DNA of 54,453 bases from Candidatus Ozemobacteraceae bacterium (GCA_937998695.1 CALLCO010000232.1:1-54453), one strand, 5' to 3'; positions 1 to 54,453 are shown, counted from the first letter of the stretch. Program-made: numbers and translations. Notes: generated by a model not told the origin, from the letters alone.

Positions 1-155
1 GGTCTGTCCCCCACTCCGAATGGCCTGGGGATGCCCCCGCCCCCTTCCCTCCGCTCCCCTTCCTCTTCGAGGTTTCAGGCAAGGTGGGCAGGTTTCCCGA
101 GGGCACGTGTTCGAGATCCCGGCATCCCGACTTGCATTTCGAGGCCGAAAGAAAC

Positions 156-1220
156 ATGGGAGAAAGGGAGAATTGGGGAGAATTGGCGAAGGGCAACGTC
201 CATCGATCGCCAAGAGAGGAGTCGGCAGGGAATAGAAGACCATCCCGGTTCCTTCCCTGGGTGACGATCTTGATCTTGGGGGTCACCATCGGGGGATGGC
301 CCCCCTCCGCCCTGGCCGCCGGCCTTCCCGCCAGGGATTTCGTGGTCATCGAGTCCGAGAACGGCTCCGAGCCGTGCGTCGTGGCCGGCAACCCCGGCTT
401 GCTCGATACCCCTGCCTGCCCGGCCTCCACCTTCAAGATCGTTCTGGCCTGGGCAGCGCTCGATCGCGGCGTCATCGCCACCGACACCCGCCTGCCCTGC
501 CTCGACCCCCATCTGGGCTCCGCCACCCACCACCTCGACCTGAGCCAGGCGCTCTTGTATTCGAGCAATGCCTTTTTCCAGACCATTGCCCCACGGGTGG
601 GCCGCCCGGCCCTCGAAGCGTTTTTGCGGGAGTCCGGCTATCTTCCCCCCAGCGCCCTGAAAGGGTGGCTGGGCAAGGACTGGTCGCCGGTCGTCAAAGG
701 CGGACGGCTGCGGATCAGCCCTCGCCAGCAGCACGCCTTTCTCGTCCGATTTCTCAAGGACGAGATCGCGGTGGGACGCACCACCCGCCCCGCCCTCCTA
801 GAGGCTCTCCGGTGGCCGACCCCAAATCACGGCCTGGCGGCGACGCTGCCCATTCCCTCGAGCCCCAGCCAGTCGAAAAGTTCTGGCGTCTCACCCACCG
901 GCGATGGTCAGGCGACCACCCTTCCCCCACTTTCCATACCCGCTTCCCCTTCCCTCTCTCACCACGAACCTCCGGATCGTAAGAATACCGGGGCCGATGG
1001 CGCTGCGCCAGCCCTGACCGACGCCTGGGAACTCGCCGGCAAGACGGGAGCGGCCGGCGGCGTCGTCTGGTTCACCGGGTTCGGCCGACGCGCCGGCCGC
1101 TGGCGGGCCGTCACCGTCTTCTGTCGCGGCCCGGTGGCCCGCCGCCCCGCCGTCATCGCCGCCTTCTACGAACGCTTCGGCCTGCGCTGGGACCCCGCTC
1201 TCCTGCCACCCCTTCCCTGA
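156..1220 (+). CDS. Class D beta-lactamase-like / penicillin-binding transpeptidase-domain protein with a Pro/Ser-rich insertion
   Basis: Motifs PASTFK (SxxK), YSSN (SxN), LRISPRQQ and AGKTG...WFTGF; hydrophobic N-terminal segment. Start uncertain (84, 156 or later). Confidence 0.8.
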   Translation: MGERENWGELAKGNVHRSPREESAGNRRPSRFLPWVTILILGVTIGGWPPSALAAGLPARDFVVIESENGSEPCVVAGNPGLLDTPACPASTFKIVLAWAALDRGVIATDTRLPCLDPHLGSATHHLDLSQALLYSSNAFFQTIAPRVGRPALEAFLRESGYLPPSALKGWLGKDWSPVVKGGRLRISPRQQHAFLVRFLKDEIAVGRTTRPALLEALRWPTPNHGLAATLPIPSSPSQSKSSGVSPTGDGQATTLPPLSIPASPSLSHHEPPDRKNTGADGAAPALTDAWELAGKTGAAGGVVWFTGFGRRAGRWRAVTVFCRGPVARRPAVIAAFYERFGLRWDPALLPPLP

Positions 1221-1291
1221 CCCCGTTCACCCCCGACCAGGTCCGAATCGGATGTGCTACACTTCCACCCAGTGGACCACCGCAGGGGAGG

Positions 1292-3268
1292 ATGAGCATG
1301 CCGTCTCGACTGTTGTCCGTCGTCTTCACCGACATCAAGGGCTTCACGGAGCGCACCTCGCAAGCCGGGCGCGATTTCGCCGTCAAGCTTCGCGACAAGC
1401 ACGACGCCCTGCTCAAGCCGATCATCCGCCGCTATGACGGCACCCTGGTCAAGACGATCGGCGACGCCTTCCTGCTGACCTTCGACAGCCCCACCAACGC
1501 CGTGCTGTGCGCCCTGATGATGCAGGAAACCCTGCGCTCCTACAACCGCACCGCTCCCATCGAGGAGCGCATCGAGATCCGCGTGGCCATCAACACCGGC
1601 GAGGTCACCGTGACCGACGGCGACGTGCTGGGTGACGTGGTCAACGTCGCCTCGCGGGTCGAACACATCACCGAAGCCAACGAGATCTGGTTCACCGAGG
1701 CCACCTACCTGGCCATGAACAAGCAGGAAGTGCCGACCAGCCTGGTCGGCGAGTTCCGCCTGAAGGGCGTTCCCGAGGCGATCAAAATCTACCGCGTCGT
1801 CCAGGATCTCGACTCCGAGCAGTTCCAGAAAGCCATCGCCCTGCAACAGGAGAGGATGGCCGCAGCCGGCGCCGCTCCCGAAGCCGGACGACCGGGCCCC
1901 CTGCCCGCGGTCGGGCTCGTCGCCGCCATCGTCCTGCTCACCCTGCTGGCCATCCTCTGGACCTGGAAGAACGCCATCCCGCCCCAGCTCATCGCAGCCA
2001 ACCGCGCCCTCAACAGCGGTGAACCGCGCCAGGCCATCGACGCCGTGATCTCGCTGCTGGCCGACTCTCCCAATCACCCCCCAGGGCTCGAACTCCTTCG
2101 CCGCAGTCTCGAGATGGCCGTCAGCCAACACCTGGCCAAAAAGGAAACCAGCGCGGCCCGTTCTCTGCTCGATGACCTGCGGGCCAAGTTCGGTTCGCTC
2201 GGGCCCCTTCCTGATCTCGAGACTGACGTATCGCTGGCCGAAGCCTACGACTTCGCCGAACAGGGCCTGCGCGGCCGGGAAAAGGCCAACGAGATCGCGT
2301 TCCGCCTGGCCGAAGAGCAGAAAACCCACGCGCCCACGATCCACAAGGTGGCGCGCTTCTACCACCGCACCGGCATCCACGGCCGCCGCAGCATCCATTA
2401 CATGACCGCCGCCGCCGCGTTCGACCCGGCCAGTTTCGTCAAAGACCCCGAGTTCCTCCAGGCCATCGACTATTACCTAAGCAAATGGTCTCCAGAAGAG
2501 GGGTTCGACGAGACCCGCCAGTTCATCGCCAGCCACTGTTTCGACCTGTTCGCCGCCACCTTCACCCACCTGCTGGCCACCACCGACCAAGCGGATCGCA
2601 ACGGCCGCTGGAACGCCCTGCGCATCATGGCCCTGAAAGACCGGCCGATCGACCCGACCCCGGTCTACCTCACCGAGATTTTGAACGCCCCCGGGGAAGA
2701 GAACTCCCCCCTCCTGCAGGAGGCGGTCGACTTCTTTGCCACCGGCACCGGCACCGCCGCCCTGCCGGCCACGTTCGACCGGTTTCCGCTGCTCGAGCGC
2801 ACCCTCCTGGCCACCGATTCGCCCTCAATGCGCCTGGCCGCCGGCCCCTTCTTCCCACGCCTGGAGCCCTGGCTGCGTCGGGCCATGACCAATCCGGGCT
2901 CGACCACGGCACGTCTGAACGCGTTCCGGGTGCTCAACGAGAAGGGGCTCCCGCCCGACCAGCTCTGGCGGTTCCACGCCGCCCAGGCCATCGACTGGGA
3001 GGAAGTCCTTCGCACCGACACCCAGACCCGCCTCACCCTCCATGAAGCGGTCGCATTCCTGGCCGCCCACCCCGTGCCCGCCGGGCTCGAGGTGCGAGCC
3101 GACCCTGACCTGGCTCCCCTGCGTGAAGCCCTGACCGCCCTCGCCGCCGCTGCGGGCCGCTACGCCGCCCACGCCCAGGGCAACAACTGGAAAACCGAAT
3201 TCGCCAACTGGCAGGCCCTCCAGGGCGAAGCCGAGGCGGCGGCGGCGCGGCTGCCGGCCGGCCGCTAG
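1292..3268 (+). CDS. Class III adenylate cyclase with one TM helix and a C-terminal helical (TPR/HEAT-like) region
   Basis: Intact motifs FTDIKGFT, KTIGDAF, INTGEV and DVLGDVVNVASR; TM segment VGLVAAIVLLTLLAILW; SD GGGGAGG just upstream (true start may be ATG 1298). Confidence 0.85.
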   Translation: MSMPSRLLSVVFTDIKGFTERTSQAGRDFAVKLRDKHDALLKPIIRRYDGTLVKTIGDAFLLTFDSPTNAVLCALMMQETLRSYNRTAPIEERIEIRVAINTGEVTVTDGDVLGDVVNVASRVEHITEANEIWFTEATYLAMNKQEVPTSLVGEFRLKGVPEAIKIYRVVQDLDSEQFQKAIALQQERMAAAGAAPEAGRPGPLPAVGLVAAIVLLTLLAILWTWKNAIPPQLIAANRALNSGEPRQAIDAVISLLADSPNHPPGLELLRRSLEMAVSQHLAKKETSAARSLLDDLRAKFGSLGPLPDLETDVSLAEAYDFAEQGLRGREKANEIAFRLAEEQKTHAPTIHKVARFYHRTGIHGRRSIHYMTAAAAFDPASFVKDPEFLQAIDYYLSKWSPEEGFDETRQFIASHCFDLFAATFTHLLATTDQADRNGRWNALRIMALKDRPIDPTPVYLTEILNAPGEENSPLLQEAVDFFATGTGTAALPATFDRFPLLERTLLATDSPSMRLAAGPFFPRLEPWLRRAMTNPGSTTARLNAFRVLNEKGLPPDQLWRFHAAQAIDWEEVLRTDTQTRLTLHEAVAFLAAHPVPAGLEVRADPDLAPLREALTALAAAAGRYAAHAQGNNWKTEFANWQALQGEAEAAAARLPAGR

Positions 3269-3299
3269 CGGGCCCCCAGCCGCCGCCCGGCAATACCCG

Positions 3300-5489
3300 A
3301 TGGGTGCACGACGTCCCTCCCGCTTCCGGATTGGCGCCTTCTGCCTCCTGGCAGCCTGCATTCTCCTGGTTGGGGCGGTTCCCGTCCTGTTCGCCCGCGC
3401 CGGGGGCGGCGAGGGGTTCCCCGGGGGCGGAGGCGGCGGAGGTGGCGGAGGTGGCGGAGGTGGCTCGGGAGGCGATTCCGAAGCCCTCGTCTCCCTGTTG
3501 TGGTATCTGCTCGACTTCACCTTCCACTATCCCCTGATCGGAATTCCCCTGCTCATCCTGTTCGTCATCGCCGTGGCCTATGGGGCGTTCGAAGGGAAGG
3601 AGCGCTACGTCGACTACACCATCCGGCGCGGCACCCAGGCCCAATCACAGGTCGACCAGGCCCGCGCCGTAGCCCGCATGCGACAACGCGACCCCACCTG
3701 GAACCAAGCCGTCTTCCTCGGCCGAGCCCGCCAGGCCTTCCTGGCCATCCAGCAGGGCTGGGCCAGGGGCACCCTCGGCACCGCCCAGGCCTTCCTGTCC
3801 GACGGGGTCTACGATCGGTTCCAGATCCTGCTGCGCGAACTGGCCGACGCCGGCCTGCGCAATCACCTGACCGACATCCGGGTGGTCGACGCCACCATCC
3901 GTCAGGTGGACAGCGACGCCCACTACGACACCATCCACGTCGCGATCCGCGCCACCGCCATCGACTACCTGGTTGCCGCCGCCACCGGCACGTGGGTGGA
4001 AGGGCCCACCACCCCCGAGCTGTTCGAGGAGGTCTGGACCTTCCTGCGCCGCCCGGGCGTCAAAACCCTCGCCAAACCGGGCCTGATCGAAGGCTTCTGC
4101 CCCAACTGCAGCGCCCCCGTCGAGGTGGCCAGGGTGGCCATCTGTCCCGTTTGCCAGTCCTACCTGCGCTCGGGCGAGCACGACTGGGTGCTGGCCGTCA
4201 TCACCCAGGCCAGTGAGTGGGCCCCCCGCGCGAGCGAGACCGTTCCCGGCCTGGCCACCTATCGGAAGGCCGACCCCGGCTTCCACCTTCAGCACCTGGA
4301 GGACCGCGCCTCGGTCATCTTCTGGCGGCACGCCCTCGCCGAGCGGCTGGGCGACGTGGGCCCGATGCGCAAATACGCGCTCGACCCGTTCCTCGCCGGC
4401 CTCGCCCCCCGCCTGCACCCGGGCGAGAACGGCTCCCGCCATTTCTTCACCCGGTGCGCCGTCGGCGGGGTCAGCGTCAAGGCGATCCTGCCCGGGGAAC
4501 CCTTCGACCGCGTCTTCGTCGAGATCGCCTGGAGCGGCCGTCCGACCGAGCGCCGCCGCGACGGCCAGACGGTCGCCGCCGGGGTCGGCACCCGGCGCCT
4601 GCGCAACGTCTTCGTCTTGGCCCGCCGTCACGGCGTCCCCACCGAGACCCGCACCTCGCTCGACAGCGCCCATTGCCCCAACTGCGGCGCCCCGGAACAG
4701 ACCGGCCAGGAGTTCGTCTGCCCCTACTGCGAGACCGTCCTCAACGACGGCTCACAGGACTGGATCCTCGAGCGGATCCTCGCCGCCAATGACGTCAAGG
4801 TCATGGCCGCCGTCCGGCAGGCCCGCGATCTCGACCAGCCCATGCCCGCCGGGCCGGCCACCGGTGCGGCGCCAGGAACCCAACGGGCAGCTTCCCCCGG
4901 GGGGCCGGCCCAGCCGGTGTCCGTCGCGGGAGCTGCCCTCCTGGCACCCTCTGCCCCGCCGGAGGCCTCCGGGCTTTCTTCCGTGGCCGGCCCTCTCGCC
5001 GCCCCCGGCCTCGAGTCGGCACCCAGGCCGGCTGGCGCCCCATCGGCCGTCGACCGCCCGCCGGCCCCCCTTCCCGGCACCCAATTGCTGGAATGGCTGG
5101 TGGCCACCATGCTGGCCGATGGGGTCATCGACGACAAGGAGATGGCCCTCCTACGCGAGGTCGGCACCCGCACGGGCCTGTCCGAGGCCAGGGTGCTCGA
5201 GACGATCACGGCCTTCCGCGAAGGGGGCCTGAGCCAAGACAGCCTGCCTGTACCGACCTCGCCCGCCGAAGCCCGGGAGATGCTGCGCTCAATGGCCGCC
5301 ATGGCCCTGGCCGACGGCCGCCTGACCGACGACGAGATGGCTGTGCTGACCAGTTTCGGCCGCAAGATCGCCCTCACCCCTCTCGACGTGAACCTGCTGG
5401 TCAAGCAGGAACGCCAACGCCTCTTCCAGGAAGCCCGCCGCACGCTCCAGGAGCTGAAGAAACTGCCCAAGAAACCCCCGAACGCCTGA
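3300..5489 (+). CDS. Tandem Tim44-like/zinc-ribbon membrane protein with C-terminal TerB-like domain
   Basis: Signal-like N-terminus, RAGGG plus poly-Gly, TM helix; FEEVWTFLRRPG; two zinc ribbons (CPNC..CPVC and CPNC..CPYC), each followed by DW(V/I)L; C-terminal ADGVIDDKE and ADGRLTDDE motifs. Confidence 0.8.
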   Translation: MGARRPSRFRIGAFCLLAACILLVGAVPVLFARAGGGEGFPGGGGGGGGGGGGGGSGGDSEALVSLLWYLLDFTFHYPLIGIPLLILFVIAVAYGAFEGKERYVDYTIRRGTQAQSQVDQARAVARMRQRDPTWNQAVFLGRARQAFLAIQQGWARGTLGTAQAFLSDGVYDRFQILLRELADAGLRNHLTDIRVVDATIRQVDSDAHYDTIHVAIRATAIDYLVAAATGTWVEGPTTPELFEEVWTFLRRPGVKTLAKPGLIEGFCPNCSAPVEVARVAICPVCQSYLRSGEHDWVLAVITQASEWAPRASETVPGLATYRKADPGFHLQHLEDRASVIFWRHALAERLGDVGPMRKYALDPFLAGLAPRLHPGENGSRHFFTRCAVGGVSVKAILPGEPFDRVFVEIAWSGRPTERRRDGQTVAAGVGTRRLRNVFVLARRHGVPTETRTSLDSAHCPNCGAPEQTGQEFVCPYCETVLNDGSQDWILERILAANDVKVMAAVRQARDLDQPMPAGPATGAAPGTQRAASPGGPAQPVSVAGAALLAPSAPPEASGLSSVAGPLAAPGLESAPRPAGAPSAVDRPPAPLPGTQLLEWLVATMLADGVIDDKEMALLREVGTRTGLSEARVLETITAFREGGLSQDSLPVPTSPAEAREMLRSMAAMALADGRLTDDEMAVLTSFGRKIALTPLDVNLLVKQERQRLFQEARRTLQELKKLPKKPPNA
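3423..3473 (+). repeat. Poly-glycine coding tract (GGC GGA GGT units)
   Basis: 14 consecutive Gly codons followed by SGG, inside the Tim44-like gene. Confidence 0.9.
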
Positions 5490-5643
5490 ACCACACGGGC
5501 CGGGAGGCTTCCCCACATCCCGCCCATCCCACGGCCCCATTCAACCCGCATTCCAGCGGATGGTGACCGAAAAGCCCCGAAGGGGGCGAACCCGGTCGTC
5601 CGCCCCCGTCGGGAAATCGTCGGTCAGCCGCGCTTGGCCACAC

Positions 5644-6798
5644 TCAGGGCATCTTACACCCGCATTCCGGGCAGAATTTCGCCCCCGCCGCCATCGGCTT
5701 CTGACAGCCGGGGCAGGCGGCGCTCTGCGGCGAGCCGCACTCGGGGCAGAACTTCGCCCCAGCGGCCATCGGCGCCCGACATTTCACGCAGGCCGCCTTG
5801 CCCACGGTGTTGGGCTTGCCGCAATTCGGGCAGAACTTGGCCGCCGGATCCATCGAGGAGCGGCAACCGAGGCACGTCACGGGCACCCCGCCGGCCGGCG
5901 CCCCACCCATCGGCTGGAAGGCCTGCGCCATGCCCTGGCCCATGCCCAGGCCGGCGCCCAGACCGACCCCCATACCCGCCACGCTCCCGGGGTTCTGGGC
6001 GGCGGCGTTGATGGCTTTCAGTTGCTCGACCCGGGTGTAGGTGTTCATGCTGCTGCCGTCGATGTCGCCGAGCGCCTTGACCGCCTGGGCCTCGGCCATC
6101 TGGTCGGCGATCTTGTTGATGCGCCGCTTGGTGTCGTCGTCGAAGTCGGTGTTCTCGATGCGGAAATCGGTCAGCTCGAACCCAAGCGGCGGGAAGATGT
6201 CGGCCACCCGCTTGCGCAGCTCTTCCGACAGCTCGACCCGCTTGCGGTCGATCTCGGAATAGCTGTATCCCGACTCGGCGAACAGGTCGGTGAGCGGGGT
6301 CAGCACGCGGTCAACGATGATGGTGCGGATCTCGGCCACCGAAAAGACCTGCCGGGTGCTGGTCACTTCCGTGAAGAACTTGCGCGGGTCGACGATCTTG
6401 AACGAGAAGTTGCCGAAGGCGCGCAGGCCGACCGGGAACTTGTACTTGGGATCGTCGTATTTGATCGGAGCCTTGGTTCCCCATTTCTGGTTGAGGAACT
6501 CGGTCAAGCGCACGAAATAGATGTTCGCCTTGTGCTCGGAGGTGAAGCCCTGCATGATCTTGGTGATCGTCGTCCAGAAGGGGATGTTGGCGGTGCGCAG
6601 CTCGAACAGGCCCGGATAGTCGTGGATGGCCTGCACCTGCCCCTGATAGACGAAAATGGCCGCCTGCCCCGGGTTGACCAGCAGCTTGGAGGCGTTCTTC
6701 AGCTCGTCGCTGCCGCCATCCCAGCGCCAGATCAGGAGGTCGGGGGACGGATCCTTCCACTCGATGACGGACCGGAGTTGATCACGGAAAAAACCCAT
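5644..6798 (-). CDS. SPFH/band-7 domain protein with double zinc ribbons (YdjI-like)
   Basis: Begins MGFFRDQLRSVIEW with GGAGG SD; KWGTKAPI, GLRAFGNFSF, GMGVGLGAGLGMG; C-terminal repeated CxxC...AKFCPxCG. Confidence 0.88.
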   Translation of the reverse strand: MGFFRDQLRSVIEWKDPSPDLLIWRWDGGSDELKNASKLLVNPGQAAIFVYQGQVQAIHDYPGLFELRTANIPFWTTITKIMQGFTSEHKANIYFVRLTEFLNQKWGTKAPIKYDDPKYKFPVGLRAFGNFSFKIVDPRKFFTEVTSTRQVFSVAEIRTIIVDRVLTPLTDLFAESGYSYSEIDRKRVELSEELRKRVADIFPPLGFELTDFRIENTDFDDDTKRRINKIADQMAEAQAVKALGDIDGSSMNTYTRVEQLKAINAAAQNPGSVAGMGVGLGAGLGMGQGMAQAFQPMGGAPAGGVPVTCLGCRSSMDPAAKFCPNCGKPNTVGKAACVKCRAPMAAGAKFCPECGSPQSAACPGCQKPMAAGAKFCPECGCKMP

Positions 6799-7322
6799 GG
6801 GGCGCTCCTCCCTTGATGTGTAGTGCCGTCGGAACACGGCCCCCCGGCAAACCGGGAATGCTTCGAGTATACGGGAATACCCCTGGCAAGGCAACGCCGG
6901 CCCTGCGCGTTGCCCTGCGCGTTGCCGCCCACCCCGCCCCACAGATTCCAGCGTTCGTTCCGCCCCATCCTTCACCGCCCAAAAGGGTGTTGGGACTTGG
7001 ATCGGCCCCCTTCGGGAGCCTGGGGCACGCGATTTCCAGCACCGATCACGGGTTCGTTGAGCCTCTCTCGCGGGAAGATAGGCGGGAGTCACCCTTGACC
7101 ACCCTCTAACCAGGTCGTTCCGCTCCCCCCCTCCCCCCGCAACCGAACAACCTCCCCCGCCATTCCGCTTTCAGAGGAACAAGAACCGTGCGAGATGCCT
7201 GGCGAGGAAACGTGTCTCTTGTGCGACACGCGGGAAATGACGCATAATGACCCCGGTGGGCCTCCAACCAACCACTGGCGACCGACCGGGCCCGCCCACC
7301 ACTTCCGCCCTGGAGGGAACCG

Positions 7323-8450
7323 ATGCAGGATCAGGACACCCTGGAATTCACCTACGGCGGCGGCTGCCTGTCGCTGTTCGGGCTGCCGTTCTTCCTGAGC
7401 GGCCTGTCGGCTCTGGCCATTCCGTTCGTCGAGTTCAGCAAGGTCCAGGGCCCCGACCGGTTCGCCCTGCTCATCCCCGCCTTCATGAGCATCCCTTTCC
7501 TGCTGATCGGAGCCGGCTTTCTGTTCGGACGCTCCGGGCTGATCCTCGACCGCCGCCGCAAAAAGGTGGTGCAGTGGTGGGGCTTGCTCGTGCCGTTCAG
7601 CAAGACCGAGAACGATTTCCAGGACCTCGAGCGGGTTGACATCTCGGTCGAGCGACGGGGTGGCAAGAACAAGGTCACCGTCTTCCCCGTGACCCTGAAA
7701 GGGAAGGGGAAACCCATCGAGATCGAGGCCCCCCAGACCCATTTCGCCGCCCGCACCCTCGCCGAGAAGGTCGCCAAGTTCCTGCAGTTCGGCATCATGG
7801 ATAACTCGATGGGCGTCGGCGTCTTCCGCGAGGCGGGAACCCTTGACGAACCCTTGCGCGACCGCATCCTGCGCCAGGACGGCCCGGCCCCCGCCCCGCC
7901 CGCCGACGAGCACCGGCGCGGCCGGATCCAGTATCAGACGCGCGACGAGACGGGCGCGTTCATCCTTCCCCGGATCGGCTTCACCCCCGCCCTGATGTTG
8001 TCTCTCGGCATCGGCGGATTCGTGGCGTTGGTCTTCGCGGGAGTCTTCCTCATTCCCATCTTGTCTATCCTCGGCCAAAAAGATGGGGCTCTTCCCGCCC
8101 TCATCATGATCGGGTTCTTCTTCACCCCCATCATCATCTCGATCCTGGGGATGCTGGTCTACGGCCTCAAGACCAGCACCACCCAGGAGAAATTGCTCGC
8201 CTCTCCACGTGGCATCGTGATTGAGCGCACCACCTGCTTCGGCAAGACCCAGTTCTCGATGTCGGCCACCGAACTCGAAGAGCTCGACCGCGGCACCCGC
8301 GGGCCGACCGGGTCGATCTTCCAGGATCCGGTGCTGTATGCCCGCAGCGACAAGACCGAGCTCGACTTTGGCCACGGCCTGACCCGCGACGAACTCGACT
8401 GGCTCTGGAAAGCGATCCGCCACCACCTGACCGCCGAATCGTCGCCCTGA
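7323..8450 (+). CDS. Hypothetical membrane protein with two [2TM + beta-rich domain] modules
   Basis: SD GGAGGG; two pairs of hydrophobic helices, each followed by a soluble beta-rich segment; GC3-rich codons. Confidence 0.75.
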   Translation: MQDQDTLEFTYGGGCLSLFGLPFFLSGLSALAIPFVEFSKVQGPDRFALLIPAFMSIPFLLIGAGFLFGRSGLILDRRRKKVVQWWGLLVPFSKTENDFQDLERVDISVERRGGKNKVTVFPVTLKGKGKPIEIEAPQTHFAARTLAEKVAKFLQFGIMDNSMGVGVFREAGTLDEPLRDRILRQDGPAPAPPADEHRRGRIQYQTRDETGAFILPRIGFTPALMLSLGIGGFVALVFAGVFLIPILSILGQKDGALPALIMIGFFFTPIIISILGMLVYGLKTSTTQEKLLASPRGIVIERTTCFGKTQFSMSATELEELDRGTRGPTGSIFQDPVLYARSDKTELDFGHGLTRDELDWLWKAIRHHLTAESSP

Positions 8451-8553
8451 ACCCCTTCCCGCCGCCAACCACCGGTTCGGCAACCCCCGAACTTCCGCGG
8501 AAAGAGATCCGCAGAAGGGGGTCGTCCCCCATTCTGGGTTCAAAAAGCTGGAT

Positions 8554-9105
8554 TCAGTCTTCGACGGTAACCGCGGTTGCCAGGTAGCGCCGGTAGTCGG
8601 CCGAGGACAAGATGATGTCGGGGTATTCGTTGCTCACCCAGTAGCGGCGGCCGTCAGGGGCGGTCTTCCATTCGCCGTCGAGCAGGTCGACCTCGCGGCC
8701 GTAGATGTAGGCGATCTTTTTCTTGCCCCGATCGTCGATGGTCTGGGCCTGGAAGGCGGCCCGCAGAGCGGTCAACGCACTCTGCAGGGTGGTGCGCCCC
8801 TCCTGGAGGATCTCGAACTGCACCCGGGCGATCAGCCGGGTCAGCAGCCCCAACTCGAGCTTCACGGCCTGGGCGGCAACCTTGCCCAGCTCTTCTTCTG
8901 AGGCCATCAGGCGGTCGGTCAGCTCTTTCTCGCGGGAGTTCAGGGTAAGCCCCCGGCCGCGGCTGTCATGGAGGGTGGTCAGCACGTTCAGCTCGTATTC
9001 GCGATTGAGACCCATAAACTCTTCAGCGACGCCGGCGAGCGCGGGAGTGATGAGACTGGCGGTGAGAAGAATGGCAGTGACAAAAATGAAGGAAATGTTC
9101 TTCAT
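8554..9105 (-). CDS. Hypothetical secreted protein
   Basis: Signal peptide MKNISFIFVTAILLTASLITPALA; purine-rich RBS; coding-like codon bias. Confidence 0.75.
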   Translation of the reverse strand: MKNISFIFVTAILLTASLITPALAGVAEEFMGLNREYELNVLTTLHDSRGRGLTLNSREKELTDRLMASEEELGKVAAQAVKLELGLLTRLIARVQFEILQEGRTTLQSALTALRAAFQAQTIDDRGKKKIAYIYGREVDLLDGEWKTAPDGRRYWVSNEYPDIILSSADYRRYLATAVTVED

Positions 9106-9231
9106 GGCCCCCCCTTGGTTGTTCGTCAGTATAGGGAAGCAAGCCGCATACCAGCCATGCGAGGCCAAAAAGGGGGCTGCACACGCCCGTTTCTCTGACC
9201 CCGGGCGGAAAAAGTGCTAGAATGTTGGCGC

Positions 9232-10518
9232 ATGACTGCTGATTCCTTCCCTCCCACCCCCGCCCCCTCCAGGGGGAAGAAGGCACCGCCGGCGCCCCCC
9301 CTGGCGCTGACCGGCCGGCCCGTTGTGCTCCTGCGGATGCAGAACTACAACAAAGTCAGCTTCGGCGCCCTGCTGGGAGCCGTGCCACCTGACCTGCTGG
9401 CCCGGGTCGAGATCCTGATCTGGGAAAAATATGGCCCGCCGCCGCCGATTCCCGCCGATCACCCCACCCTCCGCCTGTATTCCTTCATGATGCCGCATGC
9501 CGATCAGGTCTCGGCCGAACTGACCCGCCTCCGGGCTCATCTGCCTCCCGGGCACCGCCATTTCTTCGTGGTCGGAGGCGCCCAGGCCACCACCAACCCC
9601 GAAACCATGGACGGCCTCGCCTTCGATCTCGTGGTATCGGGCGAGGGGGAAGCGTTCTTCCCGAGCCTGCTCACCGACTGGCTCGCCGACTCGCCTCCCC
9701 GGGGGCGCATCCAGACGGGCCCGGAATGGGTCGACCTCGACCGGTACCCGGGCTTCCACCCGGCCATCGGCTACCTTCCCCCGATCGAGATCAGCCGGGG
9801 CTGCCGGTTCGGATGCAATTTCTGCGCCGTACCCCGGCTCTACCGCGGCACCTTGCGGCACCGCAGCATCCCACGCATCGTCGAGATCGCGGAGCGGTAC
9901 CGTGAGATTTTTCCCGCTCGACGACGTGTCAAATTTCTGTCATCGAACGCGTTCGCCTACGGTTCGGACGGCCGCATGCCGGAACCGGCCGCCCTGCATG
10001 ACCTGCTCGAGGCCATCCGCAAGGCCGGTTTTCCCCAGATCAACCTGGGGTCCTTCCCCTCAGAAGTCAGACCGGATTTCGTGACCCGCGAGGTCCTGGA
10101 GGTCGTCCGCCCCTACCTGACCAACCGCGAGATCGTCATCGGGTTGCAGTCCGGGCACGACGAACGGCTGGCCGCCATGCACCGGGGTCACACCCGGGAA
10201 CAGGCCATCCGAGCCCTGGAACTGCTGCGCGAGTATCATTTCACCCCCCACGTCGATTTCATCGTGGGTACTCCTGGCGAGACGGCCGCCCAGCAGCGCG
10301 AGATGGTGACGTTCATGGAGGAGCTGGTCAACCGGTTTGGCATCAGGATCCACATGCACACGTTCATGTCCCTCCCCGGTGCCAACTGGCAGGATCAACC
10401 CACCCGGGCGGTCATCCCCGAGGTGCACGAGAGCCTGCGCCGCCTGGCACGGGCGGGTGTCCTCGACGGCTGGTGGGAGAACCAGATCGGCTACGCTCGC
10501 AAGAAAGCGGGACTTTGA
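9232..10518 (+). CDS. B12-binding-domain radical SAM protein (resembles TIGR04013/MJ1487 family)
   Basis: IEISRGCRFGCNFC (CxxxCxxC), VVGGAQAT, SGEGE, GSFPSEVRPDFV, HMHTFMSLPG. Confidence 0.85.
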   Translation: MTADSFPPTPAPSRGKKAPPAPPLALTGRPVVLLRMQNYNKVSFGALLGAVPPDLLARVEILIWEKYGPPPPIPADHPTLRLYSFMMPHADQVSAELTRLRAHLPPGHRHFFVVGGAQATTNPETMDGLAFDLVVSGEGEAFFPSLLTDWLADSPPRGRIQTGPEWVDLDRYPGFHPAIGYLPPIEISRGCRFGCNFCAVPRLYRGTLRHRSIPRIVEIAERYREIFPARRRVKFLSSNAFAYGSDGRMPEPAALHDLLEAIRKAGFPQINLGSFPSEVRPDFVTREVLEVVRPYLTNREIVIGLQSGHDERLAAMHRGHTREQAIRALELLREYHFTPHVDFIVGTPGETAAQQREMVTFMEELVNRFGIRIHMHTFMSLPGANWQDQPTRAVIPEVHESLRRLARAGVLDGWWENQIGYARKKAGL

Positions 10519-10967
10519 GTCCGAAAGAATCAATAGGTTCCCCACCTTCCTCGTGATCCTGTCATACCGGCGAAAACCCAAACCGTGAAATCATCACCTC
10601 ATCTTTGGGGGCTTCAATCCGCAGGGTCATGTGATTCTCGGCGCTCTGGAGGTGGAGAGCCGGGGAAAGGTATTTCGGAGCCTTGGGCCGGCTTGCCGCA
10701 AGATCCTCATGGAGCCGGCCGAATCGGTCCGAAGGCGAGGCGGATGGCCGCCCCGCCGCATCGACGTCCCACGAGGCCGGGATGGCTTCGCGCCTCGCAG
10801 AGCGCCTGGGATGACGCTGCTGCGAAATTGGACGCCGATTCGAGCTGAGCCTGTGGCAACCGATGCAAGCCGACGGCATGGGATCTGGAGGTAAGGCCGG
10901 CCCAAGGCCCTGGCCATGCAGAAAAGCGCGCGATCCGCAAATGCCCCTGTTCGATCCGAAAGTCGGG

Positions 10968-10996
10968 TTGACTTGGGTCTTCGATCATGGTAGCAT
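10968..10996 (+). promoter_or_regulatory. Sigma70-type promoter for the tRNA pair
   Basis: TTGACT-17 nt-TAGCAT with TG extension, 12 nt upstream of tRNA-Gln. Confidence 0.7.
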
Positions 10997-11008
10997 AGAC
11001 ACTACCAT

Positions 11009-11079
<71 letters not shown>

Positions 11080-11087
11080 CTCTCAAT

Positions 11088-11161
11088 GGCCCCATGGTGT
11101 AACCGGCTAACACGCAGCCCTCTCAAGGCTGAGAGCGCGGGTTCGAGTCCCGCTGGGGCTA
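11088..11161 (+). tRNA. tRNA-Glu (anticodon CTC)
   Basis: Acceptor GGCCCCA/TGGGGCT; anticodon arm CAGCC-CTCTCAA-GGCTG; T arm GCGGGTTCGAGTCCCGC; CCA not encoded. Confidence 0.95.
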
Positions 11162-11196
11162 CCGGGGGGTGGTTGCAAGCCATCCCGCACCGTGTC

Positions 11197-11230
11197 GAAA
11201 ACCCGCCCACAAGGCGGGTTTTCTGCTTCT
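11197..11230 (+). terminator. Intrinsic terminator after the tRNA pair
   Basis: GAAAACCCGCC-CACAA-GGCGGGTTTTC hairpin with T-rich tail. Confidence 0.8.
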
Positions 11231-11658
11231 GAGCCTTTCCGTTCGTCCTCCTTCGTCGACCGAACCGGGCAAGGGTGATTCGCCTGGGATGAGGCGGCCC
11301 CTGGAGGCAATCACCGCTCGATCTTCCTCTTCCTGAATCATCCCCGCTTCTGCGCCTCTTTCCCACCGCCCGTCAATTGGGGATAGCTTGGGTGCCCACC
11401 CTCTATTGAACAAGTACTTCAGGCCTTGAGAACGCGCCGTCTTCCGCTCTGAGGCAGGGTGCGGTAGAATGGGACCGATGCATGAGGCATCCGTGTCCAC
11501 CCGGGCCGCCTTCCTGGGGCTGGCCGGAGCGTTGGTGGTCATCGCCCTGGCCATGGTGCCGGAAGGTCGTACCCCTTATTTCCTGGGGGCGCGGGTTTTC
11601 GAGGGGGCCCTGGCTTGTTTCGGGCTGGCCCTGGGGGCCGGTAAGGCCCGACGACCGA

Positions 11659-12816
11659 TCAGACCGGTTGACCGAACTTGCCGGCCAGGGCCCGGTAGGC
11701 CTCCTGGACCCGCTGGTATTCACGTTGAGCGAACTCCCGAAAGCTGTCGGGCAGAGTCGGATAGAGATCGGGGTGATATTCCCGGCTCTTCTTCTGCCAG
11801 GCTTCGGCGATGGCCTCCCAGGAAGCGCCCGGGGCCAGCCCCAAAACCTTGTACCAGGGGAAATCCTCGGGCTGGAAATCGGCCGCCATCTTCTCGAACT
11901 CGGCATCGCCGATACCGAACCGCCGCCGGATGCCATCGATCAGGGTCAACTCGCTCGCCTTGAGCTCGCCATCGGAAGAAGCGATGCTCAACAGCAGGGC
12001 GATGATGACCTGCTTCTCCTGAGCCGGCCGGTCAGCCAGCTTGGCCAGCACCGGCTCGAGATCGGGAGGCTCGGCCAGGAACCGCTTCAGGATCTGCCGT
12101 GCCTGGCCCATCTTGGCGGGTTGCCCCTGGAAGAGCCGGGCATGGAACTCGCGCACCACCTGGATCTCCTCGGGCTTGATCACCCCGTCGACCCGGATGA
12201 CCGCCGAAGTCAGCGCCACCACCCCTTCCTCGAAGAGATCGAGCTCGTCGGGGGAGGCGGGCGGGCGTGGCGCCAGCAGGGCCCAGCGGTCGGCGAACAG
12301 CTCGGGCAAATCGAGAGGCCCGCCGGTGGACAACACGAACTCGGGCTGGTCATCGAGGAGGGTGAACAGGCACAGCCAGGGGTCCCGGCCGTCGGGGCCG
12401 CCGCTGAGGACCCCGTAGGGGATGAACACCCGCTCTTCCAGGTCGGTGATGGTGGCAATGGTGGTCATGTATTCCTTCCGCATCAGGAACCGGCCCTGCG
12501 GATCGGCATAGATGGGGATCGAAGAGACCAGCGCTTCGCCAGTCGTGCGATCGACGACGGTCAGGAGGTGATCGCCACGGCAGTGCCGAAACCCGTGCAG
12601 ACGGGCCTTCCAGGTCACGCTCATGCCGAAGATACCGAAACGGTAGCCTTTTGGTTCGATCGGCAGGATCTGCAGCGACCCCTGCCGGGTCTTGGGCTGG
12701 AAGTCGAACGCCTTCCCCAACTGCGCCAGCGGGGCCGTGCGCCCCGCCCCCGGCGAGGCTTCGCGCCCGAGGATGAACCCGAGAATCTCCGCGGCGAACG
12801 GGCCGCTGCCCTTCAT
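11659..12816 (-). CDS. TerB-like plus C-terminal J-domain co-chaperone (DjlA-like) with unknown N-terminal domain
   Basis: VIRVDGVIKPEE and IASSDGELKASE (TerB-like); WYKVLGL...EYHPD...VQEAY (J-domain with HPD); ATGA overlap with upstream stop. Confidence 0.85.
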   Translation of the reverse strand: MKGSGPFAAEILGFILGREASPGAGRTAPLAQLGKAFDFQPKTRQGSLQILPIEPKGYRFGIFGMSVTWKARLHGFRHCRGDHLLTVVDRTTGEALVSSIPIYADPQGRFLMRKEYMTTIATITDLEERVFIPYGVLSGGPDGRDPWLCLFTLLDDQPEFVLSTGGPLDLPELFADRWALLAPRPPASPDELDLFEEGVVALTSAVIRVDGVIKPEEIQVVREFHARLFQGQPAKMGQARQILKRFLAEPPDLEPVLAKLADRPAQEKQVIIALLLSIASSDGELKASELTLIDGIRRRFGIGDAEFEKMAADFQPEDFPWYKVLGLAPGASWEAIAEAWQKKSREYHPDLYPTLPDSFREFAQREYQRVQEAYRALAGKFGQPV

Positions 12817-14264
12817 TCCTTGCCTCCGAACATTATCCACATCTGCAGCATCTTGATGGTATGGGGGTCGACCTTCCCCGCCATCCCGCCCCCCTCGTCG
12901 CAAAAGGACATGAACCGATCGAGCTTGGCCTTGCGGAAATAGGCCAGCACCACCACCGGATCGTTCAGCGGGAAGTATTTCCCGGTACCGGTGGTGTGGC
13001 AGGGCAGACATTCCTTGACCATGACGGGAAGAATATCCTGGTAGAAGCTCAGGTTCGTCATGCGCTGCTTCTTCGTCATCGTCCAGTAAGGACGCACCCG
13101 GCCGCTTCCCTCGCCTCCGGCGGCTGGGGATCCTCCGGCGACTGGGCTTCCTCCAACCGCCGGTCCAGGGGGCGTCCCCGCCGGTGGCCGCCCTGGATCA
13201 GTTTTAGGGGGGGGGAAGACCACGACGTCACGCAAGGGGGATCCTCCAGCGGGAGGGGGCGATCCCGTTCCGGTCATCACCAGAGAACCGGCTCCGGGCT
13301 CGCCCGGCAGGCGCAGGATGCCCAGGCCGCCGGTGCCAACCCAGAACGTCCCGTCACTGCGGCCCAGGGCGGTCACCGGCACCGGCCCCGCAACCTCGGG
13401 CAGGGGCACCTCCTCGACCGCTCCCCCGGCGCGGGCCAGGAACAACCCCCGCGCGGTGCCGCACAGCACGTTGCCCCCCGCCGTGGGCCACACGGCATGG
13501 AAGCGGGCGGTGGGAAAGCGGTCCCGTCCCCAGGCCTGCCGCCGCCCATCGGGAGCCACGGCCACTAGTCCAAACTCCCCGGCGGCATAAATGGTGCCGT
13601 TGTCAAGGGCGACGGCATCGACCGCCGGTTCGGGATAGACCCCCAGGTTGACGGGAGTGACGGCATTGGCGGCCGTGATCCGAAATGCCCCCATCGCCGT
13701 CGCGGCGACCACTTGTGCACCATCGGCGGCCAGACCGCGGATGGCCAGAGGCACGGGACCGGGCAGGGGAATGGTTTCACACAGCAACCCAGTGTAAACA
13801 CACAAGCCTTCGCGAGTCCCGATGAACAGGCGGTTGCCCAGGGCGGCCAGGGCCTCGACGAAGCTGTCCGGCAACCCCAGATCGCTCTGGGAAAACGTGC
13901 GCCAGCGGTCGCCCTCCAGGCGGGCCAGGCCGTGTCCATGGGTGCCGACCCACACCTGTCCGCCGGCCACCGTCACGGCACGCGCCGAGGCATCGGGGAA
14001 GCCGCGGTCCCCCCGGCGCCAGCTCTCGAGGCGGTCAGGCCGGACCAGGGTCACCCCGTTGGGGGTAGCGACCACCAGGGTATCCCCCTGGTCCGCCACG
14101 GCCTGGATGTGATTGTCGACCAGCCCGCTGTTGCCCCGGAAGAACCGCATAGCGGTCGGCTGCCCCTGCAGCCGCTGGCCAACCCCCAGTGCCAGAACCA
14201 GGACGACGGTCACCAGAACGGTCACCCCCCCCACCACCCATCGCATCGGACGGAATCGGTTCAT
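12813..14264 (-). CDS. Exported beta-propeller (Reg_prop-like) protein with C-terminal c-type cytochrome domain
   Basis: N-terminal TM/signal; blades VWVGTHGHGL, LFIGTREGL, FWVGTGGLGI; Pro/Gly linker; LSFYQDILPVMVKECLPCH (CxxCH at 12996-13010) and downstream GGGM. Confidence 0.82.
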   Translation of the reverse strand: MNRFRPMRWVVGGVTVLVTVVLVLALGVGQRLQGQPTAMRFFRGNSGLVDNHIQAVADQGDTLVVATPNGVTLVRPDRLESWRRGDRGFPDASARAVTVAGGQVWVGTHGHGLARLEGDRWRTFSQSDLGLPDSFVEALAALGNRLFIGTREGLCVYTGLLCETIPLPGPVPLAIRGLAADGAQVVAATAMGAFRITAANAVTPVNLGVYPEPAVDAVALDNGTIYAAGEFGLVAVAPDGRRQAWGRDRFPTARFHAVWPTAGGNVLCGTARGLFLARAGGAVEEVPLPEVAGPVPVTALGRSDGTFWVGTGGLGILRLPGEPGAGSLVMTGTGSPPPAGGSPLRDVVVFPPPKTDPGRPPAGTPPGPAVGGSPVAGGSPAAGGEGSGRVRPYWTMTKKQRMTNLSFYQDILPVMVKECLPCHTTGTGKYFPLNDPVVVLAYFRKAKLDRFMSFCDEGGGMAGKVDPHTIKMLQMWIMFGGKE

Positions 14265-14274
14265 GGTTCCCCCC

Positions 14275-15285
14275 TCACAGCCGCTTCAGAATGGCCAACC
14301 CCTTCTCGGTACCGACATACAGCCGGGACACGCCATCCGCCCCACGGCCGACCGCCAGGCACCGGATTTGGTGCGCGGGCAGGCCATCGCGGTGATCGAT
14401 GGGAGGCTCGATCCGGCCGGCCCGCAACACTTGTAGCCCTTTGGCGGTGCCGATCCATAGATCAGTTCCATCGACGGCCAGCGCGGTGATCCAGCCGTCG
14501 GCCAGGCCGCTCTCTTTTCCCAGCAGTCGCCAGGCCCCGTTCTCGAAGACCTGCAGGCCCAGGGTCGAACCGGCATAGACCCGGTCGGGCAGGGTCGCCA
14601 GGGCGGTGATGCGGTCGGCCGGTAACCCGGAAGACAAGGTGTAGTTGGTCACCAGGGGGCGATCGCCCTCCTGGCCACGATAGACGCTGATGCCGGCCAT
14701 GGTGCCGATCCACAGTTCGCCGGGCCGGCTGGCCAGGCACATGATCTGGTTGCTAACGATGCCCTTCTTGGTGGCCAGATACCCGAACTTGCGGAACGGG
14801 TTGGTCTCGTGGACGTAGTAGTTGAGCCCCTGGTCGTCGGTGCCGATCCACAGGACGTTCTTGTCATCGACATGGAAACAGGAGACGTAGTTCGACTGCA
14901 TGTCGTCCTTGATCTCCTCGAACCATTCCCATTGCAAGCCGTCCCAGCGGTAGGTGCCGCCGCCGGCAACCGGCGAACGGCAGGTGGTCCACAGTTCGTT
15001 GCCCCGTACCGCCATGGCCGGAATCGACAGGAACTTGAGTTTCGAATTCTGCGGGGTCCAGTGGGTGATAGTACCGTCCTTCTTCAACACGTTCAGGTAT
15101 TTCCTGGTGCCGATGTACACATGATCGGGGCCCACCGCCAGCGACAGGACCACCGGGTGGCTCAACCCCTCCTTGGGGGTCAGGACCCGCTCCAACTGGA
15201 TGCCCGCCGGCATCACCGCGCCGGCCGGGGAAATGGCCGCCACCAGGCACCCCAGGATGATCACCCACAATCCGGTCCGTCTCAT
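14275..15285 (-). CDS. Secreted beta-propeller (Reg_prop-like) protein
   Basis: Signal peptide; about 7 blades of the type GL.....I..LA.....LWIGT..GL. Confidence 0.88.
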   Translation of the reverse strand: MRRTGLWVIILGCLVAAISPAGAVMPAGIQLERVLTPKEGLSHPVVLSLAVGPDHVYIGTRKYLNVLKKDGTITHWTPQNSKLKFLSIPAMAVRGNELWTTCRSPVAGGGTYRWDGLQWEWFEEIKDDMQSNYVSCFHVDDKNVLWIGTDDQGLNYYVHETNPFRKFGYLATKKGIVSNQIMCLASRPGELWIGTMAGISVYRGQEGDRPLVTNYTLSSGLPADRITALATLPDRVYAGSTLGLQVFENGAWRLLGKESGLADGWITALAVDGTDLWIGTAKGLQVLRAGRIEPPIDHRDGLPAHQIRCLAVGRGADGVSRLYVGTEKGLAILKRL

Positions 15286-15329
15286 CTGTCTTACCCTCCC
15301 GCAAAGGCTGTGATAGGGCCAGAATAGCG

Positions 15330-15362
15330 AAAAACCCGGGGAGACGCAAGGTCTCCCCGGGT
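15330..15362 (-). terminator. Intrinsic terminator after the large secreted protein gene
   Basis: Perfect 12-bp stem ACCCGGGGAGAC/GTCTCCCCGGGT, 5-nt loop, T-run on minus strand, 16 nt past the stop. Confidence 0.85.
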
Positions 15363-15378
15363 CGAGAGCGGCTGGGAA

Positions 15379-18159
15379 CTACTGCCGGCGCTGGTGGTCT
15401 TCGATGGTGCGGTTGTCGGACTTGAGGTCGAGCACCTTCACCCGGAAGAACAGGCGCTGTTCGTTGGGCTGGGTGTCGAAGGGCACGTCGCGGACGGTGT
15501 ATTCCACGCGATAGAGGCCGGGGTTGCGGAAGATGTGGTAGAACTTCAGATCGGGCTTGAACTGGCTCAGGCGACCGTTGTAGGGCTGGTCGAAGACCGA
15601 GCGTTCGATTTTTTCGTCCTTGTTGCCGTTCTCATCTTCCAGCAGTTCGAACTTCCCGGTGGGATTGCCGTTGGCATCGAGTTCCTGGATCTGCATCTTG
15701 TAGTAGCTGATGCCGCGGTGCTTGTGGAAGTTGTCGATGTTGTCCCAGGCGTGGGCCGCGATGTTGATGCGGGTGTCTTCGTAGATCACCTTGTCGCCGG
15801 TGAGCAGCGAGGACCCGATCGGGGGCTGGAGGCCTTCGCCCGACTTGTTGATACTGATCTCCTTGGTGGTGAGGTCGTGGTCGCCCAGGTAGGAACCCTG
15901 GCCATACTCGCTGGCAATGCCGGTCTTGAGATCTTTCACGACCAGTTTGTCGCCATAGTCGAGCTGGTCATCGGCCGGCACGCCAACCACATGATCGTTG
16001 CCATTGGCATCGGTCAACGTGCACTCGCAGTTGGGAGTGGAGCCTTCGCCGCTGTCGCTGACCTTCAGGAAGCCGACCTGGTTGGTGGTATTGCCGCAGC
16101 AGTCGGCCATATCGACCTTGAACATCAGGTCGGGAACCTTCTGCATCCACTCGTGGCCGTATTTGTTGATGAAGTTGGAGTTGGTGCCGGCCACCTGGAG
16201 CTCGAGGGGAACTCCGGCATCGGCGGCAGTGCCGACTCGATGCCATTTGCCATCGTTGCCCAGGACGAAGTTCTGGCTGTCGGTAGCCATTTGCTCGCCG
16301 GAGTGGCGCCCACCCGCAGTAGAATCCCACTCGATGGAATTGACCGCGAAGTGCTTGGGCAGCAGAACGCGAGGGCCGGGAATCATCCAGGAGGCTTGCT
16401 TGACCTCCTGGCCGTCGACGGTGACGTTCTTCTCCTCGTAAATGCCGGCGATCTTCTCGAATTCGATGGGACCGACACAGTAGCGGCCGCCGTCCTTGAA
16501 CTCGATGTAAGAGAAGCGGTTGTAATCGGTCTTGCCGTTGGCGGCGAGGTGGGCCTTGAAAGCCGCGAGGTCGGCGGCGGCTTTCTTCCCGCGTTCGCCC
16601 ATTTCTTTGTAGTCGTTGATCATGGCATCGATCTCGGGACCGACATCGATCGGGCGGCCATCTTTGTCTTTCTTCCCGGTGACGTGGCTGTTGAGGGTCT
16701 TGATCTTCAGCAGGCCGCTGTTGCGCTCGTCGAGGATGAAGTAGCACAGGCCGCGGGCCCAGGGGGCCAGGCTCTTGGCGCTGTAGGCATTGGCATACCG
16801 GTTGGTGATGTAGTCCTCAACCTCTTCGGAGCTGCGGCGGCTCCACATCGGATCGATGTTCTTGTAGTAATCGTATTCCTCGGCCTTCTTGGCGGGGCCG
16901 ACGTAGGGCCCGTAGACCACGGTGTCGTCGAAGACCGGGGGATTGTCGGAGATCTTAATTCGCTCCCAGGAAGAGCCGTTCCAATTCATTTTGTAGGTCG
17001 GAGCCAGGTAGACGAAGTAAATGTAGGGCTCGGAGGTCGGGTCATCCGGATCATAGCCGGGATTATCGAGCTTGTACAGATCCATGTTGCCGCACTCGTA
17101 GTTCATGCTGGCCTTGAGGCGGTCGGAACTGACAACGGCATTGGGGTTGTCGTCCTCAATCTCGAACAGAATGCCCTTGACCTTCTTCCAGGAGTTAGAG
17201 CTCTTCTCGTAGACGGAGTCGACGAACCCGCCGGCATTGCCGCGGTAGATCTTGACTTCGGTGGACTTGACGGTGGGGGCGGAATAATCTTCGACGTACA
17301 CACGGTTGACCGCGGTGAACCCCCCCAGATCGCTCTTCAGACCGAACTTGTCGGGGGTGTCGTTGATGATCTTCTTGCTCTCCCAGGCGGTGGGTTCGCT
17401 GTTGAGCTGGGCGGGGCTGATCGTGTTAGTATCGATGACGCTGTCGTCGGCATTGCCAAAATAGCCGTCGCCGGAGACCCCGGAGGGGGTAACCTGGGCG
17501 CGCTCGTAGGTCAGGGTCATGCCGACTTCTTGCAGCACGGTGGAGCCTTTGGTGTCATCGGTCCCGGAGATACCGGAGTCGAAGGGTTTCTTGTGCACGT
17601 TGGGATAGATCTTGGGGTCCCAGGTCTTGTCGCCGGTGCCGTTAACGATATTGCGCATGTAGGTGACCGCCTTCTCGGCACCGGAGGCTTTGTAGAAGGG
17701 GGTCCAGACCTCGCCGCCGGAAGCGCCGTTGACCCCGCCGCTATTTTCACCCTCGCCAGCATCCTCAAAGACCCAGTTGTATTTGACGTTCCTGTAGACG
17801 AACCATTTTCCCGCGTCGGTGCCGGAGACGACCTTCACCAGGAAGGGGTATTTGGACGCGGTGGAGCCGGTGTTGCGGTAGATCCGCACGTTGTCCTTGA
17901 TGCGGTTGTCGAAACCGCGGACGACCGGCTCGGGCTCGACCATGGGAATCCACATGCCGATCTGGGATTCCGCCTTGTCGATCATGTCGGGGATTCGCCG
18001 GATTTCGTTCTTGGGAATGGACATGATCCCCACGGGGTGTTTGGACGGATCGTTCGTGTCATAACGGGTGTCGGTGGCCACTCCGCTCACGTCCGCCGCA
18101 AAGGCCGCGGGGGCCAACACACACAGGACCGCCAGGGCCAACCAAATCCTTTTCACCAT
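15379..18159 (-). CDS. Large (926 aa) secreted hypothetical protein, probably beta-sandwich rich
   Basis: SD GGAGGG; signal peptide MVKRIWLALAVLCVLAPAAFA; D/N/K/Y-rich composition; strong codon bias; Ig-like hallmarks (DYSAPT, ADCCGN, HIFRNPGLYRVEYTVRD). Confidence 0.85.
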   Translation of the reverse strand: MVKRIWLALAVLCVLAPAAFAADVSGVATDTRYDTNDPSKHPVGIMSIPKNEIRRIPDMIDKAESQIGMWIPMVEPEPVVRGFDNRIKDNVRIYRNTGSTASKYPFLVKVVSGTDAGKWFVYRNVKYNWVFEDAGEGENSGGVNGASGGEVWTPFYKASGAEKAVTYMRNIVNGTGDKTWDPKIYPNVHKKPFDSGISGTDDTKGSTVLQEVGMTLTYERAQVTPSGVSGDGYFGNADDSVIDTNTISPAQLNSEPTAWESKKIINDTPDKFGLKSDLGGFTAVNRVYVEDYSAPTVKSTEVKIYRGNAGGFVDSVYEKSSNSWKKVKGILFEIEDDNPNAVVSSDRLKASMNYECGNMDLYKLDNPGYDPDDPTSEPYIYFVYLAPTYKMNWNGSSWERIKISDNPPVFDDTVVYGPYVGPAKKAEEYDYYKNIDPMWSRRSSEEVEDYITNRYANAYSAKSLAPWARGLCYFILDERNSGLLKIKTLNSHVTGKKDKDGRPIDVGPEIDAMINDYKEMGERGKKAAADLAAFKAHLAANGKTDYNRFSYIEFKDGGRYCVGPIEFEKIAGIYEEKNVTVDGQEVKQASWMIPGPRVLLPKHFAVNSIEWDSTAGGRHSGEQMATDSQNFVLGNDGKWHRVGTAADAGVPLELQVAGTNSNFINKYGHEWMQKVPDLMFKVDMADCCGNTTNQVGFLKVSDSGEGSTPNCECTLTDANGNDHVVGVPADDQLDYGDKLVVKDLKTGIASEYGQGSYLGDHDLTTKEISINKSGEGLQPPIGSSLLTGDKVIYEDTRINIAAHAWDNIDNFHKHRGISYYKMQIQELDANGNPTGKFELLEDENGNKDEKIERSVFDQPYNGRLSQFKPDLKFYHIFRNPGLYRVEYTVRDVPFDTQPNEQRLFFRVKVLDLKSDNRTIEDHQRRQ

Positions 18160-18293
18160 ATTCCCTCCAGTTGTTTGTTGGAGCCGGGTACGCCGGTCTC
18201 CGCGCATGCCCTCTTGTTCATCCTCGTCTACGCGTCTTTCTGGGTTGCCGTTCACCTCCGATTGTTTTTTTCACATTCAATCCCCCTAGGGGA

Positions 18294-19787
18294 TCAGCGC
18301 ACCGATTTATTGATCTTGTCGGTCAACTGCCGTTCGATCCCGAATTTTTCCTCGAGGGTTTCGAGGGCCTCGTTGATCTTGGCGGCATGGACATATTTCG
18401 GATTCACCGTCACGATTTCCTTGTAGAGTCGGTAGGCCCGCTTGAGGTTTTTGTAGGGGAGGTACTCCAACTGATGGCTGGGGTCTTCATTCGAGAAATT
18501 GTTGCCCGGAAAGGAGTTCCCGGTGGCGTAGTAGATGTTCGCCAGCTGATATTTCACGTCGAGCATTTCCGGGCCATACTGGGCGGCCAGTTCGTACTCG
18601 GCGATGGCCTCGTCGATCCGACGACGCATCTCCATGTATACCCCTTGGTAGAACCGGCACCAGGGGTTGTCAGGTTCGAGGGCGATGGCCGCGGTCAGGT
18701 GTTTCTTGGCCGAGAAGTCCATGATGCGGGGGAGGTAGATGGCGACCAGCCCGAGGTGATACCGGGCCTTGGTGGGATCGAGGGCGATGGCCACTTCGTG
18801 GAAGTGGATCGACTCGTCGAGGCGGTTGACGTTCTTCAAGCCGGTGGCGTATTTGAAGGCCGCTTCGGCCATCTCGCGATGCATCTCGAAAGCCCGGGCG
18901 TAGAAATCGAGGGCTTTGTGGAATTCCTTCAACCCGGTATAAGCATCGCCGGCTCCCCACAGCGGTCGCAGATCTTCGCTGTCGATCTTCAGAGCCTTCT
19001 CGAACCACTCGATGGCCTTTTTGTAGTCACCCCGCACCAGGCTGAGGTCGCCGCTGTACAAGGTCGCCAGGAAGTCCTTGGGATCGAGCTTGACCGCCCG
19101 GCCCAGCGCATCCTCGGCCACCTTGAAGTCGAATTTCTTGGCGAAGGTGCAGGCCCGGCCCAGCATCGTCCACTGGGCTTTGTTCATGGCCCCGTCGCCG
19201 ACCGCTTTGCGAACGCCCTCGAGCAGGGTTTTGGCCTGGTCGAAGTAGGTCTCGCCGTATTCCGCCATGGTCCGGCCAGCGATGTCCATGAGTTCGACAT
19301 TGCCGGGTTCGAGGGCCAGGGCCTTCTCGAACTCGAGAATGGCGTAGATGGCCTGCTTCTCCTCGAGATAGGCGGCGCCACGACGGTAGTGCTCCTGGGC
19401 CTTGTCATTCTTCAGACTGGCCAGGCGATATTTGTCCATCGTCGCCGCCGAAGGCTCGGCGATCCCCGCCGGAGCTCCCAGACCGACTTTCTCACGGTGC
19501 TTGGCCGCCCGTTTGAAAGCCTCTTCCGCGGACTTGGTACGGCCGGCGGCCTGCAGGGAGGTGCCGAAGGCTTCCCAGACCATGGCGGCCTTGGAGGGAT
19601 CGCCCCGCAGCAGGTTCTGGTGCTTGACCAGGATATCATTGAAGGCCTTGGCCGCCGGGTCGAACTGCCCGGCCTCGTGCTGGGCCCGGGCCTTCGCCAT
19701 GTCCTGCTCGAGGGTGTCGGCCACGCCGGCCAACGGCAACCCGAGCACCAGAATCAAGGCCAATAACATTCCAGGGAACCGAATCAT
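18294..19787 (-). CDS. Secreted tetratricopeptide-repeat protein
   Basis: Signal peptide; many TPR ends (FEKALALEPGN, RAVKLDPKD, FEKALKIDSED, AIALDPTK, AIALEPDN); ATGA overlap with upstream gene. Confidence 0.9.
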   Translation of the reverse strand: MIRFPGMLLALILVLGLPLAGVADTLEQDMAKARAQHEAGQFDPAAKAFNDILVKHQNLLRGDPSKAAMVWEAFGTSLQAAGRTKSAEEAFKRAAKHREKVGLGAPAGIAEPSAATMDKYRLASLKNDKAQEHYRRGAAYLEEKQAIYAILEFEKALALEPGNVELMDIAGRTMAEYGETYFDQAKTLLEGVRKAVGDGAMNKAQWTMLGRACTFAKKFDFKVAEDALGRAVKLDPKDFLATLYSGDLSLVRGDYKKAIEWFEKALKIDSEDLRPLWGAGDAYTGLKEFHKALDFYARAFEMHREMAEAAFKYATGLKNVNRLDESIHFHEVAIALDPTKARYHLGLVAIYLPRIMDFSAKKHLTAAIALEPDNPWCRFYQGVYMEMRRRIDEAIAEYELAAQYGPEMLDVKYQLANIYYATGNSFPGNNFSNEDPSHQLEYLPYKNLKRAYRLYKEIVTVNPKYVHAAKINEALETLEEKFGIERQLTDKINKSVR

Positions 19788-20839
19788 CGAGGGTCTCCTC
19801 CTGTGTGGATGGTGGAATAATCGAACAGGCATAGCCAATTCTTATCACCCACGAGGTACACTTGTCCAATGTCTGTACCCACCACGACGCCCGCGCGGGT
19901 GACTCCCAGACTCTTGATGGCCCGGGAGGCTGAGGCCGGGCCATCCTGCCTCTCGACCGTCCCATCCGCCAGAAGCCGGAACAACCCCTCTTCGGTACCC
20001 ACCCACAGGTGGCCCCCGAACGGAAGCAATGCATGGACCTGATCGGGAATCCCGGGAATCCGGCGGAAGGTTGCCCGCCGTGGGGCCGGCCGCCGAGGTT
20101 TCGCCGAGTCTGCGGGATGGACGGGTTCGAGCCGTTCCACCAATCCTCCCGAGCCGGTCCCCAGGAACAGGTTCCCCTGGAAACGGGCCAGAACGTTGAT
20201 ATTGCCATCACGCCACTGGCGATCGGGGAGTTCGACCCGGGTGATGCGGGTGCCTTCGAGGAAGGCCAGACCGGCGTAGGTGGCAAGCCAGGTGCCGGAG
20301 GCATCCGCCAGGGCGTCGTTGATCCAGTCGCTGGGCAGGCCATCCGATTCACCGAGGGTGACCCAGCGGCCGTCCGTGGCCAGACACAGGCCGTCCCCCA
20401 CCGAACCCAACAAATACCCCCCGCCAGGCAGCCCCAGAAACGCGTGGAAGTGCCGCGAGGGCGGATCGCCGAATGAGGTCAGCCGACTCCAGCGCCCGCT
20501 GGAGCGGTGCAGACGAGCCGCTCCGCCTCCGGCGGTCGCGACCAGCAGGTCTTCGCCTTCCAGCAGGAGTTTGCTGATGCGGTCGTCAGGTAACCCCCCC
20601 GGGGCTTGGCGCACCTGCGACCAGGTATCCCCCGTGCGTATCCAGAGGCCGGCCCCGAAGGTACCGAGGTAGAGGCGCCCGGCGTCATCTTCGACAAGGG
20701 CGCGACAGACACAGGTGTAAGCGGTTTTTTTCCATACCGACCCTTCTCTTGTCAAAGACCCGAGGCCCAGGGCCACCGAACCGGCGGCCGTCAGCACGAT
20801 CAGGAGCATCAGGAACGAGAGTCGGGACAGAGGTCGCAC
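19784..20839 (-). CDS. Secreted beta-propeller (Reg_prop-like) protein
   Basis: GTG start with AAAGGA RBS; signal peptide; LYLGTFGAGL, GLPDDRI, GLPSDWI, LFLGTGSGGL, LWVGTEEGL. Confidence 0.85.
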   Translation of the reverse strand: MRPLSRLSFLMLLIVLTAAGSVALGLGSLTREGSVWKKTAYTCVCRALVEDDAGRLYLGTFGAGLWIRTGDTWSQVRQAPGGLPDDRISKLLLEGEDLLVATAGGGAARLHRSSGRWSRLTSFGDPPSRHFHAFLGLPGGGYLLGSVGDGLCLATDGRWVTLGESDGLPSDWINDALADASGTWLATYAGLAFLEGTRITRVELPDRQWRDGNINVLARFQGNLFLGTGSGGLVERLEPVHPADSAKPRRPAPRRATFRRIPGIPDQVHALLPFGGHLWVGTEEGLFRLLADGTVERQDGPASASRAIKSLGVTRAGVVVGTDIGQVYLVGDKNWLCLFDYSTIHTGGDPR

Positions 20840-20880
20840 GAGGTCCTTTCGGCCTCCCTCCGGGGAGGCAGGAGCAGGGA

Positions 20881-21828
20881 TCAGGTCGGATCGGTCCCGC
20901 CGGCCAGGGCGGCCGCCGGGGTCTTGCGCTTGCGCTGGACGAGGAGCTTGCCGCGCCGGAAGCAGTCGGCGAGGGCGTGGGGGACCCGCATCTCGGCTTC
21001 GACGAGGCGGGCCTTCATTTCCTGTTCGATTGCCTTGTTCTCCTGCATCTGGGCGACGGCCAGGGCGCGGCGGCCCTCGGCCTTGGCCTGGGCCACCTTG
21101 CGATCGGCCTCGGCTTGATCGTTCTGCAGGATGGCGCCGATGTTGCGCCCGACGTCGAGATCGGCCACCTCGAAGGAAATGATCTGGAAGGCCGTTCCGG
21201 CATCGAGCCCGGCCTTCATGATGTTCTGGGTGATCAACTCAGGGCGCTTGAGCACGTCGGTATGGGTATCGGCCGATCCGATGGCCGAGACGATGCCTTC
21301 GGAGACCCGAGCCAGGATGGTCTCTTCGCCGGCTCCGCCGACCATCGTCTCAAGGTTGGCCTTGACCGTGATCTTGGTCTTGGCGATGACCTCGATCCCG
21401 TTGCGCGCCATGCCGGCGACCGCCCCGGTAGAGAGAACGCGGGGTTGGACACTCATGCGCACTGCATCCTGGACATCGCGCCCAGCCAGATCGATGGCGG
21501 CCGCCTTCTCGAAGGTCAGATCAAGGTTGGCCCGCCCGGCACTGATGAGCGCGTTGACGACCCCCTCCACGTCCCCGCCCGAAAGATAGTGGGCCTCGAG
21601 CCGGTCGAGGAACAAGGGCAACCCCGCCTTGTTGCCTCGGATGAAGGTATCGATGATGACATCGGTCGGCACCTTTCGCAGGTTCATGGCGATCAGTTCG
21701 ACCGGACCGACCGGAACCCCTGCCGAAAGGCATTTTATGAAAGTCCGGAAGGGGAAGAGGGAGAGGATGACAAAAAACCCGAGGACTCCGAGAACGAGGA
21801 GAATGCCGACAACAACGGTGCCAGTCAT
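20881..21828 (-). CDS. floA: Flotillin-like protein FloA (YqfA/UPF0365)
   Basis: LEAHYLSGG, AAAIDLAGRDV, VGGAGEETILARV, GLDAGTAFQIISFEVADLDVGRNIGA, AKAEGRRA. Confidence 0.93.
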   Translation of the reverse strand: MTGTVVVGILLVLGVLGFFVILSLFPFRTFIKCLSAGVPVGPVELIAMNLRKVPTDVIIDTFIRGNKAGLPLFLDRLEAHYLSGGDVEGVVNALISAGRANLDLTFEKAAAIDLAGRDVQDAVRMSVQPRVLSTGAVAGMARNGIEVIAKTKITVKANLETMVGGAGEETILARVSEGIVSAIGSADTHTDVLKRPELITQNIMKAGLDAGTAFQIISFEVADLDVGRNIGAILQNDQAEADRKVAQAKAEGRRALAVAQMQENKAIEQEMKARLVEAEMRVPHALADCFRRGKLLVQRKRKTPAAALAGGTDPT

Positions 21829-21861
21829 GGATGATCACCCCGGAATAGTGGATTCTCCCCC

Positions 21862-21890
21862 ACTTTAAACTTCTCACGAAGGGCTGTCAA
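21862..21890 (-). promoter_or_regulatory. Sigma70-type promoter upstream of floA
   Basis: TTGACA-17 nt-TAAAGT on the minus strand. Confidence 0.65.
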
Positions 21891-22096
21891 ATCCAAACCA
21901 GGGAAGGCGCGGGCTTCCATACGTACATAGACTATGGAGAGACCGGCCAGGATGTTTCAAAAAATATGGAAAGTGACGCCAGGGTCACGGCGAGGGCATT
22001 TCGCGGGAAAAAACCTCACGTGCTGAAACTGCACGTCGCTAGGGATTTTTTCCCTACCGGCTGGTCCCCATCTGAAATGGCGTGTCTGATGGTAGC

Positions 22097-22681
22097 TCAG
22101 TCCGACATCCGGGATTCGAGCTCACGCAGACGGGCAGCCGAAATCCGATCTTCAGGGTTGTGGTTGATCGTCTTCTGCAACCGATCGATCTCGTTGCGGC
22201 AGTAGCGGATGAGCCGTTTGAGCACATCGAGGTCACGGAGCAGGCTCTGATCGTAGTTGGGAAGCTGGGTGGCCCGGGCCCAATCGTTGAAGGCCTTCCG
22301 ATACTGGCTGCGCTCGAACTGGATCTGCCCGGACAGCTTGAAGGCGCCGAAATTATGGGGGTCATACCACTTTGCCCGCTCCAGGCGGCGCAGGGCTTCG
22401 TCGTAGCTCCCGCTGAAGTAGTCGCGGGTGGCATGATTCAGGTATTGGCTCGCCCGGGCCTCATTCAGATGCTTGTCGCGGTTGGGGAAGTCATCATCGA
22501 GGTCAGGGGTGGGCGTCGCCAGCCCCGCCTCCCCTCCTGTACTGGTGACTTGGGGCTTGAGACCGATCTTCAGCGAACCGAAGTCGACGTAGGCGAACCG
22601 TTGGACGAAGATGCCGCCGATGGCCAGAATGGCCACCACCGCCACCGCCAAGACTATTTTCGCCCCCGTCGACAATATCAT
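22097..22681 (-). CDS. Membrane-anchored TPR-like protein
   Basis: N-terminal TM; YDEALRRLERAKWYDPHN and YRKAFNDWARATQLP; ATGA overlap with upstream gene. Confidence 0.78.
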   Translation of the reverse strand: MILSTGAKIVLAVAVVAILAIGGIFVQRFAYVDFGSLKIGLKPQVTSTGGEAGLATPTPDLDDDFPNRDKHLNEARASQYLNHATRDYFSGSYDEALRRLERAKWYDPHNFGAFKLSGQIQFERSQYRKAFNDWARATQLPNYDQSLLRDLDVLKRLIRYCRNEIDRLQKTINHNPEDRISAARLRELESRMSD

Positions 22682-23523
22682 CTAGGGCACCAGGCCTCCT
22701 CGGAATGGATTCCCCGTTCCTGGAGGTAGGTTAAATAATCCGACCGGCCCGAACGACCCCGACCGGGTCGCCTGGTCGACAGCTCTTGAGCTGAAATTCC
22801 CAGCAGGGCGGCCTCCCGTTTCACGTCGGGGTTGCCCTGGCGAAAGGCGGAACGGACGAACCGGTCGAGGGCGGGCTCAAGGGGCCAGCAGCCAAGCCGG
22901 AACAGCCGCTCGGCGTTCGCCTGGGCAGCCAAGGGCGACAGACGAACCGCCCATAGGGAGCGGGCCCGCCACAGGTCGAGCTGCCCTCGCAGAGCCGCCG
23001 GACAGCGGCCGTCATGGATCGCTCTCCAGGCATGGATCCAGGAGAGGGTGCCCACAGGGTCGGCAGCAGGCGCGGGCAACAGCCCACGGTTCAGGAGGTG
23101 CTGCAATTCTCCTGGGGATAGGTGCACGAGTTGTGAGGCCGATGCGGCCTTTTGGCGAAGGGCTGGTTCTTCGACGGCAACAGCGAGTTCAGCGATCTCG
23201 GAGACGCTCACTTTATCTCTGAGAGCGCGATAGCGTGCGGTCAAGCTGGCCAGGTGGTCGGCATCCTGCTGATCGCGGATCTCCTGTCTGGATCGCAGGT
23301 CGGCGAGGCTTCCCAGGAGTTGGGCATCCGTGACCAGGGAATGATCCGGCCAGGTCTGGGTGAAGCGGTCAAAATGCTCGCGGGCTTCCCGCCAGTGGCC
23401 CAGGGTGAACGCCCGCCGGCCGTCCTGGTAGACTTCTTCGGGAGTAATGGCGATGATCGTGGTTGCCCCAGACAGGGCCACCAGCACGACCACTACCGGA
23501 AAAATGGCGCAAATCCGCTTCAC
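22678..23523 (-). CDS. Exported helical/TPR-like hypothetical protein
   Basis: Signal-like N-terminus; YQDGRRAFTLGHWREAREHFDRFTQTWPDH resembles a BamD/CpoB-type TPR. Start GTG 23523 or 23535. Confidence 0.65.
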   Translation of the reverse strand: MKRICAIFPVVVVLVALSGATTIIAITPEEVYQDGRRAFTLGHWREAREHFDRFTQTWPDHSLVTDAQLLGSLADLRSRQEIRDQQDADHLASLTARYRALRDKVSVSEIAELAVAVEEPALRQKAASASQLVHLSPGELQHLLNRGLLPAPAADPVGTLSWIHAWRAIHDGRCPAALRGQLDLWRARSLWAVRLSPLAAQANAERLFRLGCWPLEPALDRFVRSAFRQGNPDVKREAALLGISAQELSTRRPGRGRSGRSDYLTYLQERGIHSEEAWCPR

Positions 23524-23792
23524 TGGCCCCCCCACGCGTTCCAGCCTTCAAGTTCGCAAAAACTCTGCCAAAATCGGGATGGCGGGCCACCCGATCGTGT
23601 ACCCTTGGATTCATCGGCAGTTCGGGCCCAACACCGAATGGGACGCGGAAGGTTGGTCGGCACGCCGATGTGCGTTAAAGACACGTCGCGTCGATCAGGG
23701 GTGGGCTACCCAGCGATCACCGGGCATTATGTGCAAAAGCCCGCGTTTTCGGTTTGCGTTCCGGCTGAATGGCCCCTGGAGGCAGAAGGGGG

Positions 23793-24965
23793 TCAGGTTT
23801 TCTTCCCGTGGAGGCGCTCGGCGATGGAAAACACCAGATTGTTGTAGAGGTCGCGTCCGATCCGGAGCGCGTCGCGATTTCCCGTGGTCCGGCACGCCCG
23901 TTCGAGGGTGTCGAGCAAGAGATAGGCCCCCCGGAAGACCTGGGAAGGATCGAAATTCCAAGCCGAGGCCCACCAGTACTGGCAACTGTAGATCGCCTTG
24001 TCGAGCAGTTCCCGCACTTCCCCGTCCGAGCGGGCGGCCTCGTGAGCCAGCTGCATGACATGATTGGTCAGCACCCACTGGTTGTGATGGATCGGATTGA
24101 ATTTGCTATGCCAAAGGGGGTAGGGATCATCTTTGCATAGGTCTTCCATGGAGGCAGACCAGGTGGACGGCGGAACGAACTGGGGCCGCCCTGGGAACTT
24201 CCCGAGAAGTTCGCTGACGGTCACCAGCCTAATGTCTGGATATCCCTGGATGGCGTACAGGAGACTGCGGAGGAATTTTTCTTCATAGTATTTGTGGTGA
24301 TGCCCGAACGTTTCTCCATCCATGGCGATGATAAGGTAGCCATCGTTCGCGCCAAACCATTCGCCGAGACGCTCCTGGAGTTTGCCGACGAAATCCTTGC
24401 CTTTCCAGGTGTGAAAGGAGAGATCGTTCGACCAGGTGTTGCTCCGCAGGAAGACCCGCACCTGGTGCATGGTCGGCACGAAATCATACGGGGGCGGCCC
24501 CGAATGGAAGGAATAGGGGAGATCATCGGTGATGCACCACTGATAGCCAAGCTCGTGAAACAATTGCGCCAGATGCCCCGAGAAACACATTTCGGGGGGA
24601 AAGACCCCCTTCGGCTGGTAGCTGGGCCCGAAGGCTTCCTGGTTTTTGCGCCGGTTCAGCTCGAGCTGCCGTTTGACCTCGGCTTCGGGGATCAACGGGA
24701 AAATGGGATGATAGGCACCCGAATCGACGAACTCGAGGGTCCCACGTTCGGAGGCCCGCCGCAGGCCATCGATGATGTGCCGATGCCCCCTGGCCTGCAA
24801 CTGTTCGGTCAGGCTGTAGTTGATGTTGAGGGTGAACCGGGGATCGGAATCGCTGTTGAAGATATCGACCAGGGGCTCGTAGCACTGATGGACGATATCA
24901 TCGACGACGAACCCCAGCTGGGTCGGGGGTTGGTAGAGATGGAGGAGGATCGAGAGATATTTCAT
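23793..24965 (-). CDS. Glycoside hydrolase family 57 protein
   Basis: HLYQP, YHPIFPL, FPPEMC (nucleophile Glu), AMDGETFGHH (acid/base Asp), YSCQYWW. Confidence 0.9.
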   Translation of the reverse strand: MKYLSILLHLYQPPTQLGFVVDDIVHQCYEPLVDIFNSDSDPRFTLNINYSLTEQLQARGHRHIIDGLRRASERGTLEFVDSGAYHPIFPLIPEAEVKRQLELNRRKNQEAFGPSYQPKGVFPPEMCFSGHLAQLFHELGYQWCITDDLPYSFHSGPPPYDFVPTMHQVRVFLRSNTWSNDLSFHTWKGKDFVGKLQERLGEWFGANDGYLIIAMDGETFGHHHKYYEEKFLRSLLYAIQGYPDIRLVTVSELLGKFPGRPQFVPPSTWSASMEDLCKDDPYPLWHSKFNPIHHNQWVLTNHVMQLAHEAARSDGEVRELLDKAIYSCQYWWASAWNFDPSQVFRGAYLLLDTLERACRTTGNRDALRIGRDLYNNLVFSIAERLHGKKT

Positions 24966-25813
24966 ACCAGGACCCGTTCGAGCGCGCGCCCGAACAAGAC
25001 GCCGGTCATGCGGCGGCGGTAGTTCTTCTCCGAGCGCAGGTCATCGATGGGGCGGGCGGTCTCGACCACCAGGGCGCGGGCCTTGGCGACCAGATCGGTG
25101 GCGGGCGGCCAGGGGGCGGCCGAGAGCAGCTCCTCGGCTTTGCGGCAACGGATGACGGTGGGGGCCACGGCACCGAGGGCGATCCGGACCTCATGCCGCC
25201 CGTGCGCGGATTCCCAACAGGAGAGGGCAAGGGACACCTTGGAGATGGCGTGGGCCCGCCGCTCGCCCAGCTTGAGAAAGGCGCCGGCCGTGCGCCGATC
25301 GGGCAGCAAGAAGGCCTCGATCAGTTCGCCCGGCTGCAGCACGGTCTTGCCGGGCCCATTGAAGAACTCGGCGAGGGGAACGGTCCGGCGGCCGGCGGGG
25401 CCGAAGAGCAGGGCAGCGGCATCGAGCGAGAGGAGAGGCGGGATCGAGTCGCCGGCGGGGGAGGCGTTTCCCACGTTGCCACCGAGCGTGGCAGCGTTGC
25501 GGATCTGAAAGGCGCCCACCTGCAAGGTGCCCTGCACCAGCGCCGGGAAGCGCTCGCGGACCAGGGGGTGGCCGGCCACGGCGGTCATCGTGCAGGCGCT
25601 GCCGATCCGGACCTGGCCTTCGGTGAGGGTGATTTCGTGCAGTCCCAGGCCGGACACGTCGACGAAATCGGTGACGTCGGGGAGCAGGCCGTTGCGGTGC
25701 TTGACCAGCAGGTCGGTGCCGCCCGCGATGAGTCGGGCGCCGGGACGGGTTCGCAGGATGTCGGCAGCTTCGGGCAGGGAGGCGGGAAAATGCACACGCG
25801 CGAGATTGTCCAT
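24962..25813 (-). CDS. FAD-binding subunit, xanthine dehydrogenase/CO dehydrogenase family (CoxM-like)
   Basis: IAGGTDLL, QIRNAATLGGNVGNASPAGD, GPGKTVL, RPIDDLRS; TGATG coupling to upstream gene. Confidence 0.92.
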   Translation of the reverse strand: MDNLARVHFPASLPEAADILRTRPGARLIAGGTDLLVKHRNGLLPDVTDFVDVSGLGLHEITLTEGQVRIGSACTMTAVAGHPLVRERFPALVQGTLQVGAFQIRNAATLGGNVGNASPAGDSIPPLLSLDAAALLFGPAGRRTVPLAEFFNGPGKTVLQPGELIEAFLLPDRRTAGAFLKLGERRAHAISKVSLALSCWESAHGRHEVRIALGAVAPTVIRCRKAEELLSAAPWPPATDLVAKARALVVETARPIDDLRSEKNYRRRMTGVLFGRALERVLV

Positions 25814-26358
25814 CAGCGGGCTTCCTTCTTCTTCGAGGCAGCCGCCTGGCCGGGGTCGCGGGTGGGCGCTCGGGTGGCGGCGGCCTTGACGGCGGCTTTG
25901 GCGACGGCCTGCTCGATCTTGGCGTAGCCGGTGCAACGGCAGATGTTGCCGGAGTGGAACTCCTTGATCTGCTCGGCGGTGGGCTGGGGGTGGATCCGTA
26001 GCAGGTGGTAGGAGGACATCACCATGCCGGGAATGCAGAACCCGCACTGCACCGCTCCCTCGGCCACGTAGGATTTCTGAAGGGTCTGCATCAGGGGATC
26101 ATCGGCCAACCCCTCGAGGGTAACGACCCGGTCGGAAGGCCGCAGCGTGGCGGCCAGCTTGAGGCAACTGTTGACCGGCTGGTCGTTGAGCAGCAGGGTG
26201 CAAGCCCCGCACTCCCCTTTCCCACAGCCTTCTTTCGCGGCGGTCAGGCGAAACTCGCGGCGAACCAGTTCGAGCAGGGTCATGCCGGGCGGGACCCGGG
26301 CCTCGACGGTGCGGCCGTTCAGGGCGAACCGGATGGGGATCAGTTCCGGGGTGGGCAT
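25813..26358 (-). CDS. [2Fe-2S] subunit, xanthine dehydrogenase/CO dehydrogenase family (CoxS-like)
   Basis: KEGCGKGECGAC, QCGFCIPG, GNICRCTGY; SD GAGGTG. Confidence 0.93.
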   Translation of the reverse strand: MPTPELIPIRFALNGRTVEARVPPGMTLLELVRREFRLTAAKEGCGKGECGACTLLLNDQPVNSCLKLAATLRPSDRVVTLEGLADDPLMQTLQKSYVAEGAVQCGFCIPGMVMSSYHLLRIHPQPTAEQIKEFHSGNICRCTGYAKIEQAVAKAAVKAAATRAPTRDPGQAAASKKKEAR

Positions 26359-26371
26359 GTCATCACCTCTA

Positions 26372-27628
26372 TCAGGGGTTTCCGCGCACGGCGTCGCCCT
26401 CGCCGCCACCGGTGCCATGCAGGGCGCCGTAGGCGAGGATGGGCACGTCGCGGGCCCGGGCCGCGGCCAGGGCTTCCTCGGCCTTCTCGAGCAGACCGGC
26501 GTCGTGGGTGGCATCGCTGGGATAGGTGGCGGAGCCGATATGCAGGCGGGCGCGATGCTCACGGGGGGCGTCCTTCCCCTGCACCTGTTTCTGGAAGGCG
26601 CTGAGGACACGGCCAGCGACCAGGCGTGCGATCTCGGCGTTGGTCTCGGTCAGGATGGCGGCAAAGCCCCCGGGCTCCTTGCCGCAGAACATGATATCCA
26701 GGCGGCGCAGCGAGGCGCGCAGGGCACTGGCGACCGCCTTGGCATAGGCCTCGCGGGCCGGTTCGGGGAACTCCTCGAACGGCACCAGCGTCAGCAGCAG
26801 CAGCGTCATGCTCTGATTGTACCGCTCGGACCGTTCGATCTCGGTCTCGAACGAGTCGCGGAAACTCTCGTAGCGCCGCAGGCCGGTGCGCGGGTCGAGG
26901 AACTTCCCTTCGCCGGCCTGGGCCCGGGTAAAATGCAGGTCGAGGACCCCTTCGAGGAACAGAGCCACCTGCTCGGGAGCAGGCACCGGGCCCGCCAGGC
27001 CAGCGGGGGTGGCGGCATCGATCCGGCGGGGACCGGCCACGGCCGCCAGCAGGCCGCGGCGACCGCCGATCAGGTGCAGCGGGATCAGCGTCAAGGCCAG
27101 CACGGTGACGCTCGATCGGAAGCGCCGGGGGGCGAGAGCGGCATCCCACCCGGGAATCGTCTCCTCGCCGAGGTTGCCGGGGTGGCGCAGAACGAGCTCG
27201 CCCTTGCGCAGAGACCACCGGACGCCGGCCAGTTGGGGCGGGATGGCCCCGGTGGCCGCCAACTGGTTGCCGGTACCGCTTTCCTCGAAGAGCACGAGGG
27301 CCAGGCCGGCGCCCCGGGTCTGGGCGAGCAGCAACTCGAGAGCCCCGGGCAACAGCCGGTCGTCGGGCAGCCCGGGATCCGCCAGGAACCGCCGCAACGG
27401 GGCAAGGTCGCGACCGGGTCGGGGCGCCCGACCGGCGGCCGGCCGCTCGGGCCAGCCCTCGCGGAAGATCATCACGGTGTTGAGGATAACCAGGATGACC
27501 AGCAGGTTGGGAAGGCGGAGGGTGGTATCCCAGACCGGCTGCCCCCGCCAGAGGCCAAGGAGCAGCAGACACAGGATCACCAGGTTGCCGAACAGATAGG
27601 CAGTCTGGCTGGGGAAGCGTCGTTTCAC
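26372..27628 (-). CDS. Membrane protein with GAF-like region and degenerate GGDEF domain
   Basis: Two N-terminal TMs; DPRTGL, EIERSERY, LRRLD (RxxD I-site), GGDEF replaced by CGKEPGGF, IGSATYP, AEEAL. GTG start with AGGAG upstream; start uncertain. Confidence 0.78.
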   Translation of the reverse strand: MKRRFPSQTAYLFGNLVILCLLLLGLWRGQPVWDTTLRLPNLLVILVILNTVMIFREGWPERPAAGRAPRPGRDLAPLRRFLADPGLPDDRLLPGALELLLAQTRGAGLALVLFEESGTGNQLAATGAIPPQLAGVRWSLRKGELVLRHPGNLGEETIPGWDAALAPRRFRSSVTVLALTLIPLHLIGGRRGLLAAVAGPRRIDAATPAGLAGPVPAPEQVALFLEGVLDLHFTRAQAGEGKFLDPRTGLRRYESFRDSFETEIERSERYNQSMTLLLLTLVPFEEFPEPAREAYAKAVASALRASLRRLDIMFCGKEPGGFAAILTETNAEIARLVAGRVLSAFQKQVQGKDAPREHRARLHIGSATYPSDATHDAGLLEKAEEALAAARARDVPILAYGALHGTGGGEGDAVRGNP

Positions 27629-27707
27629 CGGGCGGTCGACTCCTGTCCTGTTGGGGCGGGCATGCAGGCTTGACGCCCCTCCCGTCTGTGGCTTATCTTC
27701 GACAGAC

Positions 27708-27736
27708 ATTATACACATGCCCCGGCCCCCACGCAA
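27708..27736 (-). promoter_or_regulatory. Sigma70-type promoter for the GGDEF/CoxS/CoxM/GH57 operon
   Basis: TTGCGT-17 nt-TATAAT on the minus strand. Confidence 0.6.
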
Positions 27737-28111
27737 TTTCCACGAAGGACGAATTCCCGATGCCGAACCCCCAACGGGCGTCGATCCAACGCGGCCGGCC
27801 CGGCCCTGCTCGCCCGCGTGGAGAAAGCTGAAGCCATGCCGCTCTCCTGGGTTAACCAAACCGTCGCAAGGACCCGGATATTGCCTGGCGCAAGTCCTGG
27901 GCATCATGCCTGCGGTTTTTCGGGCGGCGGCGGCCGAGAGACGCGGGTTCACGACGCCGGGGGGAACGGGCCAAGCCGGGAAAAGCCATTGCCCCAACAA
28001 CCACCCCATCCTGAAAATACCCTCCTGGCGCCACCCCAACCGGCCATCTCCGCTCGACCCGATCGGCCTTCGGCAGCCGGCGGTGCGCCTCGCGATCCGG
28101 CAGGTGGGGGC

Positions 28112-31683
<3,572 letters not shown>

Positions 31684-31687
<4 letters not shown>

Positions 31688-32088
31688 CCGAACCCCGCAT
31701 CAAGCTTCCTCCCACCATTCCCGCCAAGTGCCAGAAGATCTTCCAGAGCAAGATCGAGCACCTGCCGCCCGACACCGCCGGGGTGCTGCGCGCCCAGGTC
31801 GGACGCTACCTCAAGATGGTCAAGGGCAAGGCCCCCGCCTACAAGCACCTCGACCTGCCGCTCATCGAGAAGATGGCCCAGACGCTCGAGACACTCCTCG
31901 ACGGCTATGCCGACCTGAGCGAGGAGCATCGCGCCCTTGTGGTGGGCGCCGCCCGCTACTTCATCGAGACCTCGGATGCCAACGACGACCTGACCGACCC
32001 GCTGGGCTTCGACGACGACCTGGCCGTCCTCAACACCGTCCTGCTCGTCCTCGACCGCCCCGACCTCGTCATCACCCGGGCCGGCTGA
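31684..32088 (+). CDS. Small DUF1232/YkvA-like protein
   Basis: SD AGGAGG and ATGA overlap with mfd; AARYFIETSDANDDLTDPLGFDDDLAVL resembles the Y..D...D...G..DD motif. Confidence 0.72.
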
Positions 32089-32233
32089 AAGCCTTGCTCC
32101 GGAGGCCCTGACCTGGTCGTCACGCGAGCCGGCTGAAAACCTTGCTCCGGGGGCCCCGACCTAATCGTCACGCGGGCCGGCTGAAAACCTTGCTCCGGGG
32201 GCCCTGACCACGCCATCATCCGGGCCGCCGGAA
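32057..32233. repeat. Tandem 48-bp imperfect repeat (about 3.6 copies) spanning the gene stop
   Basis: Unit starts at 32057, 32105, 32153 and 32201; core GCCGGCTGAAA(G/A)CCTTGCTCCGG(A/G)GGCCC. Confidence 0.95.
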
Positions 32234-32319
32234 GACCCCGAAGCCCCGCCCCAAAGAACCCGACCACATCATCGCCCCGGCCACCGGAGGGCCCCGCCGC
32301 AAGAAAAAAGCCGGGGGAA

Positions 32320-33114
32320 TCACTTCTTCAGCAGAATCTTCAGGGTGCGACCGACGGCATCGAGCAGGACCGGCACCTGGTGGGCGGGGCAATCGGGGCT
32401 GCTGAGCCGCTGCAGATCGTCGGCCAGTTCGAGCAGCTCGGCCGCCTGCCCGGGGTTGAGCCGGCGGTGCGCCTCGATCGCCTCCAGCAGGGTCATCGGC
32501 TCGCCCAAAGGGCCGCGCAGAAAGCGGACCTCCTTGAGGAACCCCTTGCCGTCGAGCACCAGGTAGTAGGACAGCACCCGCACCGGATCGTCGGCGAAAT
32601 CGGTCCCTTCGAGGGCGGGAAGGAAGCGGCGCACCGCGTCGCGGGCCAGGTCGTCAACGGTGCGACCGTCGGTGCCGACCGGCGTGCGCCCGAGCTGGCG
32701 CAACCCCTCGCGGCGGGCCGCCTGGTCGGCGTCGGAGGCCTCACCGTGCCGCTGCAGCCAGTCCTGCTTGACCTGCAGGAGGTTGTCGATGACCCGGTCG
32801 GTCAGACCGGGTTCCGGCAGGGCCTGCAGGGCCCGACGGGACCGGTCGAGGGCCCACCGGCCGAGCTCGCGCGTGCGCTGGGCCGCCGACTGGTGGAGAC
32901 AATGGAAGCAGGTATTAAACCCCCACGGCACCGCCTTGCCACACGTTTCACAGAATCGCCCGACGGGTCGGTCCGACTCCCCGGCAGGACGTTCCCGATT
33001 CGCGGTGGGTCCCATTTGGGCCACGGCAGGCCACCCTGACAGACTGAAGGCGGATGCTGCCAAGGCAACCACCAGAAGCCATCCGGGAAAAGGCCCCGGA
33101 AGAGTTCCGTTCAT
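32320..33114 (-). CDS. Hypothetical protein with signal-like N-terminus and CxxC...CxxC zinc ribbon
   Basis: FCETCGKAVPWGFNTCFHC followed by a helical domain with GC3-rich codons; start uncertain. Confidence 0.62.
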   Translation of the reverse strand: MNGTLPGPFPGWLLVVALAASAFSLSGWPAVAQMGPTANRERPAGESDRPVGRFCETCGKAVPWGFNTCFHCLHQSAAQRTRELGRWALDRSRRALQALPEPGLTDRVIDNLLQVKQDWLQRHGEASDADQAARREGLRQLGRTPVGTDGRTVDDLARDAVRRFLPALEGTDFADDPVRVLSYYLVLDGKGFLKEVRFLRGPLGEPMTLLEAIEAHRRLNPGQAAELLELADDLQRLSSPDCPAHQVPVLLDAVGRTLKILLKK

Positions 33115-33191
33115 GGCCACCACCGGCCACTTCCAACTGCGTGTCGGTCGGGCCCCCGCCAAACCCGCCCCGAACTCCCGGCGGAACCTCC

Positions 33192-34280
33192 TCACTCGGC
33201 CCAGTACCACTGCCCGCCAAACCGCGTGGCCAGCCAGCCGAACCGCTGATCGAGCAGGACATCGCCGGGCGGCAGGTCGAGCCCGAGCGCATGGCAGGGG
33301 TGGTGGGACAGGCAGGCCGCGATCGTTTTCAGGGGCAGCCGCACCCGCTCCACCAACTGGGGGATGCACTCGGGAAGCAGGCGACCTCCGCCGAACAGGT
33401 GGCCCCCCTGGAAGGTGCACCGTCCCTCCTTCAGCTCGAGGGTGGTCCCATAGGCCTGGTGAAGGCCATCGGACAACCCGGCGGGCAGGACACAGTCGGA
33501 GACCAACGAGATGCGTTCGGGCCCGAGGATACCGAAGGTCATCTGCACGATCTCGGGACAGACGTGAATGCCATCGGCGATGAGTTCGACCAGGACGTTG
33601 CGGTGGCGCAGCACGGCCGAGACCACGGTGGGGTCGCGGTGGGTGAACGGTCGCATGGCGTTGTAGAGGTGTGTGACGTAGATGGCGCCAGCCTCGAAGG
33701 CGGCCACCGCCGTGGCGTGGTCGGCATCGGTGTGGCCGATGGCGACGCGGATCTTGAGCTCGTTCTGAATGGCGGGAATGAGTGCGAGGGCCCCCGGCAG
33801 TTCGGGGGCGATGGTCACGAAGCGGATCATGCCGCGAGCCAAATCCTGCCAGCGGCGCAAGGCGGCCAGGTCGGGAGGGCGCAGCAGATCTTCGGCGTGC
33901 GAACCGCGCCGGGACGGGGCCAGGAAGGGGCCTTCCAGGGAGATGCCCATGATCGAGGGCGGCCGCAAGCGCCGCGCGGCCACGGCGGCGATATCGGTCA
34001 GGGCCCGGCACCGTTGTTCTTCCGACGTGGTGATCAGGGTGGCGACGACGCCGGTCACCCCGGTCTGCAGGAAGCCGTCGAGCATGGCGTCGAGGCGGTC
34101 GGGGTCGCCGAAGGAGAAATCCCAGCCGAATCCGCCGTGCACGTGCAGATCGACGATGCCCGGCAGGCGGTAGCCTTGCAGGGTGGTGGTATCGACGGGC
34201 AGGTCGGTTTCCAGATCGCGGAATGGGCGGCACATGATGGCTTCAGGGGGTTCTGCGCCCAAGCAGATCCGTCTGGTCAT
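33192..34280 (-). CDS. nagA: N-acetylglucosamine-6-phosphate deacetylase
   Basis: PGIVDLHVHGGFG, LEGPFL, TIAPE, IGHTDA, THLYNAM, IADGIHV, LVSD. Confidence 0.92.
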   Translation of the reverse strand: MTRRICLGAEPPEAIMCRPFRDLETDLPVDTTTLQGYRLPGIVDLHVHGGFGWDFSFGDPDRLDAMLDGFLQTGVTGVVATLITTSEEQRCRALTDIAAVAARRLRPPSIMGISLEGPFLAPSRRGSHAEDLLRPPDLAALRRWQDLARGMIRFVTIAPELPGALALIPAIQNELKIRVAIGHTDADHATAVAAFEAGAIYVTHLYNAMRPFTHRDPTVVSAVLRHRNVLVELIADGIHVCPEIVQMTFGILGPERISLVSDCVLPAGLSDGLHQAYGTTLELKEGRCTFQGGHLFGGGRLLPECIPQLVERVRLPLKTIAACLSHHPCHALGLDLPPGDVLLDQRFGWLATRFGGQWYWAE

Positions 34281-34557
34281 CGTTTTGGCTTCCTCCCGGG
34301 ATCGGCCGCGGCGGGCCCGACCCTCACCGGACACCTTACCGGAAAGCCCCGGCCCCCGCAAGAGGGAGGAGCGTCCCATGAGCTTCTCTTCCCTGTCCCT
34401 CTACCTATGCCTGAACCTGAATGGGCTTCAGGGCCTTCTCTCGGCAGGCCGGTCCAAGCCAACGAGCGGCAACCCCATCCGTGATCGGGCAGCCGTTTCC
34501 CGACCGCTCTCGAACCAAGGTCAAGAGCAACCATGATCCGCTTGAAGACTTGCCGAA

Positions 34558-34604
34558 GGGGCTTCGCCCCCCACCCCACACCAGGGCCTTTGGCCCTGGA
34601 CCCC
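34558..34604. repeat. Intergenic double-hairpin (REP-like) element
   Basis: GGGGC-TTC-GCCCC, then CCAGGGCC-TTT-GGCCCTGG; only one copy noticed in the window. Confidence 0.4.
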
Positions 34605-34696
34605 TCTTTCCGAGCTAGGGAACGCCGTGCGTTCCCAAGCCGACGAGCCCGCCGCGCGGGCCATCGAATGCGTTGATGCGGCTCAGTGACAAGAGA

Positions 34697-35347
34697 TCAG
34701 CGGTCTTCGGGGAAGGTGCGCCAGGGTTCGCGGAAATGGGTGGGGGCCGAGGCATGGCCCGGCGGGGACGACCAGGCGTCGAGATCGCCGTCGCGCACGT
34801 CCGACACGATCACGGTCGGGGGACGCATGGGCGACGAGATGAAGTTCGAGATGACCGGCCCCCGGTCGGTCTGGATGGTGAAGCGCAACCACCGGACCCA
34901 CCAGTTGCGCAACGGATAGCCGGTAACGATCCGTTGCCGTTGGGCCACCCGCCGCACCGAGGCCGGCGGGATCACCACCGCCTGCCCGCCAGGCAGCCAC
35001 TCCTCGTCCATCAGGACGCGGCGGCGCCCAACCCAGGAATCGCCGCGCGCCGCCGAAACGGTCAACGGCCTGTTGTAATCGTCGTTGTAGATTTCGAGGA
35101 ATTCGTAGACGGCGAAGGTACCATTCTTCAGGTCGACGACGTCGGCCACCGCCACTGCTCTGATAGGAGGCCGGAAGGGCGGCGGCACCGCCCCGACAGG
35201 CCGGTGGGGCGCCAGCCCCAGTCCTACCAGCAGCGTCAATATCAGCCAGGCCCGCGGCCAGTCAATGGCCTGGCCGTTGCCGGCCTCCCCCAAGCACGTC
35301 GCCGCCCGTCCCCGGGCGGGAGACAGGCGGCGACGGCGTGGGATCAC
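34697..35347 (-). CDS. Hypothetical exported beta-rich protein
   Basis: GTGA overlap with fprA stop; hydrophobic WLILTLLVGLGLA; globular beta-strand-like core. Start uncertain. Confidence 0.6.
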   Translation of the reverse strand: MIPRRRRLSPARGRAATCLGEAGNGQAIDWPRAWLILTLLVGLGLAPHRPVGAVPPPFRPPIRAVAVADVVDLKNGTFAVYEFLEIYNDDYNRPLTVSAARGDSWVGRRRVLMDEEWLPGGQAVVIPPASVRRVAQRQRIVTGYPLRNWWVRWLRFTIQTDRGPVISNFISSPMRPPTVIVSDVRDGDLDAWSSPPGHASAPTHFREPWRTFPEDR

Positions 35348-36540
35348 TGGGCGGCGGCCTTGATCTGGCGGGCGAAATCGCGGCCGAAGGTCTCGCAGGT
35401 CTTCAGGTCGTCTTCATTGGGGCAGAACTGCACCTTGAGGCCGGGCTGGGCCACCTTGATCTGGGCCTTCTCGAGGGCTTCCTCGAGGCGCTTGATGACC
35501 TCGCCGCTCCACCCGAAGGTGCCGAAGGCGGCGCCGATCTTATTCGGGAAGCGCAAGCCGCGCATTTCCTCGAGGTAGGGGGCAATCGATGGCATCAGGT
35601 TGTTGTTGAGGGTCGGGCAGCCGACGGCCACTCCTCGCGAGAGCAGGATGGCGGTCATGACGTCATTGAGGTCGGCGACTCCTGCGTAGAACAGCTTGTA
35701 GGGCACCCCTTCCGCCTCGATGCCGCGGCAGATGGCCTTGGCCATACGCTCGGTGCCGTGCCAGATCGAGTCGTAGATGACGACGGCGGAGGGCGGGGTC
35801 TTGCCGGACGACCACTCCAGGTATTTCTCGACGATCTGCATGGGGTTCTTCCGCCAGATGGCGCCGTGGCTGGGGCAGATCATCTCGAACGGCCAGTTCA
35901 GGGCCGAGTATTCCTGGATCTTTTTGATGATCTGCGCGCAGAACGGGGTCAGAATGTTGGCGAAATATTTGACCGCTTCCTCCCACAGTTCGCATTGGTC
36001 GACCTGGTCGGCGAATCGGTTGGCATGGGCGTAGTGCTGGCCGAAGGCATCGTTCGAGAACAGGATCTTCTCTTCGGGACAATACGAGAACATGGTGTCG
36101 GGCCAATGCAGCATCTGGGCCTCGAAGAACCGCAGGGTGCGCTTGCCCAGCGACAGGGAATCGCCGGTCTTGACCACCTGCAGATCACGGGCGGCTGGGA
36201 AGTGCCGGGCCATCGAGGTCTGCCCGCCCTTGCTGCACACGATCTTCAGCCGGGGGTTGCGGGCCAGCAGAGCCGGAATGGCTCCGCTATGGTCGGGCTC
36301 GGCATGGTTGACGATCAGATAGTCGATCTTCTCGACGGGCACCACCCGCTCGATGTCTCGCAGGAAATCCTCGATGTGGGTGTTCTTGACGGTATCGATC
36401 AGGGCGATCTTCTCGTCGACGATCAGGTAGGAATTGTAGGTGGTGCCACGATAGATGGACAGTTCGTGGCTGTGGAAATGTTTCAGCATCCATTCGATCG
36501 ATCCAACCCAGTGGATCGCTGGGCGAATTTCCGATGGCAT
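35344..36540 (-). CDS. fprA: Flavodiiron protein (FprA/NorV family)
   Basis: GTTYNSYLI, NHAEPDHSG, LHWPD, SNDAFGQH, CPSHG; flavodoxin YDSIWHGTERMA and FGWSGE; SD AAAGGAG. Confidence 0.95.
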   Translation of the reverse strand: MPSEIRPAIHWVGSIEWMLKHFHSHELSIYRGTTYNSYLIVDEKIALIDTVKNTHIEDFLRDIERVVPVEKIDYLIVNHAEPDHSGAIPALLARNPRLKIVCSKGGQTSMARHFPAARDLQVVKTGDSLSLGKRTLRFFEAQMLHWPDTMFSYCPEEKILFSNDAFGQHYAHANRFADQVDQCELWEEAVKYFANILTPFCAQIIKKIQEYSALNWPFEMICPSHGAIWRKNPMQIVEKYLEWSSGKTPPSAVVIYDSIWHGTERMAKAICRGIEAEGVPYKLFYAGVADLNDVMTAILLSRGVAVGCPTLNNNLMPSIAPYLEEMRGLRFPNKIGAAFGTFGWSGEVIKRLEEALEKAQIKVAQPGLKVQFCPNEDDLKTCETFGRDFARQIKAAAQ

Positions 36541-36629
36541 GGTCGGGTCTCCTTTCATGAGGTTATAGCCTCGTCAAACATTTTCCGTGATCTCGGTCGA
36601 CAAGTCAAGCCACTGGGGCGCAGGCAGAA

Positions 36630-37892
36630 ATGCCCCTTTCCGCCGTCCGGTTCCCCGACCAAGGTCGATCTCCCGGTCCTTTCTGTCGTCAGGACTTCCC
36701 TGAGCCTGCTGCATGCTTGGGGTTTTGCGCGTCGTGTACATACCGCCCCTCCTCCGGTCGGCATCTCCGAACGGACGGGACATGGGACCGGGCTGTTCGG
36801 GGCGTTCGTGGAACAGGCTCCCCGGCGATTGGCCGGCGGGGAGGGTGGCCGGGAAGAACACCATGCAGGCTGGAAGAATCGGCCCGACCACCCGATAGGG
36901 TACCCTGCATGGGACACTTCATCGGTAACGTCTGGTGGGCGGCCGCCCTCGCCGGGCAAAGCCCAGAGCCATTTCAGGCGAAATCTCCCCTGACGTTCGA
37001 GGATCGGCTGTTCAGCCTGCCCGAAGGGAAGGATCTGACCTGTCCGGCAGCCTGGCGAGAACCCCTGGTCGACCGGGGTATCCTGCGGGAACGGATGGCG
37101 CAGGCGGGACTGCCCGTCCCACGCTGGACACGGGCCCGGACGTTCGAGGAAGCCTCCCGCTGGGTCGTGGCCGGCAACCGCTTTCCGCTGGCCATCAAGT
37201 CGGCTGCCAACGGCTCGGAGGGGCAGGGCGTGTTCCGCCTCGAGGGGTTCCGGGAACTTTCAGGGTTTTTCGAACGGATCAAAGCCCAGGCCCCGACCGC
37301 CGACGTCATCCTCGAGGAATGGGTGGCCGCCAAAGCCACGGTGGAGGTGACCATGGTCCCTGGTCGCCCCCTTCTGGTGGCTCAAAAGGGGCTGGCCCGG
37401 TCCTTGCATGCGGGAACGGCCTGGCGGATCTTCCCCGTCACCCTGCCCACCCGTGAGGCGGCTGCCGTCAAACACCTTCAAGACACCCTCGGCCTCCCCG
37501 GCTCCGCCCCGTTTCCCCTCCTGCGCCTGACCATCGCCCTGACCGGCCAGGACTGTATCCTGCTGGCCATCAGTGGGGCGGTCAACCGGCCGGAGTATCA
37601 TCCCGGGTGGTGCGAGGCCGTGGGCTTGTCGCCCATCCTCGGCCCTGACGGGCCCCCGGACGGAGTCGGCCATTCCGCCCCGGCCCGTTGGGCCCGCCTG
37701 CAACTGCTGGGGCGCCCGTCGCGGCTGCCTCCGTTCCCGACGGAAGCTCCGGTGACCAAGGAATTCGAAGTCGCTCGCTACTTCGCGGCCGGGCATCGGG
37801 CGATGGCTTTACTGACCGGCAAGGATCCGGCGGGATTGGCCCAGCAGGCCATCCTTCTGGCGAGACTCCTGGAGGAATCCAGCGCGGATTGA
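36630..37892 (+). CDS. ATP-grasp-fold protein (divergent; start uncertain, perhaps 36909)
   Basis: AGLPVPRW...FPLAIKSAANGSEGQGVFR...VILEEWV is the ATP-grasp lid/ATP-binding pattern. Confidence 0.6.
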   Translation: MPLSAVRFPDQGRSPGPFCRQDFPEPAACLGFCASCTYRPSSGRHLRTDGTWDRAVRGVRGTGSPAIGRRGGWPGRTPCRLEESARPPDRVPCMGHFIGNVWWAAALAGQSPEPFQAKSPLTFEDRLFSLPEGKDLTCPAAWREPLVDRGILRERMAQAGLPVPRWTRARTFEEASRWVVAGNRFPLAIKSAANGSEGQGVFRLEGFRELSGFFERIKAQAPTADVILEEWVAAKATVEVTMVPGRPLLVAQKGLARSLHAGTAWRIFPVTLPTREAAAVKHLQDTLGLPGSAPFPLLRLTIALTGQDCILLAISGAVNRPEYHPGWCEAVGLSPILGPDGPPDGVGHSAPARWARLQLLGRPSRLPPFPTEAPVTKEFEVARYFAAGHRAMALLTGKDPAGLAQQAILLARLLEESSAD

Positions 37893-38058
37893 CCCGCGGG
37901 GTCAGGCCGGAAAGCCTGCCGGGAACAATCCCGGGCTTGCCCCAGGCGCCAAGGCACGCTCAAGGGACCAGGATCGGAACTGCCACGGACCATGTTCGCA
38001 CGGGGCAACCCCGGACCGGTTCAATCAAGACCGGTGGGAAGGCCTACGGCAAACCGGG

Positions 38059-39165
38059 TCAGGGAGTCTCCCAGTCCTTGCGGAAGGCCCGCCAGAGATC
38101 GTAGAAGAGGGTATTGCCGTGGAAATGGGGGCATTCCCGGTAGAGGGCGTAGGTCGCGGCATTGCGCACCCGCACCGCGTGTCCGTCGATATTGACCGTT
38201 AAGGTCTCGCCGCGGTCGAGGCGAGCCTGACCCTCGGCAAAGGCCCGCCGGAGCGAAGAGGCCACCCATTCGATCTGGCGCTCGAACCCCCGATGGGAAG
38301 GGTTTCCCGGGCGATGATCGGAGCTTCCGACCCCCATCGCCCACTCGAGGGTCAGGGAGGCGACGACCGGCCGGGTGACCAGTCCCTGGAAGGCCTGCAA
38401 CCGCACCAACAGAACCTGCGGGTTGATGCCCTGGCGGCGGGCCACCCGCCCGATGATGCGGGCGGGGGCGTCTTCGCCCGACAGGCGCGCCAGAGCCGAC
38501 CCCCGGCGTTCGAGAAAAGCCTGGATAGCGGCGTCAGACAGGGCTTCGGCCTGGACGAGGACGGCATCGGGCAGGAGGAACTCACGCTGGAACCGTTCGA
38601 ACCAGGCCGCCCCATCAGTTCCCCCCGATCCTGGGGGGGGTGTGGCCGAGGGGACGACAGAGGCGGAGGCCCCGACCGGGGACACGGAGGCGAGACCGGC
38701 CGGCCCCGGGGGAATCGGCAGGGAAGGGGTCGAGAGGCCGACCCCCTCAACATGGTGAACCGGCAAAGCCGAGGCCACGGACCCGCCTGGACGAAGGGGT
38801 TCGAGAGGCCCCAGACCAGGGGTGTTCAAGGCGATGGCCTTTTCGAGACGGGCCTTGGCGCGCCGCAGGGCGGCCAGGGGCTGGCGAAGGTCGGCTCCCC
38901 GGGCGGCAACCGCCAGGTCGTAGGCCTGGCGGGCCGTCTGGTATTCGCGGAAGGCCTCTTCCAACTCCTGGGCCGAGTTGGCTGGGATGTCGGGCTGGAT
39001 GGTAAAGCTGGCTACTCCTCCGGCCGGTTTCTCGTCGAGGTTCTTGGCGACCTCGGTACCCACCAGTAGAGTTGCCGCCCCGATGGCCACCCCCAGGGCC
39101 ATCGTGACCATGAAGCCGATGATCCCCTGCCGGGGATTTCGGACCAAAACAGGCACGGGAGCCAC
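38059..39165 (-). CDS. Membrane-anchored protein with coiled coil, Pro-rich linker and lysozyme-like C-terminal domain
   Basis: TM IIGFMVTMALGVAIGAATLLVG; C-terminal GINPQVLLVRLQAFQGLVT...WAMGVG...GFERQI...NAATYALY...PH; TGCTATACT -10 upstream. Confidence 0.65.
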   Translation of the reverse strand: MAPVPVLVRNPRQGIIGFMVTMALGVAIGAATLLVGTEVAKNLDEKPAGGVASFTIQPDIPANSAQELEEAFREYQTARQAYDLAVAARGADLRQPLAALRRAKARLEKAIALNTPGLGPLEPLRPGGSVASALPVHHVEGVGLSTPSLPIPPGPAGLASVSPVGASASVVPSATPPPGSGGTDGAAWFERFQREFLLPDAVLVQAEALSDAAIQAFLERRGSALARLSGEDAPARIIGRVARRQGINPQVLLVRLQAFQGLVTRPVVASLTLEWAMGVGSSDHRPGNPSHRGFERQIEWVASSLRRAFAEGQARLDRGETLTVNIDGHAVRVRNAATYALYRECPHFHGNTLFYDLWRAFRKDWETP

Positions 39166-39443
39166 CTTTCCTGTAAATTCATCCTCAGTATAGCAGATTC
39201 CCCCAACATCCCCAAGATGGCGTAAGTCGCCGCAGCGATTCTCCATTGGGCCAACGAAGCGGGGTTCTTAGGTCGAATCGCGATCCCTTGAAGGCGTGGA
39301 GCCGAAACCCCGGGAGTCTGAGATCGAGCCACAGCGGCATCCGAGGGGGGCGCCCGGTCTCGAACCGCACCTGCCCATTCCCAATGGCGCCTCTGTCAGT
39401 AATAGAGCTTCTCATCCGGACAACCTGGGAAAACGCCGTTTCC

Positions 39444-39473
39444 TTGACAGACAAGGTCGAGCCCCGCTAAGAT
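39444..39473 (+). promoter_or_regulatory. Sigma70-type promoter
   Basis: TTGACA-18 nt-TAAGAT upstream of the AAGGAG RBS of the 39528 gene. Confidence 0.5.
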
Positions 39474-39527
39474 GAAATGGTAGCCTAAGTCTAGAGTAGC
39501 GTCCTAATATCCCCAAGGAGCATAAGT

Positions 39528-40547
39528 ATGCAGAAGTCGAGAAGCCCTGCCCTTTGGGTCCTCCTGGTCAGCCTCATGACCCTCCTTCCGGTGTTCTCCG
39601 CGGCGGCCGCCAAGCCGCTCGTCCTGTTCGACGAGGGCCACGCCCAGACTGCGGGCAATGCCGATTGGGTCATCGATGGCGGGTATTCCGACTTTGCCGA
39701 CGTGTTCACCGCCCAGGGCTGTGAAGTCCGGGCGGTCAAACGCCTCCAATGGGATGACATCAAAGACGCCGCCATCGTCGTCCTGCCCGAGCCGAACTCG
39801 GTGTATACCCCTGAAGAAGAGACCGCCCTCGTCCAGTTCGTCATGAACGGTGGCGGGTTGTACGCCATCGCCGACCACGATCGCTCCGACCGCAACGGCG
39901 ACGGCATCGACTCCGTCGGCGTCCTGAACCGCTTCCTGCCCCGCCTCGGGCTCGAGATCGAAAAGCGGTATTTCACCGAAGCCCCCGTCGCCGGCAAGAT
40001 ATTCGACACCGCGTTCACTCTGGGCGTGAAGGCGGTCGGCACCTGGGGCGGCACCACCGTCCGCTGCCTCGCCGGCACCGCGGTCGCCCACATCACCGTC
40101 AGCGCCAAGAACGGGGGGGGAGCGTTCATCGCCTCCAACATCGTCGGCACCAAGGGCGGCCGGGTGGTTGCCATGGGTGACAGTTCCCCCTACGACGACG
40201 GCACGGGGAACCCCTCCGACAAGCTGTACGACGGGTTCAACAACCCGGGGTATTCGCACGCCCGCCTGGCCCAGAATTCCGTCAAATGGCTCCTGGACAA
40301 GTCGCCGACCCCCGCCCGCACCCATCTTCGCCATCTGCTCGCCGATGCCGCCGCCACCGACACTCCGACGGATGAAGCCGCCCGGATGTACTGCGAAGCA
40401 ACCACCAGCGCCCTCGAGCACCTGCTGGCCGTGCATCCCGAGCTGCGCGAAGAAGCCCGAGCCGCCCTGGCTGCGGCTCCCGGCCTAGCCGGGCTGGCCC
40501 CCACCCTCGACACCCAGGACCGCTTCGACCGCCTGCATCGGCCCTGA
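39528..40547 (+). CDS. Secreted protein with class I glutamine-amidotransferase-like (DUF4350/GldG-like) fold
   Basis: Signal peptide; VLFDEGHAQTAGNADWVIDGGYSDFA, VLPEPN, FVMNGGGL, ADHDRSDRN, GRVVAMGDSS. Confidence 0.72.
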   Translation: MQKSRSPALWVLLVSLMTLLPVFSAAAAKPLVLFDEGHAQTAGNADWVIDGGYSDFADVFTAQGCEVRAVKRLQWDDIKDAAIVVLPEPNSVYTPEEETALVQFVMNGGGLYAIADHDRSDRNGDGIDSVGVLNRFLPRLGLEIEKRYFTEAPVAGKIFDTAFTLGVKAVGTWGGTTVRCLAGTAVAHITVSAKNGGGAFIASNIVGTKGGRVVAMGDSSPYDDGTGNPSDKLYDGFNNPGYSHARLAQNSVKWLLDKSPTPARTHLRHLLADAAATDTPTDEAARMYCEATTSALEHLLAVHPELREEARAALAAAPGLAGLAPTLDTQDRFDRLHRP

Positions 40548-40860
40548 GCCTACCCCCCCGGGCCAGAGGACCCAGGCGCCAAAGGAGACAGTGCGATCGT
40601 TGGGTCGCACCTCGTTGGGTTCCCCCCACCCTTCAGGGCACACGCAAGTCCCAAATGCCCATCCTGTGCAGATGAGCCAGAAGAGAGCCTGTGTCTCCGA
40701 AGGCAATTCATGCGGGTTTCACGGAAACCGTTTGTACGCAAGCCCATGATCGCCAACCCCCGAGGCTTGAAAGGCAAGGTGGACGAAAGCCTGCCTTTGC
40801 CTTACCCCACCCTCAGGTCGGATGGGACCACCTGCCTGGAGTGTGGTATAGTGGGTACGC

Positions 40861-41814
40861 ATGAGCATGCGGCAGATGGCGGCCAATACATCCCTCTTCA
40901 CCGGGATCGTCTTCCTCCTCCTGGCCGGAATTGTCGCCGCCGCCGGGTTGATGTGGCGGAATTTCCTGGAGTTTTCCGGCACAGGCAATGGTGAGGGGGA
41001 GGTCTTTTTTGGCCTGTCAGCCCAGCCGTCCCCCAAGTTGGCCCTGCTCCAGGGGCAGGAAAAACGCCTCACCTTCGGATTCGTGGTACCGCGTGGCGAC
41101 CTGGTCGAATTCATCGAGGCCGTGCAACCGGCTCTGAAGGGGATCACGGGCCCCATGGGGTATCATCCCCTGATCGACGTGTCCGATTCGACCAGCGAAC
41201 TGCTGGCCAAGCTGGAGCGGGGCCACGTGCAGGTCGCGGCGGTCACCGCGGTGGCCTATGCCCGGGTCCGGGCGACGGGGAAGGTCAGACCCCTCCTGGA
41301 GCGGGCCGGGGTCAAAAGCAAGCACTCCCTTTTTGTCGTGCGGAAGGAATCCGACTTCCGCACTCTGGCTGACCTGCAGGGGACCAGGATCGCCTACAAG
41401 GCCCGCGATTCGCTCAGCGGCTATGCCATGCCCCGCCTCGAACTGCGCCGGCTGGGGCACGACCCGGCGACCTTCTTCCGCAGCGAGACCTTCACCGGCA
41501 ACGCCCGCACCTCGGTTCTAGGGCTGATCAACGGCGAGTTCGAGGTCGCCGCCATGTCCGACACCTTCTTCGCCGAACTGGAGGCGGACATCCGAGACCG
41601 CCTTCGGGTGCTGCACCAGACCGAAGCGGTCCCGGGAGGAGTCTACCTGGCCGACGCCACGCGCGACCGTGACCTACTGGACCGCCTGACCGAGGCGTTC
41701 CTGGCCAAGGCCCCCCACCTCGCCACCGGCGAGGATTTCGCGGGGTATTTCCGGGTGAAACGCCCGGACCCGTCGCTCTACGACTTTCTGTCAGAGGTAG
41801 AGGACGATGGCTGA
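40861..41814 (+). CDS. PhnD-like phosphate/phosphonate substrate-binding protein, membrane anchored
   Basis: N-terminal TM; FRTLADLQGTRIA, DSLSGYAMP, SVLGLINGEFEVAA, LRVLHQT. Confidence 0.85.
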   Translation: MSMRQMAANTSLFTGIVFLLLAGIVAAAGLMWRNFLEFSGTGNGEGEVFFGLSAQPSPKLALLQGQEKRLTFGFVVPRGDLVEFIEAVQPALKGITGPMGYHPLIDVSDSTSELLAKLERGHVQVAAVTAVAYARVRATGKVRPLLERAGVKSKHSLFVVRKESDFRTLADLQGTRIAYKARDSLSGYAMPRLELRRLGHDPATFFRSETFTGNARTSVLGLINGEFEVAAMSDTFFAELEADIRDRLRVLHQTEAVPGGVYLADATRDRDLLDRLTEAFLAKAPHLATGEDFAGYFRVKRPDPSLYDFLSEVEDDG

Positions 41815-44116
41815 GCCAGGACCGGTCACTCCAGCCTTGGGCGCGGAACCTGCCCCGGGTCGGCCCGCCCTTGGTATCCGGGCCAAGTTGTCGGTGACCT
41901 TTGCCCTGGTGGTCATCCTGATCATGCTGTTGACGGTGCTCCTGGTGACCTATTTCGATCGCGGCGCCAACCTGGAGCGGGCACGACAGAACGCGGCGAT
42001 GTTGGGCAATCTCGTCAAGATCGGCATGGGCGAGGACATCATCCGGGGCAACTACCGCGGCCTGGAGTACGCGCTCGAAGAATTCACCCGCATGGCGGTG
42101 GTTCGGTATTGCGTGGTCCTGACCCCCGAGGGCAAGATCATCGCGACCACCGATCCCGAGCTGGCCGGGCGCTACATGGGCGACCCCTGGACCCTGGAGC
42201 GGTTGGCCGCCCCGGAGGTGGCCATCCGGCGCGCCTTTCACAAAGGCCACCCCGTCTCGGATGCCTGCATCCCCGTGCGGGTCGGCAACACTTCCTACGG
42301 CATGATCCGGGTGGGATTCTCCCTGCAACCCGAATTCGACTATATGCGGAGCGTGCTGTTGGGCAACCTGGCTCTGGGCCTGGGGTTTGTTTTCGTGGGC
42401 GTCCTGGTCTCGGTAGCAGTGGCCCGCAACATCACGGGGCCGATCACCGCTCTGCTCGAAGCCACCGAGCAGGTGGGCCGCGGCGATTATGCCCATCTGG
42501 GCCAGCTGCCCCATTCCGACGAGTTCCAGGCGCTGGGCGCCTCCTTCCAGAAGATGGCCCTCGAACTGCAGAAACGGGAGTTGCTACGGACCTACGTCTC
42601 CCCCACCGCCTGGGAGGAAGTGGCGGGCGCCTCGGGCGAGATCGCCCGGACCGGCAAGCGGCAGGAGGTGGTGGTCCTGTTCTGCCGCATCCGCGGGTTC
42701 GCCGCGTTCGCCGAGCGGCATCCCCCCGACGAGGTGATCGATGTCCTGAACCGGTTCTTCGACACTATGAGAAAACCGATCGTCCAGTCGGGAGGGATCA
42801 TCGACAAGGTTTTGGGCGAGCGGATCATGGGCGTGTTCCTGCAGGCTGGGGCCCGATCCGCAGCTGGAGGGGGGTGGCCTCCCGAAGTGCGGGCGGTCTT
42901 CGCGGCCTTGGGAATGCAGCGGGCTCTGCGCGAATTCAACCTGCGCCAGGCAGAGCTCGGCCAGGAAGAATTCCAGATGGGGGTGGGCCTGCATACCGGC
43001 CCGGTGATCCTCGGCCATGTCGGGTCGGGCGAACGGTTGGAATTCACCGTGCTCGGCGATACGGTCAGCCAAGCCGCCCGCCTCAAGGATCGACCGGTCT
43101 CCCCCGGTGGGACGGCCATCTTCGTCAGCGGCCCCTTCCTGAGCAAGGTCCAGGATTTCGTCACCGCTCGTGCGCTGACGGACTCGACGCCGGGGGCAAG
43201 CGGAAGTGCCTCCCTTCCCGCCTACGAGGTGACCGGAGTGACCAACCTGGGCTACTTCATCGAAGCCGCCCGGACGGCGGAACCGCCGACGCTCGACCAG
43301 CTCATGGAGCTGGTGGCCTGCATCGGGACGGCCGAAGCGAGGAAATACCTCGAGCGGGAAGCGGGGGGAGCGTCCCCCGAACGGGCGATGGCCGCGGTAA
43401 AAGCCCTCGGCACCATGGTCGCCGCCGGCCATGAGGAAGCGAAAGCCTTCCTGATGACCTTCCTGCCAGGGGTTCGTGACCCCGCCCTTCGCAGCCAGGC
43501 GGTTTCGATGCTGGCGCTGGCCCGGGATCCCCGACTGGTTGGCTTCTTCCGGCAGCTGCTCGCCGACCCTGACGGTCGGGTCAGGGCCAACGCCCTGCAA
43601 GCCCTTCTGCCGCTTCCCATCGACGACAAGGCCGACCTGTTCCGGGCCCATCAGGCCGATGCTCATCCCCGCGTCGTCGCCAATGCCCTGCTCGGTCTCT
43701 GGCTCCAGGACGACCCTCAGGTCATGCCCGGGCTGCTCGCCCTTCTCGATTCGCCCGAAGCCGCCCGGCGCAGCTCGGCCACCTTCGCCATCGCCACTTT
43801 GGCCGGGTCACGGAAATTTCAGGCCCGTTTCGACCAGGGAACGAAAGGCGGGGACGGCCCCGCCCCCCGGATCCTCGATCACCTCCACCGCCTGCTCGAG
43901 AGCGAGGAAACGGGCCAGCGACGGTATGCGGTGCGGGCGCTGGGCCTGCTGGGCGACGACCGTGCCTACGACCACTTGGGGGCCCTGATCGCCCAGGAGC
44001 AGATACCAGACGTGCTCGACGAGGCGGAGCGTGCCCTCGACCGGTTGCGGGTGCGCTGGGGGGTCCGGCCACCCCGCCCCGCGTCGCCACCGGTCCCTCC
44101 TCCCGCCAAGGCCTGA
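41807..44116 (+). CDS. 2TM-HAMP-class III cyclase-like domain (catalytically degenerate)-HEAT repeat protein
   Basis: HAMP ITGPITAL...DEFQALG; cyclase FCRIRGF, DKVLGERIM, GLHTG, TVLGDTVSQAARL; HEAT LADPDGRVRANA, HPRVVANA; 8-nt overlap with upstream gene, SD GAGGA. Confidence 0.85.
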   Translation: MAEPGPVTPALGAEPAPGRPALGIRAKLSVTFALVVILIMLLTVLLVTYFDRGANLERARQNAAMLGNLVKIGMGEDIIRGNYRGLEYALEEFTRMAVVRYCVVLTPEGKIIATTDPELAGRYMGDPWTLERLAAPEVAIRRAFHKGHPVSDACIPVRVGNTSYGMIRVGFSLQPEFDYMRSVLLGNLALGLGFVFVGVLVSVAVARNITGPITALLEATEQVGRGDYAHLGQLPHSDEFQALGASFQKMALELQKRELLRTYVSPTAWEEVAGASGEIARTGKRQEVVVLFCRIRGFAAFAERHPPDEVIDVLNRFFDTMRKPIVQSGGIIDKVLGERIMGVFLQAGARSAAGGGWPPEVRAVFAALGMQRALREFNLRQAELGQEEFQMGVGLHTGPVILGHVGSGERLEFTVLGDTVSQAARLKDRPVSPGGTAIFVSGPFLSKVQDFVTARALTDSTPGASGSASLPAYEVTGVTNLGYFIEAARTAEPPTLDQLMELVACIGTAEARKYLEREAGGASPERAMAAVKALGTMVAAGHEEAKAFLMTFLPGVRDPALRSQAVSMLALARDPRLVGFFRQLLADPDGRVRANALQALLPLPIDDKADLFRAHQADAHPRVVANALLGLWLQDDPQVMPGLLALLDSPEAARRSSATFAIATLAGSRKFQARFDQGTKGGDGPAPRILDHLHRLLESEETGQRRYAVRALGLLGDDRAYDHLGALIAQEQIPDVLDEAERALDRLRVRWGVRPPRPASPPVPPPAKA

Positions 44117-44161
44117 ACCCCGATTCTCCGACGGGCAGGCCCTGATCAGGAAAGCCCTTCA

Positions 44162-45226
44162 TCAGCGGATGGTCCTGGCCAATTCCCGCATGAGCTTTTC
44201 CTGGTGGGCGTCGAGCGTCTTGGGGACATCGATCAAGACCTTGACCAGCAGGTCGCCGGGAGGGGCACCGGGGGGATGGATGCCTTCCCCCTTGAGGCGC
44301 AGGAGGGTTCCGGTCTGTATGCCCGGCGGAATGCGCAGATGGGCGCGGCCGCGCAAGGTCGGGATTTCCTGCTCACCTCCAAGGGCGGCGGTGGTGAACA
44401 TGACGCGCACCGGCAGGATGAGATCGTTGCCCTTGCGTTCGAAGGTGTCATCGGGCGCAATCGAAAGCTGGACGAGCAAGTCGCCGGCGGGAGCGCCGGG
44501 GGCTCCGCTCGCTCCCTCCCCCCGGAGGCTGAGGATGGTGCCATCTTTGACCCCCGGCGGGATGCGGACGTCCAGGGCGACCTCCTGGAGGGTCTGGCCT
44601 TGGCCCTTGCAGGTCGGGCAGGGCCGGGAAGGGACCTTGCCGTCGCCCTGACAGCGGGGGCAGGGGCGCTGGGCCCCGAACAGCCCGCCGAAGGGGGACA
44701 GCTGGTCGGCCGACTGGCCGGACCCACGGCAGGACGGGCAGGTGGTACGAGGGGAGCCCGGGGCACCGCCCCGGCCGTGGCAGGTCGGGCAGGTGACGGG
44801 CTTTTGGAGCTGCAGACGGCGGGTGGCCCCCAGAGCGGCATCGCGGAAGGAGACCTGGACCTGAACCCGCAGGTCTTCCCCCCGGGCGGGACGGGCCCGT
44901 CCTTCGAAGAAGGAGTCGCCGAATAGGTCGCCGAAAATGCTCCCGAAGCGGGAAAAGACATCTTCGGTACTCTGGAAGCCCTCGAAGCCGATGTCATCGA
45001 GTCCGGCCTGGCCGCGCCGGTCGTAGAGATCGCGCTTCTTGGGATCGGACAGAACCTCGTAGGCGGTGCCGATCTCCTTGAAGCGTTCCTCGGCCTTGCG
45101 ATCACCCGGATTGCGGTCAGGATGATATTTCATGGCCAACTGGCGATAGGCCTTCTTGATCTCTTCGGGGGAGGCATCTCGTTTGACCCCGAGGATCTCG
45201 TAGTAATCTTTGCTTGAGCGTCTCAT
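44162..45226 (-). CDS. dnaJ: Chaperone DnaJ (type I)
   Basis: KDYYEILGV...YHPDRNP; four CxxCxGxG motifs; C-terminal AALGG and GDLLV. Not adjacent to dnaK. Confidence 0.93.
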
Positions 45227-45251
45227 ACGGTCGTCCTTTTCGGCGCGGCCC

Positions 45252-45848
45252 TCAGCGTCGCGCGACGTCGCAGGAGGCCGATGCCGGTCCGCCGGGGGCG
45301 ATCCGGGCGAGGATACCCTCACCCAGTACCACTCCCCCACAGGCCGTGACCATCTGCATGGTCACGATCGCCAGGAGGGCACCACGCAAGGCGGCCGACC
45401 AGGCGAAGGCCTGCAACAGGATCCAGCCTCCTGCGCCTATGATAGCAGATTTCATGCCAGGACCCACCACCACCCGCAAGGGGAGGGCCCGAGTGGCACT
45501 CCAGACATGGCCTTGGATGTAGAGGACATTGCCGGCCGCGATGAAGGGGGCTAGGGGCAACAGGTGAGGATGGAGATGGCCGGTGATCATTGCCCCGAAC
45601 GGGGTCAGCACGCCCACCACTCCCGCGGCCCACGGTCCGGCGAGGCTGCTGATGGTGATGAACAGGGCATTGACGACCACCCCGGTCACCAGGTTGGGCA
45701 GGCCGAGAGCCTGCACGGCCAGGGCCAGGGCAAGTCCAAGGCCGGCGAAGGCGATCGGGCGGGCGCGAGGGAATGGGGCCGGGCCGGTTTCGGGCGGGAA
45801 AAGCCGGTCACCGGGGCCGGCAGGGGTGTCCGAAGGCGAATCGTACAT
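45252..45848 (-). CDS. ECF transporter S-component-like membrane protein
   Basis: About 6 TM segments; [25 protein letters not shown] pattern. Start 45848 or 45869. Confidence 0.7.
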
Positions 45849-45894
45849 ACGTGCGGAGGATTCTACCATGCTTCACCCTTGGATTGAGAAGAAT

Positions 45895-45923
45895 TTGACA
45901 CCGTCCCAGGGGGTGATTATAAT
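45895..45923 (+). promoter_or_regulatory. Perfect-consensus sigma70 promoter for hppA
   Basis: TTGACA-17 nt-TATAAT; SD AAGGAGG before GTG 45977. Confidence 0.85.
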
Positions 45924-45976
45924 AACATGCTTTTCACGATTGCCCGGAATGCTACCAGTCCTTCCAAGGAGGTCCT

Positions 45977-48802
<2,826 letters not shown>

Positions 48803-48820
48803 TCGATCCTGCCCACTCCT

Positions 48821-48847
48821 GGAACGCCCCCGCCCCGGGGGCGTTCC
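48821..48847 (+). terminator. Stem-loop after hppA (weak U-tract)
   Basis: GGAACGCCCCC-GCCCC-GGGGGCGTTCC. Confidence 0.55.
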
Positions 48848-48930
48848 CCCTTGTGGCCGGTTCGGGCGATTCCGGTTGCGAGGCGGTTCCCGGGCATGCT
48901 ACAGTTCATAGAGACGATCGGGAGGCCCCC

Positions 48931-50232
48931 ATGACAACCGTGTCCTGCCTGGAAGAGGCGCTCCGCACCGACATCAAGCCCGCCTGCGGGTGTACCGAAC
49001 CAGCGGCCATTGCTCTGGCCGCCTGTCACGCCAGTCGCCAGGCGGGTGGCGAGATCGAACGGCTTGACGTGCAGGTATCGACCAACCTGTTCAAGAACGC
49101 TGTCGAGGTCGGCATCCCGGGCACCCATGGGGCCCGGGGCATCGAACTGGCCGCAGCCCTGGGGTGCTTCTCCTCAGGAGAACCTCCCGACCTCACCATC
49201 TTGAACGCCATCGACGAGGCCCGGCTGGCCAAGGCCCTGGCCATGGTCCAGGCCGGACGCATCGTCCTGCACCTCGACCAGTCACGCCAGGGCCTGCACC
49301 TCGAATGCACCGCCCGTTCCCGCAGCGGCCAGGGCCGGGCGGTCATCAGCGGCAGCCACGAGCATATCGTCCGCCTGGAGCGGAACGGGGCGATCGTCCA
49401 CGCAGCCCCCGACCACGCCCCGACCCGCAGCAGCAAGGTGCTCGAGGCTCGGCAGGCCTTGGCCAGCCAGCGGGTGAGCGACCTGCTCGACGCCCTGCCG
49501 GCCTTGTCGTCCGAGACCCGCCAATTCCTGCTGGAAGGCATCGAGATGAACCGGAAAGTCGCCGAGGCCGGCCTCCACAATGGTGGCGGCCTGCACATCG
49601 GTTCCGCCTATCGAACGCTGATCCAGAAAGGGTGGCTGGCCAACGACGTGATCACGCAGGCCAAGATGCTCACCTCCGCCGCGGTCGATGCCCGCATGTC
49701 GGGATGCGACCTGCCAGTGATGACCTCGGGGGGTTCGGGCAACCAGGGCCTGACGATCACCCTTCCCCTCTCGGTTCTGGCCACCATCCGCCACATTCCC
49801 GAGGCGCGCTTGACCGAGGCCCTGGCCCTGGCCCACGCCATCACCTCGATCCTGAAGCACCACACCGGCACCCTGTCAGCCATGTGCGGCTGCGTGGTCT
49901 GCGCGGGAACCGGCCTGACGGCCGGGGTCACCTACCTGCTCGGTGGCGGCCTCGACGCCATCACGGCCGCCGTCAACACCATGACCGGCGGCATCACCGG
50001 CATCATCTGCGACGGCGCCAAGGTCGGTTGCGCCATCAAGCTGGTCACCGCCGTCGACGCGGCATTCCAGTCAAGCTTCATGGCCCTCCACGGGGTGATC
50101 CTGCCCAGCAGCAACGGGGTCCTGGGGGCCACCGTCGAGGAGAGTCTGCGCAACATCGGCCTGGTGGCGGCCCCCGGCATGATCGGCACCGACACCCAGA
50201 TCCTGGCCATCATGACCAGCAAGCCTGCCTGA
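48931..50232 (+). CDS. L-cysteine desulfidase (YhaM/CdsB, UPF0597; serine dehydratase alpha-like)
   Basis: GCTEPAAIALA, ARMSGCDLPVMTSGGSGNQG, LSAMCGC, GIICDGAKVGCAIK; SD GGGAGG. Confidence 0.88.
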   Translation: MTTVSCLEEALRTDIKPACGCTEPAAIALAACHASRQAGGEIERLDVQVSTNLFKNAVEVGIPGTHGARGIELAAALGCFSSGEPPDLTILNAIDEARLAKALAMVQAGRIVLHLDQSRQGLHLECTARSRSGQGRAVISGSHEHIVRLERNGAIVHAAPDHAPTRSSKVLEARQALASQRVSDLLDALPALSSETRQFLLEGIEMNRKVAEAGLHNGGGLHIGSAYRTLIQKGWLANDVITQAKMLTSAAVDARMSGCDLPVMTSGGSGNQGLTITLPLSVLATIRHIPEARLTEALALAHAITSILKHHTGTLSAMCGCVVCAGTGLTAGVTYLLGGGLDAITAAVNTMTGGITGIICDGAKVGCAIKLVTAVDAAFQSSFMALHGVILPSSNGVLGATVEESLRNIGLVAAPGMIGTDTQILAIMTSKPA

Positions 50233-50264
50233 GGCCGGCCCCCCCAAGGAAACGCTCCCCCGCC

Positions 50265-51569
50265 ATGGGCCGCACCCTCGAGATCACCCCGTGCCGGAGG
50301 TTCCGGGGGGAACCCCGCCTGCCCGGTGACAAGTCGATCTCCCATCGGGCCCTGCTCTTGGCCGGGCTGGCCGACGGCACCAGCCGCATCACCGGCCTGG
50401 CCGCCGGCTGGGACCTTCTGGCCACGCGGGAAGCCCTGCGCCGGCTCGGAGTGGCGATCGACCTCATCTCGGAAAGCGCGGTCACGGTCGTCGGGGTGGG
50501 CGGGGCCAGCCACCTGCGGGAGCCAGAGGAACCCATCCCCTGTCTGAATTCCGGCACTACGGCCCGGCTGCTGGCCGGCGTCGTGGCCGGTCTGCCAGGT
50601 TTGACGGTACTGAGCGGGGACGCCTCGTTGCGCCGGCGGCCGATGCGGCGGGTCATCGAGCCCTTGCGGGAGACGGGGGCCCGCCTGTGGGGCCGCGCCC
50701 AGGACACCTGCCTGCCATTGTGCATCCAGGGCCAGGCGAGGCTCCGCCCCTTGTCGTACCGGCTGCCGGTGCCGTCGGCCCAGGTCAAATCCGCCCTGCT
50801 GCTGGCCGGGCTGGCCGCCGACGGGGTAACCACGATCGAAGAGCCGGTGCCGACACGGGATCATACCGAGACCATGCTCCGGGCCGCAGGGATCGACTGC
50901 CAGCGGACGGGCCCCCTGATCACCGTTTCGGGGCCGGCCGTGCCGCAACCCGGCGACCGGGCCATCCCGGGCGACCCCAGTGCCGGGGCAGCCTTCGCCG
51001 TGGGGGCGGCCATCCATCCCGGTAGCCATATCGTCCTGCGACGGCTGGGTCTGAACCCCACCCGCACCGGTTTTCTCGACATCCTGGCCCGCATGGGCGC
51101 GGCGGTGGAGGTCCTCGAGCGGGCCGAGGCGAAAGGCGAACCGGTCGGCGACGTGGCGATCAAAGGAAGGGGTTTGCGGGGCCTGGATCTCGGTCCGGCC
51201 GACATCCCCGGGCTGATCGACGAGATTCCGCTGCTGGCGGTGGCCATGGCCTTGGCGGAAGGTCCCTCGACCATTCGCGGGGCGGAGGAACTGCGGCGGA
51301 AGGAATCCGACCGGCTGGCCTGCCTGACGCGGGAGCTGCAGCGGTTCGGCCTGGCGGTCACCGAGACCGCCGACGGCTTGACCCTGCCGGGCGGCGGGCG
51401 ACCGGTCGCGCCCGCCTTCGCCGACACCCACGGCGACCACCGCATCGGGCTGGCCGTGGCCATCCTGGCCACGGCGGCAACGGGCACCACCCTGCTGCGG
51501 GATGCGCAGTGGCTCGACGTGTCCTTCCCGGGGTTCGAAGCAGAGCTGCGCCGGGTGGCCACCCCCTGA
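50265..51569 (+). CDS. aroA: 3-phosphoshikimate 1-carboxyvinyltransferase (EPSP synthase)
   Basis: PGDKSISHRA, NSGTTAR, RRPMRR, SAQVKSA, TRDHTE, IDEIP, ELRRKESDR, GDHRI, VSFPGF. Confidence 0.96.
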   Translation: MGRTLEITPCRRFRGEPRLPGDKSISHRALLLAGLADGTSRITGLAAGWDLLATREALRRLGVAIDLISESAVTVVGVGGASHLREPEEPIPCLNSGTTARLLAGVVAGLPGLTVLSGDASLRRRPMRRVIEPLRETGARLWGRAQDTCLPLCIQGQARLRPLSYRLPVPSAQVKSALLLAGLAADGVTTIEEPVPTRDHTETMLRAAGIDCQRTGPLITVSGPAVPQPGDRAIPGDPSAGAAFAVGAAIHPGSHIVLRRLGLNPTRTGFLDILARMGAAVEVLERAEAKGEPVGDVAIKGRGLRGLDLGPADIPGLIDEIPLLAVAMALAEGPSTIRGAEELRRKESDRLACLTRELQRFGLAVTETADGLTLPGGGRPVAPAFADTHGDHRIGLAVAILATAATGTTLLRDAQWLDVSFPGFEAELRRVATP

Positions 51570-51633
51570 CGGGGCGGCAGAACCGGCACCACGGCGGGCA
51601 GGGGGTTCCCCTTTCGGCAGCGAACTTTTTCAC

Positions 51634-51662
51634 TTGCATCTTCCCTTGAAATGTTGTACGCT
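51634..51662 (+). promoter_or_regulatory. Possible sigma70 promoter for cmk-rpsA
   Basis: TTGCAT-17 nt-TACGCT in an AT-richer intergenic patch. Confidence 0.45.
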
Positions 51663-51702
51663 GATCGGCACCAATCGCCCGTATTTCCCTTTTCGTGGGC
51701 GA

Positions 51703-54447
51703 ATGTCCGCAGGAGTTGGTCGTTCAGCCTTGGAATTTCATCGCCAGACAGAGGGCCCGTCCGCCAGCATCATCGCCATCGACGGTCCCGCCGGAGCCGG
51801 AAAGAGTACCGTTGCCAAGAAGGTAGCCGAGAAGCTGGGTTTCTCCTACCTCGACACCGGCGCCATGTACCGTGCCGTCACCCTGAAGGCCTTGCGCGAG
51901 CGGGTCGATTTCCACGACCAAAGCCAGTTGCATGCCTGCGCCGCTTCTTCCAAGCTGCGGTTCGAGGAACGCCAGGGATCGGCCCTGCCGAGCGTGTTTC
52001 TGAACGGCACCGACGTCACCGAGGCGATCCGCGACCCCGAGGTCACCCGGCATGTCTCCGACGTGGCCAAGGATGCCAAGGTGCGGGAGTGCATGACCCG
52101 GCTGCAGCAGCAGATCGGGGCGCACGGCCGCTGGGTGGTCGATGGTCGCGACATCGGCACGGTCGTTTTCCCCGCGGCGCAGGTCAAGATCTTCCTGAGC
52201 GCCTCGATCCGGGAACGGGCCGTGCGACGGCTGAAGGAACTGCGGGCCAAGGGGTTTTCTGGCAGCGTCGAATCGCTGATGGAGGAGATCGCCCGCCGCG
52301 ACCAGATCGACTCGACGCGCGAGGTCGCCCCCCTGCGCCAGGCCGAAGGGGCCCACTTTTTGGATACCACGGATCTGACCATCGAACAGGTGGTCGACCG
52401 TATCATCGAAATCGCAACAGCCAAGGCTGCCAATATCCGGATGGAGGAACGTATGGAAGACGTCGTCAAACCCGCCAACACCCCAGTGAAAGATGAATCA
52501 CAGATGACGATGGAGGACCTCGAGAGAGAAATGAGCGGGGAGTTCCGTACGATCCGGAACGGTGCCATCGTCACCGGCACGATCATCGACATGTCCCCCA
52601 CAGGGATCTTCGTCGATCTCGGCTACAAGACGGATGGCGTGATCCCGGTCGAAGAGTTCGACGGGGAGATGGTGAAGTCGTTGAAGGTCGGCGACAAGAT
52701 CCGCGTCTACGTGAAGAGCGTCGACGACGGCCGCGGTCAGCTGACCCTGTCGCACCGCCGGGCCCGCGAACTCGACGCCTGGGACCAGATCCAGGAGGCG
52801 CACAAGAACCACACGCCGATCGAGGGCATCCTGCGCGAGCGCATCAAGGGCGGCTACAACGTCGACATCGGCGGCGTGCGGGCCTTCCTGCCTCAGAGCC
52901 AGTTGTCGCATGGCAAGAACGTGAAGGAAAGCATCGGCAAGCCGTTCCCGATGGTGGTGACCGAGTTCGACCGCCGCCGCAAGAACGTGGTGGTATCGGA
53001 GCGGGCCGTGGTCGAGGAGATGCGCAACAAGCGGCGCAGCGAGATCTTCGAGAAGTACCAGCCCGGTGACCTGATCAAGGGTGTGGTGTCGCGACTGGTC
53101 GAATACGGCGCCTTCATCGACCTGGGAGACGGCGTAGAAGGGCTGATCCACCGCAACGACCTGAGCTGGTCGGTGATCACCAACCTCCGCGAGGTCGTGC
53201 AGGTCGGCCAGGAGATCGAGGCCAAGATCCTGAAGATCGACCACGAGAAGGGTAAGATCTCGTTGGGTCTCAAGCAGAAGAAGGAAGACCCCTGGGGCAC
53301 GGTCGACCAGCGCTACGAGGTCAATCGCAAGTATCAGGGCAAGGTCAAGAACCTGATGGACTTCGGCGCCTTCGTCGAACTCGAGGAAGGAGTCGAGGGC
53401 CTGGTCCACATCTCCGACCTGTCGTGGGCGCGCAACGTGCGGCACCCGAGCGACATCGTCAAGTCGGGCGAGACGATCACGGTGCTGGTCAAGGAGATCG
53501 ACAAGACCAAGAAGCGCATCTCCCTGTCCTATAAAGAAACCCAACCTCACCCCTGGGAGAACATCGAGCAGAAGTTCAAGATCGGCGATCTGGTCAAGGG
53601 CCGGGTCAACAACCTGACCGATTTCGGCGCCTTCGTCGAGATCGCGGAAGGGATCGAAGGCCTGCTGCACATCTCCGACATGGACTGGGTGAAGAAGGTC
53701 AACCACCCGAAAGAGGTCCTCGAGAAGGGCCAGGAGGTCGAGGTCAAGATCCTCAACATCGACTCGCACAACCGGCGGCTCTCGCTGGGCCTGAAGCAGA
53801 CCACCAGCGACCCCTGGAGCGACCTCGACAAGCAGTTCAAGATCGGCGACGTGCTGACCGGCGTGGTGAAGAACCTCGTCAGCTACGGGGCCTTCGTCCA
53901 GCTCGAGAACGGCCTGGAAGGCCTGCTGCACATCTCCGAGTTCAGCTGGCAGAACGACGTTAAAGACCCGGCCGAAGTGCTGAAGGTCGGTGACCAGGTC
54001 ACGGTCGCCGTCTACGAGCTCGACAAGCACAAGCAAAAGATCGGCCTGTCGCTGCGGCGCGTCGGCGAAGATCCCTGGAAGGGCATCGAGAAGCGCTTCC
54101 CGGTCAATTCCCTGCAGCAGGGCAAGATCGTACAGATCGAGAACAGCGGCGCCGAAGTCGAACTGGCCGAGAACGTCCGCGGCTTCATCCACGTCTCCCA
54201 GATCGCCCAGGTGCGGGTACAGCACCCGAGCGAGGCGGTGAAGGAGGGCGACGTGGTGACGGTCAAGGTCCTCGAGATCGACCGCAAGAACCGCAAGCTG
54301 AAGCTCTCGATCAAGGAAGCGGTCCTCGACAGCGAACAGCGCGAACTGAAGAAGTTCCAGCAACAGTCCAACGAAGGGTTCTCCGACACGATCGGCGACC
54401 TGATGCGGGACAAGCTGGCCGCCCTGAAGGAACAGTTGAAAGACTGA
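51703..54447 (+). CDS. cmk-rpsA: Cytidylate kinase fused in frame to 30S ribosomal protein S1
   Basis: IAIDGPAGAGKST, LDTGAMYRA, DGRDIGTVV, RRDQIDSTREVAPL, then no stop into repeated S1 domains (FGAFVEL..G.EGL.HIS). Start 51703 or TTG 51730; internal SD plus ATG at 52453. Confidence 0.93.
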   Translation: MSAGVGRSALEFHRQTEGPSASIIAIDGPAGAGKSTVAKKVAEKLGFSYLDTGAMYRAVTLKALRERVDFHDQSQLHACAASSKLRFEERQGSALPSVFLNGTDVTEAIRDPEVTRHVSDVAKDAKVRECMTRLQQQIGAHGRWVVDGRDIGTVVFPAAQVKIFLSASIRERAVRRLKELRAKGFSGSVESLMEEIARRDQIDSTREVAPLRQAEGAHFLDTTDLTIEQVVDRIIEIATAKAANIRMEERMEDVVKPANTPVKDESQMTMEDLEREMSGEFRTIRNGAIVTGTIIDMSPTGIFVDLGYKTDGVIPVEEFDGEMVKSLKVGDKIRVYVKSVDDGRGQLTLSHRRARELDAWDQIQEAHKNHTPIEGILRERIKGGYNVDIGGVRAFLPQSQLSHGKNVKESIGKPFPMVVTEFDRRRKNVVVSERAVVEEMRNKRRSEIFEKYQPGDLIKGVVSRLVEYGAFIDLGDGVEGLIHRNDLSWSVITNLREVVQVGQEIEAKILKIDHEKGKISLGLKQKKEDPWGTVDQRYEVNRKYQGKVKNLMDFGAFVELEEGVEGLVHISDLSWARNVRHPSDIVKSGETITVLVKEIDKTKKRISLSYKETQPHPWENIEQKFKIGDLVKGRVNNLTDFGAFVEIAEGIEGLLHISDMDWVKKVNHPKEVLEKGQEVEVKILNIDSHNRRLSLGLKQTTSDPWSDLDKQFKIGDVLTGVVKNLVSYGAFVQLENGLEGLLHISEFSWQNDVKDPAEVLKVGDQVTVAVYELDKHKQKIGLSLRRVGEDPWKGIEKRFPVNSLQQGKIVQIENSGAEVELAENVRGFIHVSQIAQVRVQHPSEAVKEGDVVTVKVLEIDRKNRKLKLSIKEAVLDSEQRELKKFQQQSNEGFSDTIGDLMRDKLAALKEQLKD

Positions 54448-54453
54448 GCCCTC

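Follow-up and report, generated by a model that had tools for sequence, protein, structure and literature searches.

The window, a stretch of 54,453 nucleotides analysed as a whole, belongs to Candidatus Riflebacteria, family Ozemobacteraceae, with Ca. Ozemobacter sibiricus as the closest named relative. Its minus strand carries seven co-oriented open reading frames, termed A to G (Table 1), at the coordinates given by the first-pass annotation of this DNA. The stop codon of B overlaps the start of C, and that of F the start of G, in ATGA motifs that were both confirmed by direct reading (19784–19787 and 12813–12816); the other intergenic gaps measure 41 nt (A-B), 134 nt (C-D), 93 nt (D-E) and 10 nt (E-F). 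Products B to F each possess a single N-terminal hydrophobic segment according to a Kyte-Doolittle heuristic, in line with the five export signals claimed previously, and Pfam and NCBIfam searches of all seven products detected no domain of a kinase, transporter or secretion ATPase, as had also been claimed. The view that no named system has this composition agrees with the portion of the literature reached by searches on lineage and composition, in which none was found.

Table 1. Genes and signals of the A–G locus, numbered from the first letter of the window.
Feature	Coordinates	Strand	Evidence
A, FloA	20881-21828	-	PF12127 E 1e-117; NF010186 402.6 bits
B, exported stand-alone Reg_prop-type beta-propeller, core gene 1	19784-20839	-	Reg_prop 29.6 bits
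C, exported TPR protein	18294-19787	-	many TPR families
D, 926-aa secreted orphan protein	15379-18159	-	no Pfam/NCBIfam family
E, exported stand-alone Reg_prop-type beta-propeller, core gene 4	14275-15285	-	Reg_prop E 1.9e-14
F, third Reg_prop-like propeller with CxxCH tail	12813-14264	-	Reg_prop 19.4 bits, C-terminal CLPCH
G, cytoplasmic TerB and J-domain protein	11659-12816	-	TerB E 3e-16; DnaJ E 6e-9
Promoter-like site TTGACA-17-TAAAGT, upstream of floA	21862-21890	-	10/12 positions matched
Terminator-like hairpin between up1 and floA	22018-22036	-	6-bp stem, then GAGGTTTTTT
Intrinsic-terminator-like hairpin directly after the D stop	15328-15363	-	13-bp GC-rich stem and UUUUU

A profile of D retrieved 44 loci from a species-representative genome collection, and all 44 are compatible with the order B-C-D-E: 31 are complete, one has a split D, one is rearranged to B-C-E-D and 11 are cut by contig ends. 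No core gene is missing wherever the contig has room. B lies directly upstream of C, and E behind D, wherever the contig allows, the rearranged locus being the one exception for E. D occurs in 18/24 other genomes of the family and in none of 16 genomes from the phylum's other families; relatedness among the genomes, and overlap between the 44 loci and the genomes behind the 18/24 count, mean that these figures do not represent independent events. Among the genomes searched, the cassette was found to be limited to Ozemobacteraceae. The D tree has three deep, starred clades, with two to three cassettes per genome, and between clades the identity is about 23–36% for each of the four core proteins. 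The copies sit in unrelated and differing neighbourhoods, those of clade III near SecA, PtsN and HPF and those of clade II near glutamate dehydrogenase, a Macro-domain protein, NAPRTase, an ABC-F protein and ClpB. Judged by this distribution, the conserved unit is the four genes B-C-D-E, with FloA and G as local neighbours. Of the seven-gene system proposed earlier, a conserved multi-gene envelope unit around the 926-aa protein survives, but conservation as a system does not extend to all seven genes: B-C-D-E stays together, whereas FloA, F and G scatter, an outcome that the first-pass annotation had itself foreseen as counting against its proposal.

Conserved neighbourhood and physical association are separate matters, and the four products might be independent periplasmic proteins that are co-regulated or co-inherited without forming a complex. 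Since every locus belongs to a single family, the shared order partly reflects shared ancestry, and the sole interaction test, a co-fold of C with D, gave weak support. The TPR protein C falls below the cut-offs of the named TPR equivalogs in all 20 matches (MamA, PrsT, PilW, LapB, BatC and others), the highest scores being those of MamA (75.3 bits; cut-off 200) and PrsT (70.6 bits; cut-off 312). When C was co-folded with residues 21–291 of D, the median ipSAE was 0.56 (0.64, 0.56 and 0.53 in the individual runs) and the best of three controls was 0.00, with a partner pLDDT of at least 80 and at least 58% of contacts common to the runs. The mark applied is reached by 58/80 solved complexes and 2/110 mismatched pairs, and scores of 0.60 or below comprise just 7 of the 80 solved complexes together with both passing mismatches; the co-fold used our own alignments, and a score in this band is more often wrong than right unless contact is likely beforehand. 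The co-folding check suggested by the earlier annotation thus lends weak support to binding of C to the N-terminal module of D. On the other side, neither two or more ancient duplications, nor divergence to 23–36% identity, nor moves into unrelated neighbourhoods have parted the four genes, and the rearranged B-C-E-D locus still holds all four. Inertia alone is hard put to explain such persistence, and we regard four unassociated proteins as improbable.

The large secreted protein announced by the first-pass annotation was recovered at full length, with its N-terminal hydrophobic segment (heuristic). Pfam and NCBIfam contain no family for D, the type IX C-terminal domain families of NCBIfam included, and 1.84e9 representative proteins yielded 38 hits at E<=1e-3, 19 of them at E<=1e-30. 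A sequence profile search of the PDB returned keratins alone (E >= 0.049). The models of D, whose mean pLDDT of 71–73 means that a fold could be missed, contain several beta-sandwich domains, a helical insert (residues ~425–540) and a PKD-like C-terminal domain; the invariant residues include a CCGN motif. Neither the whole model nor the core (55–425) has a Foldseek match in the PDB at E<=1e-3, and the protein atlas places D with Ig-like clusters only (scores up to 0.81). Using the wide mode of VIA-align, the C-terminal domain aligned best with 2c4x_A (Z 9.2, rmsd 2.5, 93 residues), a PKD/carbohydrate-binding-module-like sandwich which is generically Ig-like and lies in the range that the tool calls common, and also with 4a2l_A (BT4663; Z 7.5, rmsd 3.1, 108 residues). 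The best core match reached Z 4.1, and none was enzyme-like. Proteins of the alpha-2-macroglobulin/complement C3 family are built from tandem macroglobulin-type Ig-like domains, and D matches them weakly: 4ziq is the top Foldseek row (E 2.7e-3, probability 0.08), and Z is 8.0 against CD109 and 7.0–7.5 against C3, C5 and A2M. However, it is single sandwich domains that align, D has no sequence relationship to the family, and it has a helical insert of ~115 aa instead of a thioester domain.

Such sandwiches raise the prospect of a PUL-like substrate-capture or degradative module, in which D would be a binding protein or enzyme of new fold, the propellers would bind glycans and the copies would differ in specificity. 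The Reg_prop blades of B, E and F, the PKD/carbohydrate-binding-module character of the D C-terminal domain and the several divergent copies per genome count in its favour, but the C-terminal matches are generic, the N-terminal core of D lacks an enzyme-like fold, and no transporter, regulator or recognisable hydrolase was found in or consistently beside any copy. A GH57 gene does lie upstream in the clade I context, yet it sits behind a terminator-like site and its product has no signal-like segment by the hydropathy heuristic. We consider a module of this kind unlikely.

The arrangement of transcription signals bears on how the genes are grouped. The hairpin after D (stem 15363–15333, U-run to 15328) has a dG of -32.3 kcal/mol and a z of -4.1, and 0/200 shuffles fold as well. 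This strong hairpin is missing from the first-pass annotation. A strong hairpin follows D in nearly all of 18 loci across all three D clades, its position kept while its sequence changes; four or more consecutive T accompany it in the window and in 11/16 other loci, and are lacking in 5/16. Nothing comparable is found between C and D, and no hairpin with a T-run separates floA from B in the window or in 7/9 other loci. It follows that A, B, C and D may well be transcribed together here, and FloA is probably co-transcribed with B-C-D in the window's genus. The promoter-like site previously noted upstream of floA is present. Region-wide scanning gave 5 promoter-like sites against 2.5 +/- 1.8 in shuffles, so that this match would be weak by itself, but both hexamers are invariant in 4/4 aligned FloA upstream regions while the remaining spacer has diverged. 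The hairpin between up1 and floA sets the up2-up1 pair apart from the floA-G stretch.

Codon usage adds a second indication of unequal output. D has the highest CAI of the cluster (0.663; 84th percentile among 2646 ORFs), which is only moderately high and ranks within the lower half of the values spanned by the ribosomal-protein reference; C lies at the 61st percentile, E at the 49th, F at the 17th and B at the 7th. In fimbrial and pilus operons such as pap, a stem-loop after the major-subunit gene sets the stoichiometry of subunit to accessory proteins. The locus shares that layout, with accessory genes, a best-adapted large secreted gene, a strong hairpin and then more accessory genes. It differs in that chaperone, usher, pilin and sortase families are all absent from the cassette, and that D, at ~900 aa, is not a small subunit.

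The first-pass annotation had united all seven genes in a flotillin-anchored platform, in which D would be exported and displayed through FloA microdomains, with the CxxCH domain of F serving redox and the TerB-J protein recruiting DnaK. A is indeed a full-length FloA: it scores 393.1 bits against PF12127 (cut-off 34; residues 9–297 on profile positions 3–291 of 314), exceeds the curated NF010186 equivalog cut-off of 393, and begins with a hydrophobic 19-mer from residue 1 (mean hydropathy 2.38, heuristic) that represents an N-terminal membrane segment. Firmicutes floA (yqfA) operons carry an NfeD gene beside floA. The likeness ends with the full-length FloA protein, as the conserved upstream partners up1 and up2 match no NfeD family and give weak TPR-like matches only, and A is a family-specific paralogue ('FloA-1') of a pair whose other member, ~52% identical, sits elsewhere. 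FloA adjoins the cassette in 10/44 loci from several genera and beside two D clades, namely clade I and those members of clade II that belong to genus g8, so the link could be more than positional. In the other 34 loci, at least three of which are short contigs that may simply have been cut, the cassette occurs without FloA. Conversely, all 24 Ozemobacteraceae genomes have a FloA orthologue, including the six in which D was not found, and none of nine fetched FloA-orthologue loci contained cassette genes. At one of these nine (G006) the whole upstream block (up3, GH57, up2, up1 and FloA) is kept without B–E, and a Na/Ca exchanger and unrelated genes occupy the expected cassette position. On these distributions FloA is a neighbour of the cassette and lies outside its core.

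The downstream members of the proposed platform are more restricted still. In F, a Pro/Gly-rich linker joins the Reg_prop-like propeller to a C-terminal domain of ~85 aa with a CxxCH motif. The 'cytochrome c' of the earlier annotation is this domain and not a gene of its own, and its assignment comes solely from the conserved motif. Among seven aligned orthologues, one of which is masked or truncated at this point, C[LQM][PA]CH is found in 6/6 that are readable, as is a GGM ~45 residues downstream. The genome encodes cytochrome c assembly proteins (PF01578 above cut-off on contigs C313 and C271), which together with the conserved motif speaks for the heme redox component once proposed, but the tail matches no cytochrome family. 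As a 99-aa query it hit no Pfam family even at E<=5, a genome search with PSCyt1 at E<=1 matched contig C196 only and not F, and a PDB sequence search returned protein disulfide isomerases alone, none significant (E 0.3–1.6). We read F as a propeller with a possible mono-haem tail. It is present in 10/44 loci, every one of D clade I, and on that count is an accessory gene limited to this clade.

G combines a TerB domain (60.2 bits, cut-off 24.4) with a J domain behind it at the C-terminus (PF00226; 36.3 bits against a cut-off of 27.8), and its orthologue bears the public name 'DnaJ-like protein DjlA'. E. coli DjlA is a membrane-anchored co-chaperone that likewise has a TerB-like and a J domain. 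By contrast, G has no hydrophobic segment (Kyte-Doolittle heuristic), carries an additional N-terminal part of ~195 aa with no family match, and scores 40.6 bits against the DjlA model NF006948, under the cut-off of 162. Full-length G occurs in 4/4 genomes of the window's genus g1 (its own included) and in 0/21 others. The two domains of the proposed dedicated co-chaperone are therefore present, but G is, by its occurrence, a genus-level addition and not part of the cassette core.

For the platform as a whole, the conserved promoter-like site before floA, the uninterrupted floA-B junction, the recurrent FloA adjacency, the translational coupling of F and G and the conserved CxxCH can be cited. 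Of the flotillin idea, a FloA transcript that may extend into B-C-D stands, but adjacency in only 10/44 loci, FloA blocks that do without the cassette, the clade- and genus-specificity of F and G and the haem tail without a family all oppose it. The strong hairpin between D and E-F-G likewise counts against simple equimolar transcription of the seven genes. A single seven-gene platform is in our judgement decidedly unlikely.

The earlier annotation described three stand-alone propellers. B (29.6 bits) and E (52.4 bits) exceed the Reg_prop cut-off (PF07494, 20.4 bits), whereas F falls just below at 19.4, although its blade repeats pair with those of E and B (E 5e-8 and 7e-7). Reg_prop is best known from sensor domains, usually carried by hybrid two-component or GGDEF sensor proteins. 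In Bacteroides the hybrid two-component sensor domain comprises tandem Reg_prop propellers and then an Ig-like Y_Y_Y domain, and PDB 4a2l is such a periplasmic sensor domain, of the BT4663 type. The locus has the same ingredients, namely Reg_prop-type blades, two propellers together with Ig-like sandwiches, and 4a2l_A among the (generic-range) fold matches of the D C-terminal domain. Here, however, B and E are separate exported proteins of ~310 aa without anchor, kinase, receiver or DNA-binding part, and the Ig-like domains reside on D. PorZ of the type IX secretion system combines two beta-propellers with a C-terminal domain; E matches NF052228 over one blade region (residues 130–205, E 1.9e-8) and a clade III orthologue of B gives a weak PorZ_N_b_propeller match, but E is a single propeller and its 33.3 bits compare with a cut-off of 260. 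That B and E are co-sensors reporting to a membrane kinase or cyclase whose gene lies elsewhere, D being their ligand or scaffold, is highly improbable: the sensor pedigree of Reg_prop and the public pipeline names of orthologues ('Two-component response regulator', 'GGDEF family protein', 'ligand-binding sensor domain-containing protein') suggest signalling, but no GGDEF or receiver domain matches B or E in Pfam, Pfam and NCBIfam searches found no kinase, receiver or cyclase output domain in B, E or F, the heuristic gives these proteins no transmembrane segment beyond the N-terminal signal-like one, and no signalling gene is conserved beside any copy.

We favour the reading that the window holds one clade I copy of an undescribed four-gene envelope cassette, in which B, C and E are partners of the major product D, and put the probability of this reading at about one half. 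The signal-like segments are the observed part of an export route in which B, C, D and E would leave the cytoplasm via the general secretion (Sec) pathway. D would be the more highly expressed product, as its leading CAI and the hairpin directly behind it suggest, and the genes behind the hairpin would be expressed less because of it. C would bind D at its conserved N-terminal extension and first beta-sandwich. One preprint treats Riflebacteria as diderms that possess OmpM homologues (bioRxiv 10.1101/2021.05.31.446380). The propellers B and E, whose blade type is that of glycan-binding sensor domains and of PorZ, would be partners of low abundance, holding D in place or anchoring it in the periplasm or at the outer membrane of the cell; alternatively, they could bind small ligands or glycans and be unconnected with D. 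The cassette encodes no secretion or anchoring device of its own.

The four-gene cassette would have been duplicated anciently, with FloA, F and G as later, lineage-limited additions, F with clade I only and G only in the window's genus. Candidate roles for D are those of a structural layer, an adhesin or a binding protein. Each copy of the cassette would have retained its own B, C and E, which points to protein contacts that are specific to the copy.

Seven co-oriented open reading frames, all on the minus strand and designated here A to G, occupy 11659-21890 as the first-pass annotation had claimed, and both of its ATGA couplings were confirmed by direct reading of the sequence. Its five export signals were recovered with a hydropathy heuristic as a single N-terminal hydrophobic segment in each of B, C, D, E and F; none was found in G by the same method.

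Genes of the seven-gene run and other features of the window, with coordinates and assignments
Feature	Position	Strand	Assignment
A	20881-21828	-	FloA; PF12127, E 1e-117; NF010186, 402.6 bits (cut-off 393)
B	19784-20839	-	Reg_prop, 29.6 bits (cut-off 20.4)
C	18294-19787	-	TPR repeats solely; named TPR equivalogs all under cut-off
D	15379-18159	-	926 aa; no family
E	14275-15285	-	Reg_prop, E 1.9e-14
F	12813-14264	-	Reg_prop-like, 19.4 bits; CLPCH motif at C-terminal end
G	11659-12816	-	TerB and J domain
up1 and up2	22097-23535	-	Small genes; up1, membrane segment and weak TPR-like region; up2, signal-like segment
tRNA pair	11009-11163	+	tRNA-Gln(CTG) and tRNA-Glu(CTC)
Radical SAM gene	9214-10518	+	B12-binding; TIGR04013 family, 337 bits (cut-off 251)
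SPFH protein of another type	5644-7092	-	Band_7_1, E 3e-44; C-terminal double zinc ribbons
729-aa protein	3300-5489	+	Tim44-like domain, E 1e-25; zinc ribbon; C-terminal TerB-like stretch

Just past the end of G, on the opposite strand, lies the tRNA pair with the radical SAM gene beside it. The 729-aa product is a second TerB-containing protein close to G, and the window carries two unrelated SPFH-family genes with about 14 kb between them.

The window belongs to Candidatus Riflebacteria (Rifleibacteriota), family Ozemobacteraceae. Besides the window's own genome, 40 relatives were searched for D, which was found in 18 of the 24 that share the family and in none of the 16 from other families of the phylum. 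A D profile run on 1.84 billion representative proteins gave 38 matches at E<=1e-3, 19 of them at E<=1e-30, the weakest covering solely the PKD-like C-terminal stretch; the closest named genome, Candidatus Ozemobacter sibiricus BY5, encodes a D that is 93% identical. When one genome was taken per species, D turned up at 44 loci, which overlap the genomes of the first search, come from related organisms and are not independent events. Examined by tblastn with the seven window proteins, all 44 proved compatible with the order B-C-D-E: 31 are complete, one has a split D, one reads B-C-E-D and 11 finish at a contig end no more than 750 nt from the last detected gene. No core gene was missing from any of the 44 where the contig had room for it. 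FloA (10/44), F (10/44) and G (3/44) are far less widespread, so that the seven genes do not stand as one conserved system and synteny retains only the cassette B-C-D-E. Several irregular loci were recorded. The split D, of clade I (L037; genome G001, contig C27, 9655-12445), lies in adjacent frames encoding residues 1-348 and 348-926 and reflects either a frameshift or an assembly error. The sole rearranged cassette, FloA-B-C-E-D, is L064 / L030 (genome G021, contig C55), and the reading frame of C contains an internal stop at the coordinates used in L030 and L026.

There are two or three cassettes to a genome, and in a quick maximum-likelihood tree built from 42 full-length sequences the D proteins fall into three starred clades: clade I with 11 entries including the window (eight FloA-linked, the other three on contigs beginning inside or just before the cassette), clade II with 10, including a second copy from the window's genome on contig C311, and clade III, of the Rifleibacterium type, with 21. 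Between clades B, C, D and E are each about 23-36% identical, and therefore each copy has kept its own partners. Clade III cassettes neighbour SecA, PtsN and HPF on the opposite strand and are followed by a radical-SAM gene and a prepilin-like gene; clade II cassettes lie among genes for glutamate dehydrogenase, a Macro-domain protein, NAPRTase, an ABC-F protein, ClpB and ferredoxin-type proteins. Beside the clade II and III copies we found housekeeping neighbours that differ by clade and no shared secretion or regulatory gene, and none of the copies' neighbourhoods examined held a transporter, secretion ATPase or regulator that travels with the cassette. One clade III cassette lies on DYKG01000007.1 (L066), titled Candidatus Methylomirabilis sp.; this is a genome placed in the window's family (G015), and its public label looks wrong.

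We modelled D with AlphaFold2 from 19 homologues (mean pLDDT 72.5, pTM 0.62). The model comprises an N-terminal extension (residues 21-60), several beta-sandwich domains, a helical insert at about 425-540 and a PKD-like C-terminal domain. Foldseek returned no match to the whole model at E<=1e-3, and the best result from an exhaustive aligner (2c4x_A, Z 9.2, rmsd 2.5 over 93 residues) covers the C-terminal sandwich only; the fold matches of the whole model are confined to generic Ig-like, PKD, CBM and macroglobulin domains. Residues 55-425 form the most conserved part, with most of the invariant residues, and when folded alone (pLDDT 71.2) gave a best Z of 4.1 and nothing from Foldseek at E<=1e-3. 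Leads from a protein atlas all scored below 0.82, and a sequence profile search of the PDB with D produced nothing meaningful. A vicinal Cys-Cys-Gly-Asn motif (CCGN, residues 687-690, window 16097-16108) is invariant in 19/19 aligned D proteins from the three clades; a disulphide, metal or modification site are possible roles.

TPR proteins commonly bind segments that are conserved but disordered, and in the monomer model the N-terminal extension of D is such a segment; C (residues 25-497) was therefore co-folded with the N-terminal part of D (residues 21-291) using a separate alignment for each. Scores of 0.64, 0.56 and 0.53 were obtained (median 0.56) against 0.00 in all three controls, with a partner pLDDT of at least 80 and with runs agreeing in at least 58% of contacts. 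In calibration, solved complexes passed the mark applied in 58 of 80 cases and mismatched pairs in 2 of 110; only 7 of the 80, and both of the passing mismatches, lay at 0.60 or below, counts that hold roughly here since our own alignments were used. The multimer prediction proposed in the first-pass annotation thus weakly supports the pairing of C with D 21-291 and modestly raises the odds of such a contact; it says nothing on affinity.

Turning to expression, the proposed TTGACA-17-TAAAGT promoter-like site is present at 21890-21862. By number such patterns are unremarkable: the region has 5, and shuffled versions have 2.5 +/- 1.8. Each hexamer is nonetheless invariant in 4/4 aligned floA upstream regions, from genomes with FloA 77-92% identical, and the remaining spacer diverges. 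A terminator-like hairpin (22036-22018) separates this site from the upstream gene up1. Immediately 3' of the D stop codon stands a 13-bp GC-rich hairpin followed by UUUUU, with a dG of -32.3 kcal/mol (z -4.1) that was equalled by 0/200 shuffles. A strong hairpin of varying sequence occurs at the same position in nearly all of 18 loci from all three clades and, under a stricter rule (T run of at least 4), in the window and 11/16 other loci; the A-B and C-D gaps contain no comparable structure. With 21 ribosomal-protein and elongation-factor genes from this genome as the reference for codon adaptation, and 2646 ORFs ranked, D fell in the 84th percentile, C in the 61st, A in the 50th, E in the 49th, F in the 17th and B in the 7th. 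The hairpin and the codon-usage contrast together point to D as the main product, with the genes 3' of it expressed at a lower level by read-through. Certain fimbrial operons place an attenuating stem-loop after the gene for the major structural subunit, and the cassette resembles them in following its putative main-product gene with a stem-loop. A run search for the window's DNA returned no RNA runs and three DNA runs from one marine-metagenome study, one of which contained 0.99 of the sampled words and may be where the window's DNA came from.

Every Ozemobacteraceae genome searched encodes two FloA paralogues. An orthologue of A is found in 24/24 family genomes (57-92% identity); the second paralogue is about 52% identical (e.g. 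G000:C62:346-1215) and is shared with other families of the phylum; the FloA of the window is the family-specific one. FloA had been proposed as the anchor of the system, and this did not survive as a requirement. Six family genomes with no detected D still have A, nine fetched A-orthologue loci had no detectable cassette genes, and in one genome (G006) the block of up3, GH57, up2, up1 and FloA is intact and then gives way to a Na/Ca exchanger and unrelated exported proteins. A looser link is kept alive by the gap of 41 nt between floA and B in the window, in which no hairpin with a T run was found, and by genus g8, where the FloA-adjacent cassette is of clade II and not clade I (L064 / L030, L068); a hairpin with T run between FloA and B is absent in 8/10 loci tested, the window included. 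The small genes up1 and up2 precede floA wherever the clade I context persists, and do so too in G005 and G006, where that locus carries no cassette. The NfeD family was not detected in either product, and both may be real partners of the window's FloA paralogue.

The cytochrome c of the first-pass annotation proved to be the tail of the third propeller protein, F, and not a separate gene; its CxxCH motif is conserved. F is confined to positions behind clade I cassettes, and its tail of about 85 aa keeps C-x-x-C-H and a downstream GGM in 6/6 readable orthologues. No cytochrome family matched this tail and a PDB sequence search gave non-significant rows only; the genome encodes cytochrome c assembly proteins, and a mono-haem domain is a plausible prediction from the motif. 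A thioredoxin-like CxxC domain was rejected, the protein disulfide isomerase rows from the PDB being non-significant (E 0.3-1.6). One orthologue of 878 aa (L020 / L038; genome G004, 189-2825) carries a second propeller-like insert ahead of the conserved CxxCH tail. Full-length G is limited to the window's genus (4/4 genomes, its own included, and 0/21 others); it scores 40.6 bits against the DjlA model, failing the cut-off of 162, and lacks a membrane segment.

The best-supported reading makes B-C-D-E an autonomous envelope module whose principal secreted product is D; B, C and E would be partners specific to each copy. It draws on which genes are present, their export-type N-termini, the way they were inherited together through duplications, D being an orphan, and the terminator-like hairpin along with the codon-usage contrast. 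Export would run through Sec, to the periplasm or on across the outer membrane in the case of D, and D would be highly abundant and bound by C, and the propellers might position D on envelope material. One preprint treats Riflebacteria as diderm with OmpM-type tethers (bioRxiv 10.1101/2021.05.31.446380). A bolder extension, rather unlikely when taken as a whole, is that the cassette builds a new envelope structure (a surface layer, fibre or periplasmic scaffold) so far confined to Ozemobacteraceae, with D as the major subunit, its assembly carried out by a TPR receptor dedicated to it and by the two propellers. Distinct or composite versions would then be built by the three ancient paralogous sets, and a co-transcribed FloA-1 (A and its orthologues) would organise the clade I assembly at the inner membrane in part of the family.

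Other assignments fared less well. Lipoprotein anchoring of D or E was set aside, as cysteines in the signal-like segments are not conserved in the orthologue N-termini examined. Equating propeller, TPR protein and large protein with BamB, BamD and BamA finds no C-terminal barrel in the D model and no family match. Riflebacteria do occur in papers on magnetosome gene clusters, and the top NCBIfam row of C is MamA; at 75 bits against a cut-off of 200, and with no other mam-type domain in the region, this is generic TPR similarity and a magnetosome link was rejected.

The first-pass statement that no named system has this composition agrees with literature searches on the lineage and on the gene combination, which, largely outside subscription journals and at the level of titles and abstracts, turned up no account of such a cluster. 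We rate the cassette as outside the known kinds of system mainly by default, as familiar repeat domains with one orphan protein; conservation does not extend to the more striking seven-gene platform of flotillin, haem and chaperone. The public annotation of the B and E orthologues is corrected by this work: in Ca. O. sibiricus they carry the names 'GGDEF family protein' and 'Two-component response regulator', and domain scans gave no evidence of either domain (D and F are 'hypothetical protein' and C 'TPR repeat protein').

Riflebacteria are uncultured bacteria. In one survey, no phylum bar an unnamed one carried novel gene families at a higher density per genome (PMC10849945), and D or its partners may be among the families it catalogues. 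A conserved orphan operon is by itself no great surprise in so orphan-rich a lineage. The cassette is a compact and testable case, with four genes held together through ancient duplications and a secreted D of about 900 aa that has no detectable relatives outside the lineage and a core without a clear fold match. Elsewhere Reg_prop propellers are known chiefly as sensor domains. Should D prove abundant in the envelope, the cassette would represent both a novel type of envelope structure and a novel role for stand-alone Reg_prop propellers.
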